A stretch of DNA of 64,000 bases from Candidatus Moraniibacteriota bacterium (GCA_046116545.1 CP175956.1:833734-897733), one strand, 5' to 3'. Counted from the stretch's first letter, positions 1-64,000 are shown. The notes: generated from the sequence alone by a model not told the origin. A program made the numbers and translations.

Positions 1-1222
1 TCACCTTATCAGCATAATCATCTTGTACAACTTCAATCTGCTTTTTGCCTGCGTCTACATATAGTCTATCTATTTCCCTATGTATCTTTTTAAGTTTTTT
101 GACTATTTCTTTTACTTCACTCAAATCTTCTACTTTTTCTAAACTATCTACCAAACCACTTTGCTCATTACGTATGCCATCAAGTTGCTTTTGTACATAA
201 ACCAAATCAACTGGAATGCTCTTCACTTTTTCCTCATGATTTTTGCGTTCCTTTTGAATTTCAATATGACCTTCTGCAACGGCAATTTTCTTTTCTAATG
301 ATTGCAATTTTACATATACCTCTCTTTTTTCTTTTTCATAAACACCTATTTTTTCAGCATCTTCAACTTTCTTTGATTCTTCCAAAATCTGATCACTAAG
401 TTTATCCACTTCACGTTCAGCATTTTTTAAAGTTATTCCAACATCTTGTCTTTGATTTTCTAAATTCGTTTTCTCCTCAAATAAATTACTCCACTTAGCA
501 CCAAAATATTGTCGTTGCTTTTCTTTCAATTGTTCAAAAACTTCTTTGCCTTGCTTAGCTTTATTTGCTTGACGACGAAGTGAACGAAGGTGTGGCGTTA
601 CTTCTGTTATAAGTGTCTGCACCTGATCCAAATTATCTTTTGTCTTATCAAGTTTTTTGATTGCTCTATTTTTCCTAATTTGAAAATGTTTCACACCAGC
701 CGCATCTTCTATGATTCCACGTCGCTCAATCGGTGTAGCGTTTAATATCGCATCAGTCATACCCTGACCAACCACACAATGACTTTCTTTACCAATACCC
801 GTTCTAGCCAAGATATCCACAATATCCAAAAGTCGTACTCGTGCATCATTTATGAGATACTCACTCTCACCATTACGATAAATCTTACGAGTAATAATAA
901 CCTCATCAAACTCAACCGGCATCGTCTTATCAGTATTATCAAATACAAGCGCCACACTAGCCATTGATAATTTTCCTTTTTTCTCAGAACCAGAAAAAAT
1001 TACATCCTCACTTTTTTTACCACGCAAGTTTTTCATAGACTGCTCCCCCATCACCCAACGCACAGCATCAGAAATATTTGACTTCCCAGAACCATTCGGA
1101 CCAACAATAGCAGTTATCCCACAACCTTTTTCAACATCGCTATTACATTTTGGCAAAAAATCAAAACTAGTCTCAGCCGCAAATGATTTAAATCCTTTTA
1201 TTTCTATTCTTTTTAGATACAT
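1..1222 (-). CDS. smc: Chromosome segregation protein SMC, N-terminal part; gene continues beyond window start
   Basis: Minus-strand translation from ATG (rc of 1220-1222) reads MYLKRIEIKGFKSFA...ITAIVGPNGSGKSNISDAVRWVMGEQS (SMC N-terminal Walker A head), followed by long coiled-coil-like K/E-rich sequence. The reading frame runs off position 1. Confidence 0.85.
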   Translation of the reverse strand, partial: MYLKRIEIKGFKSFAAETSFDFLPKCNSDVEKGCGITAIVGPNGSGKSNISDAVRWVMGEQSMKNLRGKKSEDVIFSGSEKKGKLSMASVALVFDNTDKTMPVEFDEVIITRKIYRNGESEYLINDARVRLLDIVDILARTGIGKESHCVVGQGMTDAILNATPIERRGIIEDAAGVKHFQIRKNRAIKKLDKTKDNLDQVQTLITEVTPHLRSLRRQANKAKQGKEVFEQLKEKQRQYFGAKWSNLFEEKTNLENQRQDVGITLKNAEREVDKLSDQILEESKKVEDAEKIGVYEKEKREVYVKLQSLEKKIAVAEGHIEIQKERKNHEEKVKSIPVDLVYVQKQLDGIRNEQSGLVDSLEKVEDLSEVKEIVKKLKKIHREIDRLYVDAGKKQIEVVQDDYADKV

Positions 1223-1247
1223 ATTTATTTAGTAATCAGTAATTTAT

Positions 1248-1368
1248 TCCCCTCTCCCTCTGGGAGAGGGGCTAGGGGTGAGGGTTTAGAAATATAAACT
1301 TTTCAATTTCCAAACAAAAAACCCTCATCCGTCCTATCGGACACCTTCTCCCAAAAGGAGAAGGGATT
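1248..1368. repeat. Pair of GC-rich dispersed hairpin repeats (family B then family A, reverse orientation)
   Basis: cccctctccctctgggagaggggctaggggtgagggt is the reverse complement of the acccctcaccccaaccctctccc..gggagaggg units at 15106 and 20840. aaaaccctcatccgtcctatcggacaccttctcccaaaaggagaaggg is the reverse complement of the unit at 15220. Confidence 0.8.
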
Positions 1369-1488
1369 TATAATTTTTTCATAACTCTACATATACTATC
1401 ATATACAAAACATCTTGTCAGAGCAAGAAAAAATAAAAACCACCAGAACAGATTTATCTGTTCTGGTGGTACATGCTTTTCCTATGAA

Positions 1489-2790
1489 TTAATCAGATTT
1501 AACATCAGAAATATTCAGTGGTAATCCATCTCTTTTAAAAAGAATTAAATTACCTCTATTTTCCTGCCACTTTACAAAATCTGACAACTCTACTACATCA
1601 TCAAATGTTGCACCAGAAAAATCCATAATGCAATTAAATTCATCATCAACTTCAATTTCTGGAAAACATCCATGATTACCTTCAAAGAAAATTGCACTAT
1701 CTATAGTTACTTGTTTACCAAAGACAATATTGGAATCACGGTCGTGATTGTGACTACTACGGAAATGGATAGAGCCTATAGTTGCTGACACGAAATTAAG
1801 ATTATGAGCCTCTTCATGATTAACAATCACTTTTTCACAAAGTCCTCTCATATATAAATCACAAAAGCCATCTCCACAATAAAGCTTTTTGACTCTATCA
1901 AGATTTAGTTTTATGGTCATTGCACCAAAATTATCAAGATAAACTTCATTAGCTATAATTTTAGATGCTAATTCCAGAGTGCCAAAGGAAGCTGTTCCAA
2001 AATTAATATTGAAAATAATCCCTTCAGAAAATACCACTTTCTTCAAAATATTAAATGTTGCTGCATCAAAATCAATGCTACAATAACATTGATTAGAGGT
2101 TACAGACATAAAACTAGCTGAGCCAAAATTTATCTCTGGCACAAATTTTTGATCACCGACTCGCAGATTATTAATTACAATTTCAACATTTTCAAAATTT
2201 GCTGATTCAAAGAAAACATTGCAACTACAATTATTGATGACTACGGATCCTTCATAAAAGGCTGTCCCTAACCGAAGTTCTGATTTAACGTTTTCAACAT
2301 GAAATCCGTTATCAAAACATGTCTCCCCACAAATAAGCTTTGAGATTATCAATCCACGAAAATCAACTGTTGCATCAAACACCTTTTCAGGCATATTGAT
2401 TGTACCGATAATGTGAATTGGAGAGTTTTTGCGAAACTCATCAACCCGCGCTACATAACCATCACAAAATAACTCTGCAAAATCATGCTTATCAAAGCCT
2501 TCGTGACTTTCTAAATAAGTAACAAAGTGTTCAGCTTTCATGGTAATAACATCACTTGTTTTTTCGATCATCATATTCTCCTCAATCCCATTCAAGAGAC
2601 GTGTAGTTTCTTTTCGTACTAATTCCTGCATTCCGCGAGGAATTAATTTCTGAGCTTCTGCCTTTTTTAAACCATTTTTCAGATTTGCGAAAGTTTGTTT
2701 GGACTTACCCTGCTCAAGAGCAAGCACGCCCTTTAAAACATTCCGTAATAATTCAAGGGATGAATTATCAGGTTTCTCTAAGCGGTCCAT
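1489..2790 (-). CDS. Hypothetical repeat protein with ~20-residue periodic (I/M)(N/D)FGxA(S/T)F repeats, possible beta-solenoid
   Basis: 433-aa ORF. Motifs SANFENV, INFGSASF, IDFDAATF, INFGTASF, MDFSGATF recur about every 20-23 residues. No recognisable catalytic motif. Confidence 0.4.
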   Translation of the reverse strand: MDRLEKPDNSSLELLRNVLKGVLALEQGKSKQTFANLKNGLKKAEAQKLIPRGMQELVRKETTRLLNGIEENMMIEKTSDVITMKAEHFVTYLESHEGFDKHDFAELFCDGYVARVDEFRKNSPIHIIGTINMPEKVFDATVDFRGLIISKLICGETCFDNGFHVENVKSELRLGTAFYEGSVVINNCSCNVFFESANFENVEIVINNLRVGDQKFVPEINFGSASFMSVTSNQCYCSIDFDAATFNILKKVVFSEGIIFNINFGTASFGTLELASKIIANEVYLDNFGAMTIKLNLDRVKKLYCGDGFCDLYMRGLCEKVIVNHEEAHNLNFVSATIGSIHFRSSHNHDRDSNIVFGKQVTIDSAIFFEGNHGCFPEIEVDDEFNCIMDFSGATFDDVVELSDFVKWQENRGNLILFKRDGLPLNISDVKSD

Positions 2791-2949
2791 ACGGATCCTC
2801 CATTAGAAATAGTTTACGATTTGTCGTAATTGTCGTCTATACAGATCAACAAATTTCTTGAACATATCAAGAAAACGACTAAAAAATTGTTAAAATACTA
2901 ACTATAAATATTAGCATGTTTACGGCTTTTTGTCCATATCACAAAATGT

Positions 2950-3045
2950 ACATCCGCCCTCACGCCCATGCATAATACAACAACATCTCCCCATTTTTAA
3001 GGGGGAGATGTCCGATAGGACAGAGGGGGTTTTAGATTGTTTTTC
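2950..3045. repeat. GC-rich dispersed multi-hairpin repeat (family D)
   Basis: catctccccatttttaagggggagatg is a perfect hairpin. gtccgataggac is a second hairpin, followed by agagggggtttt. It is near-identical to the unit at 32002-32051. Confidence 0.8.
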
Positions 3046-3055
3046 AAAAAATAAA

Positions 3056-3096
3056 AGTCAGATTTATGTAATACATAAATCTGACTATCGTTGCAA
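3056..3096 (-). terminator. Rho-independent terminator hairpin directly 3' of the tRNA-like element (minus strand)
   Basis: agtcagatttatgta-ata-cataaatctgact is a perfect stem. On the minus strand it is followed by ttttatttttt. Confidence 0.6.
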
Positions 3097-3160
3097 GCAG
3101 TACGGGGATTGAACCCGCTAGGCTCTGACCTATGTGGGACCCACCTCACCACCGCCATCA
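3097..3160 (-). ncRNA. tRNA-like fragment (T-arm plus acceptor 3' strand) with no complete cloverleaf. Either a tRNA 3'-end remnant or a small RNA
   Basis: Minus strand reads ...GGTCAGAGCCTAGCGGGTTCAATCCCCGTACTGCTTGCA. GCGGG-TTCAATC-CCCGT is a canonical T stem-loop. No matching 5' acceptor strand, D-arm or anticodon arm was found. The ~63-nt element is followed immediately by a terminator. Confidence 0.3.
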
Positions 3161-3294
3161 AAAATTTCAATATTATTTAAAATCTTTGATGGCAGTAACT
3201 TTTGTACTAACTTTACCAACACTACAATATAGCATATTTTAACTACTTTGTCAAGGACTGTAATTACAAAAAATCACATGCTATAATATCAGTT

Positions 3295-4914
3295 ATGGAC
3301 ATTATTAGAAAACAAAAAAAGAATCCTTCTGTCTCCAAACTAAATTCCCGCCTCCGCGGGAATGACAGTGGTGGTAATTTTCATGATAATGACTCTTTGA
3401 ATGGTGCTTATTCTAATACCAATCATAATCGTACTCAAAAAATTCAGACTCTTGATGAATATTCAGAGATCAAACAATCTTCCGGTGTAGAGACGCGATT
3501 AATCGCGTCTCTGCCAAAAACTCGTAGCAAAAAGATTTTTTGGATTTCTTTGGTTCTTTTTATTTTAGCTATTTTATTTGCTGGTGGATTTTTTATTCAT
3601 AATACCAACAACACAATTAATCAAATAACTGATGGTGAAGAAAAACATTCTTTTATGAAAACTGTTTCTAATTTTGCTAATCCTCAATCTTACAAAGTTC
3701 TACATGGGTTTGATACTGGTCGGATAAATATTTTATTACTTGGTAGAGCAAATACTCACAAAAAGGGTGGCGACCTCACAGATACTATAATGCTAGCAAG
3801 TATAAATACTGAGGATTATACTGTTGGACTTTTTTCTATTCCTCGTGATTTTTTGGTCAGCAATGGAAGCTTTTATTCAAAGATAAATTCTCGTTATCAA
3901 ACAGGCCTCCGAAATGATAAAGGTGCAAAATACATCATCAATTCAGTTGAAAAAATAACTGATCAAAATGTAGATTATTATTTTGTACTTGACTTTGAAG
4001 GTTTCACAAAGATTGTTGATATGCTCGGAGGTATAAATGTAGACGTCCCTAAACATATCAAAGATGAACGATATCCTGGAGCAGGTTATACTTATGAAAC
4101 ATTTGAAGTTTATCCTGGGTTACAAAAATTTGATGGTACTACTGCACTTAAATATGCTCGTACTCGTCATGCTGATATCGAGGGAGACTTTGGACGAGCA
4201 AAAAGACAACAACAAGTCATGCAAGCTGCTCGCAACAAAGCATTTTCGCTTGGCACAATTATGAATCCTCTCAAAATAACTGAACTCCTAAATATACTTG
4301 GTGAACACGTTCACACAGATGTCACTCCTGATGAGATTGAACCTTTTATTTCTCTTATCAAAAAATTAGATACTCACAATATAAATAATGTTGTCCTTGA
4401 TGCTTGGAAGTCTGGCAGCTTACTTATCTCTGCTAGATATCATAATGCTCATGGAGGAATATCTGGATTAGTCCCTCGCTCAGGAACTTATGCTGAAATC
4501 CAAGACCAAGCTAAAAACTTATTTGACCTTGATAAAATAAAACAAAGACAAGACGAAATAGAAGATGAATCCCCTACTATTATACTTATCAATACGACAA
4601 GCAAAAATGTTATATCAGCTAGAGTCAAAACTGCTTTATTATCTCTAGGCTTTGATGACGTTATCATAAAAAGTAATAATTACAACACACAAAACAAAAC
4701 AACTATAATCGATAATACGGGGGGCATAAAAACTTTTTCACTTGATGAACTTATCAAAAAACTACCAGCAAAAAAAGACACCCAAGCAAAGACAAAATAT
4801 GAGGATACTGACTTTGTTATTTTGCTAGGAAGTGATATGGTTGATGCATATACATACACTGAAATTTCACAAGAGGAATTGGAAAGTGAAAATGCACAGA
4901 ACAATGATAAATAA
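3295..4914 (+). CDS. LytR-CpsA-Psr (LCP) family cell-envelope phosphotransferase
   Basis: N-terminal TM helix (IFWISLVLFILAILFAGGFFI). LCP core reads ILLLGRANTHKKGGDLTDTIMLASIN...GLFSIPRDFLV...VDYYFVLDFEGFTKIVDMLGGINVDV...YARTRH. Confidence 0.8.
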   Translation: MDIIRKQKKNPSVSKLNSRLRGNDSGGNFHDNDSLNGAYSNTNHNRTQKIQTLDEYSEIKQSSGVETRLIASLPKTRSKKIFWISLVLFILAILFAGGFFIHNTNNTINQITDGEEKHSFMKTVSNFANPQSYKVLHGFDTGRINILLLGRANTHKKGGDLTDTIMLASINTEDYTVGLFSIPRDFLVSNGSFYSKINSRYQTGLRNDKGAKYIINSVEKITDQNVDYYFVLDFEGFTKIVDMLGGINVDVPKHIKDERYPGAGYTYETFEVYPGLQKFDGTTALKYARTRHADIEGDFGRAKRQQQVMQAARNKAFSLGTIMNPLKITELLNILGEHVHTDVTPDEIEPFISLIKKLDTHNINNVVLDAWKSGSLLISARYHNAHGGISGLVPRSGTYAEIQDQAKNLFDLDKIKQRQDEIEDESPTIILINTTSKNVISARVKTALLSLGFDDVIIKSNNYNTQNKTTIIDNTGGIKTFSLDELIKKLPAKKDTQAKTKYEDTDFVILLGSDMVDAYTYTEISQEELESENAQNNDK

Positions 4915-4994
4915 ATTATTTGTAGTGACGCCCCTTGTGGGTGTCATACCAAAGGACAGGCACAAGACCTGTCCCTACCATAAAATACGAAAAT

Positions 4995-5528
4995 ATGAAA
5001 TTAATAATAGGCCTAGGAAACCCAGGCTCAGAATATGAAAAAACTAGACATAATGCAGGATTTATCCTTGTTGATGTCCTACAAAGTAATCATGAATTCT
5101 CTACATTCACATTAGATAAAAAATTTAATGCCCAGACATCTGAAGGATTTATTGATACTGAAAAATATATCCTTGTAAAACCTCAAACATTTATGAATCG
5201 TTCTGGCGAAAGCGTACGAGCAATAATTGATTTTTATAAAATTGACCCAGAAGATATAACCGTCGCAGCAGATGATCTAGACATAGAAATCGGTAATTAT
5301 AAAATCACACGAGATTCTCGAGCGGCAGGACACAATGGCATTCAAAATATAATAGATAATATTGGAACGCAAGACTTTACCCGCATTAAATTAGGTGTAG
5401 AGGTCTCAGGGGGTAGAAAAGAACGAGGAGAAATATCTGGACATAATTTTGTACTTCAGAACTTCTCATCTGATGAACTAACAACATTAGATACTGCTAT
5501 TAAAAATGCTTTAACAAATTTACAGTAG
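4995..5528 (+). CDS. pth: Peptidyl-tRNA hydrolase
   Basis: MKLIIGLGNPGSEYEKTRHNAGF is the Pth N-terminal signature. The track ORF starts at 4935; the internal ATG at 4995 fits the conserved N-terminus. A hairpin (ggacagg..cctgtcc) lies at 4958-4982. Confidence 0.9.
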   Translation: MKLIIGLGNPGSEYEKTRHNAGFILVDVLQSNHEFSTFTLDKKFNAQTSEGFIDTEKYILVKPQTFMNRSGESVRAIIDFYKIDPEDITVAADDLDIEIGNYKITRDSRAAGHNGIQNIIDNIGTQDFTRIKLGVEVSGGRKERGEISGHNFVLQNFSSDELTTLDTAIKNALTNLQ

Positions 5529-5546
5529 CCTCATTAATTGTATTTA

Positions 5547-5585
5547 TAATATTTCCAAAAAATTAAAAACCACTTGAACAATTTT
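5547..5585. terminator. Bidirectional intrinsic terminator between convergent pth and the lipoprotein gene
   Basis: aaaaccacttgaacaa-ttt-tgttcaagtggtttatttt: perfect stem flanked by an A-run and a T-run. Confidence 0.7.
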
Positions 5586-5596
5586 GTTCAAGTGGT

Positions 5597-6064
5597 TTAT
5601 TTTCGTGGTGTATCTTCATAGGCATCATATAAACAAAACAGTAAAAACAATCCATTATTAGTTTCTACTATTTCACTCATTTTAGCCCTTTCCTCTACAG
5701 AGTAAATACCATCATTATTTCCAGCCTTATCTCCAAGTGCTGCAAGGGCATCAGTAATATCATCTAATGCACTAGCAATATTTGTCCTTGATTGCCCTCC
5801 ATAGTATTTATTTGCAAAATTAATAATAATGCCTTCAATATCACTATTTGTAATTCTACAATATTCAGCAACATCATCAATATCTTCAAGTCCCTCAAAG
5901 CCATCAATGGACTCTAATATGCCATTGCTATAATTAGCTATTTGAGCGACACAGACAATGGAATCCAGTTCTTTGCCAGTAGGCATATTATTAGTACTAA
6001 TTTGTTCTTCATCACAAGCGCTAGTAAAAATTAGGAGCATGCACATGATAATTATATTTTTCAA
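5597..6064 (-). CDS. Hypothetical lipoprotein
   Basis: Signal peptide plus lipobox MKNIIIMCMLLIFTSAC. 155 aa, acidic. Confidence 0.4.
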   Translation of the reverse strand: MKNIIIMCMLLIFTSACDEEQISTNNMPTGKELDSIVCVAQIANYSNGILESIDGFEGLEDIDDVAEYCRITNSDIEGIIINFANKYYGGQSRTNIASALDDITDALAALGDKAGNNDGIYSVEERAKMSEIVETNNGLFLLFCLYDAYEDTPRK

Positions 6065-6654
6065 TGTACATGCCTCCTTTCCATACTAACTTTGTCCCGT
6101 ATGTCATCCAAATCAATGAATTCAATATTAGACAGCGCTGGTTTTGTTAGCTTAATGAGCTCTTTTGCAACTGCCTTTCTTGTGGATAATATTATTATCT
6201 TTTTTCCACAATTATTAGCCAGATCTTTTAAGACAGGCTCGTAATCACTATCGCCTGCGATAAATATCAGGACATCATATTCATCCTTGAATTTATGCAA
6301 TTCATATGCGATTTGAGCATCCATATCTCCTTTTTGAAATTCTCCTTTTTCTCCTTTGTTAATAGTTTTCAATGGTCGCTTTATAATAGTATAACCTATA
6401 TGTTCTTCCATTGTGTACCAAAATTTCTTTTGACTAGAAATTTTTTCCTCTCGCCCAACAAATTCCTCAGGGCTTTCATTTTCAGAAACTTCGCCCTCCA
6501 CTGGTGCACCTGTATAGAAACGCTTCAACCCAATTACAGAGTTGTCACATTGATTAAATTTGTTTAACAAAAAATTTGCCAACTCTTTATAATCAATTCT
6601 ATACTGTGTGTGAAAAACGTTTCCGCCATCAACAAAAATTGCGATGCGTAACAT
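6061..6654 (-). CDS. NYN-domain (LabA/DUF88-like, PIN-like) protein
   Basis: MLRIAIFVDGGNVFH...VLIFIAGDSDYEPVLKDL matches the NYN/LabA acidic-residue pattern. It overlaps the downstream lipoprotein gene by 4 nt (atga), suggesting an operon. Confidence 0.55.
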   Translation of the reverse strand: MLRIAIFVDGGNVFHTQYRIDYKELANFLLNKFNQCDNSVIGLKRFYTGAPVEGEVSENESPEEFVGREEKISSQKKFWYTMEEHIGYTIIKRPLKTINKGEKGEFQKGDMDAQIAYELHKFKDEYDVLIFIAGDSDYEPVLKDLANNCGKKIIILSTRKAVAKELIKLTKPALSNIEFIDLDDIRDKVSMERRHVH

Positions 6655-6974
6655 TGTTCATTCCTCCAAAATTTATATATATAAGTTAAAAAACTTTTTT
6701 AAAAAACAAATTGTTTCTAACCTCCTTTTTTACAAGAGATTGATACAACCACGATTCCGTCCACAGAAATAAATATCATATTATGAAATTCAACACGTTT
6801 ACGATATACAGGCAAGGAGGAGGAGCCTGAACACCACGCGCTGTGGACGAAATCCTAATTGTATACTAATCTAATTGTAATGATAAAGACTACCAAAAAT
6901 ACCCATTTTTGTCAATAAAAAAGTAAGCCTCCAAACTTAAATTTCAAAATTTACAATACCTATAATTAAAACCT

Positions 6975-7108
6975 TTGCCCCTTTTTAAGGGGAAAATGTC
7001 CAAAGGACAAAAGGGGGTTCACCACGAATATCTGTCAAATATAAATTGTAGAATTGATATGTAAAAAACTACCCCTCATTCCCCTCTTTAAAAAGTAAAT
7101 GGGGTTTG
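6975..7108. repeat. Pair of dispersed hairpin repeats (family A/D variant then family C)
   Basis: cccctttttaaggggaaaatgtccaaaggacaaaagggggtt, and ccctcattcccctctttaaaaagtaaatggggtttg. The latter is similar to the unit at 31871-31905. Confidence 0.75.
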
Positions 7109-7127
7109 CGCTAAACTACAAAAACAT

Positions 7128-8243
7128 ATGAAAATTAAAAATGAACACAAATATGTAAATGCATTCAATCTAATTCCTGGCATAGGACCACAGAAACTCT
7201 ATTTAATTGCCCAGTATTTCGAAACTTTTGAGCAGGCTTGGAGATCTAAATCAGAAGAATTAAAAAATGCTAATCTCACACCAAAACTTATTGAAAATAT
7301 ATCGGAAGCAAGAAAAACTATTGACCCTGACCAAGAATTCCAAAGATTACAAGATGAAGAAATTGAAATCATAACAATACAAGATGAACAATTTCCTAAA
7401 AATCTAAAGACTATCACTTCCCCACCTTTTGTATTATATGTCCGTGGAAATTTAGATCTACTCAAGTCCCCATCAATTGCTGTTGTAGGATCACGAAAAA
7501 TTAGTGACTATGGCAAACATGCTATCACAACTATCATAAGAGACATAGCAAAATCTGGCATAACGATAGTGTCTGGATTAGCTCTTGGTACAGATGCCCT
7601 TGCCCATCGTGAAACGCTTGATGCAAGCGGTACAACTATTGCAGTCCTTGGTGGTGGAATAGATGACAAAACCATCACACCACGTTCACACATAAACCTA
7701 GCAAATCAAATACTGGATAATGGTGGTGCAATCATTTCAGAATACCCAATAGGCATACAACCCAACCGTGGCACATTCCCTGCCCGCAATCGCATCATGG
7801 CAGGACTCACAACTGCAACAGTCATAATAGAATCAACTGCAAAATCAGGTACACTCATAACAGCCCAGCACGCTCACAAATTCAAACGAAACCTATTTGC
7901 ATTACCCGGCTCAATATTTACAACAAACTCAGTCGGACCAAATATGTTAATAAGAGAAGGTAAAGCTAAAGCACTTCTTTGTAGTGATGATATAAAAGAT
8001 CTCTTTAAAGATGTCTTAAAAGATACATCTAAAAGTAGTGGACGGACATGTCCGTCCACTACACTAACAGAACATCAAAAAATGTTATTTGAAACAATAA
8101 AAAAACACCCAGACGGTGTAAATATAAACACAATAATAAAAGAAACCAAACTCGATGGCTCCACAATCTCAAGTGAACTAACAATGATGGAAATTGATGG
8201 TATTGTAAAAAATATCGGAAATCAAACTTATATTGTAATTTAA
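7128..8243 (+). CDS. dprA: DNA processing protein A (DprA/Smf)
   Basis: VVGSRKISDYGKHAITTIIRDIAKSGITIVSGLALGTDALAH...IAVLGGGID...ISEYPIGIQPNRGTFPARNRIMAGL (Rossmann-like DprA core), plus a C-terminal winged-helix-like tail. Confidence 0.9.
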   Translation: MKIKNEHKYVNAFNLIPGIGPQKLYLIAQYFETFEQAWRSKSEELKNANLTPKLIENISEARKTIDPDQEFQRLQDEEIEIITIQDEQFPKNLKTITSPPFVLYVRGNLDLLKSPSIAVVGSRKISDYGKHAITTIIRDIAKSGITIVSGLALGTDALAHRETLDASGTTIAVLGGGIDDKTITPRSHINLANQILDNGGAIISEYPIGIQPNRGTFPARNRIMAGLTTATVIIESTAKSGTLITAQHAHKFKRNLFALPGSIFTTNSVGPNMLIREGKAKALLCSDDIKDLFKDVLKDTSKSSGRTCPSTTLTEHQKMLFETIKKHPDGVNINTIIKETKLDGSTISSELTMMEIDGIVKNIGNQTYIVI

Positions 8244-8302
8244 AAGAATTAAAAAGTCGCTAGATATGATTACATATCCAACGACTTCGTGAACAAAGAA
8301 GT

Positions 8303-8482
8303 TCATTGACTTCTTTTTGGTTTTTGACACAACAAGGTCATGCCAATAAATGAGAAAAATACAGCAGCTAGTATAGCAATGATTTTATCGTTATTGGTAA
8401 TTGATACCATTGTTTGCATTGCTACAAAAGCTCCAAGCAATCCCCAAAATAAAAAACCTAACCCTACAAGTATTCTTTTCAT
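8303..8482 (-). CDS. Small hypothetical membrane protein (59 aa, 2 predicted TM); absent from ORF track because shorter than 60 aa
   Basis: Translating the reverse complement gives MKRILVGLGFLFWGLLGAFVAMQTMVSITNNDKIIAILAAVFFSFIGMTLLCQKPKRSQ*. Confidence 0.25.
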   Translation of the reverse strand: MKRILVGLGFLFWGLLGAFVAMQTMVSITNNDKIIAILAAVFFSFIGMTLLCQKPKRSQ

Positions 8483-8499
8483 GACGCTTCTCCATTAAA

Positions 8500-8817
8500 T
8501 TATTTCTCATTTTGATAAGAAATATGTACAACGGAATCTCCGCCATACCTTACACTTACGATTCTTCCATTCAGATAAATATCAGCTGGAATGTGTTTAT
8601 TAACACGCACAACAACACCAGAATAGCTTCCATGTTCAAATGTTCTAATTGTTGCACATTCTCTATCATGTGCAATAAACTGACCCCAACCTCCACTGCC
8701 AATACCTCTTTGTATAGCATATTGTCCCAATTCTAGTGTCTTTGTCACAATTTCTGTAGCTTGCACAGATGAACAACACAACAACAAGAACAAACATCCA
8801 CTAATTATTTTTTTCAT
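8500..8817 (-). CDS. Hypothetical secreted protein
   Basis: N-terminal signal peptide MKKIISGCLFLLLCCSSVQA. 105 aa. Confidence 0.4.
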   Translation of the reverse strand: MKKIISGCLFLLLCCSSVQATEIVTKTLELGQYAIQRGIGSGGWGQFIAHDRECATIRTFEHGSYSGVVVRVNKHIPADIYLNGRIVSVRYGGDSVVHISYQNEK

Positions 8818-8864
8818 AATTTTCTCCTTATGAGATTTTATTCTACTTAATAATTTTGAAACAC

Positions 8865-9188
8865 TTATTCGTGATAAATTAGCCTATCTAAAAATGACCG
8901 CCACTCATCAACTTGTATTCGCAATAACTGTTGCAAGGCATCGATAATATTTGATCTTTCAGTTTGATCACCCACACTTCTTGGCATCAATTGCCAATGA
9001 CTTTTATAATTCCTATAAATATCATGTCTATCGGCAATACTTGGAAATATCCAAACTCTATATTTAGCCCTATGCAACCAATCTCCGATAATTATTTCAA
9101 TCGTACCATTTTCAACAAAATTAATTGTTTTTATAGTATGAGATTTTTCTTTATCGCCATCTTCACAATCCTTAATCAAAAAATTCAT
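8865..9188 (-). CDS. Hypothetical protein
   Basis: 107-aa ORF with no recognisable motif. Confidence 0.3.
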   Translation of the reverse strand: MNFLIKDCEDGDKEKSHTIKTINFVENGTIEIIIGDWLHRAKYRVWIFPSIADRHDIYRNYKSHWQLMPRSVGDQTERSNIIDALQQLLRIQVDEWRSFLDRLIYHE

Positions 9189-9258
9189 AATTCACTCCTA
9201 TTCAAATTATTCATTTTATCAACCTACTTCCATGAATTATACCCATCTACGCTACACC

Positions 9259-9837
9259 TTAACACCGTGATGGCGCTAAACTCGGTTCTGGTGAAAATAC
9301 TTGTTGCATTTTATTTTTAACTCCCTTAATCCATTTGCTCACCTTACTTTGACCTGGTGGCAATGGAGTACATGAAATAAAATATAAGCATACTGGAATT
9401 AATCCAAGTGTAATATCAAATAACCACGCCTCATGTAGATTACCTGTTGTTAATGTTCTCATTAAATCTAAGCTAAAATTCCAAACATGTGCAATGCTCC
9501 ACATAATTCTATGCAAAAACAACGCCTTAACTCTCTCATTTACATAACTATATCCATTTGCATATTTTTTATCCAATTCTAAACATGTGTCATTAATTCC
9601 TAGTACAAAAGCAAGTAATAATAACCAGATCAAAATTCGAGAAAAAATAATCCATGCGTATGCAGTTACATCAAAAACCAAATAAAACTGTATCGTAAAT
9701 GCAACAAATGCAATTGTCGCAAAAAACCTTGTCCACCAAAAATTAGTAAGTCCAAAAGTTTTTTGTGACCAAGTAGAAAATTTTTGAAATATATTAGATA
9801 ATATCCATAAATCTCCGTATATGACTACTTTTTTCAT
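9259..9837 (-). CDS. Hypothetical polytopic membrane protein
   Basis: 192 aa with at least 4 hydrophobic helices (e.g. AWIIFSRILIWLLLLAFVLGI). Confidence 0.4.
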   Translation of the reverse strand: MKKVVIYGDLWILSNIFQKFSTWSQKTFGLTNFWWTRFFATIAFVAFTIQFYLVFDVTAYAWIIFSRILIWLLLLAFVLGINDTCLELDKKYANGYSYVNERVKALFLHRIMWSIAHVWNFSLDLMRTLTTGNLHEAWLFDITLGLIPVCLYFISCTPLPPGQSKVSKWIKGVKNKMQQVFSPEPSLAPSRC

Positions 9838-9998
9838 AAATATAGCTCCTTTAGCTTTACAGAATGTAAAATTGTTAATTTACTACTTCAATAAATATAT
9901 TGATTCATGATATTACTATAATTTCACCATTCCGTCAACCAAAATTTGACAAAATATTGGTTTGATTGTATTTTGTGAAAATAGACTTATGATTTTAA

Positions 9999-10094
9999 CG
10001 TCTTTGCGAGGACGACGATAGGAGGACGAAGCAATCTTCTTCAAATTATCAATAATCTGTTCAAGATTGCTTCGTCGTACCTCCTCGCAATGAC
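9999..10094. repeat. MITE-like palindromic element E1 (~95 nt, ~28-bp terminal inverted repeats)
   Basis: gtctttgcgagg..acgaagcaatct ... agattgcttcgtcgtacctcctcgcaatgac. Same family as the units at 22684-22771 and 48657-48780. Confidence 0.75.
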
Positions 10095-10126
10095 ACTATT
10101 CTTTTATTAAATTAATACAAAAAAAT

Positions 10127-12361
10127 ATGAAACTATTAATAGTAGAGTCACCTACAAAAACAAAAACGATTAAAAAATATCTTGGAGTTGGTTATAAAGT
10201 TACTTCTAGTGTTGGACATATCCGTGATTTGCCTAAATCAAATAAAGAAGCAATTGATGTCGAAAATGATTTCAAACCTCATTACGTCATCTCAAAAGGA
10301 AAAGAGGATGTGGTAGATGAGCTTATTCGACTTGCCAAAAAGGCTGACGAAGGAATCATACTCGCAACCGACCCCGACCGTGAGGGAGAAGCTATAGCGT
10401 GGCATGTTGCTGAAATATTAAAAGATGCTGGAATCCCAAAGTCAAAAATGTCTCGAGTTACCTTCAATGAAATTACAAAAGATGCTGTAAACGAAGCAAT
10501 AAAACATCCTACAACAATAGATCAAAATCTACGTCGTGCTCAAGAAGCTCGCCGTGTTTTGGACCGTCTTGTAGGATATGATTTATCAGGAATTATTTGG
10601 AAAAAAGTGCGATATGGACTTAGTGCTGGTCGTGTTCAATCCCCTGCTCTTCATATACTAGTAGAGCGTGAAAAAGAAATTCAAGCATTTATACCAGAAA
10701 CATACTGGAATCTAAGTGCTGATTTCAAGACCCAAAATAAAGATGCTGTGACACTTACATGCAAAGAAGAGCCCCGTGACAAAAAAGAAGTTACTAGAAT
10801 TGAAAAAGAAGCTGCAAAAGGACAATGGATTATAAAAGATGTAAAAGAAACAACTCGTAAACGTAAACCAAAAGCACCTTTTACAACTTCTACTCTACAA
10901 CAAGCCGCATCATCAAGACTGGGATTTTCTCCATCACGAACAATGCGCACAGCTCAGAAATTATATGAGGGTGGACATATTACTTATATGCGTACTGATT
11001 CAACTACACTTTCCAAAGATGCTCTAAAATCAATCAAAAAAACTGTTGTACGAGAATTTGGAGAAGAGGCTTTTGAATTCCGAATCTTCAAATCAAGAAG
11101 CAAAAATGCTCAAGAAGCTCATGAAGCCGTGCGACCTTCACTAGCAGAAGTTGAAAACGCTGGAACAACTGATGACCAAAAGAAACTCTACAAACTAATC
11201 CGCGGGCGTGCTGTAGCATCTCAAATGGTAGACGCACAGACAAAACAAACACGAATTATTGCAAATGTTGATGGTGACAAAGTGCCTGACTTTACAGTTA
11301 CTGGTTCACGCATTATCTCACTTGGTTGGCTTGAAGCTGATCCTGGAGCTCGTGGTGAAGATACTGAAGTACCCAAAGTCACTAAAGATGAAAAATTAGA
11401 TTTGAAAAAATTTCATACAGAAGAAAAAGAAACTCTGCCTCCATCTCGCTACTCAGAAGCTGGACTTGTTAAAGAATTGGAAAAAAGAGGAATTGGACGT
11501 CCAAGTACATACGCTGCAACTATTCGCACAATACAAACTCGTGGTTATGTAGATAAAGAAGGTAGCGCGCTGAAGCCAACTGATACGGGTGAAGTTGTAA
11601 GTGATTTCTTATGGGCTCATTTTGAAAAATATATAAATGATGAGTTCACTGCAGACATGGAAGATAAGCTTGATGAAATTGCTCGTGGTGAGAGGGAGTA
11701 TGTCAAAACACTTACAGATTTTTATAAACCCTTTATAAAAGAAGTCAAAGCAAAAGAAAAGTTAGACAAAGCAACTGATTTAGGTGATGCTGATCCAAAA
11801 ATGAAGTGTCCGAAATGTAAGGGCAAAATGATCATCAAGTTAAGTAAAAATGGAAAGTTCCTAAGTTGTAAGAAATTTCCAGACTGTGACGGAGCAAGAA
11901 TGATGGATGGAACCGAACTAGAAGGTCCAAAAGAAACTGGTGAAAAATGTCCCAAATGTAAAGATGGAAAACTCGTAGAAAGAGACGGGAAATTTGGAAG
12001 ATTTATATCATGTCATAATTATCCAAAATGTAAATTCATTAAAGAAGATCCCAAAGAAGCTGCAAAAAGAAAAACTGGTGTAAAATGCCCAGACTGTGAA
12101 AAAGGTGAAATGAGTGAACGAAATGGTCGCTTCGGAGTATTTTATAGTTGTACAGAATATCCAGATTGTAAAAATGCCATCAAAGCAAAACCAACTGGTA
12201 AATTTTGCAATTACAAACGTGAAGATAAAGGCAATAAAAAATGTGGAAAACTAATGATGGAAGGAACAAAAACAATTCCAGAGAGATGCTCTGATAAAAC
12301 ATGTCCAAATCATCGTCCCGATAAACTTGAAGGTTACAAAAAACCCAAAAAGAAAAAGTAA
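10127..12361 (+). CDS. topA: DNA topoisomerase I
   Basis: TOPRIM N-terminus MKLLIVESPTKTKTIKKYLG...ILATDPDREGEAIAWH, catalytic-Tyr region, and four C-terminal C4 zinc ribbons (CPKCKGKM...CKKFPDC and others). Confidence 0.95.
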   Translation: MKLLIVESPTKTKTIKKYLGVGYKVTSSVGHIRDLPKSNKEAIDVENDFKPHYVISKGKEDVVDELIRLAKKADEGIILATDPDREGEAIAWHVAEILKDAGIPKSKMSRVTFNEITKDAVNEAIKHPTTIDQNLRRAQEARRVLDRLVGYDLSGIIWKKVRYGLSAGRVQSPALHILVEREKEIQAFIPETYWNLSADFKTQNKDAVTLTCKEEPRDKKEVTRIEKEAAKGQWIIKDVKETTRKRKPKAPFTTSTLQQAASSRLGFSPSRTMRTAQKLYEGGHITYMRTDSTTLSKDALKSIKKTVVREFGEEAFEFRIFKSRSKNAQEAHEAVRPSLAEVENAGTTDDQKKLYKLIRGRAVASQMVDAQTKQTRIIANVDGDKVPDFTVTGSRIISLGWLEADPGARGEDTEVPKVTKDEKLDLKKFHTEEKETLPPSRYSEAGLVKELEKRGIGRPSTYAATIRTIQTRGYVDKEGSALKPTDTGEVVSDFLWAHFEKYINDEFTADMEDKLDEIARGEREYVKTLTDFYKPFIKEVKAKEKLDKATDLGDADPKMKCPKCKGKMIIKLSKNGKFLSCKKFPDCDGARMMDGTELEGPKETGEKCPKCKDGKLVERDGKFGRFISCHNYPKCKFIKEDPKEAAKRKTGVKCPDCEKGEMSERNGRFGVFYSCTEYPDCKNAIKAKPTGKFCNYKREDKGNKKCGKLMMEGTKTIPERCSDKTCPNHRPDKLEGYKKPKKKK

Positions 12362-12551
12362 ACTGTAGTGGCGATCCCTTGTGGTCGCCATTTACAATAT
12401 TTACTGACACCTACAAGGGACATCACCACACAATGTCAAAATAAAGCCCAACCTACTGTCGACACTAGGCTGGATTTTGAATTATATCGAAAATAAAAAC
12501 CCAGTTTTCACATTGTAAAAACTGGGATTCATAATAAAAATTGAAACTTGT

Positions 12552-12764
12552 TCAACTCACCTGTTTTAAGGCTTTTTTCTCGATTCGATTATAGAGAGTT
12601 GGATTGTCTCTATATGATACTGGAATTTGAGATTGCTTTTCTACAATCTCACTAATCTTAAATGCAAATGTTCTCGGACATGTACCAGTCTTTTTCAAAG
12701 AAACATCATATACTACATTTTCCAACATAACTGTGAACGCCATGAATGATTCTCCTTGTTTCAA
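12552..12764 (-). CDS. Hypothetical small protein
   Basis: 70-aa ORF that overlaps the upstream small ORF by 4 nt. Confidence 0.3.
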   Translation of the reverse strand: MKQGESFMAFTVMLENVVYDVSLKKTGTCPRTFAFKISEIVEKQSQIPVSYRDNPTLYNRIEKKALKQVS

Positions 12765-12979
12765 AAATTAATCTTTTTTGTATTCTCATGAATATTTATC
12801 ATCATTCCAAAAAATCCACCAAGAGCAAATATCCACCACTTATCAATAAGAGCTCCATCAGAAATTTTACCTGTATCACCATCAGCTAATGCACAAACAA
12901 GAATTCCAAGTGTCAACGTTAAGCCTCCTATGAAACTAGCAAATTCTTCAGAAGCTACAAAAATAAAAATTCTTTTCAT
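12761..12979 (-). CDS. Hypothetical small membrane protein
   Basis: 72 aa with two hydrophobic segments. Confidence 0.3.
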   Translation of the reverse strand: MKRIFIFVASEEFASFIGGLTLTLGILVCALADGDTGKISDGALIDKWWIFALGGFFGMMINIHENTKKINF

Positions 12980-13084
12980 TTATTTCTCCCATACTCGCTT
13001 TTCACATCCCATAATCACTGCACAATCTATGCAATAATTTGGAAAACTTAAATTTTTAGATTTTTCTTCCAATAATTTTTGTAT

Positions 13085-13321
13085 TTAAAAACTTGCCTCC
13101 GTCCTAACAAAATTAATTGCAACAAAATCATCCTCATTCCTTTTTGTATACTCATTTACAATTTCAGTAATATCAGCACAAGGACTTAACGTAATTTCAT
13201 CAAATGATTCTTCACATCCTGGACAACCTTGCCTTCGCACGTTACAAACTTTTGCAAATCTCACATCAAAATAAACAGAATAAGTATTATCTGCAATAGT
13301 AACAATTATTGATTCAGACAT
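13085..13321 (-). CDS. Hypothetical small Cys-containing protein
   Basis: 78 aa containing GCPGCEE...C. Confidence 0.3.
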   Translation of the reverse strand: MSESIIVTIADNTYSVYFDVRFAKVCNVRRQGCPGCEESFDEITLSPCADITEIVNEYTKRNEDDFVAINFVRTEASF

Positions 13322-13646
13322 TCTATCTTACCTCCTTATATAAACATTTATAATTTTGTTAAATTACATAATAAACAATCATACTACAAGATTAATTAAT
13401 TTGCAATGTAAATTTTCATGACATATTATCAATAAAAATACAAAAAAAGAACAGCATCTACAAAAATTTCTGTAAATGCTGTTTTTGAAATATCATTCGA
13501 TAATTAGTACTCCAATCCACCACAGGTATCCCAAGAATAAACCAAAACCACATGGCCATCCTACACACCATACCCAAAAGTGTGCTTCCAGCTCTTCATT
13601 TGTCACAAAAAGGTTTTTTTCTGAGACTGTTCCATTTTTCCTCTCC

Positions 13647-14309
13647 TCAACCAATATAGGCTAATCCTTTTTCTTTTAACTTACTACGTGCATTCGTCAT
13701 CAATGAACAAAATTCTTCCTCTGTAAGAATAGTGTCTGTTATATCACTTTTACCAATTGAATGAATAAGTTTTCTATTACGTGTTGCCAAAAGTGCAGCA
13801 ACTACATCCAAACTTATATTTTCTAGATCAAAAACTCGCTTAAGCAAATCCCAATATTCTTCCGAATCTCGCTTATAAGTTTTACCCTTCCAATATAATA
13901 TTTGATCTTTTTTCCAATTATTGTATTCTTGACCAGTCTTTTGTACTTCATAACCAGTTAGACTGCACAACCACAACTGTTCATTGAGAAACTTTGTTTT
14001 GAATGCTTGCAACAGCCCTTCCCGAGTTGCACAATAAACTCCATCAAAATAGAATGGACATTGATATAAATTGCTCAACAAATTTGCAGGATACTTACCA
14101 TGCGAATGAATGTCAATTGACTCATGTTTTTTTGCCACATCATACCCAACAAGTGAAAATGCAACAGTCACAAGTGGAACAAGCCACCATTTACTTATTG
14201 TATAACCGAACAATAAAACCTGACTTCCAGATTGGGTCACTAAAATAATATAGATTACTAATGTTCCTGTTAATCCAAATAATGCCCCCCTGCCGATTTT
14301 ACTTTTCAT
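13647..14309 (-). CDS. Membrane-anchored NADAR-domain (YbiA/DUF1768-like) protein
   Basis: N-terminal TM region, then ANLLSNLYQCPFYFDGVYCATREGLLQAFKTKF, which resembles the NADAR signature LSNF.P.PF..DG..Y.S.EH..QA.K. The start is taken at the internal MKSKIG. Confidence 0.5.
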   Translation of the reverse strand: MKSKIGRGALFGLTGTLVIYIILVTQSGSQVLLFGYTISKWWLVPLVTVAFSLVGYDVAKKHESIDIHSHGKYPANLLSNLYQCPFYFDGVYCATREGLLQAFKTKFLNEQLWLCSLTGYEVQKTGQEYNNWKKDQILYWKGKTYKRDSEEYWDLLKRVFDLENISLDVVAALLATRNRKLIHSIGKSDITDTILTEEEFCSLMTNARSKLKEKGLAYIG

Positions 14310-14360
14310 AATTAAACCTCCCAATTGCTATTTAATTTATTGTTCTGTTAACTTACTATC

Positions 14361-14627
14361 CTACCAATCAGGATACTCATAACCAAAATCAGAATCGATT
14401 TCAATTAAACCATATTGATAGTGGTCTTCATCAACATTAATATAATATCCCAATAAAAAACAAATACTTAAAACTACGGGAATACTCCATAAATTATTTG
14501 CGGTAAAATCAAATACCGTTTGATTATTTAAAACAATAACAGCATACAAATACAACAACGCAACCACGAGTACACCAACCATAAATCTTTGCACCATTGC
14601 AATAATGATTTTTCTTGATTTTAACAT
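14361..14627 (-). CDS. Hypothetical small membrane protein
   Basis: 88 aa with two hydrophobic helices. Confidence 0.3.
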   Translation of the reverse strand: MLKSRKIIIAMVQRFMVGVLVVALLYLYAVIVLNNQTVFDFTANNLWSIPVVLSICFLLGYYINVDEDHYQYGLIEIDSDFGYEYPDW

Positions 14628-14748
14628 AATGACCTCCCTTCATTATTTTTATTGTTAAATTACTATGATATGTCACTATACTCCAAAACCCATAGATGTG
14701 CAATAATCCCATTCTCCCAATATTGGGAGAATGGATGAAGGTTTGAAG

Positions 14749-15096
14749 CTATACATTTTTTACAATTTCTTCAAGTTTCAAAAATATACTATCAATATTA
14801 TTATTTACATCATTATTCCAAAATCTCACAACATAGTAACCTTGTAATTCTAGATATTTTGTACGTTCATCATCCTTTTTGCCACAAAATTCTTCCTTGT
14901 GTTGCCATCCATCAATTTCAACAATCAACTTTTTATCAAAACATACAAAGTCAACAATATAATCTCCAATTGGATATTGTCTACGAAATTTCAGATCTAG
15001 AAATCTGCGATTACGCAATCTCGCCCACATCATTGTTTCTTGTGGTGTTTGTTTTTTGCGAAGATTTCTTGCCTTATTTGTATTTTTACTTTTCAT
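14749..15096 (-). CDS. DUF559 endonuclease-domain protein (Vsr/restriction-endonuclease-like fold)
   Basis: LRKKQTPQETMMWARLRNRRFLDLKFRRQYPIGDYIVDFVCFDKKLIVEIDGWQH is the classic DUF559 motif pattern. Confidence 0.75.
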   Translation of the reverse strand: MKSKNTNKARNLRKKQTPQETMMWARLRNRRFLDLKFRRQYPIGDYIVDFVCFDKKLIVEIDGWQHKEEFCGKKDDERTKYLELQGYYVVRFWNNDVNNNIDSIFLKLEEIVKNV

Positions 15097-15105
15097 AATT
15101 GTTTA

Positions 15106-15270
15106 ATTATACCAACCCCTCACCCCAACCCTCTCCCTTAAGGAGAGGGGGCTTTTATTACATTATAATACTAATACACCGCAATTCTAATAATTATTTC
15201 TATGAATTTTCACAACATCCCCTTCTCCTTTTGGGAGAAGGTGTCCAAAGGACGGATGAGGGTTTTTAGG
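15106..15270. repeat. Pair of dispersed hairpin repeats (family B then family A, forward orientation)
   Basis: acccctcaccccaaccctctcccttaaggagagggggctttt, and ccccttctccttttgggagaaggtgtccaaaggacggatgagggttttt. Confidence 0.8.
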
Positions 15271-15271
15271 C

Positions 15272-15940
15272 TTACAAAACTCTCATCACAGGTGCAAAAC
15301 TTTTTCTATGAATTGGAGTTGCTCCGTATTTTTGCAACGCTTCCATATGAATTTTTGTTCCATATCCTTTATGTCTGGAAAATTCATACTCTGGATAATC
15401 TTTATCATATTGTGATATTATTTTATCTCGAACTACTTTTGCTATCACAGATGCTGCTGCAATACTTTTTGATATACTATCCCCTTTTGCTACGCACACT
15501 TGTTCTCTTGTGAAATTTGGGATTAACTGATTTCCATCTATCATTACCATCATTTTTTCTGCATCTGCATACGCATTATTTTTATCAATATCTTTTTCCA
15601 GTGCTTCTACTGACTTTCTCATAGCAAGTAATGTTGCTTGTAAAATATTTATCTCATCAATCGCTTTTGGGCTACACTTTCCAATACCCACAAAGAACCT
15701 TTCCCGAACAAATTCAAAAACTTCTTCTCTTTGCTTTTCACTCAACAGTTTTGAATCTCTAACAAGTTTCCAACTTCCTTCATCTGTGACAACATCAAAA
15801 TCCTTAATATCTTTTATAACACAAGCAGCTGTGACAACTGGACCCGCCAAAGGACCTCTACCCACCTCATCAACTCCAGCTATAATATGATAACCATTTT
15901 CATATAACTTTTTTTCTTTTTCAAATGTTGCAATCTTCAT
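15272..15940 (-). CDS. rnhB: Ribonuclease HII
   Basis: HIIAGVDEVGRGPLAGPVVTAAC is the RNase HII active-site region. The start is taken at the internal MKIATF; the track ORF extends to 15994. Confidence 0.9.
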   Translation of the reverse strand: MKIATFEKEKKLYENGYHIIAGVDEVGRGPLAGPVVTAACVIKDIKDFDVVTDEGSWKLVRDSKLLSEKQREEVFEFVRERFFVGIGKCSPKAIDEINILQATLLAMRKSVEALEKDIDKNNAYADAEKMMVMIDGNQLIPNFTREQVCVAKGDSISKSIAAASVIAKVVRDKIISQYDKDYPEYEFSRHKGYGTKIHMEALQKYGATPIHRKSFAPVMRVL

Positions 15941-16034
15941 ATATCCTATTAATATTCCCTTAAATTTTAAAATTAGACATTTTACATCTAACATACTAAA
16001 ATACTAACATACTAAAATACTACTTACTAAAATT

Positions 16035-19000
16035 ATGTCCTTCACTCACCTGCACGTACATTCTGATTTCTCACTTCTCAACGGTTTAGCAAAAATCGAT
16101 GATTTACTTGATGCTGCCGAAAAAGAAGGCATGAAATCTATCGCACTTACTGATAAGAATGCTGTCTATGGACTTGTTGATCTTCAAGTGAAGGCAAAAG
16201 AGCGTGGTATTAAACCTATTTTTGGTGCTGAAATATTAGTAGCTCCAAATGGCATGGAGAACAAAACTGCCTCAGCGACTGCCCGAAAAGTTAATCAACT
16301 TGTATTACTTGTTAAAAATGAAGCTGGCTATAAAAACTTATTACAAATTGTCACCAAAGCACAATTGGATGGATTTTATCATTATCCTCGTGTTGATTAT
16401 GATGTCCTGCGAGAACATTCAGAAGGACTAATAGCACTTTCAGGAAACAGTTATGGAGAAGTGAATGAACTTCTGAAAAATGATGGTTTTGAGAAAGCAA
16501 AAGAAAAAGCTATTTTATATAGTGACATATTCGGTAAAGATAATTTTTATCTAGAACTACAGGACCATCCTGATTTTGATGCACAACAAAAAATAAATGA
16601 GGGACTTATAAAATTAAATAAAGAAACTGACATACCGCTCGTTGCTTGCGGTGATGTTTTTTATATAAAAAAAGAAGATACTGATGTACATGATATTTTA
16701 CTTTGCATAAAAATGAATCGCCAGGTTGCTGACGGTGATAGACCAAATCTCAAAAAATTTAACCTTTCCTTCCGAACAGTATCCGAAATGACAAAGCTTT
16801 TTTCTCATGTACCCGAAGCACTTGAAAACACGAATAGGATAGCCGAACGTTGTAATTTTGAGATCGAACTTGGACATACTAAACTTCCCTATTATCCAAT
16901 TCCTGACGGAGAAACGGCAGATGGTGTATTACTTGAGATGTGTGAGAAAAAGTTAGTTGAAAAATTTGGTGATAAAATCACAGAGGAACACAGAGAACGA
17001 ATGGCTTATGAACTTAGTATTATAGAAAAAACTGGCTACGCTTCATACTTTTTAATCGTACAAGACTTCACAAATTGGGCTCGTGAAAATGGAGTTGTAG
17101 TTGGACCTGGACGAGGTAGTGCAGCTGGTTCTTTTGTGTCATACCTTACAGGTATTACTAATATGGATCCAATTGAATACAAATTACTCTTTGAGCGTTT
17201 CTTAAATCCAGAGCGAGTCTCCATGCCTGATGTCGACCTTGATTTTGCTGATGATAAACGTGATGATGTTTTAGCTTATGTTCGTAGACAGTACGGAGCA
17301 GACCATGTAGCTCAGATAATTACTTTTGGTACCATGGCAGCTCGAGCTGCTATTCGCGATGCTGGACGAGCTCTGGGGTATGCCTACACCTTCTGTGATC
17401 AGGTTGCAAAGCTAATTCCAGAATTTACTTCAATAGACAAAGCATTAGCAGAAGTACCTGACTTCAAACGCCTCCATAAAGAAAATGTTGACGCTCGTGA
17501 TTTAATAGATGCTGCTAGACGACTTGAGGGACTTTGTAGACATTCTTCTGTTCATGCTTGTGGTGTTGTAATCACTGACAAGCCAGTTTCAGAATACACA
17601 GCCTTGCAGAGAGTTTCTGGAGATGAAGAAGCAACTGTTACTCAATATGCTTCAAGTACTAAATTTTCTGCAGTTGAAAAAATCGGACTTTTGAAAATGG
17701 ACTTCCTAGGACTCAAAAACTTAACCATCATTCAAAATACATTGAACATGGTTAAAAAAATTCATGGAGAAGATATCGATATAGAAAAAATACCACTAGA
17801 TAACAAAAAAGCATACAAACTACTTCAAGATGGATTAACCACTGGAGTGTTTCAATTGGAGTCTAGTGGCATGAAAAGATATCTAAAATTATTAAAGCCC
17901 TCAGTATTAGAAGATATTATTGCTATGGTGGCGCTTTATCGTCCTGGACCAATGGAATGGATACCTGATTTTATTGATGGTAAACACGGCAAAAAGAAAG
18001 TCGTCTATCTACATCCAAAACTTGAGGCAATACTAGCTGACACTTACGGAGTTGCAGTTTATCAAGAACAAGTTATGCGCATTGTTCAAGATCTCGCAGG
18101 ATTTACCCTCGGTGAAGCTGATATTTTGCGCAAAGCTATGGGTAAAAAAATTCTCAAGCTTATTAAAGAACAAAAGATTAAATTTGTTGAGGGTTGTGTA
18201 GAGCAAGGTATCAAAAAAGAAATTGCCGAAAAAGTTTTTTCATTTATTGAGCCTTTTGCTGGCTACGGTTTTAACCGATCTCATGCAGCCTGTTATGGAC
18301 TTATTGGTTATCAGACTGCATATCTTAAAGCTCTTTACCCTGCAGAATTCATGGCAGCACTCATGACAGCTGATCAAGGCAATACCGATAGAATAGCTAT
18401 TGAAGCAGCTGAATGTCGTGATATGGGAATTGAAGTTTTAGCTCCAGATATTAATGAAAGTTTCCAAGAGTTTGCAGTAATCTATGATGAATCTGACACT
18501 AAAAAAGAAAATCCACGAATTCGATTTGGACTTAATGCAATTAAAAATCTAGGAAAACCAGTTGCAAAAGAAATTGTAGCTGAGAGAAAAAGAAATGGAA
18601 AATATACAGATATAACAGATATTTGCACAAGGACTGGCTCAAAAGATCTAAATAAAAAATCAGTTGATGCACTTGCAATGGTAGGAGCACTTGATGATTT
18701 TGCACCTCGTGATGACATCTTAGCAACTATGCCCAGCATCATCACATTTATAAAAGAACTACGTACAAATGCAAGTTCTAATCAAGACTCTCTTTTTGGA
18801 GGAATGAACTTAGCTCGTGCCGAAATAACTCTAGAACACGTAGAAAGCTCTGGCAAAAAACAACATCTTGCATGGGAAAAACAATTAATAGGACTTTATA
18901 TATCTGATCATCCATCAAATGAATATAGGGACTTTTTGGATTATATGTGTGTTCCCCTAAATGAACTTGGTGAAGATAAGGCAAATAAAATAATTTCAGT

Positions 19001-19556
19001 TGGTGGTATCGTAATTGCCATTACTGTAATACTTACAAAAAAAGGAAAAAACATGGCATTCGTCACACTTGAAGATGGCAAAAGCACAACTGAATGTTTA
19101 ATATTCCCGAAGCTTTTTGAAGAGAAAAAAGAATTGTTAATAGAAGGCATGCCCATTGTAATGAAAGGAAATCTATCCGACAAAGATGATGACCTGAAAT
19201 TTCTAGCAGAATCAATAGAAGAAATAGATGAAGAACAAAATAAGTATGCGCAAAAAGTAATGAACACCCGAAAAAAATACGGAGATACTAAAAAAGAATT
19301 GGAGAAAAAAACAGATGAGCGAAATAAGCTCATCAATAAACAAAGACTTTTCATAACGCTACCAAAAAATGGCAGTCATGAAATGATAGGCAAAATAAAA
19401 GAAGTATTGGATAAATGTGAAGACGGCAATACAGCAATATTTCTACTACACAATGAACAAAAAATAAAAACAGCTTACGAAATTAATTATAACTTTCATA
19501 GTGAAGGAGATATTGAAAAGTTAGTAGGAAAAGAAAATATCCTTTTGAAGAAATAA
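16035..19556 (+). CDS. dnaE: DNA polymerase III alpha subunit
   Basis: PHP-domain N-terminus MSFTHLHVHSDFSLLNGLAKI, polymerase core (...GPGRGSAAGS...), OB-fold C-terminal region. 1173 aa. Confidence 0.95.
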   Translation: MSFTHLHVHSDFSLLNGLAKIDDLLDAAEKEGMKSIALTDKNAVYGLVDLQVKAKERGIKPIFGAEILVAPNGMENKTASATARKVNQLVLLVKNEAGYKNLLQIVTKAQLDGFYHYPRVDYDVLREHSEGLIALSGNSYGEVNELLKNDGFEKAKEKAILYSDIFGKDNFYLELQDHPDFDAQQKINEGLIKLNKETDIPLVACGDVFYIKKEDTDVHDILLCIKMNRQVADGDRPNLKKFNLSFRTVSEMTKLFSHVPEALENTNRIAERCNFEIELGHTKLPYYPIPDGETADGVLLEMCEKKLVEKFGDKITEEHRERMAYELSIIEKTGYASYFLIVQDFTNWARENGVVVGPGRGSAAGSFVSYLTGITNMDPIEYKLLFERFLNPERVSMPDVDLDFADDKRDDVLAYVRRQYGADHVAQIITFGTMAARAAIRDAGRALGYAYTFCDQVAKLIPEFTSIDKALAEVPDFKRLHKENVDARDLIDAARRLEGLCRHSSVHACGVVITDKPVSEYTALQRVSGDEEATVTQYASSTKFSAVEKIGLLKMDFLGLKNLTIIQNTLNMVKKIHGEDIDIEKIPLDNKKAYKLLQDGLTTGVFQLESSGMKRYLKLLKPSVLEDIIAMVALYRPGPMEWIPDFIDGKHGKKKVVYLHPKLEAILADTYGVAVYQEQVMRIVQDLAGFTLGEADILRKAMGKKILKLIKEQKIKFVEGCVEQGIKKEIAEKVFSFIEPFAGYGFNRSHAACYGLIGYQTAYLKALYPAEFMAALMTADQGNTDRIAIEAAECRDMGIEVLAPDINESFQEFAVIYDESDTKKENPRIRFGLNAIKNLGKPVAKEIVAERKRNGKYTDITDICTRTGSKDLNKKSVDALAMVGALDDFAPRDDILATMPSIITFIKELRTNASSNQDSLFGGMNLARAEITLEHVESSGKKQHLAWEKQLIGLYISDHPSNEYRDFLDYMCVPLNELGEDKANKIISVGGIVIAITVILTKKGKNMAFVTLEDGKSTTECLIFPKLFEEKKELLIEGMPIVMKGNLSDKDDDLKFLAESIEEIDEEQNKYAQKVMNTRKKYGDTKKELEKKTDERNKLINKQRLFITLPKNGSHEMIGKIKEVLDKCEDGNTAIFLLHNEQKIKTAYEINYNFHSEGDIEKLVGKENILLKK

Positions 19557-19644
19557 ATCAAACCGTAGGGACAGGTTTCAAACCTATTCCTACAATATTT
19601 TTGTAAAACAGGTCAACTTTAAATTAGATATTATGAGTATTTCA

Positions 19645-19684
19645 CAAAAAAAGTCTACTGTAGAATAATTTTCTACAGTAGACT
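19645..19684. terminator. Bidirectional intrinsic terminator between convergent dnaE and the 19703-20407 gene
   Basis: aaaaaagtctactgtagaa-taatt-ttctacagtagactt. Confidence 0.65.
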
Positions 19685-19702
19685 TACCACCTGATTGACT
19701 TA

Positions 19703-20407
19703 TTATATTTTAATCAACTCTATGTAATAGGATTGATCTGAATATAATATACAATCAGAGCTATTACCAACCTGTCCTAGCTGCCACCCATTTTTTTTAA
19801 GATGAGCATTAACTTCAGCATACACTCTCAATCCATCATCCGTGCTCATGCTTATGCCCTCAGTAACATAATAAACATCATCAATCGACATAATTCCATC
19901 CGACGAACGCTTTCCACACTGCTCCGCAATAAAGGTTGTGATGGTGTTCAAAAAATACTGAACCATTTTTTCAAAAGTCGCTTCCCACGCATCATCAAAA
20001 TCAACTGATGTCACAATCTCCGCTGGTTTAAATCTTGAATTAAAAACTAATGTATTTTCACCTGTTGCGTCATTATGTTTGCAACTTATGTCAAATTCAT
20101 TATATTTTTTTTCAAGTACCTGGAGAATGCCGTCAAATAAATTATTTTCTGGCTGAAATGTATTATTCTTTCTATTTATGATACCCATATTATTTGACCA
20201 TTCAAAAACTCCTGCATCATGTTTATCATAATCCCCGTTTAATTCTGTGTACAGATTAATTCTGGGCAATCTACGCATAGAACTTGATGAGTCCGATGAT
20301 GTAAATTCACGCAAATATTCATCAATTAAACTTGATAAAACAATAACGGCTCTCATGATAGTATTATCAAACCTTTTCTGCATTTTATCATTATAAAATT
20401 GTGACAT
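19703..20407 (-). CDS. Hypothetical protein
   Basis: 234-aa ORF with no recognisable motif. Long flanking intergenic regions on both sides. Confidence 0.4.
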   Translation of the reverse strand: MSQFYNDKMQKRFDNTIMRAVIVLSSLIDEYLREFTSSDSSSSMRRLPRINLYTELNGDYDKHDAGVFEWSNNMGIINRKNNTFQPENNLFDGILQVLEKKYNEFDISCKHNDATGENTLVFNSRFKPAEIVTSVDFDDAWEATFEKMVQYFLNTITTFIAEQCGKRSSDGIMSIDDVYYVTEGISMSTDDGLRVYAEVNAHLKKNGWQLGQVGNSSDCILYSDQSYYIELIKI

Positions 20408-20559
20408 TTTCCTCTCCCTTTTCTATTTGTTAAACAACTATATTAATTTACATTTATAATATTGAGAAAATTCTCAATAAGATATAATAACATCAAACAC
20501 CTATATTGTCAATCATTTGACAACATATTATCTATATGCAAAAATATAATTACAATTAA

Positions 20560-20735
20560 ATATTGACTATGAAGTAGCGTAACTAACTATGGAGTCAACG
20601 TAATTATTTGCAAACGTTATCTGCAAAAACCAAGAGTGCCCACAACAAAATGTAAATTTGGGAAACTGAGTGGAACCGCCCTATCAAATAGGGTCTCAGT
20701 ATTGATTTATTATTTGTTGTTGGTGCTTTTTTGTT
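20560..20735 (+). promoter_or_regulatory. Candidate T-box riboswitch leader for thrS (Thr-specific)
   Basis: aaactgagtggaaccgccc matches the T-box consensus AAnnnGGGTGGnACCGCG at about 12 of 18 positions. Its UGGA would pair with a tRNA 3' UCCA; both Thr tRNAs in this window have discriminator U. An upstream stem ttgact..agtcaa encloses AGTAG and ACT-A (ACU Thr codon) candidates. A downstream hairpin ccctatcaaataggg could be the terminator. Confidence 0.3.
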
Positions 20736-20757
20736 TTTATGAAAAAGCAAAAATACA

Positions 20758-20880
20758 ACCTCTTCTCCTTTTGGGGGAAGGTGCCCGACAGGGCGGATGG
20801 GGGGACATGTCATCAAAAACTATATTGTTCAAAACAATAACCCCTCACCCCAACCCTCTCCCTATGGGAGAGGGCGTTTC
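20758..20880. repeat. Pair of dispersed hairpin repeats (family A variant then family B) inside the thrS leader region
   Basis: cctcttctccttttgggggaaggtgcccgacagggcggatggggggacatg, and cccctcaccccaaccctctccctatgggagagggcgtttc. Confidence 0.8.
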
Positions 20881-20903
20881 TAATATACTAACTCACTAAA
20901 ACT

Positions 20904-22667
20904 ATGTGTGGAGAACAAACAAAAGAAATTGACGTGAAGAGACACTCAGCAGCTCATATCCTTGCGATGGCTGTGCTTGATTTACACCCAGATGCTAAAC
21001 TTGGCATCGGACCAGTTATTGATGATGGATTTTATTATGACTTTGAGACCCAAAATCCTATCACAGAAGATGAACTCAAGAAAATTGAAAAAAAGATGAA
21101 GAAACTAATTTCACAAAATATTGATTTTGAGAAAAGTGAATTAGATATCGATGAAGCAAAAGCAAAATTTGAAGCTGATGGTCAAAAATATAAAGTTGAA
21201 ATTATAGATGATTTGAAAAAAGAAGGTGAAAAAACTATTTCAATTTATAAATCAAAAGATTTTGAAGATCTTTGTCGTGGACCTCATGTAGAAAATTCAA
21301 AAGAAATTAACGCCAAGGCACTCAAAATTACTAGACTAGCTGGAGCATATTGGAAAAGTGATGAAAATCGTGAACAACTAACTCGTATTTACGGTGTACT
21401 TTTTGAAACAAACGAAGAGCTTGCTGAATATAATCAAAGGCTAGTAGAAGCAAAAAAACGAGATCACAGAAAACTTGGTAAAGAATTAGATTTATTTACT
21501 TTTTCAGAGACTGTTGGAAGTGGATTGCCAATGTTAACAGAGAAAGGAGCTACGGTGCGAAGAGTGCTTGAAAGATTTATTGTGGATGAAGAACTACGTC
21601 GTGGATATAAACATGTTTATACACAAGATATTGCAAAAGTTGATCTTTATAAAAAATCTGGACATTATCCATATTACAAAGATTCGATGTACGCACCTAT
21701 AGAAATTGATGGCGAGCAATTCATGTTGCGTCCAATGACTTGTCCTCATCATTTCGAGTTATTTTTACGAAAGCCTCATAGTTATAGAGACTTGCCTGTG
21801 CGATATGCTGAACTTGCAAAACTTTATAGATATGAACAATCAGGCGAACTATCAGGACTTATGCGTGTGCGATCATTTACATTAGCTGATGCACATATAT
21901 TTTGTGCTGATGCTGAGCAAGCTGGTAGCGAAATATCCAAAGCGTTGGATTTAATTGATTTCATAGCAGAAAAATTTGGATTAAAAATGGGAGAAGACTA
22001 TTGGTATACACTAGCATTGGGAGATAGAACCGATGAAAAGAAATACTACAAAGATGATGCTGCATGGGACACTGCCGAAGATGTATTGCGAAATATATTA
22101 GAAAATAGAAATTGTCATTTCACAGAAGAAATAAATGGAGCTGCATTTTATGGTCCTAAAATAGACATCCAAATGAAAAATGTTTCTGGGAAGGAAGATA
22201 CTGCATTCACTGTTCAATATGACTTTGTAATGCCTAAACGATTTGACCTAAATTATACAAATGAATCTGGTGAAAAACAAGAAACTATTGTTGTGCACAG
22301 ATCTTCAATTGGAGCGCTCGAAAGAATTATGGCATTTCTCATCGAACATTATGCAGGCGCATTTCCACTATGGCTCTCCCCTGTTCAAGCTGTTGTAATA
22401 CCAGTATCTGACAAATTTAATGATTATGGTCAAAGTGTAGTAGAACGTCTACAGCAAGAAGGTTTCCGTGCTGAGCTAGATAATGACTCCGAGACGCTTG
22501 GAAAGCGTATACGAGTCGCTCAGAAAGCAAAGACACCTTATATGCTAGTAGTTGGTGAAAAAGAAGTGACTGATACTACTGTTGCCGTACGTTCACGTGA
22601 TAATGGCGATGAAGGAGTTATAAGTATTGATGATTTTGTTGAAAAAATGAAAGAAGAAATCAACTAG
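20904..22667 (+). CDS. thrS: Threonyl-tRNA synthetase (short form without N-terminal TGS domain)
   Basis: HSAAHILAMAV (editing-domain-like start), class II core FMLRPMTCPHHFELF...RVRSFTLADAHIF, and a C-terminal anticodon-binding domain. Confidence 0.9.
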   Translation: MCGEQTKEIDVKRHSAAHILAMAVLDLHPDAKLGIGPVIDDGFYYDFETQNPITEDELKKIEKKMKKLISQNIDFEKSELDIDEAKAKFEADGQKYKVEIIDDLKKEGEKTISIYKSKDFEDLCRGPHVENSKEINAKALKITRLAGAYWKSDENREQLTRIYGVLFETNEELAEYNQRLVEAKKRDHRKLGKELDLFTFSETVGSGLPMLTEKGATVRRVLERFIVDEELRRGYKHVYTQDIAKVDLYKKSGHYPYYKDSMYAPIEIDGEQFMLRPMTCPHHFELFLRKPHSYRDLPVRYAELAKLYRYEQSGELSGLMRVRSFTLADAHIFCADAEQAGSEISKALDLIDFIAEKFGLKMGEDYWYTLALGDRTDEKKYYKDDAAWDTAEDVLRNILENRNCHFTEEINGAAFYGPKIDIQMKNVSGKEDTAFTVQYDFVMPKRFDLNYTNESGEKQETIVVHRSSIGALERIMAFLIEHYAGAFPLWLSPVQAVVIPVSDKFNDYGQSVVERLQQEGFRAELDNDSETLGKRIRVAQKAKTPYMLVVGEKEVTDTTVAVRSRDNGDEGVISIDDFVEKMKEEIN

Positions 22668-22683
22668 ATTATTTAGTCACGTA

Positions 22684-22771
22684 GTCTTTGCGAGGAGGTA
22701 CGACGAAGCAACCTCGTTAAGATTATTGATATCATTACGGAGATTGCTTCGTCGTACCTCCTCGCAATGAC
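22684..22771. repeat. MITE-like palindromic element E2
   Basis: gtctttgcgaggaggtacgacgaagcaa ... ttgcttcgtcgtacctcctcgcaatgac: near-perfect 28-bp inverted arms, immediately 3' of the thrS stop. Confidence 0.8.
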
Positions 22772-22832
22772 CTAAAAAAATTAAAAGACAGTATCATTGT
22801 GATACTGTCTTTTGCTTTTGTGTCATTCATCT

Positions 22833-22996
22833 CTTTTAAACTTTATGTCATATTCTCCAGTTATGACAGGTCCTCCATTTTTATACGGAAAAGCTTTTAG
22901 AGAGTATACCTCCTTTGTGCCATCTTCACGAACTAACTTTAACTGTTGACCGTTTTCATCCCTAATAATTTCTATTCCAATAAATTCACCTGACAC
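22833..22996 (-). CDS. Small hypothetical protein (54 aa) with GTG start and strong RBS; not in ORF track
   Basis: The reverse complement reads AAGGAGG, then 5 nt, then GTG...VSGEFIGIEIIRDENGQQLKLVREDGTKEVYSLKAFPYKNGGPVITGEYDIKFKRDE*. Confidence 0.35.
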
Positions 22997-23054
22997 ACTT
23001 GCCTCCTTCTTTTTTAAAATGTACTATGTATATAATAAAATAATTATACTAACC

Positions 23055-23999
23055 ATGTCTAAAAAGTCAATCACAATCATCGGACCAACAGCATCTGGCA
23101 AATCAGATATGGCTATTGGCATTGCAAAAAAATTCAATGGTGAAATCATTAGTGCTGACTCTAGACAAATTCATAGATATTTAGATATAGGAACAGGCAA
23201 AGAGCCTGGCAAAATAACTCTAAATCAAAATCGCGGACCCTATACAAAAAAAGCATATTTAAGTAGCGGTGTCCCACATTATATGATTGACATCATACAG
23301 CCCAATACTATTTACAATGTTCAAAAATTTGTAAAAAAATCAAAAAATATTCGAAACGATATATGGGCAAGAAACAAACTTCCAATTGTAGCAGGAGGCA
23401 CTATGTTCTGGGCACAAGCATTACTAGAAAACTCATCCTTCCCAGCCGTAAAACCAAATACGTTATTACGTAGTGTATTACGTAATAAATCTACTGAGAC
23501 ATTATATGAAAAATTACAAAAACTAGATCCAGTATTTGCAAAAAAAGTAGATAAAAATAATCCTGTAAGACTTATACGCGCAATTGAAATAGCAACAGAA
23601 TTAGGAAGTGTACCAGAACCCAAAGTAACAAAAATCAATCCAGATGAACATCTTATAATAGCAATCTCACATCCCCGAGAAATACTCTTTGATAGAATTG
23701 AAAAAAGAATGGACAAATGGTTTGATGAAGGAATTTTCCAAGAAATAAAAAATGCACACTATAAACTAAAAGTACCATGGAGTAGACTTGAAGGATTTGG
23801 ACTAGAATACAAATGGTGTACTAAATATGTACGAGGCCAAATCTCTTTTGAACAAATGCGAGAAAATACTATCAGAGATCTCAAAAAATATGCACGCAGA
23901 CAAGAAACATGGATTCGCCGCTGGGAAAAACAAGGCACAAAAATTCATCGCATCACCATAGAAAAGGATGCTATAAAAATTTGCAAAGATTTTTTATAA
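23055..23999 (+). CDS. miaA: tRNA dimethylallyltransferase
   Basis: IIGPTASGKSDMAIGIAKKFNGEIISADSRQIHRYLDIGTGK is the MiaA P-loop signature. The start is taken at the internal MSKKSI; the track ORF starts at 23019. Confidence 0.85.
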   Translation: MSKKSITIIGPTASGKSDMAIGIAKKFNGEIISADSRQIHRYLDIGTGKEPGKITLNQNRGPYTKKAYLSSGVPHYMIDIIQPNTIYNVQKFVKKSKNIRNDIWARNKLPIVAGGTMFWAQALLENSSFPAVKPNTLLRSVLRNKSTETLYEKLQKLDPVFAKKVDKNNPVRLIRAIEIATELGSVPEPKVTKINPDEHLIIAISHPREILFDRIEKRMDKWFDEGIFQEIKNAHYKLKVPWSRLEGFGLEYKWCTKYVRGQISFEQMRENTIRDLKKYARRQETWIRRWEKQGTKIHRITIEKDAIKICKDFL

Positions 24000-24113
24000 A
24001 TATACACCTATTCGAATCCTATTACTCCAACCAATTTTTTACAAATAAAAAAAGTGATAACAAATGTTCTTGTTATCACTTTATAGAAAATACAATCAAA
24101 AGACTATACTTTA

Positions 24114-24659
24114 CTACCACTGTGCGATTTCGCCAATGGCATCAACTGTGCTCCCCACATGCATACGTTGAATAACAGCTGAATTTACGTCACCATTCTC
24201 ACGTAATTCATCAATAACTTGTTGGACTGTACCAACTCCATTATCCATTTCAAATCCATGGACGCTAATTTCGTCGCCCTCAATCTGAGTTTTCATGACA
24301 CGACCCAACAGATAATCAAAATATTTCCCTTGTTCGAGAAGTTTTTCTGCTACTTCCCTACTCATTGGTGTAGGGTCATAATGCATAAACCCCATACCCT
24401 GTGGCCTTGCTGTATTATACAATGCTGCAAGAACATCAGCCTTATTCAATCCTGTGATAGAGACATCTCCATCAACCAGTTTACTTATAGGCTCACTCAT
24501 CACAGCACGCGCTGCAATCAGTGCTTTCTTTGGGTTTCTGATACCACAAAAAGTTGCAGCAATATTTCGTCCACGTTTTTTCTGAAATTTTGCATGTGCT
24601 ACCACATACTCTGCTGAACCTTGCTGTAATGTCCGTAAAAAAGATTTTGTTATTGACAT
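24114..24659 (-). CDS. Hypothetical protein (noticeably higher GC than neighbours)
   Basis: 181-aa ORF with no recognised motif. It sits immediately downstream of the 24705-25634 ORF on the same strand. Confidence 0.4.
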   Translation of the reverse strand: MSITKSFLRTLQQGSAEYVVAHAKFQKKRGRNIAATFCGIRNPKKALIAARAVMSEPISKLVDGDVSITGLNKADVLAALYNTARPQGMGFMHYDPTPMSREVAEKLLEQGKYFDYLLGRVMKTQIEGDEISVHGFEMDNGVGTVQQVIDELRENGDVNSAVIQRMHVGSTVDAIGEIAQW

Positions 24660-24704
24660 TTATCTCTCTCCTGTTAAAAAATATTGAACTACTTAATAAG
24701 TATT

Positions 24705-25634
24705 TCAGTCGTATGAAAACCGTACAGTTTTCAATTCTTCTTCTATAGCTGGTCTTACAATTAAACCATTTTTAAACATTTTATCTGTAAATGACAATCG
24801 AGAATGCACATCAACATGTGGCATGACTTCGTTAGTCATCATGTACCCATACGAACCATCTTCAAATTTGCTAGGAGAAGTGTAAAGACGTGCGTATTGC
24901 CATCTAGTTCCTCCATCTTGTGTATACTTTACACATTGACCTGCCAAAGCGTCGAGTCCTTCAACAGAAAACACGTCAGAATCGGTTCGATGTGGCTCAT
25001 TCTTACCACGGGTCTTCTTGATGATATCATCTAATTTGTCACATTTATCATAAGAAAGTGGTGCATCTTGACCTTTGAGTAAATGATAACGCTCAGTAAG
25101 GTCCTTCCATCGAGTCTTACTACTCTCGTAAGACATGTAATCCGTACGACAGTCATGGTACTCTGGTGTAGGAAGCTTTAAGTCATCCACTTGATGAATT
25201 GCATAAATCGGACCAACTGTACCCATTGAAGTATCTTGAACCTCTTGATAAATAATAGCACCAAGTCGATTCAACAACTGTTCAATAAACTCGTCCCATC
25301 TACCGCTACCACTACCCCAACAATTCCAGAATCCCCACGGAGTATGAATTTTACCTGGCTGGCCATAATAAAACTCGATATATAATCCACGTTTTGTCTG
25401 AGAATTAAAAGAGTTTACACCACCATCTCGCCTGTCATCAAGCCATGGCATATCAGAATCATCACTTACATTTGGTGTGGCATATTCATATACCATATCG
25501 GCAATCGCCCTGACTGCCAAATACAATTGAAAATCATCCATTTCATTTGGATTATCTGTATATGTAATCACAGAACCCATAGAATTACCATTTACATCAG
25601 TCACACCATCAAGAACTTTAATAAGGTCACTCAT
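24705..25634 (-). CDS. Hypothetical protein (higher GC than neighbours)
   Basis: 309-aa ORF. Trp/Gly-rich region GFWNCWGSGSGRWDEF. No signal peptide and no recognised domain. Confidence 0.4.
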   Translation of the reverse strand: MSDLIKVLDGVTDVNGNSMGSVITYTDNPNEMDDFQLYLAVRAIADMVYEYATPNVSDDSDMPWLDDRRDGGVNSFNSQTKRGLYIEFYYGQPGKIHTPWGFWNCWGSGSGRWDEFIEQLLNRLGAIIYQEVQDTSMGTVGPIYAIHQVDDLKLPTPEYHDCRTDYMSYESSKTRWKDLTERYHLLKGQDAPLSYDKCDKLDDIIKKTRGKNEPHRTDSDVFSVEGLDALAGQCVKYTQDGGTRWQYARLYTSPSKFEDGSYGYMMTNEVMPHVDVHSRLSFTDKMFKNGLIVRPAIEEELKTVRFSYD

Positions 25635-25810
25635 GGTATCGCCTCCATATTGATTTTATAAGGAATTGCTTAATAAAAAAGCTATATTTACATGTTAAAC
25701 AACAATGTATTAATATAACACACTTCATTAAATTTGTCAACTTATATTCCTTAAATTCTACTCCAAAACTGAATTTAAAAGTGTTCGAACCTTATATCAT
25801 ATACTCAACA

Positions 25811-25839
25811 CAAAACCACTCTTACATAAGAGTGGTTTT
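25811..25839 (-). terminator. Intrinsic terminator after gatB
   Basis: aaaaccactcttacataagagtggttttt: perfect stem with flanking A/T runs. Confidence 0.55.
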
Positions 25840-25861
25840 TAAAATAAATCCAAAAATTAGG

Positions 25862-27334
25862 CTATTTCAATTTCTCTTTTAAAATCTCCATAACCATTTG
25901 AGGATTTGCCTTTCCTCCTGTTTCTTTCATTACTTGTCCCATAAGATATTTGATTGCATTCTCTTTTCCTGCTTTATAGTCATCAACAGATGACTGATTT
26001 GCAGCAAGTACATCATCAACATGCTTCTCTAACTCGCCTGAATCAGAAACTTGTGCTAGATTTTTTTCTTCAATTATATGACTTGGATCATCGTCATCGC
26101 CATAATACATTTCAGAAAGAACTGTTTGAGCAGCTGAAGAGTTAATTGTACCATCTGCAACAATTCCAATAAGTTCTGCGAAATTTTCTGCAGAAATACT
26201 AATATCTGTGATTTTTTGATTTTCTTTAGACATTATTCCCTGTAATTCTCCTACAAGATAATTTGCTGCAAGTTTAATTGCTTTTTGTATATCTGATTTC
26301 ATTTCACCAGACTTATTCTTATCCAGCAACTCACTTACCACATTCTCAAAAAATCCTGCAGTATCTTTATCAGCTGTTATAACTGCACAATTCCCTTCAC
26401 TAAGATCATATTCTTTTTTAAATCTTTCTTCTTTTTGATGCGGTAGCTCAGGTAAAGTTCTTTTTAATTCTTCAATATATTCATCTGTAAAAATCATTGG
26501 AGGAATATCTGGTTCTGGAAAATACCTATAATCATTTGCATTTTCTTTTTTACGCTGTGAAACAGTTTTACCTTTATTATCATCCCAACCACGAGTTTCT
26601 TGTGCGATTGACTCTCCAGCATCAAGAGCTTTTCCTTGTCTTATAATTTCAAATTCAATTGATTTTTCTACAACTTTAAATGAGTTAAGATTTTTAATCT
26701 CAACTTTTTGTCCGCTCAATTTATCTTCACCGTCTTTATAAAGAGAGACATTTACTTCACAACGCATCTGTCCTCGCTCCATATCCGCATCTGCAATATC
26801 AAGATAACGAAATACTTGCTGAATTTTTTGACAAAATAATCTAGCTTCTGCACCTGTTTTAATATCTGGTTCAGTTACAAGCTCCATAAGTGGCACTCCG
26901 GCACGATTCAAATCAACCAAAGTGTAATTAGCACCTTTTGGATGAGTTGATTTGCCTGTGTCTTCCTCCATATGAATACGAGTGATACCTATCTCCCTAT
27001 CACCTATAGTAATCTTACCAAGTCCACAAAGTGGCATATCAAATTGAGAAATCTGATACCCTTTTGGTAAATCAGGATAAAAATAATTCTTTCTATCAAA
27101 TTTACTTGTACGTGCAATTTCACAATTAAGTGCTAACCCCGCCTTTTGCACAAATTCAATAGCTTGCCTATTTGGCACAGGTAAACTTCCAGGTTGTGCA
27201 GTTGTCACTGGATCAATTGATACATTTGGCCTATCTTCCATACCCAAATGATTTGGAGCTGATGAAAACATTTTTGATTTAGTTTTCAACTCAACATGGA
27301 TTTCCATTCCCACTGTTACATTATATTTACTCAT
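25862..27334 (-). CDS. gatB: Asp/Glu-tRNA(Asn/Gln) amidotransferase subunit B
   Basis: YNVTVGMEIHVELKTKSKMFSSAP is the GatB N-terminal signature, with a C-terminal YqeY/GatB tail. Confidence 0.9.
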   Translation of the reverse strand: MSKYNVTVGMEIHVELKTKSKMFSSAPNHLGMEDRPNVSIDPVTTAQPGSLPVPNRQAIEFVQKAGLALNCEIARTSKFDRKNYFYPDLPKGYQISQFDMPLCGLGKITIGDREIGITRIHMEEDTGKSTHPKGANYTLVDLNRAGVPLMELVTEPDIKTGAEARLFCQKIQQVFRYLDIADADMERGQMRCEVNVSLYKDGEDKLSGQKVEIKNLNSFKVVEKSIEFEIIRQGKALDAGESIAQETRGWDDNKGKTVSQRKKENANDYRYFPEPDIPPMIFTDEYIEELKRTLPELPHQKEERFKKEYDLSEGNCAVITADKDTAGFFENVVSELLDKNKSGEMKSDIQKAIKLAANYLVGELQGIMSKENQKITDISISAENFAELIGIVADGTINSSAAQTVLSEMYYGDDDDPSHIIEEKNLAQVSDSGELEKHVDDVLAANQSSVDDYKAGKENAIKYLMGQVMKETGGKANPQMVMEILKEKLK

Positions 27335-27355
27335 GTTATTGCTATTACAAACTAA

Positions 27356-27721
27356 TTATCTATTATCACCATCTCCATGTATTTTATTCCTCATCAATCT
27401 ACTTTGTGTCTTTTTGATATTACCCTCTGCGACATCATCCAAATTCAGATTTAATTCTGTAGCCAGCTGTGCAATATACCAGAGAACGTCTCCCAACTCC
27501 TTTGCAATCTCTGCACGTGTTTCATCATTTATTTTCCCACCTTTATCCCTAATAACTTTTTTAATTTTTTCTGCCACCTCGCCTGTTTCACCCGCAATTC
27601 CCAAAACTGGAAAAATAAAGTTGTTATCCTTATCTGGATAAACTGCATGTTTGCGTGTTTTCTTTTGATACTCACTAAACTTCATAATACTTTTAATCTT
27701 TATATTATCTACCTTATTCAA
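27356..27721 (-). CDS. MazG-like nucleoside triphosphate pyrophosphohydrolase (all-alpha NTP-PPase)
   Basis: FSEYQKKTRKHAVYP...LGIAGETGEVAEKIKKVIRDKGG...ELGDVLWYIAQLATELNLNLDDV is the MazG/dimeric-dUTPase-superfamily EExxE/D pattern. Confidence 0.75.
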   Translation of the reverse strand: MNKVDNIKIKSIMKFSEYQKKTRKHAVYPDKDNNFIFPVLGIAGETGEVAEKIKKVIRDKGGKINDETRAEIAKELGDVLWYIAQLATELNLNLDDVAEGNIKKTQSRLMRNKIHGDGDNR

Positions 27722-27727
27722 CTAATT

Positions 27728-28153
27728 TTATTTAAGCCCTGTGCTACCAAATCCACCGTCACCTCTTTGTGTCTCATCAAGTTCATCTACTTCTTCTATA
27801 ATAGGACATTCTACCCTTTGAATCAACATTTGTGCTATCTTATCTCCTTTATTTATTTTATAATCTTTTTTGGACAAATTTCTTATGATAACACCAATTT
27901 CACCACGATAATTACTATCAATTACACCACCCATTGTTTTAAGACCACCTTTAAAAGCAATGCCACTCTTATCCCAAATAAGCCCTACAAATCCGTCAGG
28001 GATTGCCATACTAATCCCAGTTTGACATGCTACTATGTCTCCAGGACTTAACACGATATCCTCAATAGAATATAACTCCATTGCAGCATCTCCTTCAATA
28101 GTATATTGTGGTAATTTTGCTTCTGGATTAATCTTTTTTATTTTAATATTCAT
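27728..28153 (-). CDS. dut: dUTP diphosphatase (trimeric dUTPase)
   Basis: AMELYS, GLIWDKSG, GVIDSNYRGEIGVIIRN and GDKIAQ are dUTPase motifs. Confidence 0.9.
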   Translation of the reverse strand: MNIKIKKINPEAKLPQYTIEGDAAMELYSIEDIVLSPGDIVACQTGISMAIPDGFVGLIWDKSGIAFKGGLKTMGGVIDSNYRGEIGVIIRNLSKKDYKINKGDKIAQMLIQRVECPIIEEVDELDETQRGDGGFGSTGLK

Positions 28154-28247
28154 ACTTTTAAAAATTCATTAACTATACTAGTCTATCAAATTCAAAGGAA
28201 AATTAAAAGACCCTATCTTTGTTAAGATAAGGTCTTTGCAAGCTAAT

Positions 28248-29615
28248 TTATACCATCCGACGAGGAAAATAATCTCCATCATTCCTCAGTCTAATATCAC
28301 GCCCGCAGTAGCGATCACCTTCAGCACACTTTCCAAGCTCAAAGCAAGGTGGCTGAAACATCGCTAGGAGGTCTGAATTAATGCCACATTTTTTAGCAAC
28401 AGCTTCACGTTCCAAAACACCTAGATAATAAATTTCTTCTTGAGCACACCAGCAAAGCCTCTTGTACTGTTCATGCAAAATAGCATTAAAGGAGCCTTTT
28501 TTAATATACTCTACAACAGCACCATATGGTGCAAGTATCATTGCAAGAGTCCCTGGAACAGTTTTTTCAATTGAAATCCATTGACTCATAAGGTCACGCG
28601 CTCTACCTCCCAATCCTAATTTTTGCACTATTGGTGGTAAATAAAATGCACCTGTGAATTGTGGAGCACCTCTACGAATTGTACGATGTCTTTGATCTTG
28701 TCCCATAGTTGCCACTGACATTCCGACACATACCTCTATATCGCCAATAGAATTATTCATCATCTCTGGTGCAAAATGTGATTTATCAACTGGATGCATG
28801 ACGTCAGCATTTGGTTGCACAAAAACATGTTCATTTTGAACATTGCATGAAAAAATATATGGCTCAGTTGCAATCTCAATATCACTGTGTGATGGAGGCT
28901 GAACAAACCAATCGCCTTCACGACGTCTACTTTCATCAAATACATATGCAATATCTGGATATTTCTGAGAAAATGCACCTGCAATCTTTGCCGTAACATC
29001 CTTCATTGCTGGCGTCCACGCTTCTTCATACATCGCAACAAGAGCTGTGAGATTTAATGTAAAATCTAAAGCTGTTGGAAAAATGGTTGAAATAAACATG
29101 CGCAGTTGCTCCTGAGCAACCTTTGGCGCAATTTGTGCAACCATTTTATTCGCTATAAATGGACGTTCTTGTCGCAAAAAATCTGCAGCAATTTTATTTG
29201 CTTCAGATTTATTTTCCTGATAAATCTTCACGCCAAACTCTAAGTAACGTTCTATCTCCACAAGATCTCTTGATGATACCTGTGGCCAATACACACGAAC
29301 ATACTGCATCATTTTATCAAAGTCAGGCTCCGTAAACATCTTTGCAGCATATCGTCCACTCCGTTGGTCTGTGTTATAAAATGGACTTACTAGATGTAGT
29401 CCAAAAGTTACATCCCCAACAGCAATGCCATCAATACTATTTGTTCTATAAGCATCAGAATGTTGCATCGTTGTATGATGTGAAACACGGAACAACCTAT
29501 TTTCAACATCAATTTCTTTACCAACTTTTGGCACTGTCGATTGATAACATTGCAACGCAGCATGCGAAGCCGATTGTGTTGGCGTCATGTCTGGTAACAT
29601 TTCTACTTTAATCAT
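28248..29615 (-). CDS. thyX: Flavin-dependent thymidylate synthase ThyX-like; apparent tandem-fused (pseudo-dimeric) form
   Basis: 455 aa, about twice a typical ThyX. The N-half has HHTTMQH...FYNTDQRSGRY, which resembles the ThyX SxRY end of the RHRx7SxRY signature but lacks RHR. The C-half has ATMGQDQRHRTIRRG and CAQEEIYYLGVL, which resemble the ThyX RHR motif and AQWEI helix. GC is higher than in neighbouring genes. Confidence 0.5.
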   Translation of the reverse strand: MIKVEMLPDMTPTQSASHAALQCYQSTVPKVGKEIDVENRLFRVSHHTTMQHSDAYRTNSIDGIAVGDVTFGLHLVSPFYNTDQRSGRYAAKMFTEPDFDKMMQYVRVYWPQVSSRDLVEIERYLEFGVKIYQENKSEANKIAADFLRQERPFIANKMVAQIAPKVAQEQLRMFISTIFPTALDFTLNLTALVAMYEEAWTPAMKDVTAKIAGAFSQKYPDIAYVFDESRRREGDWFVQPPSHSDIEIATEPYIFSCNVQNEHVFVQPNADVMHPVDKSHFAPEMMNNSIGDIEVCVGMSVATMGQDQRHRTIRRGAPQFTGAFYLPPIVQKLGLGGRARDLMSQWISIEKTVPGTLAMILAPYGAVVEYIKKGSFNAILHEQYKRLCWCAQEEIYYLGVLEREAVAKKCGINSDLLAMFQPPCFELGKCAEGDRYCGRDIRLRNDGDYFPRRMV

Positions 29616-29631
29616 CTTTTACCACCTCCAA

Positions 29632-29895
29632 TTAAATTTGTTTGAGAAAAACTCTAAATTCAGAAACTTTTTCTTCAAATTTTTTGTATGTATGTTCCAT
29701 TTCTCTCTTTGCACACGTATCACATTTGTAATCCGCAAACCGTGGACAATTACAAAATGAACAAATAACCACTTGAAATTCTTTTGTTCCACCTTTTTTA
29801 CAAATGACTCCAATTAATTGAAGACCTTCTTTTTCTGCCCCGTCCTTAGATTCTTGACTAACAGTCTCTGGAATTGTCCATTTTTTATCACCCAC
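29632..29895 (-). CDS. Small Cys-rich zinc-ribbon-like protein immediately upstream of thyX-like gene
   Basis: VICSFCNCPRFADYKCDTCAK gives a CxxCxC...CxxC pattern. 87 aa. Confidence 0.4.
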   Translation of the reverse strand: MGDKKWTIPETVSQESKDGAEKEGLQLIGVICKKGGTKEFQVVICSFCNCPRFADYKCDTCAKREMEHTYKKFEEKVSEFRVFLKQI

Positions 29896-29963
29896 AATTC
29901 TTCCTCCACTTATAATTTAATAATGTAAAATTAATATACAAAACTGTATTATTATGAGTTTAT

Positions 29964-30055
29964 GTTAAAAAACAAAAAAACTAGTATCTTACTAGTTTCT
30001 AAACTATTGCATCTTACAGTTCTTTAGTCAACCAAAAAATAAAAACTAACCAAAT
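29964..30055 (-). terminator. Two tandem intrinsic terminators after the dNMP-kinase / dCMP-deaminase genes
   Basis: aaactagtatcttactagttt and aaactaaccaaatgttagttt hairpins. On the minus strand each is followed by a T-run. Confidence 0.55.
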
Positions 30056-30114
30056 GTTAGTTTTTAAATATCACATCTATTGCAACATCAATCAATGATT
30101 ATTAATCATATCAT

Positions 30115-30672
30115 TTAACACACTTTTTTTGAATCAACTAGATCATCAACTTGCTTATGTAATTCTTCAACACTTCCACTATTATTTATAATGACATCAG
30201 CAAACTCTTTTAATCCTTTAACTTGTGCTTCTGATTCATTTTTGCTTTCTGCCTCAAATTCTTCAAATGTTTTATTTTGATCATCTACATTTTCACTTCT
30301 TTGAATAATTCTTTCATATCTTGTTCTAATATCAACATCTATATAAACAAGCTTAAATTCTGGCAATTCTTTTAAATATTTTATATCATCCATACGGCGA
30401 ACACCGTCAATTACAATGATTTCAGCAGCATCACTTTTTGCATCCTCAGCCATTACTCTTGCCATCGTATCTTCTCCATAAGTTTGACGAAGCATTGTTG
30501 AGAGATTTTGCAAGTTATCACGAGAATTTTCCAAATGCAATCTATCAAGAACATCTCTAAGCATTGTAGAAAAACGATGTTGTGAAGTGTCACATTTTTC
30601 ATTTAAATATTCTGATACTGTTCCTTTACCACTTGCCATTTCTCCTGCAAGTCCCAAAACCATTCTTGTCAT
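30115..30672 (-). CDS. P-loop deoxynucleoside monophosphate kinase, phage T4 gp1-like (paralog A)
   Basis: LGLAGEMASGKGTVSEYL P-loop and C-terminal INNSGSVEELHKQVDDL resemble T4 dNMP kinase (SGKDT ... NDGSLEEL). It is paralogous to the 31206-31778 gene, with a shared FEEFEAES segment. Confidence 0.55.
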   Translation of the reverse strand: MTRMVLGLAGEMASGKGTVSEYLNEKCDTSQHRFSTMLRDVLDRLHLENSRDNLQNLSTMLRQTYGEDTMARVMAEDAKSDAAEIIVIDGVRRMDDIKYLKELPEFKLVYIDVDIRTRYERIIQRSENVDDQNKTFEEFEAESKNESEAQVKGLKEFADVIINNSGSVEELHKQVDDLVDSKKVC

Positions 30673-30690
30673 TTTTTTGATATTATAAAA

Positions 30691-31182
30691 TTATTTATCA
30701 ATCTTCTTTAACTCAATTCTATTTTGTGGTTCATATTGTCTCAACTTTATACCAGCTGTCTCAAGCATTTTTCTAGCTATTTTAAATATATCAATATTTG
30801 CATACTTATCCGAAACATAAATAACTTCTTTCACACCACTTTGGATAATTATTTTTGCACATTCATTACAAGGAAATAGACTTACATAAAGCCTGCAACC
30901 ACTTACATTATCATTTGCATTCATGATAGCATTTGCCTCAGCATGAACTACATAAGCATATTTTGATTCAGATGTCTCACCATCTCTGCACCAAGGTAAA
31001 TCATCATCATGACAGCCTCTAGGAAATCCATTATATCCAAGTCCTACTACAACATTTTCATTATTCACAATGCAAGACCCGACCTGAGTTGAAGGATCTT
31101 TTGAACGCATAGCTATGAGATTACTCATAAGTACAAATGTCTCATCCCAATCAAGATATTCTTGCCTTTTATCATTTTTCAT
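30691..31182 (-). CDS. dCMP deaminase (ComEB-type cytidine/deoxycytidylate deaminase)
   Basis: Zinc-binding HAEANAIMNA and LFPCNECAKIIIQSGVKEVIYVSD. The N-terminus reads WDETFVLMSNLIAMRSKDPSTQVGSCIV. Confidence 0.8.
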   Translation of the reverse strand: MKNDKRQEYLDWDETFVLMSNLIAMRSKDPSTQVGSCIVNNENVVVGLGYNGFPRGCHDDDLPWCRDGETSESKYAYVVHAEANAIMNANDNVSGCRLYVSLFPCNECAKIIIQSGVKEVIYVSDKYANIDIFKIARKMLETAGIKLRQYEPQNRIELKKIDK

Positions 31183-31205
31183 AATAATGTTTTATTCTAT
31201 CAACC

Positions 31206-31778
31206 TTAATTACAACGTTTTTTTTGCAAAATATTTTTCATAGCATCATCAACTTGCCACAACAAATCATCCATGGATCCATCATTTTTTACAGTAAAAT
31301 CAGCATCTTTTCCAATTACTGGAATTGCCTTTTCTGTTTCTGATTCTGCTTCAAATTTTTTAAATTCATCGAAAGTCTGATCATCATCGCTCTTTTCACC
31401 ACGGCTAGTAACTCGTTTCCATCTCAACTCTTGATCAGCTGTTACATATATAATATAACTATCTTCAAATGATCTTATGAATTCAAGATCCATCATCATA
31501 CGCATACCATTAACACACATAATACCATGATGTTGATGTACATACCTCAATACACCTTTATGCAAAACATCTTCTCCAAAACGATCTTTAAACATACTAT
31601 ACAACCATGCTTGGTCTTCTTTTGAAGATTTATCAAAAAACAAATCCAATGTTTTTTTAAGTGGCATCCCAAATCGTAATAAATCAACATCGTATCGACG
31701 TTTCAAATAATGTGCAACTGTATCTTTCCCACTTCCAGTCTCCCCTACTAATCCAATGATGATTTTTTCATTATACAT
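31206..31778 (-). CDS. P-loop deoxynucleoside monophosphate kinase, phage T4 gp1-like (paralog B)
   Basis: IIGLVGETGSGKDTVAHYL closely matches the T4 gp1 FLSGVKRSGKDTTADFI. The C-terminal TVKNDGSMDDLLWQV matches ITNDGSLEELFSKI. Confidence 0.55.
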   Translation of the reverse strand: MYNEKIIIGLVGETGSGKDTVAHYLKRRYDVDLLRFGMPLKKTLDLFFDKSSKEDQAWLYSMFKDRFGEDVLHKGVLRYVHQHHGIMCVNGMRMMMDLEFIRSFEDSYIIYVTADQELRWKRVTSRGEKSDDDQTFDEFKKFEAESETEKAIPVIGKDADFTVKNDGSMDDLLWQVDDAMKNILQKKRCN

Positions 31779-31870
31779 ATAACTATTTTGTAGAAACTAA
31801 CTTTTTACTTATAAATTATATAGCAAAATTTGTGGAGTTGCAAGTTAAGAATATCCTAAACAAATAACCA

Positions 31871-31905
31871 CCCCTCAATCCCCTCTTTAAAAAGGAGTGG
31901 AGGTA
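31871..31905. repeat. Dispersed hairpin repeat (family C)
   Basis: cccctcaatcccctctttaaaaaggagtggagg, similar to the unit at 7073-7108. Confidence 0.7.
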
Positions 31906-31910
31906 AAAAC

Positions 31911-31970
31911 TAAACTAAACTAAACTAAACTAAACTAAACTAAACTAAACTAAACTAAACTAAACTAAAC
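31911..31970. repeat. Pentanucleotide microsatellite (TAAAC)12
   Basis: Twelve perfect tandem copies of taaac, plus one degenerate copy upstream. The repeat lies upstream of the minus-strand dNMP kinase gene and downstream of rplA. Confidence 0.95.
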
Positions 31971-32001
31971 AGAATTAAGCTTAAGTTAAATTAATAATAC
32001 A

Positions 32002-32051
32002 TCCTCTCCACCTTTTTAAGGGGGAGATGTCCGAAGGACAGAGGGGGTTTT
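32002..32051. repeat. Dispersed multi-hairpin repeat (family D)
   Basis: cctctccacctttttaagggggagatgtccgaaggacagagggggtttt, near-identical to the unit at 2994-3044. Confidence 0.8.
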
Positions 32052-32120
32052 ACAACAAAAATAAAAAAGACGAGCAAGAAACCCGTCTTTCCAAAATTCA
32101 ATCTAAATCTTTACTCTAAT

Positions 32121-32792
32121 TTATTTAATCTTCACAGCAGGACTCATTGTTGAACAAATACTTGTATTTGCAACCAACTGTCCTTTATGTGCATCATTTT
32201 TACAACCTTTTATAGCCTCCATGAATGCATTATAATTTTCTACTATTTTCGCTGCATCAAATGATACTTTTCCAATAACTTGATGGATGTTTCCTGTATT
32301 ATCATTTTTGAAGTTAGCTTTTCCTTTTTTCAAAGATTCTACTGCAGCAGCAACATTTGGAGTTACTGTGTCTGTTTTTGGACTAGGCATAAGACCTCGT
32401 GGTCCAAGTACTCTAGCAGCTTGAGCAAGCTTTGGCATCATATCTGGAGTTGCTACCAATACATCAACATCTGGCAATTCTCCACCCTTCATTTTGTCAA
32501 TCAACTCTTGCCCACCAATCAAATCAGCTCCTGCTTTTTTTGCTTCGTCTGCTTTATCTTCTGTTATAACACCTACGCGAACTTCTTTTCCAGTTCCTCC
32601 TGGCAACACAACACTTCCACGAACTGATTGTTCACCTTTTTTAGTATCAATGTTAAGTCGTACATGCAATTCAATTGATTCATCAAATTTAGCACTTGCA
32701 TTTTCTTTTACGAATGCAATAGCTTCTTCAACTGTCATTTCTTCAGTTGCACGTTTTTCTACTGCTGCTTTATAGTTTTTTCCTCTTTTCAT
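32121..32792 (-). CDS. rplA: 50S ribosomal protein L1
   Basis: MKRGKNYKAAVEK...VELHVRLNIDTKKGEQSVRGSVVLPGGTGK is L1 signature sequence. Confidence 0.95.
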   Translation of the reverse strand: MKRGKNYKAAVEKRATEEMTVEEAIAFVKENASAKFDESIELHVRLNIDTKKGEQSVRGSVVLPGGTGKEVRVGVITEDKADEAKKAGADLIGGQELIDKMKGGELPDVDVLVATPDMMPKLAQAARVLGPRGLMPSPKTDTVTPNVAAAVESLKKGKANFKNDNTGNIHQVIGKVSFDAAKIVENYNAFMEAIKGCKNDAHKGQLVANTSICSTMSPAVKIK

Positions 32793-32893
32793 AATACTTT
32801 CGTGGTTTTAACGAATCATCCGACTCTCCCACAAATTATTTAATTAAATACTTTTCAAATTCATCATTCTGAAATTCATTTCAGAATCTTCCT

Positions 32894-33319
32894 TTATTCA
32901 ACTTTGATACCCATTGAACGAGCTGTGCCTTCTACAATTTTCATTGCTCCTTCTACATCAGCAGCATTCAAATCAACCATCTTGATCTCTGCGATTTCTT
33001 TCACCTGATTTTTAGTAACGCTTCCAACCTTATCAGCTAATGGATTTCCCGCTCCTTTTTTCACACCTGCTGCTTTTTTCAATAATTCAGCACACGGAGG
33101 TGTCTTCATTATAAAACTAAATGAACGATCCTCATAAACTGTAATCTCAATAGGAACTATATCTCCCATTTTCTCTTTTGTTGCCTCATTAAATTGAGAA
33201 CAAAAATCTTGAATGTTTATACCATGTTGACCTAATGCTGGTCCTACTGGAGGAGCTGGATTAGCTTTTCCTGCTGGAATTTGCAATTTCAACGTTGTCA
33301 TCACTTTTTTGTCTGCCAT
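32894..33319 (-). CDS. rplK: 50S ribosomal protein L11
   Basis: [27 protein letters not shown] is the L11 N-terminal signature. Confidence 0.95.
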
Positions 33320-33413
33320 AATCTTTCTATAAATAATTAGTAATTCATTAAATGATTTTTTCTATACTTATTCATTTTAGTGCAGTTCAAGGAAAAATGA
33401 ATTATGTATAAAA

Positions 33414-33959
33414 TTATATCTTTGAGATTTGTAAAAAATCAAGTTCCACTGGTGTCTCTCGTCCAAACACCATAACAAGAACTTTCACCTTACCCTTTGA
33501 TTCATCAAATTCTTGAACTTCTCCATCAAAATCCTTAAACGGACCATCTGTAATTTTTATACTTTCACCTTTTTTAACATCAATGCGATATTTTGGTTCA
33601 TCTGTTCCCATCTTCTTCTGAATAGAAAATATCTCTTCTGGGTTAACTGGTGTCGGTGTAGTTCCAAGACCTATAAAACCTGTTACATTTGGAGTATTAC
33701 GCACCACGTACCATGATGCATCTGTTACTACCATTTCTACAAGAACATATCCTGGATAAATCTTCTCTTCAACTGTAACTCGTTTATTATTTCGTATTTT
33801 AATCTTCTTTTCCGTAGGAACAATTACATCAAAAATATAATCTTGCATATCCATTGATTCGATACGCTGTCTCAGATTTTTAGTAACATTATCTTCATAT
33901 CCAGAATAAGTATGTAGCACATACCAAGCCTTTCCATGATGTTGCGTTTGTTTAGCCAT
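33414..33959 (-). CDS. nusG: Transcription termination/antitermination factor NusG
   Basis: NGN domain (KAWYVLHTYSGYEDNV) and KOW motif (KITDGPFKDFDGEVQEFD). Confidence 0.9.
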   Translation of the reverse strand: MAKQTQHHGKAWYVLHTYSGYEDNVTKNLRQRIESMDMQDYIFDVIVPTEKKIKIRNNKRVTVEEKIYPGYVLVEMVVTDASWYVVRNTPNVTGFIGLGTTPTPVNPEEIFSIQKKMGTDEPKYRIDVKKGESIKITDGPFKDFDGEVQEFDESKGKVKVLVMVFGRETPVELDFLQISKI

Positions 33960-33991
33960 AGTAATAAATAATTAGTTGCAAAAAAACTTTT

Positions 33992-34177
33992 TTATTTTAA
34001 GATTACGTCTTTTATAAAACTTCCAAACATATAATCCAATACGCCCAAAAATGCCGCTATCGTAAGACTAATAATAATAACTAGTGTTGTATAGTGAATC
34101 GTTTGTTCTTTGCTAGGCCATGAAACTTTTTTCATCTCACTATATGCCTCTCGCAAAAATTGTGTAATTTTTCCCAT
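33992..34177 (-). CDS. secE: Preprotein translocase subunit SecE
   Basis: 61 aa: FLREAYSEMKKVSWPSKEQTIHYTTLVIIISLTIAAFLGVLD, a single TM helix. Conserved position upstream of nusG. Confidence 0.8.
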   Translation of the reverse strand: MGKITQFLREAYSEMKKVSWPSKEQTIHYTTLVIIISLTIAAFLGVLDYMFGSFIKDVILK

Positions 34178-34326
34178 AATTTATTCAATTTTAAAAAAGC
34201 CCCTTCGGGCTCCAATTTCTTATATGAATAATAAACGCTTTTTGTATTTTTGTCAAATACAAAAAGTATATAATCATCTCAACAATTATCAATTTGATAC
34301 ACGATTATCTACTATAATTGCTAAAT

Positions 34327-35928
34327 CTATTTCACAATAGGCATTTCTACTATAAACTTTGAACCTTTACCCAGACCATCAGACTCAGCATAAATCCTGC
34401 CGCCCTGTGACTCAACCAGGTTTTTACCAACATATAATCCCAATCCAGTTCCTTCAGTATACATTTTTGTATCATCTGTACCACGAGAAAACTTTGTGAA
34501 TAAACTAGTCAAAGATTCTTTTGATATTCCCACACCAGAATCCTCAATTATAACGCGTAAAATACTTCCATCTTTTTCCATGGATACATGGATGAAACCT
34601 TCTTTTGTATATTTAACAGCATTATCTATCAAATTTGAAATTACTTCCCTCAATTTTGACCTATCAGCTTTTACAGGAGGTGCTTTACCATCTAAAGTCT
34701 TTATGGTTAACTCAAGCCCTTTCTCCTTTGTGCGAAGTATAAACATATCTTCTAACTCTTCCAAAATTCCATCTATTTGCACATCTTCCATATGATACTC
34801 CAATCTACCTGACTCTATACGAGTAATATTCAATAAATCCTCGACCAATTGAATAAGTCTATCATTTGCCAAAAATATCTTATTCAATGCCCCATCTGTT
34901 TCTTCTGTGTTTTTACCATATGCACCTTCAAGTATAAGAGATACATATCCTTTAATCGCTGTAAGTGGTGTGCGCAACTGATGTGATGCAATTGAAATAA
35001 ATTCTGATTTTGCTTTGTCTAGTCTTTTTAGCTCAATGTTCGCTCTTTTTAAATCTTTTGAAGCTTGCTCCAATTTTATTTTTTGCTCAATTTCCTTATT
35101 AATACTTTTTTTCAAAATAAGAGAAATACTAAAAATACCAACGAAAAAAACTGTATTAATAATATATTCTTCTCTTGAGACAGAAACAAAAATACGACTA
35201 AAAACAATAATATTTAATGCTGTTATTAACAAGTTCACTGCCAAAATTCGAGTATTTAATAAATTATACTTTGTAATTGCATATCCAACAATAATAACAA
35301 AAAGAATGCCTGATAAATACGAAAATGGATATACACCAATGGAGTATGCCGGCAAGAAGCCAATGAAACCAATAATGCTAAAATTCAAAAGTCCCACAAT
35401 GATAAATTTCGTTTGTTGCTTTTTATTACCAGTTGCATTTTTATAAAAAGTTACAAGTTGTCTATAAATTTCTAAAGAATACACAAAAAACAAAAAGAGA
35501 AAAATATGATGAAAAATACGAGCCTGTGCATGAACTCCCCAATCATATCTAAAAACATCTTCAATAAAATAATTTGTAAAAGCAAGTGTTAAAAATAATA
35601 TAAAGAAAATAAAATACGACAATACAAGCATTGGTGTTATTTTTTTATTTCCTACAAAAATCATTACAAAATGAAATAAAAAAATTGGAATAAAGATCAC
35701 AAATGAATAAACAACCTTATCCCAAAAAATAATTGCCGCATCCGTATTACCATAAGAAAACAATACAAACGTCCCAAATAACCACCCTGTGACAGAAAGT
35801 GAAAATAGAAGAAAAACAATATTAAGACTTGAAGTCTTGTTTTTACTCCATACGAAAAAGCCAAGCCAAAGCACAAAGAAAGCACTGACAAGAGGAATGA
35901 TTTGAGTAATACTTATTGATGAGATCAT
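34327..35928 (-). CDS. Sensor histidine kinase with polytopic N-terminal membrane domain (orphan, no adjacent response regulator)
   Basis: At least 7 hydrophobic helices, then coiled coil, HisKA H-box ISIASHQLRTPLTAIKGY, and HATPase_c GTGLGLYVGKNLVESQGGRIYAESDGLGKGSKF. Confidence 0.85.
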   Translation of the reverse strand: MISSISITQIIPLVSAFFVLWLGFFVWSKNKTSSLNIVFLLFSLSVTGWLFGTFVLFSYGNTDAAIIFWDKVVYSFVIFIPIFLFHFVMIFVGNKKITPMLVLSYFIFFILFLTLAFTNYFIEDVFRYDWGVHAQARIFHHIFLFLFFVYSLEIYRQLVTFYKNATGNKKQQTKFIIVGLLNFSIIGFIGFLPAYSIGVYPFSYLSGILFVIIVGYAITKYNLLNTRILAVNLLITALNIIVFSRIFVSVSREEYIINTVFFVGIFSISLILKKSINKEIEQKIKLEQASKDLKRANIELKRLDKAKSEFISIASHQLRTPLTAIKGYVSLILEGAYGKNTEETDGALNKIFLANDRLIQLVEDLLNITRIESGRLEYHMEDVQIDGILEELEDMFILRTKEKGLELTIKTLDGKAPPVKADRSKLREVISNLIDNAVKYTKEGFIHVSMEKDGSILRVIIEDSGVGISKESLTSLFTKFSRGTDDTKMYTEGTGLGLYVGKNLVESQGGRIYAESDGLGKGSKFIVEMPIVK

Positions 35929-36026
35929 ATTTTTTTATTTTACATAATTAAGTATATCACATAAAAAAACTGTATTCAAAGTAAAAGCCACTTATTAAGT
36001 AAAATTAATAAGTGGCTTCATCTCAA

Positions 36027-37121
36027 TTACAACACATTACCAAAATTACATTGGGGTGCTGTGACAAACTGAGATTGTTTAAATGCATCTCCGACAATAT
36101 TAATTGCCGGATCATTAACTGTTAAAAACATGTTGCCCTGACTTGAACTATTAGAATATGCAAGTGCCGTAGCTTCACTGAAACAACCAAATAATCGTTC
36201 CTGTGAAAGATTGAGCTGTTTCAAAGCCACACTGGCAATGACAGATCCTGAGTATGCCAAATTGACATTCATCATATTACCTGCATCTTGCCTCGTTACA
36301 AGAATCCCCTCCCTCTTACAATTTTCATATTCTGCACGAGAAAAATTAAATGGCTTACACACATCAATCACATGCACACCTCCATGGTACATAATATCTT
36401 TGATAATCGATTGAGATAATCTAACTCGATGATGATGACTACATGCAACAACAAGTTTTACATCCCTAGCCTCTGCAAATGGATTGTGACCTCTTTGACT
36501 AATCGGAATAATGTTTGTATATCCATTTTCCAACAACTTCTTCCTAATCACAGAACCCAGAAAGCCATTTGGACCAATCACAACAATACCATCATCCTTA
36601 CTTATATCGTTCTTATCTAAAGCAGATCTAACATCTTGCCATAAAGCTATTACTGTACCATTGTCACCAATTGTAAAAATTACACCAGGATGACATGTTG
36701 TGAACTCAGCCAATTCCTGTTTTGAAAATAGGCGTTTGGTCGATGCTCCAAAAAGCACAACTCGCACACCTTTTCTAACAGAATATTTAATCGCTTGTCG
36801 CGCCTGCTTTCGGGCAACTTTCATTCCATCAGTTATCTCACCAGTAACAGGATTTCTATTCATATCCTTGGCTACATTATTAATTGCAATATAGCGACCT
36901 CTTACGTCACCTAATTGTAATTTTAATGCTGGCACAAATGCCTTATCACACCATAATGATGATATACCCATAAAACCTTGTTCAACACTATTGTTGAAAT
37001 TGGTAATATACGCAACATCAAATGAATGATTGGTATTAGACTGCAGGACCTCTTTAATATATACAAAACCACGATATATATCTGAAAGGATCATGAAAGA
37101 AAATTTTAAGAAAATTTTCAT
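36027..37121 (-). CDS. NAD(P)-binding oxidoreductase resembling acyl-ACP reductase (AAR) family
   Basis: Rossmann motif IVVIGPNGFLGSVIRKKL. The pattern TIGDNGTVIA...VVIGPNGFLG...FGCFSEATALAY parallels cyanobacterial AAR (TTGNTHTAY...VVGATGDIGS...FACFAEAMLLEF). Confidence 0.4.
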   Translation of the reverse strand: MKIFLKFSFMILSDIYRGFVYIKEVLQSNTNHSFDVAYITNFNNSVEQGFMGISSLWCDKAFVPALKLQLGDVRGRYIAINNVAKDMNRNPVTGEITDGMKVARKQARQAIKYSVRKGVRVVLFGASTKRLFSKQELAEFTTCHPGVIFTIGDNGTVIALWQDVRSALDKNDISKDDGIVVIGPNGFLGSVIRKKLLENGYTNIIPISQRGHNPFAEARDVKLVVACSHHHRVRLSQSIIKDIMYHGGVHVIDVCKPFNFSRAEYENCKREGILVTRQDAGNMMNVNLAYSGSVIASVALKQLNLSQERLFGCFSEATALAYSNSSSQGNMFLTVNDPAINIVGDAFKQSQFVTAPQCNFGNVL

Positions 37122-37139
37122 TATTTACCTCCTTTTAAA

Positions 37140-37895
37140 TTAGTGTTTTATTTGCTGTACATGATTTGTAAAAACCCATTCAACACCTCTAGTCACTTCT
37201 CTTTGCAAACAATTGCGCGAAGAAATGAATCCTGTGCCGATAGACTGATCAGCTGCACGATGTTTTTGATGAACCTTCTCATTCAACAAAAAATAGTGCC
37301 CTGTTATACCTCCATATCCTTTTGCCAAAGCTAATTCACTCAGCTCAACAACATTCTTTTCTGCAACAGGCAAAAAAGATGCTGACGGCAATTTATCAAT
37401 ACATTCAAATACTCTGGGATGTAGTGATAAAATATGAAATTCTTTACACGATTCAAGTGGCGCCAAATATTCCTGTACACTATGCAAAAAATGCTCATAC
37501 TGATATTCGTATTTTAACTCGATCATCAAATGCATCTTTTTACCATAAAGAGTAACTACCTCAGAAAGTGCTGGAATAAGTGGGACCTCTTTTCTTAATT
37601 CGGCCATTGTCACGTGACTGATCATAATGTCTGCACCAAATATTCTCTGGCAATTTACATCGTGTATTACTACAGGACACAAATCTTTTGTCCATCGAAT
37701 ATCCAACTCTATTCCCCACGCCCCACACTGCATTGCCATTTCAAAAGCTTGCATTGTGTTTTCAAAAACCGAGACATTATCATGAATGCCTCGGTGTGAT
37801 ACGATCTTTGGCACAATATTCTGTACCAAAGATCGTGGACGCAGAGCAAAGTATGTATCAACAAGATTGCAAAGCAATCCATCCACATAACTCAT
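37140..37895 (-). CDS. Glycerophosphodiester phosphodiesterase (GDPD family)
   Basis: IVSHRGIHDNVSVFENTMQAFEMAMQCGAWGIELDIRWTKDLCPVVIHD is the GDPD HR..ENT..AF...G...E.D...T.D...V.HD pattern. The start is taken at the internal MSYVD that abuts the upstream gene stop. Confidence 0.75.
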   Translation of the reverse strand: MSYVDGLLCNLVDTYFALRPRSLVQNIVPKIVSHRGIHDNVSVFENTMQAFEMAMQCGAWGIELDIRWTKDLCPVVIHDVNCQRIFGADIMISHVTMAELRKEVPLIPALSEVVTLYGKKMHLMIELKYEYQYEHFLHSVQEYLAPLESCKEFHILSLHPRVFECIDKLPSASFLPVAEKNVVELSELALAKGYGGITGHYFLLNEKVHQKHRAADQSIGTGFISSRNCLQREVTRGVEWVFTNHVQQIKH

Positions 37896-38635
37896 TTCTC
37901 GCCTCCATTTAGGGTTTTTGCCAATCCTGCAATTTCTTCCATTACAAGATTGGCGCAATCGCTCATGTCTTGTAATTCACAATCTTCATGAATTACTAAA
38001 TTATCAAGAGGCTCTCCAAAGGAAACACTTACTCGACGTTTTTTCAAATTCTCCCATGAAAACATTTTAAATGTCCCATGAAGATACATCGGAATAATCG
38101 GAGCACCTGTTTCTTTTTGCATACATACAACGCCACGCTTCCCCTTTTGCAAGGTCCCGTTTGGACTCATCTTACCTTCCGGAAAGATGAAAACTCGACC
38201 ACCTTGGTTCAAGACTTTTATCGCTGGCGCTAACACGTCTTCGATAAATACTTTGCCAATTTGATCTTTTCGGCGACACTTGATTGGAATGCAAGCACTA
38301 AGCTTTAGCCATACCGACACAAAAATTGATATTGGGAATGGGAATGGCCCAGAAAACTGAATCCATCTAAAGTAATCAGCATAAGCCAAGTACCTAATTG
38401 GTAAAAAATTACCAATCTTAAATCCATTCCACGGCATCGCAATTGCAACAGCTGTAATAACACCATCAAATGGACCATAATGATTACTAGCAAAAATTAT
38501 TGCCTGTCGTGGCGAAATGCCACGCAAACTCTCCTGCCCTCTAACCTCAAATCTAAAAATGACTTTCAAAATAAGGTACAGAGGGAAAAAAACACAAATT
38601 TGAAATAACCTTGCAACTTTTTCTCGTGTGCTCAC
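37892..38635 (-). CDS. 1-acyl-sn-glycerol-3-phosphate / lysophospholipid acyltransferase (PlsC family)
   Basis: HX4D motif FASNHYGPFDGV, and motif III VFIFPEGKMSPNGTLQKGKRG. Confidence 0.8.
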   Translation of the reverse strand: MSTREKVARLFQICVFFPLYLILKVIFRFEVRGQESLRGISPRQAIIFASNHYGPFDGVITAVAIAMPWNGFKIGNFLPIRYLAYADYFRWIQFSGPFPFPISIFVSVWLKLSACIPIKCRRKDQIGKVFIEDVLAPAIKVLNQGGRVFIFPEGKMSPNGTLQKGKRGVVCMQKETGAPIIPMYLHGTFKMFSWENLKKRRVSVSFGEPLDNLVIHEDCELQDMSDCANLVMEEIAGLAKTLNGGEK

Positions 38636-38802
38636 AATGCACCTCCTTGATATTATTTAAAACCTTTAACTTTTATATTATTCTGTAAATGTACTTTAAT
38701 CAAATACTAACATATTTTTATAGTTTTGTAAAGGGATTGTGGACAAAATGATAAAAACATGTAATAATGTAATAAACTACTTAATTTTAATGTAAAAATA
38801 CT

Positions 38803-39546
38803 ATGGACAAAACACTTAAAAAGGACGACTCAATACTACTCATGGAACTAAAAAAACTTGGTTTAACTGAGAAAGAATCTATTTTGTACTTACTTCTTTT
38901 AGATAAAAATGAAGCAACAGCCAGTCAAATAGCATTAATGTCACATATCAGTAGACCAACAGTCTATAGGATACTTGAAGAATTAGAAAGAAAAAACCTT
39001 ATAAACAAAGTAAAAAAAGATAAAAAAACACTTTTTATTGCCACCTCACCAAATACACTTCTTGGACTCTTAAAAATCAAAAAAAAAGAAGCTGAGGAAC
39101 AAGAGCGCGAATTTATGCGTATTATTTCCATGTTGCAAACAACATTTGCCCTCAAAAATAGTGGAAATATCACAAAATTAGATGCCCCAAATAAATTAGA
39201 TATTTTTTTAGATGACCTATTAAATACACCAACAGATAATATTCTTGCATTTTGCAGTAAATCAGAAAATCCCACACAAAAGATTCTTCATGACACTTTT
39301 GTTAAAATACATGAAAGATTCCCAATGCTTACAGTGCACGAAATACGTCATAAATCAACATCAAAACCTACCAGAAGTATGAGCTTTATCAAAACAAAAA
39401 CACTACAATCAACACAAGAAAATTTTTCCATAATAGCTGCAGATAAAGTATTCATCATCACTAAAGACTCTATATTCATCCTTAATCATAAAGAAACAGT
39501 TTTAATAATTAAGTCACTACTAAAAATTTTATGGAACAATCTATAA
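38803..39546 (+). CDS. TrmB-family transcriptional regulator
   Basis: N-terminal wHTH LGLTEKESILYLLLLDKNEATASQIALMSHISRPTVYRILEELERKNLI, typical of TrmB. Confidence 0.65.
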   Translation: MDKTLKKDDSILLMELKKLGLTEKESILYLLLLDKNEATASQIALMSHISRPTVYRILEELERKNLINKVKKDKKTLFIATSPNTLLGLLKIKKKEAEEQEREFMRIISMLQTTFALKNSGNITKLDAPNKLDIFLDDLLNTPTDNILAFCSKSENPTQKILHDTFVKIHERFPMLTVHEIRHKSTSKPTRSMSFIKTKTLQSTQENFSIIAADKVFIITKDSIFILNHKETVLIIKSLLKILWNNL

Positions 39547-39662
39547 TCTTTTACAAGTATCAAAATATCAAGCTTATCTATAGTCAATATTCTTGATTAA
39601 CTTTTTAATATTTGAAGTTTATATGTTATAATATTAATCGTAATAAAATAAAAAGAAAAATT

Positions 39663-40490
39663 ATGAAGAAAATTCTCATGATAGTAGCAGTTTTTTCAAT
39701 GTTATTATCTCCATTTACAACATTAGCATCTCCATCTGGCACGAATACTGACGATATTTATGTAACAGTTAAAGCAAAACAAGGTGGTGAATGGATAACT
39801 GCCTTCAAAGGCAAAACTGACGAAGATAGTGCATTGCGACTTAAGGGTGTGTTGCCAGGAAAGTATAAATTTGAAATAGATGAAGATGATGAAAAAGCTG
39901 GTCAAACACTTGGACTTGAATTAAAAATGAAAGATGAAGATGGAAAAAATATAAAAGAAAAGACTGATGTTGATGCATACATTTATATAGGAGATTCAAA
40001 AGTATTTATAAATAGATTTAGAACAAAAGATAATGGCTACTTAAATCTAGAAGGAATAACTCCTGGAATGACCTATGAATTAAAAGTAAAAGGAGATGGA
40101 AAAGTAAAAAAAGATGAAGGTCTCGCTAGAATGAAGACTAAGACAAAAATAGATGATAGTGATTGGTTTAGTTCTACATATGACTTACTTGATCCAGATC
40201 CAACAGGACTTACAAATGGAATTTTAGAAGTAGAAAATGTATTACCCGGTAAATATAAGTTCAAAGTAAAATCAGGAGATCCTTATGATGCAAGAAAGCC
40301 TTTCATGTTAAAAGCCAGACTGCGTAAAGATAATGGCAAAAAAATCAAAGAACCCACAAAAGTGAGCATCTATGCATATCCTAATAAAATCAAAACAAAA
40401 GTTGGAGAAGTTATGACTGACGCTAAAGGTTGGATACTACTTCCAGAAGTACAACCACATGTTAAATACAGACTTAAAGTAAAGGATTAG
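39663..40490 (+). CDS. Secreted protein with two CarboxypepD_reg/Cna-B-like beta-sandwich repeats
   Basis: Signal peptide MKKILMIVAVFSMLLSPFTTLA. Internal duplication: GVLPGKYKFEIDED... and NVLPGKYKFKVKSGD... A tataat lies at about 39628, inside the longer track ORF that starts at 39612. Confidence 0.5.
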   Translation: MKKILMIVAVFSMLLSPFTTLASPSGTNTDDIYVTVKAKQGGEWITAFKGKTDEDSALRLKGVLPGKYKFEIDEDDEKAGQTLGLELKMKDEDGKNIKEKTDVDAYIYIGDSKVFINRFRTKDNGYLNLEGITPGMTYELKVKGDGKVKKDEGLARMKTKTKIDDSDWFSSTYDLLDPDPTGLTNGILEVENVLPGKYKFKVKSGDPYDARKPFMLKARLRKDNGKKIKEPTKVSIYAYPNKIKTKVGEVMTDAKGWILLPEVQPHVKYRLKVKD

Positions 40491-40508
40491 ATAAAAAATT
40501 TAATTGTA

Positions 40509-40541
40509 GTGACAGAACAATGTTCTGTCACTTTTTTATTT
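40509..40541 (+). terminator. Intrinsic terminator after the 39663-40490 gene
   Basis: gtgacagaac-aatg-ttctgtcac followed by ttttttattt. It shares the TGTAGTG lead-in with the hairpins after LCP and topA. Confidence 0.65.
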
Positions 40542-40621
40542 ATCCTGATATTTAACATATCTTTCATGCAAAATTAAAAGCGGAGGAAAGATTTATCTTT
40601 CACTCCGCTTTTTACTTACAT

Positions 40622-42001
40622 TTAAAACTCCTTTTTAAATATAAGCATTACCCTTGAATCATCCTTGTGAGCACCAAAGATGTCTTCGATACCACTTGAA
40701 TTTGACTCACCATCAATATACTCTCCTCGTACTGTCAAAACAGTATTTTGAAAAAATGCATTCGTAGCCAAACTTGGCAATACAGCATCCAATACAGCCT
40801 CAGCATCTAGACGAAAATAGAAATCATCATCATTTAGACTTTTTGCCATACTTGGTCTGAATGTCACTCCATCACTAGGCGAATATTCTGCCATTGCAAC
40901 AAAATGATTATCAAGTGACCTACGAATATCAAGTTCAGATATTGAAATATCTGAATCATTTGTTGTAAAGCTATTTACATAACCCATCTCAACAAATAAA
41001 CTTGATCCATTTTCAAATTGCCAAATTCTGTCAACTTCTACAATACAAGTTGCAAAGTCATCAGATGACTCTTGAAAGTGTGCATTACAACCAAGTCTTG
41101 TCACCCACTCACCTAGTGTGAGCTCAGCACTTGCTGAAACTGAGGTTTCTTTGACAAAAACTGGAGCAAGTTCAACACCTTTACTTACCACGTGATCAAT
41201 TCCGCTGCCAGATCCATGAAAAATAGCTACTTCAAAAATTGTACCATTATCACGTTCTTGCCACATGCGACATAAATAGTTAACATCACTGCCAACTTCA
41301 ACATCACCATATGACATCCCTGGCTGTAAATCATGAGTCCAATGATCATTTGAACTAGTTGCTATCACTGGATTATTTCTCCCAGCAATAGCACACTCAC
41401 CAAACAAATTTGCGTCTCCAGACAATTTCATGGAGACATTAGCAACAATTACCCCATTCTGAGTATAATCATCCATTGTTGAAAATGGTTCCGATTGATC
41501 ACGACGTGCCAAAGCATTAAATTCTGCAAAATCAAAATTAACTGTATTTTGCATAATCTTTTTACCCAACACAATATTAAGTTCATCCATATTCATATCA
41601 GGAGTAAACTCAACATACATTTCCCGCATGCTCATGATAGTTTTTTTACCATCATGATTATCTAGTGTTGCCCCCTGATAAATATTAGCCGTATCACCCT
41701 GAATACGAACTGAAGCAATAATTGCAACATCTTCCGTTATTTGTGAATCAATACCTATATCAACTCTAACATCTGCAATTATATCATCTTTACCTTTTTC
41801 ATGATGATAAGCAGAAACTCGCGTTTCAATTTCTCCATATACTTCAATTTCCTGTGTAAAAAATACAGGCTCATCAGCATACAAAGCTTCTATTTCTTGC
41901 TTTTTTCTTTTTGAAGCAGCTGCAGAACCACGACTAACCTGAAGTGGCGCACAACTACTCAAAAGAAATGAAAGTAACACAACTAATGAAATATACTTCA
42001 T
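40622..42001 (-). CDS. Hypothetical lipoprotein (459 aa) in MMPL neighbourhood
   Basis: Lipobox LLSSCAP after a signal peptide. C-terminal ...VMLIFKKEF ends in an aromatic residue. No catalytic motif. Confidence 0.45.
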   Translation of the reverse strand: MKYISLVVLLSFLLSSCAPLQVSRGSAAASKRKKQEIEALYADEPVFFTQEIEVYGEIETRVSAYHHEKGKDDIIADVRVDIGIDSQITEDVAIIASVRIQGDTANIYQGATLDNHDGKKTIMSMREMYVEFTPDMNMDELNIVLGKKIMQNTVNFDFAEFNALARRDQSEPFSTMDDYTQNGVIVANVSMKLSGDANLFGECAIAGRNNPVIATSSNDHWTHDLQPGMSYGDVEVGSDVNYLCRMWQERDNGTIFEVAIFHGSGSGIDHVVSKGVELAPVFVKETSVSASAELTLGEWVTRLGCNAHFQESSDDFATCIVEVDRIWQFENGSSLFVEMGYVNSFTTNDSDISISELDIRRSLDNHFVAMAEYSPSDGVTFRPSMAKSLNDDDFYFRLDAEAVLDAVLPSLATNAFFQNTVLTVRGEYIDGESNSSGIEDIFGAHKDDSRVMLIFKKEF

Positions 42002-42009
42002 ATTTCCTC

Positions 42010-42828
42010 CTATCTACCACATGGCAGAGAGCTTTTATTATATGACTTTGGCCAATCATTGAAATTCAGATCTTCATTATCCTGAACTAAATGAGTTCCT
42101 TTTTCTTTAATATCCCAAACAAAAATTTCTGTAGGATACCATTTGCCATCAACATAATCTACTAAAACATTTTCAATTATATAGGAATCAAAATAAATTC
42201 CTTTTATACTAAAATGCTCTTTGTCAATTGCCGCAGTATATCCTGGCAATTTTCCTGTACTTACAGCTTTCACTACGAATACATCAGAAAAACCAAATGT
42301 ATTATCCTCTGTAAACTCATATTTAAATGAATCAGAAGATAATTCAATGCCAGTTTGCATAACCGTCATAGCCCAAGAGCTATTAATGCTACTATCCACT
42401 GTACTGTGTCCTGCTAATGATGTTGTGATACGACGAGCACCCTTACGAGCTAATCGTCCTCTGCAAAAGTATCGAGACGAATCACTCAGATTATCAGGAT
42501 TTAACTTTACAACTAAACCCTTGTTTTTCACCTGCTTCGGAGCAAAGAAATGCAACCAAATGCCATCTTTACCAGAATCATCAAAATACAATGATTGGGC
42601 AAATTGTTTTTCGGCACCTTTCAATGAGTAACATTGTTCGATATCCAAAAAATTATCACATCCATCCCTATATTCATAATCCTGAACACGCCAAAGCGTA
42701 TTTTCTTGTCCAACAATTCGTCGCCCTTGCCAAGTTTTTTCAATAACCTGACGAGCTGTTAATTCCGCAAAGGAATTGATTGGTACAAAAAAACAAATTA
42801 CTAAAACTGCATAAATAATTTTTCTCAT
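42010..42828 (-). CDS. Secreted LolA-like / lipoprotein-sorting-like protein (hypothetical) adjacent to MMPL transporter
   Basis: Signal peptide MRKIIYAVLVICFFVPINSFA. The size, secretion signal and position next to an MMPL/RND gene fit the LolA-like proteins commonly paired with MMPL exporters. This is weak inference. Confidence 0.35.
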   Translation of the reverse strand: MRKIIYAVLVICFFVPINSFAELTARQVIEKTWQGRRIVGQENTLWRVQDYEYRDGCDNFLDIEQCYSLKGAEKQFAQSLYFDDSGKDGIWLHFFAPKQVKNKGLVVKLNPDNLSDSSRYFCRGRLARKGARRITTSLAGHSTVDSSINSSWAMTVMQTGIELSSDSFKYEFTEDNTFGFSDVFVVKAVSTGKLPGYTAAIDKEHFSIKGIYFDSYIIENVLVDYVDGKWYPTEIFVWDIKEKGTHLVQDNEDLNFNDWPKSYNKSSLPCGR

Positions 42829-42882
42829 TTTAATCTCCCTTTTCTTGAATGTAATGGGTGAACATTGTTCACCCATTACAAT

Positions 42883-45339
42883 TTATTTTGACGAACAACA
42901 CCACCGTAAAAACGGTAATGACAGTAAAGTACCCAGATAACAACCTACTAATGCCACTAGAAGCATTAAACCAAGATTAATAATCGGCTTAAATGCCACT
43001 AAAAATGGCATGGCAAGCGGTAAATACGTCAACGCATTAACAAGTACATCAGCACCAGCACGCGTCACCTCGTCTACCATATCATCTGAAACAAGATTCT
43101 TCTCAAAATCCCATCCATATTGTGCAATAACCTGTCTAAATCTCAAAATCAGAAATACAGGCAAATCTGCAGCAGCTGACACAGTAATATTACCAATTGC
43201 AGCCGTAGCAATATCCAAATAAATACCAAACATCATCATAACAATGAGTGTTAAAGTAGTGGACACAACAAACGGAACAATGACAATAGCACCAGCTACA
43301 AGCGGATTGAATCCGCTCACAATGCTAACTCTTCCAATTATCAAAAACAAAATTACACTTAACACACCAATGAGTACAGGAGAACCAACATAGTTCCCTA
43401 TAGCACCCACAGTTATCAAGTCATCTGTTTCTGGATATTGAGCAGTTTTATCAACACCTACGACACCAATATCGCTACCCAAGTCAGCAAGAGCATCCCT
43501 AACATAACGCATGTCACTAGCTTTCGAAGCCAAACCCGTCACATTTATGATGACTGAATTGTCCTCAAGTACAAAGAAATATTTTGACACATTTTCTTGT
43601 GCGACAAGGCCCCACTCTTCTGCAAGCAATTCTTCTACTGAAATTTCAAACTCAGTAGATATCTTGCTAAGAACATCTTCTCTCATACAATCACTTGGTG
43701 AATTACAAAAATCATAAAAATCTCTGTGTAATACATCACCCAGAAAATCAGTTGGAGAAATTATGCCTCGAGCAAAACTATTATTGCGAACATCGCTAAC
43801 AAACTTACTAAGATTTTCAACATCAGTAGCATTGCATAAATCCAAATCTTCTACAAAGATTTTATACAATCCACTACCCGGTTGACCTTCATTTTCAAGT
43901 GAATCCATTACTACACCCGCAGATGTAGCTCGCACAAATGCACCAGGATCACTATCAGTCACAAGCAACTTCATGTTATACAAACCGACTGTAAGCATAA
44001 TTAGAGCCATGACTACCATTGCATTAATGAGCCAACTATATTTTTTGACAGAAAATTTGACAATAGACTGTACAAAAAAAGAAGTCTCCAATTGTGCAGA
44101 TTCTTTGCCAAGTCCGCCCACAAAACAATGTATCACAGGTAAAATTACCCTAGTAACCGGAATAGTAAAAACTACAATAGACACTGTTGCCAAAATAGCA
44201 ACCGTTAACATCGAACGAGCCCCTTCTATGTGTGGCAGTAACATAAATATCAAAAATTCAATACATGTTACTATCACAACAAAATATACGGAACTTTTTA
44301 ATGTATATTCCCTCAAAACAATATTCCAAAAAAATTGTCTATTTGCAAAAATTCTACTAGAAATTCCCTGACTCACAAAACTATACGCCAATGTATTATA
44401 TTCCTTAAAATGCCTCATAAAAAATGAGTAATTCAGCATCATAACTGGAATATAAGCTAATATTGTATATGTTTCCTCATGAAAGGAAAAATTTGTTACC
44501 AAGTCAATTACACCTATAAGTCCACGCATCATCCAAAGGATAGATACATTACAAATAAGTGAAATGAACATTTGTCGGAATGAGCCCAAAATAATCCATA
44601 TGGTAATCGCTGGTAATAATGAACCAACAATGAGTACACTAAAAATGAAAGAGAAACTTTCCTTATTTATAAGTGTACGCCACACGGACCACCCAAATAC
44701 ATCAACTTGAATATTCTCTCCAAAATCAACCTTAGTCAATTTTGTTGACAAACCAAGCCATTTTCTCAAATCATCAAAATACATATCAATCATAACAAAG
44801 TCATGATTATACATAATACTATGAGAAATTTGATACAATTTAAATTCATTCACATCTTGATTTACCGGCATGACCGATATAAAAAAAGAATATTCACCAT
44901 TGTAACTATTCACAAATACATTATTCATGTAATCATGTGATGCTACACTTTCAAACCATTCTTTTCCACTACTGTTTTTGATACTATTTTCTGATAGAAA
45001 ATAATCAACAGGATCAGAGGAATAATCTGTAATTGTTGCAACTGATGCTACATTTACTACTATGTCATTTGCTTCAAAAACAGTCTTAACTCTTTTTGAA
45101 AAATCAATAATAAACTGTCTAGATTTATCAGATAAATTCTTAACAGTTATACGAAATAAAACATCATTAGATAAAATCACATCAGCATTCTTTGCATTTG
45201 ATTGTGCTATAACAAATCTACTTTCATTATTAAGCACAGGCTCCATCAACACACTATCTAAGCGTGTTAACCACAAATTACTATAACTTGCCAAGGCAAG
45301 TACAATAATATAAATACACAAAAATATGTATTTTTTCAT
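42883..45339 (-). CDS. MMPL/RND-superfamily transporter (two 6-TM bundles, each preceded by a large extracytoplasmic domain)
   Basis: 818 aa. N-terminal TM, ~200-aa soluble domain, TM cluster (~aa 230-430), second soluble domain, second TM cluster (~aa 640-810). This is typical MmpL/HpnN topology. Confidence 0.7.
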   Translation of the reverse strand: MKKYIFLCIYIIVLALASYSNLWLTRLDSVLMEPVLNNESRFVIAQSNAKNADVILSNDVLFRITVKNLSDKSRQFIIDFSKRVKTVFEANDIVVNVASVATITDYSSDPVDYFLSENSIKNSSGKEWFESVASHDYMNNVFVNSYNGEYSFFISVMPVNQDVNEFKLYQISHSIMYNHDFVMIDMYFDDLRKWLGLSTKLTKVDFGENIQVDVFGWSVWRTLINKESFSFIFSVLIVGSLLPAITIWIILGSFRQMFISLICNVSILWMMRGLIGVIDLVTNFSFHEETYTILAYIPVMMLNYSFFMRHFKEYNTLAYSFVSQGISSRIFANRQFFWNIVLREYTLKSSVYFVVIVTCIEFLIFMLLPHIEGARSMLTVAILATVSIVVFTIPVTRVILPVIHCFVGGLGKESAQLETSFFVQSIVKFSVKKYSWLINAMVVMALIMLTVGLYNMKLLVTDSDPGAFVRATSAGVVMDSLENEGQPGSGLYKIFVEDLDLCNATDVENLSKFVSDVRNNSFARGIISPTDFLGDVLHRDFYDFCNSPSDCMREDVLSKISTEFEISVEELLAEEWGLVAQENVSKYFFVLEDNSVIINVTGLASKASDMRYVRDALADLGSDIGVVGVDKTAQYPETDDLITVGAIGNYVGSPVLIGVLSVILFLIIGRVSIVSGFNPLVAGAIVIVPFVVSTTLTLIVMMMFGIYLDIATAAIGNITVSAAADLPVFLILRFRQVIAQYGWDFEKNLVSDDMVDEVTRAGADVLVNALTYLPLAMPFLVAFKPIINLGLMLLVALVGCYLGTLLSLPFLRWCCSSK

Positions 45340-45445
45340 TAAACGTACCTCTTAAATTTTATTGTTAAACTACTAAATTTGCCCACAAAATGGACTATTC
45401 ATGATAACAAAAAAACAACCTTTTGTCAAGGCTGTTTTTGCTATT

Positions 45446-45516
45446 TGCACGGGATGAGGGAATCGAACCCCCGACTCAGGTTTTGGAGACCCACGTTATA
45501 CCACTTAACCAATCCC
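45446..45516 (-). tRNA. tRNA-Trp (anticodon CCA), CCA tail not encoded
   Basis: Minus strand reads GCGGGAT..TGGGT-CTCCAAA-ACCTG..GGGGG-TTCGATT-CCCTC-ATCCCGT. Anticodon loop C-U-CCA-A-A. 71 nt. Confidence 0.8.
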
Positions 45517-45568
45517 GCTTTATCTCTCGTATTATCTTACATCTTTTTACTATTTTATTCAAGTCTTG

Positions 45569-45642
45569 AGCCAATGAGCAGAATCGAACTGCTGACCTTA
45601 TCCTTACCATGGATACGCTGCTACCAACTGAGCTACATTGGC
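45569..45642 (-). tRNA. tRNA-Thr (anticodon GGU), CCA not encoded, discriminator U
   Basis: Minus strand reads GCCAATG-TAGCTCAGTTGGTAGCAGC-GTATCC-ATGGTAA-GGATA-AGGTC-AGCAG-TTCGATT-CTGCT-CATTGGC-T. Confidence 0.8.
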
Positions 45643-45693
45643 AAAAAAGAAAACCGAAGATTCTAAACTTCGGCATTTCCCTTACATAATCTG

Positions 45694-45776
45694 TGGGCCG
45701 AGAGGGATTTGAACCCCCGTAGACCGAAGTCGCCTGATTTACAGTCAGGTGCATTTGACCACTCTGCCACCGACCC
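45694..45776 (-). tRNA. tRNA-Tyr (anticodon GUA) with long variable arm
   Basis: Minus strand reads GGGTCGG..CCTGA-CTGTAAA-TCAGG-CGACTTCGGTCTAC-GGGGG-TTCAAAT-CCCTC-TCGGCCC-A. 83 nt, bacterial type-II Tyr architecture. Confidence 0.85.
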
Positions 45777-45807
45777 GATGACTAATATTCTATTATCTGA
45801 ATCACTG

Positions 45808-45880
45808 AGCCACTTGTCAGATTCGAACTGACGACCTGCGGTTTACAAAACCGATGCTCTACCAACTGAGCTAAAGTGGC
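45808..45880 (-). tRNA. tRNA-Thr (anticodon UGU), discriminator U
   Basis: Minus strand reads GCCACTT-TAGCTCAGTTGGTAGAGC-A-TCGGT-TTTGTAA-ACCGC-AGGTC-GTCAG-TTCGAAT-CTGAC-AAGTGGC-T. Confidence 0.75.
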
Positions 45881-45951
45881 ATACTCAACCAGTATATACT
45901 GGTTGATAATTTTGTGCAAGTCTTCATAAATAATATAGACCTACACAAAAT

Positions 45952-46491
45952 TTACAATACTCTATCTAGATTTCTCATAGCAACTTGTGCACGTTTATGT
46001 CGTGGGTCAAGTCGAAGTACAAATTTATAGCATTCCCTGGCATCCTCAAACTTCTCATGTTCCATATAGTAATCAGCCAACTTTTCATATCTTTTACTAT
46101 TTTGAGGATCACTCTCTATATCTTTCATCAACATTATTTCTGACTCATCTCTATCCTCTCCATCAGAAATCTTATCACTGACCATACTTTTTTTCTTCAA
46201 AGATACAATTTTCTTAATATTGTTTCCAGTCATTATTCCTTGTGTAACTGTTTTCTTTGTATTCTTATCAGAAACCAATGTTCTTTTTATCTTATTAGTT
46301 GCTTTATTAGATTTCTCTTGAAAAAACTGTTTTCCCTTCCGCATTTTATTCTTCACCCCTTGCCCACCTACATCTTCTAAGATGAGGTTATTCCTAGATT
46401 TATTTACAGGAGACAAAACACGAGCAAGAAATACAATAAGTATCGCAATCGCAATCACAATGATAATTGGTGGTACAATCAAATAAATCAT
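45952..46491 (-). CDS. Membrane-anchored TPR-repeat protein (hypothetical)
   Basis: N-terminal TM IYLIVPPIIIVIAIAILIVFL. C-terminal TPR-like YEKLADYYMEHEKFEDARECYKFVLRLDPRHKRAQ. Confidence 0.45.
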   Translation of the reverse strand: MIYLIVPPIIIVIAIAILIVFLARVLSPVNKSRNNLILEDVGGQGVKNKMRKGKQFFQEKSNKATNKIKRTLVSDKNTKKTVTQGIMTGNNIKKIVSLKKKSMVSDKISDGEDRDESEIMLMKDIESDPQNSKRYEKLADYYMEHEKFEDARECYKFVLRLDPRHKRAQVAMRNLDRVL

Positions 46492-46537
46492 AACAGACTA
46501 AAACTATTCCCTACTATTTAATACCTTAATAATACAA

Positions 46538-47122
46538 TTAGAATGAAAATCGTGCAAATTCTCCAATTTCAACTTTTTCTCCAATTTTTACAACAAGTTC
46601 ATTCTTCAAATCTTCTATAGTTTGATCAGGATTTTTCACAAAAGATTGTGTAAGTAAAGCAGATTCTTCTCTAAATTTCTTTTCTTTACCTTCCATGATT
46701 TTTTCCATAATATCAGCTGGTTTTCCTTCTCCCTTTAATTGTTCAGTCCAAATTTCTCTTTCTTTTGTAACCAAAACATCATCAACATCAGATGGACTCA
46801 AACATTGTGGATCAGAAGCTGTTATATGCATTGCAATATCTGCTGCAAACGTTTGGAAGTCTTCATTCATTGCTACAAAATCAGTTTCACACAAAACCTT
46901 TACCATTGCTCCAATTTTTTGATTTGAATGAACGTATGTTCCAATAATTCCCTCACTAGCATCTCTATCTGCTTTTTTTGCAGCCTTTGCTTGACCACTT
47001 TTTCGCAATTGTTCTATTGCTTTTTCTTCATCTCCATTTGTTTCATCAAGCGCTTTTTTTACTTCTATAATTCCAGCACCAGTTTGCTCTCTTAATTTTT
47101 TTATTTGTTCTAAAGTACTCAT
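46538..47122 (-). CDS. tsf: Elongation factor Ts
   Basis: [37 protein letters not shown] is the UBA-like EF-Ts N-terminus. The core reads [24 protein letters not shown]. Confidence 0.9.
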
Positions 47123-47149
47123 TTTAATTAGTTTATGTAGTTATTAATA

Positions 47150-47926
47150 TTATTTCAATGCTTTGCAAATATGTGCAAACATCATTGTAATTGATGACAC
47201 AGCATCATCATTTGCTGGAATAGGATATGTAACTCCTGCTGGATTCACATTTGTATCAACTAGTGCTACAACTGGTACTCCAACTATATTTGCCTCAGCA
47301 ACAGCCAATTTATCAGCATTCAAATCTGTTACAAAAACAGCGCCTGGAAGTGATGCCATCTCAGCTATACCACCCATTCTTCTATCAAGCTTTTCTGCCT
47401 CTTCAATTTTCTTCATTTGTTCAAACTTCGTATATTTTTTCAAATCACCTTTTTCAATTTGATCTTTAAGTCGTGTCATGTATCTAGTCCGTCCACGAAT
47501 ATTTCTAAAGTTTGTAAAAGTTCCTCCTAGCCATCTCTCAACTACATATGGATTTTCTGTATATTCAGCAACATCCTTCACTAAATCACAAGATTGCTTT
47601 TTTGTTCCTACAAATAGAATTTGTTTTCCACTCTTTTTCACAGACTCTAAAAATTCAAGAGCTTCACCAGCAAGTTCCACAGTCTTTGCAAGATCTATAA
47701 TATTTATATTATTTCTTGTCGTAAAAATATATTGATCCATCTTTGGGTTTCGTCTTGCTTTTTGATGTCCAAAATGTACACCCGCCTTAAGAAGTACTGG
47801 CATTGTCAATTCAAGATTATCATAATCATACTTCTCAAAAACATTCTTTCTTGCGTTCTTTGCAATTTCTTGCATATCTTTCTTGTCACTGTCTTTTTTA
47901 ACAGCAATTTTTTTATCTTCACTCAT
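47150..47926 (-). CDS. rpsB: 30S ribosomal protein S2
   Basis: LLKAGVHFGHQKARRNPKM is the S2 signature. Its position upstream of tsf is conserved. Confidence 0.9.
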   Translation of the reverse strand: MSEDKKIAVKKDSDKKDMQEIAKNARKNVFEKYDYDNLELTMPVLLKAGVHFGHQKARRNPKMDQYIFTTRNNINIIDLAKTVELAGEALEFLESVKKSGKQILFVGTKKQSCDLVKDVAEYTENPYVVERWLGGTFTNFRNIRGRTRYMTRLKDQIEKGDLKKYTKFEQMKKIEEAEKLDRRMGGIAEMASLPGAVFVTDLNADKLAVAEANIVGVPVVALVDTNVNPAGVTYPIPANDDAVSSITMMFAHICKALK

Positions 47927-48152
47927 ATTACTTTATCCTTAAATATTACATATATACTTCAATTGGCAGTCCTTATTGATGAAAACATTTATCAACAGGA
48001 ATGGACTCCTACAAATATATACTTGATTAATTAATGAACTCAATGGTACATGATACCTCAACACTTGTCAATTAAATTAAATTGTGTTAGTCTGTTGCTT
48101 AGTGGTATGTCCCGATATTTCACCACTTATTTATTGATACTAAATTTTACTT

Positions 48153-48443
48153 ATGAAAAAAGACCTACATCCAAATTATATAAAAGATGCTTCCATAACA
48201 TGTTCTTGTGGTGCTGAGTTCACAACTGGAGCAACACGTGAAGAACTTTCAATAGAATCATGTTCTCAGTGTCATCCAGCTTATACTGGGAAGAAAAAGA
48301 TTATTGACTCAACTGGACGAGTTGATAGATTCAAAAAACTTGCTGAGAAAGCAGCAAAAGCAAAGAATACGCGTAAAGACATTAAGAGTAAAGAAGATAA
48401 AAAAGAAGAAAAAGCAAAAAAGCAAGAAAAAGCTACTGCTTAA
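48153..48443 (+). CDS. rpmE: 50S ribosomal protein L31 with Lys-rich C-terminal extension
   Basis: MKKDLHPNYIKDASITCSCGAEFTTG...CSQCHPAYTGK is the L31 zinc-ribbon signature. Confidence 0.85.
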   Translation: MKKDLHPNYIKDASITCSCGAEFTTGATREELSIESCSQCHPAYTGKKKIIDSTGRVDRFKKLAEKAAKAKNTRKDIKSKEDKKEEKAKKQEKATA

Positions 48444-48656
48444 ATATATTAATGTAACTTGCTTTATAGACACCCGTTATGGGTGTCTTTTCTTTTTTCT
48501 CATTCTGTATTGTGCTTTTTATAATCAATCAGAAACCTAAACAACTACATCTGAGATATATGTGTAGATCTTAATCATGTACCTCCCAAAGTAAGCGACC
48601 CGAGTAAACAGAGTACTTACAAAAGGCTTTTAAAGGTTTATGGATTCGCAGTCTAG

Positions 48657-48780
48657 CGTCTTTGCGAGCAGAAGTGATATTTTATGTGACTAGCGAAGCA
48701 ATCTACTGTAAGTTCATTATCAACTACATCTGAGATTGCTTCTCCGTATACAATGATTATCACTCCTACTCGCAAAGACA
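48657..48780. repeat. MITE-like palindromic element E3 (diverged/composite member)
   Basis: gtctttgcgagcagaagtgata ... tatcactcctactcgcaaagac outer arms. Inner agcgaagcaatct / agattgcttc arms as in E1 and E2. A direct repeat aactacatctgaga also occurs at 48544 and 48718. Confidence 0.65.
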
Positions 48781-48869
48781 TATTTAAAACATAAAGAATT
48801 ATCATTTTTTACTTTGACTGCAGCCAGATAGTACAGTATAGTACTAACCAGTAATAATGAACAAAATTT

Positions 48870-49952
48870 ATGAAAGATATAATTGAAAAAGTGAAAAAAG
48901 AATATACTGAAATCACAGAAGCTTTAAATGACCCAAATATTTCAAGCAATCCTACAAAAATGATAGAACTCAGCAAAAAACAATCTGAGATGAATGAAGT
49001 TATATCAAAAATCACAGAATTTGAAAAAATAAATCAATCCATGAAAGATAATGCTGAAATGATAAATGAAGGAGGAGATGAGGAATTGGCACAAATGGCA
49101 ATGGAAGAAAATGCTGATTTATCTAAAAGAATTCCTATAATTGAAAAAGAATTGGAAGTTTTACTATTGCCAAAAGATCCCAATGATACAAAGAATGTTA
49201 TTGTAGAAATTCGTGGAGGTGCTGGTGGAGATGAATCTGCACTTTTTGCCGCAAACCTATTTCGCATGTATTCACGATATGCAGAAAATAATGCCTGGAA
49301 AGTTGCAATATTAAATTCGAGTCCTACCGGAATTGGAGGATACAAAGAGATAGTATTTGAAATAAGTGCTAGTGGCGATGCAAATTCTGTTTTTAAACAC
49401 ATGAAATATGAATCAGGTGTACACAGAGTACAAAGGATTCCTGAAACAGAAAAGCAAGGACGTATTCACACATCAACTGCTACTGTGGCAGTCTTGCCGG
49501 AAGTTGAAGAAGTTGATGTGAATATAGAGGCAAAAGACTTACGAATTGACACATTTGCATCTAGTGGACCTGGAGGACAAAGTGTAAATACCACTATGAG
49601 TGCAGTCCGTATAACACATATTCCAACAGGTACAGTTGTGTCTTGCCAAGATGGCAAATCTCAAGGTAAAAATAAAGCTCAAGCTATGAAAGTATTACGC
49701 TCTCGAGTCTTACAGAACGAACAAGAAAAACATGATAAAGAAATAGGAACTGAGAGACGCTCCCAGGTAGGTACAGGAGACCGAAGTGAAAAAATTCGCA
49801 CATACAACTTTCCACAAGACAGGATTACAGACCACAGGATAAAACAAAATTGGAGTGGACTAGAAAAAACATTGGACGGCTACATAGACGAAATAGTAGC
49901 AGCGCTCCAAGAAGAAGATATCAGGATAAAACTAGAGCAACAAACTCCATAA
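48870..49952 (+). CDS. prfA: Peptide chain release factor 1
   Basis: GGQ motif SGPGGQSVNTT. RF1-type tripeptide region RIPETEKQGRIHTS (PxT). GGAGGDESALFAANLFRMY. Confidence 0.95.
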   Translation: MKDIIEKVKKEYTEITEALNDPNISSNPTKMIELSKKQSEMNEVISKITEFEKINQSMKDNAEMINEGGDEELAQMAMEENADLSKRIPIIEKELEVLLLPKDPNDTKNVIVEIRGGAGGDESALFAANLFRMYSRYAENNAWKVAILNSSPTGIGGYKEIVFEISASGDANSVFKHMKYESGVHRVQRIPETEKQGRIHTSTATVAVLPEVEEVDVNIEAKDLRIDTFASSGPGGQSVNTTMSAVRITHIPTGTVVSCQDGKSQGKNKAQAMKVLRSRVLQNEQEKHDKEIGTERRSQVGTGDRSEKIRTYNFPQDRITDHRIKQNWSGLEKTLDGYIDEIVAALQEEDIRIKLEQQTP

Positions 49953-50013
49953 TCTATTTGGAACATAAAAAAGACATTCACTCACTGAATGTCTTTTTTT
50001 ATTTAGATTAATT

Positions 50014-50232
50014 TTATTTTGTACCCTGCCCAGAAATATGAGTCGGTGCATTTGGATTTGGAGGAGCCGGTACATAACTTTTATCATTTTTACTTGGACC
50101 TCCTGATTTCATCATCATGAACACAACAAGAAAAAATAATGCTCCAATAATCGCTAAAAACATCTGTACTTGCTTTCCAGTTACTTCCAAAGAAGTGCTA
50201 TCTTCTATCAAATTTTGTATTTTTTCAATCAT
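50014..50232 (-). CDS. Hypothetical small membrane protein
   Basis: 72 aa with a single TM, MFLAIIGALFFLVVFMMM. Confidence 0.3.
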   Translation of the reverse strand: MIEKIQNLIEDSTSLEVTGKQVQMFLAIIGALFFLVVFMMMKSGGPSKNDKSYVPAPPNPNAPTHISGQGTK

Positions 50233-50256
50233 CTTATTTAATTTAACTTTTATAAT

Positions 50257-50841
50257 TTACAGCCTTGAATGTAATTGTACATCTATATAACAATAATCAC
50301 CACTTCTAGACCATCCAATTGACTTACAAATTTTATCAGCATAAGCACCATCCTCAGCATCAGTTGTATCAAGTAAATATAAATTAACACGAGCATAGTC
50401 ATTACTATCACGATCAACATTTAAAGTAATTCCTTGCGTAGCTGCATATGGACTAAATCCATTTTCATCACTTAATATCGGCAGATCACCAAGATGTGTA
50501 ACAGCTTCAAAAATTCTCTGTGCTTCACCTCCTGCAGTCGCAGAGATTGGAGTTCCTATTGTTCCACAAGAAACGTACGTACCTAAACAAAAATCACCAT
50601 CAATATTTCCTCCTGTACTACCTGAACCCATATTACCTTTATCAAATTTTCCAGCAGCAACAGAATCAGCTACCATTTTATGCATTTGAGTTCCATAAGC
50701 TAAATATTTATTTACCTCTGCTCGTTCCCTACCACTATCAAGTGACATCAAAATTACTGTTGATAAAATTGCTATCAGAGCTATAACCATCAAGAGCTCA
50801 ATCAGCGTAAAACCTTTTTGTGTTGATTTGTATTTTTTCAT
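50257..50841 (-). CDS. Type IV pilin / pseudopilin (prepilin N-terminal cleavage-methylation domain)
   Basis: QKGFTLIELLMVIALIAILSTVIL is the class III signal peptide motif (G/FTLIE). Confidence 0.8.
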   Translation of the reverse strand: MKKYKSTQKGFTLIELLMVIALIAILSTVILMSLDSGRERAEVNKYLAYGTQMHKMVADSVAAGKFDKGNMGSGSTGGNIDGDFCLGTYVSCGTIGTPISATAGGEAQRIFEAVTHLGDLPILSDENGFSPYAATQGITLNVDRDSNDYARVNLYLLDTTDAEDGAYADKICKSIGWSRSGDYCYIDVQLHSRL

Positions 50842-51014
50842 ATTTAAAAAATATGTTACGAATTAATAACTTTTCATTATTATAACATTCTAAATAATTT
50901 TGCGCAAAAAAGTTATCCCCATTGAAATGCTCCGTGCATCTACTTAATAAATACTCTACACCCTACAGCTATTTTACAAACAAAAAATGCGATATCTCTA
51001 TCGCATTTTTTCAT

Positions 51015-52271
51015 CTATTTTTTATTCATTGCTATATCATAAATTTTCATAAGACCTTTATAATACACATCTTCATTATTGAATAAATCAACTCGTTTCT
51101 TTGCATTTTCTCCCATTTTTTTTATTAATTCTGGATTTTGTATAAATATCTTCATATATTTTACCAAATTATCACTATTATATGATTCAAATACAAATCC
51201 ACTTTTACCATCTTCAATAATCTCTTTTGTGCCTCCAAGATCTGATACGATTACTGGTGACTTAAAAACCAATGATTCTGATATTGCAACAGGAGCATTG
51301 TCATACCAAATTGATGGTAATACACCAACTGAAGATCTGCTCATTAGTTCCATCCACTCCCCACTGTCTTTTGGATAAAAACCTGTAAACTCTACAACAT
51401 CACTCACATCATTATCACATACATATTCTTTTATCTCATTTTCTTGTGGACCTTTTCCAGCAATAACAAACTTCCACCCATTTAACTCATTAGATTTTTT
51501 TATTTTTTTCATGGCATCTATAGCAAGTTTTAAACCTTTTTCCTCTGATATACGTCCCATAAATAAAAACTCTTTTTTCTTGTTTCCTATTTGTCTATAA
51601 TCATCAAAATTTAATACATTTCTAAGTACTACAATTTTTTCTGCAGAAATACCATATTCAACACATTTATCTTTCATAAATTGACTTGGCGCCAAAAACA
51701 CATCAACGTTATCATAAAAACCAAACCATTTATTTACATACCCCTCAACCATTCCAATAAAACTCTCTCCCCAAGAATCTCCAATTATTTTATTAGTAAA
51801 TAATTTATAATATCTGCCTCCTTTGCAAGAATTATCAACTTTGCCATGTGCAAATAAATGATAATCTGGACATATTACATGATAATCTGTAAGCTCAAAA
51901 ACTATCGGCACACCATGTTTTTTAAATACTCTTAATATCCCAGGTGTCAAATAATGATATATATCATATACATGAGCCACATTTGGTTTTTCATAAGTTA
52001 ATAACTCATCTAGTTTTTTTATAGCGTCTCTATTATAAATAACCTTGGGTACAAGCTTTATTTTTGCCCACAAAGAATGCGCTTCTCGTATATCATAATG
52101 CTTAGCAAAAAATTTCTTATACTCAGTTTTTTCATTTAATTCATCATGCATTGCAAAATTCATTGTCTTATTTCCATACTTTCGCAACAATTTTTCAACT
52201 TCAAAAAGCACAGACACTGCCCCTCCTCCGCGTTCTCTGGTATAATACTTATGTACCTGTAAAATTTTCAT
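51015..52271 (-). CDS. Glycosyltransferase family 4 (GT-B)
   Basis: EEKGLKLAIDAMKKI...KFVIAGKGP and ESLVFKSPVIVSDLGGTKEIIEDGKSGFVFE are GT4 EX7E-type motifs. Confidence 0.8.
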   Translation of the reverse strand: MKILQVHKYYTRERGGGAVSVLFEVEKLLRKYGNKTMNFAMHDELNEKTEYKKFFAKHYDIREAHSLWAKIKLVPKVIYNRDAIKKLDELLTYEKPNVAHVYDIYHYLTPGILRVFKKHGVPIVFELTDYHVICPDYHLFAHGKVDNSCKGGRYYKLFTNKIIGDSWGESFIGMVEGYVNKWFGFYDNVDVFLAPSQFMKDKCVEYGISAEKIVVLRNVLNFDDYRQIGNKKKEFLFMGRISEEKGLKLAIDAMKKIKKSNELNGWKFVIAGKGPQENEIKEYVCDNDVSDVVEFTGFYPKDSGEWMELMSRSSVGVLPSIWYDNAPVAISESLVFKSPVIVSDLGGTKEIIEDGKSGFVFESYNSDNLVKYMKIFIQNPELIKKMGENAKKRVDLFNNEDVYYKGLMKIYDIAMNKK

Positions 52272-52315
52272 AATTGTAATTTCATTACATAATAATCAAC
52301 AATAAATTATAACAC

Positions 52316-53686
52316 ATGAAGTCAACTTTGTCAATAGTAGATAAACATACATTAGGTGTCTTTTCTATCATAGGAATTGTAACTATCTTTATAATTCATT
52401 TTATTTTGCTTTTAAGTCCATTATTTACAATTGGTGCACTTTTCTTTTTATTTATCATCATACTCTTTTTGCATAATCCAGTATATGGCTTCATTTTAAT
52501 TATTATATCACGTACATCAGTAGATTTTTTATCTTCTAAATTTTCCATCTATATTACAGATGCTATAAACTTAAACTTGGCTTCCCTTTTTGCAATACTT
52601 TCTGTATTTCTGTACACGATATTCCTCCTAAATAATAGGAAGAATATTTTATCGGTACCATTAATTATTCCCTTTATATTATTTATAGCATTAACGATAA
52701 CTAGTTACCTTTGGTCTGTAAGCACAATAACGACAATCCAAGAAACTTTACGTATAACTAGTATATTCTTCACCTATTTAGTTGCTTACATAATTTGTAT
52801 AAAAGATATTACTTCCAGAAAAACCATCTTAACTTCAATTTTATTTGCCTCTATAATTCCAATCTCCTTTGCACTATTTCAACTTATTACTCAAACTGGA
52901 ATGACCGATGCAACTGGACTTGATGGAAGATTATTTGGTACTTTTGCAGAAGCAAATGGATTTGCATCATTTATGTTGGTTATAATATCTATACTTCTAT
53001 ACAATACTTTTTCACAAAAAAATTCAATTCAAGACAACAAGCCTCAACTAACACTTTTAGGATTATCCATTCTTTTATTGTTGCTTACATTTAGTAGAGG
53101 CGGTTGGCTAGCGCTCATTGTACTACTTGGTGTATTTGGCCTAATCAAAAAGCCTAAAGCACTTATAGCCTTTACCTTATTATTTATAGTATTATTCTTT
53201 ACATCTTCAAAAATACATGATCGTATAGAGGATGTTTACAATCCTCCAGCTGACAGCTCTATCCGATGGCGAATACGCCAATGGAACGATGTTATTGAAA
53301 CTTGGAAATTATCACCAATTTACGGACATGGTGGAGGTACAGAAATAATTATACACGAACAGGAACATAGTTACTTATCTGGTGACCCCTACACTCACAA
53401 TGATCTTTTGAAAGTAATGCAAGAGACTGGATTAATTGGATTAGCTTTATTTGTATTTCTATTAGCAACTACTCTAATATTATTATTCAAAAAATACTTG
53501 AAACTTACTAATAAAAATGACAAATTATTCGTCTTAATAACCTTATTGTTATTCCTAGCACAACTAAGTTTTGGTATGAGCTCAAATATTTGGAGAGGAA
53601 CTGCTGTTGAATGGATAATCTGGACATTGGTAGCTTGTGCATTATCAATAAGCACATCAAAGGACTCTCAAATTGATCGCGTTTAA
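52316..53686 (+). CDS. O-antigen ligase / Wzy-like polymerase family membrane protein
   Basis: At least 10 TM helices. The periplasmic loop carries HNDLLKVMQETGLIGLALF, the Wzy_C signature. Confidence 0.65.
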   Translation: MKSTLSIVDKHTLGVFSIIGIVTIFIIHFILLLSPLFTIGALFFLFIIILFLHNPVYGFILIIISRTSVDFLSSKFSIYITDAINLNLASLFAILSVFLYTIFLLNNRKNILSVPLIIPFILFIALTITSYLWSVSTITTIQETLRITSIFFTYLVAYIICIKDITSRKTILTSILFASIIPISFALFQLITQTGMTDATGLDGRLFGTFAEANGFASFMLVIISILLYNTFSQKNSIQDNKPQLTLLGLSILLLLLTFSRGGWLALIVLLGVFGLIKKPKALIAFTLLFIVLFFTSSKIHDRIEDVYNPPADSSIRWRIRQWNDVIETWKLSPIYGHGGGTEIIIHEQEHSYLSGDPYTHNDLLKVMQETGLIGLALFVFLLATTLILLFKKYLKLTNKNDKLFVLITLLLFLAQLSFGMSSNIWRGTAVEWIIWTLVACALSISTSKDSQIDRV

Positions 53687-53697
53687 ATCTAAAAAGA

Positions 53698-54213
53698 TTA
53701 TAAACTCTCTATTTCTTCTTCCAGTAATTTAAAAGTATTTGTAATATCTTCTTTTTGATTTTTACTTATATAATTCTCAAATAATCCATTCTCAAATGAA
53801 CGAACAAATCTATTAATAAAAAGTGGTGTATTTCTTGTATCATCAAAATATTTTATTATCTTATAGTCTGGTGAAAAAAACATATGCACTGTTGTATCCT
53901 CTTGATAAAAACCCGTTTGTTTAGATATATTTAATGCAATTTCCTCCAAGTCTCGCAATGCTACACCAATATCTTCTTTTTCTTGTTTGCTAAATTGCTT
54001 TTCATTTAAAATATCAATATATTCCTCAAAGTCTTTTTGTATTATTTGCAAATCAATAATATTTTTATTCATCTTATTATAATGATCTTCTTGTTCACTA
54101 ACAACAATCATTGAAACATACTCCAAACCATTTTGACACACCAAAGCAACCACAATTGATGTAGTCACAAAACAGACACAAATAAAACTAATTATAAATA
54201 TTTTCTTTTTCAT
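53698..54213 (-). CDS. Hypothetical membrane-anchored protein
   Basis: N-terminal TM KIFIISFICVCFVTTSIVVALV. 171 aa. Confidence 0.35.
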   Translation of the reverse strand: MKKKIFIISFICVCFVTTSIVVALVCQNGLEYVSMIVVSEQEDHYNKMNKNIIDLQIIQKDFEEYIDILNEKQFSKQEKEDIGVALRDLEEIALNISKQTGFYQEDTTVHMFFSPDYKIIKYFDDTRNTPLFINRFVRSFENGLFENYISKNQKEDITNTFKLLEEEIESL

Positions 54214-54301
54214 ATTTCAATGATATCAATTTTTTTCAATAAAAGAAAGAAGTCCTACGATACATTGTATCATAGGACTTCAAGTTAAGACTTCAGGTTA
54301 T

Positions 54302-55687
54302 TTACTCTCCAGTATATTCTTCTGTCTGAGCAGCCCAGATAGCACGAAAAGTGTCAGCCACTTTCCATGTACCTATGACACTATACATCATGTCAGGCCC
54401 ATCAAAAAGAATTCTTGGATTGAACAATTTAATGTCCAACAGTTCATAACCACTATAAGCCAATTTAAACCCAAGACCTCCCTGGAAATAAGCAGAGTCC
54501 TTACCCCACAAATAACCCGAGTTGACATTAAGGGTTGGAGACAATCTCCATTTACCTTCATCATCAATGTAATAATCATAGATGTCTGTGTTATAAAACA
54601 GATTCAGCCATCTATTATCATAGGCATATTCAGAACCACGCCCCTCTGAATCAGAGTAATCAACATTGAAAGGATGGATGTAACGACCACCAAACTCATA
54701 ATACGTCCACCAAGCTTCATCATTTTCACGACGTTGCTTGTTGTCATATCTGAGTCTCAGGTCAAACAAGTTTTCACGCTGCTTAGACCAATAACCATTA
54801 GTCATACTACCATTAGTTTTTTGAGTAAATATTCCAGTATTAACTTCAAAACCAGAATTTTCACTCAAATGAGTGTAAGTGCTGATACCACCACCAACGA
54901 TATCATAATCCCACCTTCCGCTGAGATTAGCTCTTGGCTCGTGCATTTTACTTACACCATCCACAAGGTCAAAATAGACCCCAGCATCAGTATTTCCAAT
55001 GCGAAGTGGACGAACATGAACACTCACATTAAAACCCGAATCCGTATGATCTTGATAACCACCACCCATAGATTTTGCATTCCAATGGGTAATATTTACA
55101 ACATCTGTCCAAGAATTGAGATCTCTAACCTCAAGTCCTCCACCTCTCCTAGAAACATCCTGACCTTGACCTGCAATCGAACTACCACCAATCGTACTAG
55201 ACGAAATGGAAAGTGGTTTCAAAGAGGTTTTGGATTTGGATATTGAGCTTGGAATCAACGCAGGCGCTTTTTCCAATGGCTCAAGCTTAGGCACTGTTAC
55301 CGAAACAGGTTGTTTATAAACCGACTTCTGTACAACAACTCTTTTTGCTTGCTGTTGCACTGGTACGATAACAGCAGAAGCATTACAAGATTTAACTGTA
55401 GTAAGCTTCTTACCGGATTTGGAAATAACGAGTCCCGAAAAGGGAAACTTTTTTGGAGATGTATTGGACATAAATCTCATCAATTTGCCGCTATCATCTC
55501 TTCCAATTGCAAAACCATTTGAATAAAGAAACTGAATTTCTCCAATTCCCTCAACTATGGCACATTTACCATCAGAATCCAGTTTATCTACCAGACCCTT
55601 CGGAATGTTTAATGTCCTAGCACTCGACGCCGAAGCGCTCAAAAGCGCAATTGCGAAAATACTAAATAATATTTTCTTCATTCTCAC
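54302..55687 (-). CDS. Hypothetical secreted protein
   Basis: Signal peptide MRMKKILFSIFAIALLSASASSA. 461 aa, aromatic-rich C-terminal half. Confidence 0.4.
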   Translation of the reverse strand: MRMKKILFSIFAIALLSASASSARTLNIPKGLVDKLDSDGKCAIVEGIGEIQFLYSNGFAIGRDDSGKLMRFMSNTSPKKFPFSGLVISKSGKKLTTVKSCNASAVIVPVQQQAKRVVVQKSVYKQPVSVTVPKLEPLEKAPALIPSSISKSKTSLKPLSISSSTIGGSSIAGQGQDVSRRGGGLEVRDLNSWTDVVNITHWNAKSMGGGYQDHTDSGFNVSVHVRPLRIGNTDAGVYFDLVDGVSKMHEPRANLSGRWDYDIVGGGISTYTHLSENSGFEVNTGIFTQKTNGSMTNGYWSKQRENLFDLRLRYDNKQRRENDEAWWTYYEFGGRYIHPFNVDYSDSEGRGSEYAYDNRWLNLFYNTDIYDYYIDDEGKWRLSPTLNVNSGYLWGKDSAYFQGGLGFKLAYSGYELLDIKLFNPRILFDGPDMMYSVIGTWKVADTFRAIWAAQTEEYTGE

Positions 55688-56727
55688 TCTCCCTTATACT
55701 GTTGTTGTATACGCATCATTTGTGCATACATTTTTTTCTGACGAAGTCTATGATAGTTCATGTGTCCGGCAAAGTCTTTACGCTTGATAATTGCCCTTGC
55801 TACACTTGCTTTCCATTCGGAATCAAGTGATGCAGCAATCGTCCCTTGTAACAGACCAGTGACAGCACTATACATCATCATATCTGGAGTTCCTATAATC
55901 AAATTATTGAATCCAGAAGAAAACTTCTGAAATGGTGTGACCATTGGATTTTGAGATAACTTTGCAGTCATCTCTTCCACAGAAAGATTTGATACCACGA
56001 CTTCACCATCAGGCAATACAATTTCATGTCCGATAGTTCTGATGATATTCTTTCTCTGTTTTTGCCACCGTACCGAATTTGGATCAGCAGTAAATTGCTG
56101 CACATCATTCATAAAGTGCACCTGTCCACCACTTTGACTTTCCAAAATATTATTCCATGATTGATTAATCTGATCGATCGATTGACCAAATTTATTGAGT
56201 ATCGCAACACGATATTCAAAATCATCTAGGAATTTTTCATGATCCCATTCACCATCTTCTGATGAACTTTCATGAGCTGGTGGAAAAATCCACACACCAG
56301 TGTCTTTATTTGAAACAAAGAATTTGTAACCATTAGAATTAAAACCTTTCTTAGTTCCATTGATCATACAATTCATTCTCTCAAAATAATAAAGACCAAT
56401 TGGATGAGGTCCTTCTGTATAACAGAAGCCTCCAATTATTGGCGCATCTTCATGTTCAGTACTAGCACCAATTATCGGAAAAAATCCCTTAAGTTCAAAA
56501 CCAAATTCCTCCGAATATACCGGAGTGGCTTCAGTGTCCAAATTGGAATGCCTAATTGCATGAAAAGATATGAACGTGTCATTATCTTTTTCCATCTGAG
56601 TCGGATGCTTTGCAGCATCTCCATACTCATCAACCAATGCAACACCTTCCATGTATGTTTTTTTACCGGCACAACCGGTAAAAAACAATACGATACAACA
56701 CAACAAAATAAAATTTAATTGTTTCAT
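55684..56727 (-). CDS. Hypothetical lipoprotein
   Basis: Signal peptide plus lipobox LLCCIVLFFTGCAG. Overlaps the upstream gene by 4 nt. Confidence 0.45.
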   Translation of the reverse strand: MKQLNFILLCCIVLFFTGCAGKKTYMEGVALVDEYGDAAKHPTQMEKDNDTFISFHAIRHSNLDTEATPVYSEEFGFELKGFFPIIGASTEHEDAPIIGGFCYTEGPHPIGLYYFERMNCMINGTKKGFNSNGYKFFVSNKDTGVWIFPPAHESSSEDGEWDHEKFLDDFEYRVAILNKFGQSIDQINQSWNNILESQSGGQVHFMNDVQQFTADPNSVRWQKQRKNIIRTIGHEIVLPDGEVVVSNLSVEEMTAKLSQNPMVTPFQKFSSGFNNLIIGTPDMMMYSAVTGLLQGTIAASLDSEWKASVARAIIKRKDFAGHMNYHRLRQKKMYAQMMRIQQQYKGE

Positions 56728-56978
56728 ACCAGTCTCCTTTTTTTGACTTATATATTATTGTTAAAGAAATCTTAACTTTTGCGTAATCAATAAGATTACA
56801 TGAAAATACATATGAAATACATACTTTCATGTAATTTTATAAACAACTATCCATTAATATTTTAACCATCTATTATACTACGAAATTACTTTTTTGTCAA
56901 TAGATAGATTGTTGAAAAAAAGAAAAAAGCGATCTGTGTATACAAATCGCTTTTATGTTATTTACCTATCTATAAATA

Positions 56979-57434
56979 TTACTCTGCTTTATAGATAAGG
57001 AATGTCCCCTCCGTCATTTCACGGCCAGGATATTCATGGTCTTCTTCCGAAACTTCTGTTTTAGTTAAAGCCTCTCCAGGAAGCAATAACTCATCTTGGA
57101 TTTCTCCAACTGTTACTACTGCATCTTTTCTAAAAAGACGCACACAATCTCCACCCTGATTGTTATTAATCCTCTGATAGATATATGTCCATCCATCTGG
57201 ATTGGTGTGAAGACGCTTTGCCTCTCTCATGCCGGTTTTTTTATCGAAGATAACTTCGATGACATCGCCACCATGACCATTTGTCGCTTCCAGAACATTG
57301 GAAGAAACGATACCAGGAGGAAATGGATTATGATCACATCGCCCCTCTCCTTGTGGATTAATTCTCATATCTCCAGCAAAGCAGGTACCTACGGAAATCA
57401 ACATCATCCACGCAACCAACAATACTTTTTTCAT
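56979..57434 (-). CDS. Secreted small protein; paralog of the C-terminal domain of the 57607-58950 protein
   Basis: Signal peptide, then MRINPQGEGRCDHNPFPPGIVSSNVLEATNGHGGDVIEVIFDKKTGMREAKRLHTNPDGW, near-identical to residues of the neighbouring 447-aa protein. Confidence 0.5.
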   Translation of the reverse strand: MKKVLLVAWMMLISVGTCFAGDMRINPQGEGRCDHNPFPPGIVSSNVLEATNGHGGDVIEVIFDKKTGMREAKRLHTNPDGWTYIYQRINNNQGGDCVRLFRKDAVVTVGEIQDELLLPGEALTKTEVSEEDHEYPGREMTEGTFLIYKAE

Positions 57435-57606
57435 TTTATTCTCCCTGTTTTGTGCTCATATCTGAGCGTTTTTATTGTTTTGCTAACTTAATTCCAAACT
57501 ATAAAACTAAATCAACTGTAAACTATAACACACAAACTATATTTTGTCAATAAAATGAAAAGAGGTAGTTTGTATATACAAACCACCTCTTTACGTGTGT
57601 GTTATT

Positions 57607-58950
57607 TTACTCTGTGACAGGAACGTCTCCAACCTTATGAACAAGGAAGGTTCCCTCCGTCATCTCACGTCCCCAATACTCATGGTCCATTTCTGAAACC
57701 ATTCTAGGCACAAGAGATTCTCCAGCTCTCAGTAACTGCTGAAGTTGTTCAATAGTGAACATGTCATCTTTTTGAAAAAGCCAAACACAATCACCACCTG
57801 CTCCATTTGGATTAATCCACTGATAAACATAAGACCATCCATCTGGATTGGTATGAAGACGTTTTGCATGTCTCATACCAGTTTTCTCATCAAAGATAAC
57901 TTCGATGACATCACCACCACGTCCATTCGTCGCTTCCATAACATCAGTAGAAACAATACCGGGAGGAAAAGGATTGTGATCACATCTTCCTTCACCCGCC
58001 ACATTAATACGCATGCCAACAAGAGCTGGCATATCTGCATAAACAGTCTGTGTTTGCACACGGACTTCAGGTGGACGAGATTCAGCTACTACACGCTTCT
58101 GTTGTTCTTGGCGAAGTTTCTGTTGCAACTCTCCAATATAAACAGTTTTAGCATGCAGTTCATTGGCATAAATCTTGTTAGCCTCAATAAGATCAACAAC
58201 GATTTTTTTCGCATTAATAATATTTGCATTAAGCACATCAATATGTGCTGTTTGCGCGCGAAATTCCTCAGTCTCCACTCGCTTAGCCTGAACAAGGTCT
58301 GCAACGACCTTTTTGGCTGTGAGTAATTGTGTCTCAAGCGTTTCCACATGAGCAGTTGTTACCCTAAGCTCAGTTGCTACAACTTCACTAGCTTTAACTA
58401 GATCAGCATTAACAACTGTGATATCAGCTACTTGAGCTTCCAAATGCTTAGTATGAACTAAATCAGTTGAAATCTCTTTCACAGACAGCTTGTGACCATG
58501 CTTCTTGTAATAAGCACGCCGAATTTTACCAGCCTTGACAACCATCGCCTTAAAGGTCGGATCGTCAGAACTAATAGTCTTAAGCTCAATACCAGCCTTC
58601 AAACTATTCAAATCAGCGGCCGTAAGACCTGATACAGCAGCAATTAACCATGGATTTTGCCCACGATCATTTGCAAACTTAATCAAGTTTTGATTCTTTG
58701 GTAAAGAACCTAAGATGATAGCCTGTTGAATATCTAAGATATTCTCAGTATCAGCCTTAACCTCACCAATAGCACCAGTTATTACTTCCTCCGATTTAAT
58801 GATCTGATCAAGGATGTGCTGCATTGAAACTTCTGATTTAGAAGCACTATCAACAATTACCTTTACATTCATCTCTTCAGCTACTGCAAATGCAGAAGGA
58901 TGAAGAAATACCATAGCCATTCCTACGAAAAAAAATTGAATTTTTTTCAT
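57607..58950 (-). CDS. Secreted protein with ~33-aa tandem coiled-coil-like repeats and the shared C-terminal GEGRCDHNPFPPGIV domain
   Basis: Signal peptide MKKIQFFFVGMAMVFLHPSAFA. Repeats ...ADLVKASEVVATELRVTTAHVETLETQLL / ADLVQAKRVETEEFRAQTAHIDVLNANII... The C-terminal domain is paralogous to 56979-57434. Confidence 0.5.
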   Translation of the reverse strand: MKKIQFFFVGMAMVFLHPSAFAVAEEMNVKVIVDSASKSEVSMQHILDQIIKSEEVITGAIGEVKADTENILDIQQAIILGSLPKNQNLIKFANDRGQNPWLIAAVSGLTAADLNSLKAGIELKTISSDDPTFKAMVVKAGKIRRAYYKKHGHKLSVKEISTDLVHTKHLEAQVADITVVNADLVKASEVVATELRVTTAHVETLETQLLTAKKVVADLVQAKRVETEEFRAQTAHIDVLNANIINAKKIVVDLIEANKIYANELHAKTVYIGELQQKLRQEQQKRVVAESRPPEVRVQTQTVYADMPALVGMRINVAGEGRCDHNPFPPGIVSTDVMEATNGRGGDVIEVIFDEKTGMRHAKRLHTNPDGWSYVYQWINPNGAGGDCVWLFQKDDMFTIEQLQQLLRAGESLVPRMVSEMDHEYWGREMTEGTFLVHKVGDVPVTE

Positions 58951-59146
58951 GTTTTTCTCCTTTTTTGGTTATGTCCCCATAATAACTGGACAAAGTTTAT
59001 ATTTTTTACTGTTAAATAAACACACACGGTTAGATCAATAAAATAAATTGATCTACCTGTGACAAAAATATTTAATTTTCATCACAAAGTAGAACTGTCT
59101 ATTCTTTAACGTATAACTCTACCACATTTCACAAGAAATGCAATGG

Positions 59147-59995
59147 CTATTCGTTTTTATTAAAGTTACTAATTCTATCATGTAACTCATTCACATTTTG
59201 ATTTAAATACTCAGCATTCTCATCAAAATCATCCTGTTCATCAACTAATTCATCTTCTGCGACATAATCATCAACAGAATTATTTAACTGATTATTAAAA
59301 TGATCTTCAACTGCATTATCATTATGCGTATTTATTTCCTCTATTTCATCCTGCTTTTTCTCTTTTTTTTGAGACAAACAAAACTTGTTTGGAAAAAAAT
59401 ATATAAATACTACAGCAAGAACCCCACCAAACAATCCTCCAATTATAGTATTTGGCAATATTCTAGGTACAGTAGGTCTAAGTGGTGTATTTGGTCCATC
59501 TATAAGACGAACTGTTACACGATCTCCACCGCCATGATACTTATCACCTTTTGTTGTCAATATATAAGCTGCTGCTTTTGCAGTTTCCTCCGCTGTTTTA
59601 CGAGATTCATCAAGTACACTGATATGCATTATACCCGTATTATTTACCTTTTTCACACTTATAACTTTTTTCCATTCTTTTTCCCACTCTTCAGGATCAT
59701 GTGAAAAATCACGACGCACATCAAAAGGTGCATCCTGCACATCATTGAAAAATGATGTCGTGTGTATAACACGAGTAAATATGTTACTCAAAAACTCAGC
59801 AGACTTTGTAGCACTAAATGCATCTACTTTCTCACTTTCTTGTTCCTGTACAACAATCATAGAAATATCACTCTGATATTTCGCTGGCATTATTACAGAA
59901 ATTATAAATGCAATAAGAGCAAAAACTATAATTGACACTATAACAAGTCTCCATCTATGTGCTATATATTTTATTGTTATTTCTTGTTCATTCAT
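59147..59995 (-). CDS. Wzz-like polysaccharide co-polymerase / chain-length determinant
   Basis: Two TM helices (aa ~17-37 and ~195-215) flank a periplasmic domain. The N-terminus AHRWRLVIVSIIVFALIAFIISVIMPAKYQSDISMIV is Wzz-like. Acidic C-terminal tail. Confidence 0.5.
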   Translation of the reverse strand: MNEQEITIKYIAHRWRLVIVSIIVFALIAFIISVIMPAKYQSDISMIVVQEQESEKVDAFSATKSAEFLSNIFTRVIHTTSFFNDVQDAPFDVRRDFSHDPEEWEKEWKKVISVKKVNNTGIMHISVLDESRKTAEETAKAAAYILTTKGDKYHGGGDRVTVRLIDGPNTPLRPTVPRILPNTIIGGLFGGVLAVVFIYFFPNKFCLSQKKEKKQDEIEEINTHNDNAVEDHFNNQLNNSVDDYVAEDELVDEQDDFDENAEYLNQNVNELHDRISNFNKNE

Positions 59996-59998
59996 AAA

Positions 59999-60937
59999 CT
60001 AAATATTATTACTCTTTAGAGAAAAATCATTCTTCATATTACAATTCAAGGCATCACAATTATTCGTTATAAATTCCTGAATTGCCAATCTAATTTTTGG
60101 AGTTTTATCTCTCATTTCTAGATATTTTGTTTTTGATACATAATCCTGAAATGCATACAGTACGGCAATTAGAAACCCATATCTACCATCCAAAAATCCA
60201 AATCTCACTATATACATATATACAAATCTAGCAAATGACGTTCCTGGTATGAAGAACCACACGTCCTTAATCAATGCTTTTGTATATAACCCATTTGTAA
60301 AAAATTGTTTTAAATCGACTTTTGTTTTAAATATGCTCTCATGAGCCTTGACCATATAATTTGCTTGTTGCGTAGAATATCTATTAAATTTTTCAAAAAA
60401 TTGAGATAGACTTCTATCACTATAATGCAACATGTCTCCATCAACTACTTGCATTTTATCTTTTGGTAAAATTATATGTTCGTGCACATTACGATCTTCA
60501 TATCTAATTGTTCGTTTAAATAATCGAACATTATATAGTGGATAGCGACCCCCCCAACGCAAGAATTTTTTCAAAAAGAAATGTTTTCTAGCTATTTCAT
60601 AACCATCATATTTATTCATCCCTTCTCCACTGTTCAATAATTTTTTTATATTATCTCGTAATTCATCAGTTACAACTTCATCACTATCAAGTACCAATAT
60701 CCAATCATATTTTGATTTAGGAATTGCCCAATTTTTTTGATCTGCATGATATGTAAATTTTCTTTGAATAACACGTGCACCATAACTTTCAGCTATTTCA
60801 ACAGTCTTATCTGTAGAAAATGAATCAACAACAAATATTTCATCTGCCCACAAAACAGACTTTATAGCTTGAGCTATAAGATCCTCCTCATTATATGTAG
60901 GTATCAAAACCGTTAATTTGTGTCCATTATTAGTCAT
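59999..60937 (-). CDS. Glycosyltransferase family 2
   Basis: LTVLIPTYNEEDLIAQAIKSV...DEIFVVDSFSTDKTVEIAESYGARV...LDSDE is the GT2 DXD pattern. Confidence 0.8.
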   Translation of the reverse strand: MTNNGHKLTVLIPTYNEEDLIAQAIKSVLWADEIFVVDSFSTDKTVEIAESYGARVIQRKFTYHADQKNWAIPKSKYDWILVLDSDEVVTDELRDNIKKLLNSGEGMNKYDGYEIARKHFFLKKFLRWGGRYPLYNVRLFKRTIRYEDRNVHEHIILPKDKMQVVDGDMLHYSDRSLSQFFEKFNRYSTQQANYMVKAHESIFKTKVDLKQFFTNGLYTKALIKDVWFFIPGTSFARFVYMYIVRFGFLDGRYGFLIAVLYAFQDYVSKTKYLEMRDKTPKIRLAIQEFITNNCDALNCNMKNDFSLKSNNI

Positions 60938-61025
60938 ATATCTTTTTTACAGATAGTATATTTAACTCTATAATTTTCATTTAACTGTATACTATAGCAA
61001 AAAAATGATACTTTGTCAAGGCCTG

Positions 61026-61063
61026 TATTTCAAACAAAAAACACTAGACTATTTAAATAATCT
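61026..61063. promoter_or_regulatory. 30-bp near-perfect palindrome in the divergent GT2/dapB promoter region (operator- or attenuator-like)
   Basis: aacactagactattt|aaataatctagtgtt (1 mismatch), flanked by an A-run and a T-run. No gene converges here. Confidence 0.3.
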
Positions 61064-61263
61064 AGTGTTTTTTCAATTGTGAACTACTGTTTAACAAATT
61101 GGAACTCTTTACTGAAGGAATTTGAAAAATGGAACAGTTTTTATACACTTTAAGCCCTAATAAAAATCTATTGACACGTCCCTATTTCCCTGCTAACTTT
61201 AACCATCAAGTAGTCATTTAACAATGCAGTTAACATTAACTCAATCACAAAGGAGATTGTAAT

Positions 61264-62097
61264 ATGGAAAAGAAAATCCCAGTAATGATAAATGGTTTAC
61301 CTGGTAATATGGCAAGTTTAATTGAAGAAGCTATTTCAAAACAGTCCAATTATCAAATCGTTATCGCCTCATTGACAGGTTATGAAACTGGTGACTGGTA
61401 TGAGAGTCACAGAAGCGGTGGCATAAAACTCTATGAGCCACCAGAACATCAAGCCATACTCGAAGAGGCATCTCTTCAGTGGGGTGAATCTGGTCTCATA
61501 GCAATTGATTTTACTCAACCTACTGCGATTGAAGAAAATGTAAATTTGTACTGCAAAAATAAAATACCCTTCATTACTGGAACAACTGGTGGTAATCGAC
61601 AGTTGCTTACAAAATTAGTTGAGGAGTCTGAAATATCCGCAGTCATTGCTCCAAATATGTCTGTGCCGATAGTAATGCTCATGGATATGATTGCATTTGC
61701 TGCAACCAATTATCCCAATGCACTCAAAGACTGGGAGATACGGATAGTTGAAAGTCATCAATCATCAAAGGCTGATGTGAGCGGAACTGCCTTAGCCATA
61801 GGTGAAATCATAAAAGATCTTGGTGTTAATTATAGTCCTTCCAATATCCGTGATGTACGTGATAAAATTGAACAACGCCTCATGGGCATTCCTGAATTTG
61901 CACTTGATGGACATGGCTGGCATAAATACTCTCTGATATCACCCGATGGTAATGAAATGATTGGATTTGAACATAACATCAACGGTCGCGATACATACGT
62001 CAACGGCACATTGATGGCACTCGACTTTTTAACAAAAAAAGTTGCTGAAGGTGCTAAAGGAAAATGTTTTTCAATGAAGGATGTCATGCGAGGATAA
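61264..62097 (+). CDS. dapB: 4-hydroxy-tetrahydrodipicolinate reductase
   Basis: IAIDFTQP, FITGTTGG, APNMSVPIVML, IVESHQSSKADVSGTALAIGEII, GRDTYVNGTLMAL and CFSMKDVM match the DapB motifs DFTxP, IGTTG, APNFS, EaHHxxKxDAPSGTA and LFDMRDVL. Confidence 0.8.
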   Translation: MEKKIPVMINGLPGNMASLIEEAISKQSNYQIVIASLTGYETGDWYESHRSGGIKLYEPPEHQAILEEASLQWGESGLIAIDFTQPTAIEENVNLYCKNKIPFITGTTGGNRQLLTKLVEESEISAVIAPNMSVPIVMLMDMIAFAATNYPNALKDWEIRIVESHQSSKADVSGTALAIGEIIKDLGVNYSPSNIRDVRDKIEQRLMGIPEFALDGHGWHKYSLISPDGNEMIGFEHNINGRDTYVNGTLMALDFLTKKVAEGAKGKCFSMKDVMRG

Positions 62098-62204
62098 TAT
62101 TCCTTTCATAACAAAAATGCGAAGATTCTCAAAAGAATCTTCGCATTTTAATTTTATCCCATAAAAACAAAAAAACCACTTACATAAGCAGTTTTTCCTA
62201 ACCG

Positions 62205-62276
62205 TGATCCCACGGAGAATCGAACTCCGGTTTCCAGGATGAGAACCTGGCGTCCTAGCCGCTAGACGATGGGACC
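62205..62276 (-). tRNA. tRNA-Glu (anticodon CUC)
   Basis: Minus strand reads GGTCCCA-T-CGTC-TAGCGGCTAG-GACG-CCAGG-TTCTCAT-CCTGG-AAAC-CGGAG-TTCGATT-CTCCG-TGGGATC-A. All four stems are well paired. Confidence 0.9.
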
Positions 62277-62364
62277 TTAAATACAAAATTTATTATAGCA
62301 ATAATATAATAAAAAATCAATACTTCATTAAGTATGAAATAGAGCACTCTATTTCATCCAACAT

Positions 62365-63603
62365 CTATAACACATTTTCACTCTTATTCAAGATAAGCTC
62401 TTTAACAACATTCTCCATATGAATACCCCGTGAACCCTTTATCAAAATAGTATCTTCCGATTTTATAACATCTCTAATTTTATCACATACATTAACACTT
62501 TCATCAAAATGACTTACTGAAATATTTGATTTTTTTAATATAGTAACCGCATATTTCATCTCTTCCCCAACCAAAAACACTTCATCAATTTTAATTTCCT
62601 GTAATTGTCTTGCTATTTTTTGATGCTCTCTTTGTGAGATATCACCCAATTCTTTCATATCTCCTAAGATAGCAATTTTACGACTACCTTCAATATTATT
62701 CAAAACATCTATTGCTGCACTCATTGATTTTGGTGATGCATTATATGTATCATCTATAATTTTTGAACCTTTGATTCCTTCAAAAAATTGCATCCTACCT
62801 GGAGAAGTTTGGAAATCATACACATCATTCATAACTTCAACAATATTCAATTTTAAATGCTCCGCAACAGCAATCCCAGCCAATACAGAATAGATAAAAT
62901 GCTCTGCTATTACATTTTTTAATCTTACTGGAATTATTTTATTTTTATAATTTAATTTAAACGAAAGACCTCTATCATGACAACTATAAAAACATGTTTC
63001 TATATCTGTTGCAACAAAGTCAGCACCATCAGACTTCCCAAAAGTAATTGCAGTATCAACCTTATTCAAAACACTTACAACATTTTTATCATCATAATTA
63101 ATAATTGCTATACCACCCTTTTTCATATTAGTTACTATTTTTTGCTTTTCCCTTGTAATTTCATCAATGCTACTAAAAAATTCACTATGAGCAAATGATA
63201 TTGCAGTTAATACTGATATATCCAATGGTACAATACTAGTCAAATAATCCATATCACCTGGCCTATCCACACCCATTTCAACCACAACAATTTCTGGATA
63301 TTTACAATAAATCATTTTTGTTATCCATACACCAAAAATATAAAATATTGAAAATATTGATTTAATATCTTTATTAACTCCCAATATAGTAAGTGGTACA
63401 CCTATTTCATTATTATAGTTCTTTTTTGTATAATATATCTGCTTATGTTTTTTAAGGATATGCACAATAACATCTTTTGTTGTCGTCTTACCAACAGATC
63501 CTGTTATTCCTATAACGTATGGATTATAACGCCATAAAATAGACTTTGATATAAATCCAAGTATTTTTTCTAACATTCTAATTTTAATACTTTTTCCATT
63601 CAT
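62365..63603 (-). CDS. murF: UDP-N-acetylmuramoyl-tripeptide--D-alanyl-D-alanine ligase
   Basis: VIGITGSVGKTTTKDVI (Mur ligase P-loop), DDTYNASPKSMSAAIDVL, and a C-terminal Mur ligase domain. The start is taken at the internal MNGKSIK. Confidence 0.85.
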   Translation of the reverse strand: MNGKSIKIRMLEKILGFISKSILWRYNPYVIGITGSVGKTTTKDVIVHILKKHKQIYYTKKNYNNEIGVPLTILGVNKDIKSIFSIFYIFGVWITKMIYCKYPEIVVVEMGVDRPGDMDYLTSIVPLDISVLTAISFAHSEFFSSIDEITREKQKIVTNMKKGGIAIINYDDKNVVSVLNKVDTAITFGKSDGADFVATDIETCFYSCHDRGLSFKLNYKNKIIPVRLKNVIAEHFIYSVLAGIAVAEHLKLNIVEVMNDVYDFQTSPGRMQFFEGIKGSKIIDDTYNASPKSMSAAIDVLNNIEGSRKIAILGDMKELGDISQREHQKIARQLQEIKIDEVFLVGEEMKYAVTILKKSNISVSHFDESVNVCDKIRDVIKSEDTILIKGSRGIHMENVVKELILNKSENVL

Positions 63604-63607
63604 AAAC

Positions 63608-64000
63608 TTATTTTTTAACAATTTCTTCTGTTGGTGAAATATTATAAAAATCAAGTAAATACTTCATGATTTTACCAAAAGTTGGAGCTGCACTTGATTC
63701 TGCCCAAATAACTGTTTTTGGATTATCAATCCTTACGACTATTACAAACTGTGGATCATCAATTGGTCCATATCCTGCAAATGTTCCTATTGTTTGAGCA
63801 TCATCATAACCCTTTTTACCAGTATTTGCAACTTGTGCTGTTCCAGTTTTTCCACCTATCAAATATCCAGACACATCAGCTCTTTTCCCATGCCCATTTA
63901 CAACAACACTTCTCAACATTTCCCCAATCTGTTTTGATGCACCTTCACTAATTACTCTATGCACAACATGCGAATCCATTATTTCTTCTTCTCCATTACT
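63608..64000 (-). CDS. Penicillin-binding protein transpeptidase (FtsI/PBP2-like), C-terminal fragment; gene continues beyond window end
   Basis: YLIGGKTGTAQ is the KTG motif of the PBP transpeptidase. The reading frame is open to position 64000. Confidence 0.8.
   Translation of the reverse strand, partial: SNGEEEIMDSHVVHRVISEGASKQIGEMLRSVVVNGHGKRADVSGYLIGGKTGTAQVANTGKKGYDDAQTIGTFAGYGPIDDPQFVIVVRIDNPKTVIWAESSAAPTFGKIMKYLLDFYNISPTEEIVKK

Follow-up and report, generated by a model that had tools for sequence, protein, structure and literature searches.

What do a reductase-like enzyme, a phosphodiesterase, an acyltransferase and an MMPL-type transporter accomplish side by side in a Candidatus Moraniibacteriota bacterium, and in which direction would their lipid move? 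We addressed this in a 64-kb stretch of DNA, here called the window. All eight ORFs of a first-pass annotation were found at the positions given for them (Table 1), and its flanking landmarks, secE-nusG-rplK-rplA on one side and a tRNA Trp/Thr/Tyr/Thr cluster on the other, were both confirmed. The best reading of the region is three transcription units and a kinase gene that form one functional module. The C and B genes are coupled by an ATGA overlap at 37892-37895, where the ORF-B ATG lies on the ORF-C stop codon. Short gaps separate B from A (18 nt) and G from F (8 nt), and terminators close the units. From its sequence, the hairpin behind ORF-A probably terminates the C-B-A unit, and that between H and G may be an attenuator or a processing site. 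Promoter-like sites can be read in the divergent region, 38636..38802, in which no shared operator was found.

Table 1. Features of the locus, in window coordinates.
Feature	Position	Strand	Description
Histidine kinase gene	34327..35928	-	HisKA_7TM + HisKA + HATPase_c (Pfam)
Hairpin	35985..36018	-	11-bp stem then T-run, just 3' of the ORF-A stop
ORF-A	36027-37121	-	AAR/TAD-fold NAD(P)-binding enzyme, COG5322-type
ORF-B	37140-37958, probable ATG at 37895	-	glycerophosphodiester phosphodiesterase (GDPD)
ORF-C	37892-38635	-	PlsC/LPLAT-family acyltransferase, N-terminal membrane helix
Divergent promoter region	38636..38802		AT-rich, between the C-B-A and D-E units
ORF-D	38803-39546	+	TrmB-family winged-helix regulator
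ORF-E	39612-40490, probable start 39663	+	secreted, two beta-sandwich repeats
Two terminator hairpins	40508-40532 and 40576-40613		between convergent E and F
ORF-F	40622-42001	-	lipobox protein, predicted porin-like beta-barrel
ORF-G	42010-42876; feature given as 42010..42828	-	secreted LolA-like carrier, PF17131 clade
Hairpin	42850..42880		14-bp stem without T-tract, between H and G
ORF-H	42883-45339	-	divergent MMPL-clade RND transporter
Promoter-like TTGACA-17-TATCAT	45401..45429	-	upstream of ORF-H, consensus match only
tRNA cluster Trp-Thr-Tyr-Thr	45447..45880	-	boundary of the module

The sequence of ORF-A alone gave no family match above cut-off, and none to the AAR equivalog model TIGR04058. 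A 38-sequence profile had AAR (6jzu) as its top match (E 1.2e-9) and aligned AAR Cys294 with Cys313 of ORF-A, an invariant residue within a GCFSEA motif; the Rossmann motif is GPNGFLG. With the AF2 model (pLDDT 94.4), Foldseek placed AAR and the CarI TAD on top (E about 1e-13, TM 0.64-0.68), the following matches having E 7e-6 or worse. The claim that ORF-A aligns motif-for-motif with AAR is overstated, the relationship being remote (about 14% identity in the structural alignment, no TIGR04058 match). An unrelated dehydrogenase is rejected, given the AAR/TAD fold with its catalytic Cys. Domains of the COG5322/AAR type are predicted to form aldehydes by reduction of ACP thioesters (PMC6498172), and AAR and TAD have in common a Cys onto which carrier-bound acyl groups are transferred (bioRxiv 10.1101/2024.10.28.620694). 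From profile and model, ORF-A is predicted to be an acyl-thioester reductase.

ORF-A shares with cyanobacterial AAR (6jzu; TIGR04058; COG5322) the two-domain fold, the aligned Cys and the Rossmann glycine motif. It differs in an extra N-terminal helix, in the lack of an aldehyde-deformylating oxygenase partner in the module, and in its linkage to a PlsC-type acyltransferase, a 7TM kinase and an MMPL system. The likeness to the CarI TAD (PDB 9e4s; E 3e-13, TM about 0.66) includes an invariant Cys beside the nicotinamide site and the acceptance of carrier-bound acyl groups. Free-standing TAD homologues form a cluster (bioRxiv 10.1101/2024.10.28.620694), but most TADs are found fused to an NRPS terminus, and the module has neither NRPS nor PKS. 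That TAD, an equal structural match, is proposed to amidate counts against acyl reduction, though this chemistry is itself unproven. No member of the AAR-like clade of ORF-A has a known substrate or product.

For the two enzymes encoded beside ORF-A, both family assignments made earlier were upheld. ORF-B matches PF03009 (E 1e-18) and PDB 1o1z (E 2e-12), with the HRG, ENT, ELD and HD motifs aligned. ORF-C, called as a PlsC-type HX4D acyltransferase, matches PF01553 (E 6e-11); its HX4D and FPEG motifs are invariant in 6 orthologues, and its PDB profile search had T. maritima PlsC (5kym, E 6e-14) as the sole match. The best NCBIfam partial matches of the pair are lysophosphatidylglycerol phospholipase D and Aas-type lysophospholipid acyltransferases. 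The GDPD gene was seen only in the window and in L012 among the compared loci, and it is an accessory outside the conserved core of the module.

On the export side, ORF-H had no direct Pfam or PDB match, PF03176 included. An exhaustive profile search collected 215 relatives, the distant ones of which match PF03176, one of them also matching Sterol-sensing weakly. A 68-sequence H-family profile finds MmpL4/5 at E about 1e-20 and HpnN at 7e-18. The topology is 1+5 / 1+5 TM with two external loops of about 200 aa, and Asp725, in the second TM bundle, is invariant. ORF-H is therefore MMPL-clade, as had been called, and very divergent, the link being made through intermediate relatives. A multidrug AcrB-type pump is rejected because ORF-H is MMPL-clade and has no adaptor or TolC partner. 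The broad profile has the siderophore exporters MmpL4/5 as its leading PDB matches, which counts against a lipid cargo.

ORF-G likewise had no direct family match with its own sequence. Its LolA-like character is borne out by its orthologues, three of five of which match PF17131 (best E 4e-6), by hhalign against diderm counterparts (probability 96.5%) and by a 12-sequence profile that finds the LolA-like structures 3bk5, 9tp6 and 4z48 at E 3e-19 to 4e-16, with the next match at E 0.69. ORF-F had been described as a lipoprotein; it does carry a lipobox, but its AF2 model, of moderate confidence (pLDDT 57.8, pTM 0.55), is a porin-like beta-barrel of about 18 strands. Foldseek returned 242 PDB matches at E <= 1e-3, and the best 50 of the 242 are all outer-membrane barrels (porins, AlgE, OccK), AlgE at TM about 0.5. 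Its C-terminal Phe is invariant in the alignment, and its positional equivalents in diderm loci end LNWQF or LQWFF. ORF-F is therefore predicted from its model to be an outer-membrane-type beta-barrel. Since CPR bacteria are regarded as monoderm (bioRxiv 10.1101/2021.05.31.446380) and the window also codes for an LCP-family wall-polymer ligase, such a barrel has no obvious home.

The arrangement recurs. H, G and F are contiguous in the window and in all five distinct relatives' loci (L001, L003, L004, L005, L007), and L010 has a G-sized ORF, a candidate G, between H and F, which lie near acyltransferase, AAR-like and kinase genes. In other CPR genomes, L003, L005 and L007 all run H, G, F, followed on the other strand by E and TrmB and after these by the acyltransferase, reductase and 7TM kinase genes (the L007 contig ends within the reductase gene), in genomic contexts that differ. 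Recurrence in independent genomes means that the gene arrangement is not due to chance, and the earlier claim of conserved neighbours holds in related and distant genomes alike. The reductase slot is filled either by an AAR-like protein or by an unrelated PF07993 fatty-acyl/thioester reductase-type protein (L001, L003, L005). From the sequences this exchange is a non-orthologous displacement, and it speaks for acyl-thioester reduction being the function under selection. The PF07993 proteins fall under the NCBIfam thioester-reductase cut-offs and resemble sugar epimerases too.

In the diderm Inhella the order is RR, 7TM kinase, AAR-like, MMPL, PF17131 and a 364-aa ORF, and its MMPL protein aligns with the ORF-H profile (hhalign probability 99.4%). 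Among metagenome loci, an H-family gene lies directly downstream of the AAR-like gene in 10 of 66, followed, where the flank suffices, by a LolA-like gene and an ORF whose C-terminus is of OMP type. No acyltransferase adjoins the diderm cassette, so this step is not universal. By sequence, the core conserved across phyla is reductase, kinase, MMPL, LolA-like protein and barrel.

The putative control genes are also retained. ORF-D is a TrmB-type regulator as first proposed (PF01978, E 8e-16). In L003, L005 and L007, where the ORF-E orthologues are found, its gene is kept beside theirs and runs divergently to that of the acyltransferase. ORF-E has a predicted signal peptide, two prealbumin/Ig-like beta-sandwich repeats of about 130 aa each and the motif LPGKYKF twice; its SpaA and CarboxypepD_reg matches are weak. 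The seven-TM sensor histidine kinase, which has no adjacent response regulator, is no bystander. Of all neighbours of the AAR-like gene it is the one linked most consistently, lying beside that gene in 28 of the 49 metagenome loci with both flanks, and a kinase of the same family directly adjoins the AAR-like or PF07993 gene in L001, L003, L005, L009, L010 and L014.

We suggest, with about even confidence, that the region is an envelope-lipid module for the synthesis or remodelling of a reduced-acyl lipid and its MMPL-driven export. In the biosynthetic arm, ORF-B would act on phosphodiester or lyso-lipids to yield glycerol-3-phosphate or lysophosphatidate, and ORF-C would provide a membrane-anchored PlsC-type acylation step. 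ORF-A would transfer to its Cys313 the acyl chain of a thioester, acyl-ACP or acyl-CoA, and release it reductively, with NAD(P)H, as an aldehyde. The product would be a glycerolipid with a reduced acyl-derived chain (an alkyl/alkenyl ether, or a fatty-alcohol or aldehyde derivative). ORF-H, powered by the proton-motive force, would pump the lipid out of the cytoplasmic membrane and hand it to the secreted ORF-G, which would deliver it to the porin-like barrel lipoprotein ORF-F at the cell periphery. ORF-D, co-transcribed with the secreted Ig-like ORF-E, would exert control, and the kinase would probably sense membrane or lipid status. The sequences and models establish protein families or folds, catalytic motifs, a conserved gene order and the exchange of one reductase family for another; substrate, product, transport direction and barrel location are what we infer for the module.

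MmpL3, MmpL7 and HpnN are exporters of lipids whose synthesis is encoded by adjacent genes, and mycobacterial MmpL and HpnN genes adjoin those of cargo-making enzymes. In the PDB, the H-family profile finds its best matches among such proteins (9u4t, 9b46, 6wu0, 7nvh; E 1e-20 to 6e-11), which share the 12-TM, two-loop topology, but ORF-H has no MmpS partner, its partners being a LolA-like protein and a barrel. Ether-lipid enzymes pair a fatty-acyl reductase with a PlsC-family acyltransferase, as in Myxococcus ElbD and eukaryotic FAR1 + GNPAT; the reductase of ElbD and FAR1 we take to be of the PF07993 type found in L001, L003 and L005. The module shares this combination of acyl-thioester reductase and AGPAT/PlsC-type acyltransferase, but neither an AGPS-like alkyl-DHAP synthase nor a FAAL or ACP domain was found, and the analogy serves as a lead. 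A role in the attachment and export of aryl-polyene lipids is proposed for ApeD, a lysophospholipid acyltransferase, the RND protein ApeM and the LolA-like ApeL (PMC8253772). Like ApeD/ApeM/ApeL/ApeN, proposed to bring a special lipid to the outer envelope, the module sets an acyltransferase beside an RND/MMPL-type transporter and a LolA-like carrier; it differs in lacking type II PKS genes and a DUF3261 LolB-like protein and in having a terminal porin-like barrel, a thioester reductase, GDPD and the 7TM kinase. In Thalassolituus oleivorans, a diderm gammaproteobacterium, TOL_3187 is an MMPL + LolA-like fusion adjacent to the porin TOL_3188 (PMC6304351). By described functions, MMPL, LolA-like and porin are encoded together there too, with a link to long-chain aliphatics, and the fusion favours the view that H and G cooperate physically.

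That Thalassolituus system is induced on a C28 alkane growth substrate, for which uptake was proposed (PMC6304351), and a scavenging role, as the first-pass annotation proposed, is conceivable here, though we consider it doubtful. Barrel, LolA-like protein and MMPL would bring host lipids or long-chain aliphatics inward, and the GDPD and PlsC-type enzymes would trim and re-acylate lysolipids, with the AAR-like enzyme converting between aldehyde and acyl forms. CPR genomes are small, no fab genes occur within the 64-kb window, and the translational coupling of GDPD to acyltransferase, like their NCBIfam partial matches, suits salvage of lyso- or deacylated lipids. But GDPD was seen only in the window and L012, and salvage needs no reductase. 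Free-living diderms that have full lipid synthesis, Inhella for example, carry the core as well, and so it is not a reduced-genome adaptation. To our knowledge, moreover, the characterised MMPL/HpnN-type RND proteins are exporters. Synthesis and export fit an MMPL pump, a LolA-like carrier and co-encoded biosynthetic enzymes better than scavenging does.

The pump might instead export a specialised lipophilic metabolite, such as a siderophore-like or signalling lipid sensed by the kinase, after an AAR/TAD-like enzyme has ended a carrier-bound acyl/peptidyl intermediate by amidation or reductive release. TAD matches ORF-A structurally as well as AAR does, the H-family profile prefers siderophore exporters, the tight kinase linkage would suit a signal molecule, and the AAR-like gene of L011 lies beside genes for a FeeM-type N-acyl synthase, a methyltransferase and a TPP enzyme. 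We regard this as improbable, as no NRPS, PKS or carrier-protein gene occurs in or near the module (window, CPR loci), the ORF-A sequence profile finds AAR and not TAD, and the partner enzymes are of glycerolipid type (PlsC family, GDPD), while in L093 the AAR-like gene is paired with a CDP-alcohol phosphatidyltransferase. Very improbable, in our view, is a diderm island recently transferred to the tRNA cluster with little or no role in CPR. The position between tRNA-Trp and secE would suit it, a monoderm is an odd setting for an outer-membrane-type barrel, and one of the closest ORF-A relatives (50% identity) lies, in the same acyltransferase ... GDPD / AAR-like layout, on a diderm contig with kdsB, waaA, lptA, rpoN and a secretin. 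Yet every ORF is intact, the GC content of the module (0.32-0.37) is like that of the remaining window, and several CPR genomes retain the module, at 40-60% identity and at various locations (in L004 at the same tRNA junction), which implies long-term purifying selection.

The module is allied to known MmpL/Ape-type lipid export loci, in a differing form. A tiny-genome CPR/Moraniibacteriota bacterium thus carries an uncharacterised cross-phylum module of lipid enzymes, MmpL-type pump, LolA-like carrier and barrel, and a beta-barrel of predicted outer-membrane type is unexpected in this supposedly single-membrane cell.

The best-supported reading of this region is a self-contained envelope-lipid module, a claim to which we give an even chance. 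Eight ORFs (ORF-A to ORF-H) and the gene of a seven-transmembrane (7TM) histidine kinase lie between secE-nusG-rplK-rplA and a tRNA cluster, at the positions recorded in the first-pass annotation. The G+C content of the window is about 34%. The database entries that are 100% identical to ORF-A and ORF-H, from a Candidatus Moraniibacteriota MAG, are hypothetical proteins, which places the window in a CPR/Patescibacteria genome.

Coordinates of the module, its flanks, hairpins and Pfam-negative ORFs in the window
Feature	Position	Strand	Remark
secE-nusG-rplK-rplA	32121-34177		one flank of module
7-TM histidine kinase	34327-35928	-	
Hairpin after ORF-A	35985-36018		11-bp stem and T-run
ORF-A, AAR-like	36027-37121	-	
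ORF-B, GDPD	37140-37958	-	probable ATG 37895
ORF-C, PlsC/LPLAT-family acyltransferase	37892-38635	-	
ORF-D, TrmB-family regulator	38803-39546	+	
ORF-E, secreted repeat protein	39612-40490	+	
Two hairpins between ORF-E and ORF-F	40508-40532 and 40576-40613		between convergent genes
ORF-F, lipobox protein, predicted barrel	40622-42001	-	
ORF-G, LolA-like	42010-42876	-	probable start 42828
Hairpin between ORF-H and ORF-G	42850-42880		14-bp, without T-tract
ORF-H, putative MMPL-clade RND protein	42883-45339	-	
tRNA Trp-Thr-Tyr-Thr cluster	45447-45880		other flank of module
Pfam-negative ORFs	1489-2790, 24705-25634, 54302-55687, 55684-56727, 57607-58950		

Because ORF-C and ORF-B are joined by an ATGA overlap (37892-37895), the gaps between ORF-B and ORF-A (18 nt) and between ORF-G and ORF-F (8 nt) are short, and hairpins are placed as listed, we infer three transcription units, C-B-A, D-E and H-G-F. 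The kinase gene is probably on its own promoter. No operator or palindrome common to the intergenic regions, tying the three units to the TrmB regulator, was found. The sole element that these regions have in common is the 10-mer GAACATTGTT, which occurs in two hairpins. The H-G hairpin contains the core GAACATTGTT(C) in one orientation, and the terminator hairpin of ORF-E (40508-40532) contains it in the other.

As a single sequence, ORF-A is above no family cut-off in Pfam, NCBIfam or the PDB. It has 58 homologues, some of which carry the label "predicted amino acid dehydrogenase". A 38-homologue profile matches the cyanobacterial acyl-ACP reductase (AAR; 6jzu/6jzq; E 1.2e-9) across two collinear segments. 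In the second 6jzu segment the invariant C313 (GCFSEA) is opposite FACFAEA, which holds the catalytic Cys294, and in the Rossmann motif GPNGFLG of ORF-A, G186 and G189 are invariant and G183 is nearly so. The AlphaFold2 model from the 38-sequence alignment (pLDDT 94.4, pTM 0.92) has the two-domain AAR fold. Its sole strong PDB structural matches by Foldseek are AAR 6jzu (E 1e-13, TM 0.64-0.68) and the terminal amidation domain (TAD) of CarI (PDB 9e4s; E 3e-13, TM ~0.66). After a clear gap come malic enzymes and amino-acid dehydrogenases, from E 7e-6 with TM <0.4. Sequence and model together indicate that ORF-A is a distant AAR-family enzyme. It is not an AAR orthologue because it has no NCBIfam match to TIGR04058 (equivalog cut-off 449.7 bits), a model against which the homologue in Inhella inkyongensis scores 22 bits. 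The earlier AAR-like call thus holds for the fold and the aligned catalytic Cys. TAD and AAR reportedly descend from one ancestor, and the invariant Cys is reported to accept the acyl group from the phosphopantetheine of a carrier protein (bioRxiv 10.1101/2024.10.28.620694). For COG5322 domains in other settings, reduction of ACP thioesters to aldehydes has been predicted (PMC6498172).

The strongest argument for the function of ORF-A is a swap in the reductase slot of the module. This slot holds an AAR-like protein in the window and in the related loci L009, L010, L012, L014 and L017. In the loci L001, L003, L005 and L007 it holds a 392-402-aa PF07993 (NAD_binding_4) protein (E 1e-24 to 3e-32), a family of the fatty-acyl/thioester reductase type. 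The nearest NCBIfam entries for these proteins are PRK07201 and a thioester-reductase domain, with scores under both cut-offs. For L001, L003 and L005 we discarded the idea that the reductase is a diverged homologue of ORF-A, as only the Rossmann glycine loop aligns. Because two unrelated families with that shared known chemistry fill one slot, we argue that acyl-thioester reduction is the function selected there. In L017 (263-2131) the acyltransferase (E 5e-75) and the AAR-like protein (E 1e-113) both find their match in one 622-aa ORF. This ORF may be a genuine fusion; the evidence is weak because the contig has a frameshifted AAR-like C-terminus and a sequencing error is possible. In the low-GC locus L093 (9268-14148) the AAR-like gene has a divergent CDP-alcohol phosphatidyltransferase gene as its neighbour; after the AAR-like gene come a 7TM kinase and two response regulators of a single domain each. 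Here, unlike in the window, the setting is one of phospholipids and the two-component system is complete.

The calls of a GDPD, a PlsC-type HX4D acyltransferase and a TrmB regulator are all borne out by scores above the Pfam gathering cut-offs. ORF-B matches PF03009 (E 1e-18, 68.7 bits, cut-off 23.6) and PDB 1o1z (E 2e-12) with the catalytic motifs HRG, ENT, ELD and HD aligned. The strong Pfam match is limited to the N-terminal half of the protein; 9f49 aligns across residues 31-250. The family of ORF-B is as first assigned, but its place in the lipid module is now accessory, not core. ORF-C matches PF01553 (E 6e-11, 42.7 bits, cut-off 23), and its HX4D and FPEG motifs (NH-x4-D, F, P, G) are invariant across six orthologues. 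Its sole PDB profile match is the Thermotoga PlsC 5kym (E 6e-14), and it has an N-terminal hydrophobic helix. ORF-D has an N-terminal TrmB winged helix (PF01978, 58.1 bits, cut-off 25.6). ORF-E is secreted and has two repeats of about 130 aa, with LPGKYKF in two copies and weak prealbumin/Ig-like matches.

The transporter ORF-H could be placed only through its relatives. The single sequence has no match in Pfam or the PDB and nothing usable in NCBIfam, and only five close, non-identical homologues exist among 5.8 billion proteins. Neither these five nor the six-sequence H profile matched Pfam or the PDB. Scans with the H profile gave no loci in metagenomes and only three in the genome collection. 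When the six-sequence profile was used in an exhaustive HMM search, 215 relatives were recovered (E <= 1e-3). The more distant of these match PF03176 (E 7e-9 to 2e-15), and one has a weak match to Sterol-sensing as well. A 68-sequence profile matches MmpL4/5 (E ~1e-20) and HpnN (7e-18), as well as MmpL3, Dispatched, NPC1-related proteins and Patched and, more weakly, AcrB and SecD; the AcrB-type chains score far below the MmpL chains. The hydropathy of ORF-H follows the classical layout (TM1, a 200-aa loop, TM2-6, TM7, a 200-aa loop, TM8-12), and Asp725 in the second TM bundle is invariant in all 68 sequences. We suggest that ORF-H belongs, as a highly divergent member, to the MMPL clade of RND proteins; this placement was reached via intermediate sequences, a route on which profile drift is possible. 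The original MMPL/RND call is thus upheld by the intermediate relatives, the topology and the invariant Asp, but not by a direct PF03176 match.

ORF-G has a signal peptide and, as a single sequence, no usable match in Pfam, NCBIfam or the PDB. Three of five orthologues match PF17131 (LolA_like; best E 4e-6), and a joint 12-sequence profile matches the solved LolA-like structures 3bk5 (E 3e-19), 9tp6 (8e-18) and 4z48 (4e-16), its only further match being insignificant (E 0.69). These results agree with the LolA-like call. The counterparts in the diderm loci align with the ORF-G family at 96.5% probability (hhalign). For ORF-F, single-sequence searches of Pfam, NCBIfam and the PDB gave nothing usable. 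The family has a lipobox or signal peptide, the lipobox being LLSSC in ORF-F itself and L-C-[SG]-C in several of its orthologues, and its C-terminal residue, Phe, is invariant. The AlphaFold2 model, from only eight sequences and of moderate confidence (pLDDT 57.8, pTM 0.55), has about 18 long antiparallel strands. Foldseek gave 242 PDB matches at E <= 1e-3, and outer-membrane barrels make up all 50 of the 50 matches listed, including porins, AlgE (TM ~0.5), OccK and chitoporin. Because of this model and these matches, we consider that ORF-F is probably a porin-like beta-barrel. It had been called a lipoprotein; the lipobox is real, but the protein is re-assigned as a predicted barrel.

The neighbourhood is conserved. 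H-G-F is contiguous in the window and in all five distinct loci of relatives (L001, L003, L004, L005 and L007); L006 and L008 are the same contigs as L001 and L003 and were left out of this count. In L010, H and F are confirmed, and the 295-aa ORF between them is not confirmed as G. The full order (H, G, F; E and TrmB on the opposite strand; acyltransferase, reductase and 7TM kinase) is found in L003, L005 and L007, the last on a contig that stops within the reductase gene. L003 is from another Moraniibacteriota MAG. The genomic surroundings of these three modules are unlike those of the window, and the L004 module is at the same tRNA-Trp junction as that of the window. In L005 a PF03060 (NMO family) gene (6629-7714) stands between the E and TrmB genes in an otherwise identical module; FabK-type enoyl-ACP reductases belong to this family. 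The kinase, with a HisKA_7TM sensor region, had been noted as an orphan. We now promote it to the core of the module, since a kinase of the same family directly adjoins the AAR-like gene in 28 of the 49 metagenome loci with both flanks. Unannotated 227-232-aa proteins without a Pfam match adjoin the 7TM kinase in the CPR-type loci L001 (4098-4781) and L010 (13036-13734), and they could be an unrecognised kinase partner. A DUF4153 membrane protein (~613 aa) follows the kinase in L003 (20368-22209) and L005 (12498-13366); none is adjacent in the window.

Related cassettes are also found in diderms. Scanning metagenomes with the ORF-A profile yielded 80 loci, whose ORFs were then searched with HMMs from the window proteins. 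An H-family gene is directly downstream of the AAR-like gene in 10 of the 66 loci with a downstream flank, and where the contig runs on, a LolA-like gene and then a 400-480-aa ORF follow. These last ORFs end in LNWQF, LQWFF or LSWRY, which are typical outer-membrane-protein C-termini. Because hhalign pairs the diderm ORFs in this position only weakly with the family of ORF-F (probability 8-55%), we claim positional equivalence to ORF-F and not homology. In the betaproteobacterium Inhella inkyongensis the order is GerE-type response regulator, 7TMR-DISM kinase, AAR-like, MMPL, PF17131 and a 364-aa ORF. The MMPL protein aligns with the H profile at 99.4% probability (hhalign), and the 364-aa ORF aligns weakly with the ORF-F profile (55%). 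One of the closest ORF-A relatives (50% identity) is in L012, where the layout at 908-14773 is acyltransferase / SAM-methyltransferase / GDPD / AAR-like. The L012 contig is diderm (kdsB-like, waaA (PF04413), lptA, LptB-like ABC protein, rpoN and secretin genes; GC 47%), and this gene context suggests an outer-membrane setting. Thus, given the Inhella cassette and the L012 layout, the module is not a CPR invention, and its genes may plausibly have passed between diderms and CPR.

We suggest that the envelope-lipid module would have three parts: a biosynthetic or remodelling operon with the acyltransferase, an optional GDPD and the acyl-thioester reductase; a delivery operon with the MMPL pump, the LolA-like carrier and the barrel; and control by the TrmB regulator and the membrane-embedded kinase. 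We infer its product, acyl donor and direction of transport. Recurrence of the neighbourhood in independent loci bears out the functional linkage of these genes, and a chance neighbourhood is ruled out by the synteny. A multidrug pump of the AcrAB-TolC type is rejected, because no membrane-fusion adaptor or TolC-type channel was found in the window module or any related locus and because ORF-H belongs with the MMPL clade. The first-pass annotation had favoured lipid scavenging, with fatty-acid synthesis possibly lost. A GDPD coupled to an acyltransferase does fit lysolipid salvage, and in Thalassolituus an MMPL and LolA-like fusion with an adjacent porin is induced by a C28 alkane (PMC6304351). 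However, salvage needs no reductase, and the core cassette is also found in free-living diderms. We regard scavenging as the less likely explanation.

The proposed envelope-lipid module is akin to known MmpL/Ape-type lipid export loci. Its logic matches that of the mycobacterial MmpL and HpnN loci, and the combination of fatty-acyl reductase and PlsC-type acyltransferase may recall ether-lipid synthesis (ElbD; FAR1 with GNPAT). The likeness to Ape is one of logic only, in that the lysophospholipid acyltransferase ApeD, the RND transporter ApeM and the LolA-like ApeL have counterparts in the module; this logic has been proposed for aryl-polyene lipids (PMC8253772). Two Ape features, namely type II PKS genes and a LolB-like protein of DUF3261, occur neither in the window nor in the related loci.

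CPR are regarded as monoderm (bioRxiv 10.1101/2021.05.31.446380). At 3295-4914 and 51015-60937 the window has a LytR_cpsA_psr (LCP) wall-polymer ligase and a surface-polysaccharide cluster, the latter with two glycosyltransferases, a Wzy_C O-antigen-ligase-like protein and Wzz. Since these are usual for a monoderm-type wall, the predicted barrel is all the odder. Five ORFs of the window (309-461 aa) match no Pfam family at E <= 1e-5, and three of them are inside the polysaccharide cluster. Elsewhere, a 455-aa ORF (28248-29615) has a weak partial ThyX match (PF02511, residues 10-197) and is about twice as long as the Pfam Thy1 model (191 positions). Orthologue identity across CPR genomes is 40-60%, and the LolA-like carrier and the predicted barrel appear to be under purifying selection in several of these genomes. 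Either the barrel model is wrong, or the barrel is in an unrecognised outer layer, or it is in the membrane of a partner cell. We also put forward, as a long shot, that some Moraniibacteriota keep a diderm-style trans-envelope lipid conduit, in which an acyltransferase/reductase operon would feed an MMPL pump, a LolA-like carrier and an outer-membrane-type barrel in turn.

The findings define a cross-phylum cassette of 7TM kinase, AAR-family or PF07993 reductase, MMPL pump, LolA-like carrier and barrel, to which the CPR versions add a PlsC-type acyltransferase. No description of it was found in the literature searched. For the "predicted amino acid dehydrogenase" (COG5322) proteins, a large group of AAR relatives outside the cyanobacteria, an envelope-lipid role can now be tested, and Inhella inkyongensis (4-Mb assembly) is a possible experimental entry point if it is culturable and manipulable. 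Pfam-negative CPR proteins can be placed by exhaustive profile iteration together with synteny. For CPR, which cannot yet be grown alone, the module poses a checkable question on envelope architecture and lipid handling. If the conduit is true, these cells would have an outer lipid layer that has gone unrecognised, or else the barrel would sit in the membrane of a partner or host and pass lipids between cells.
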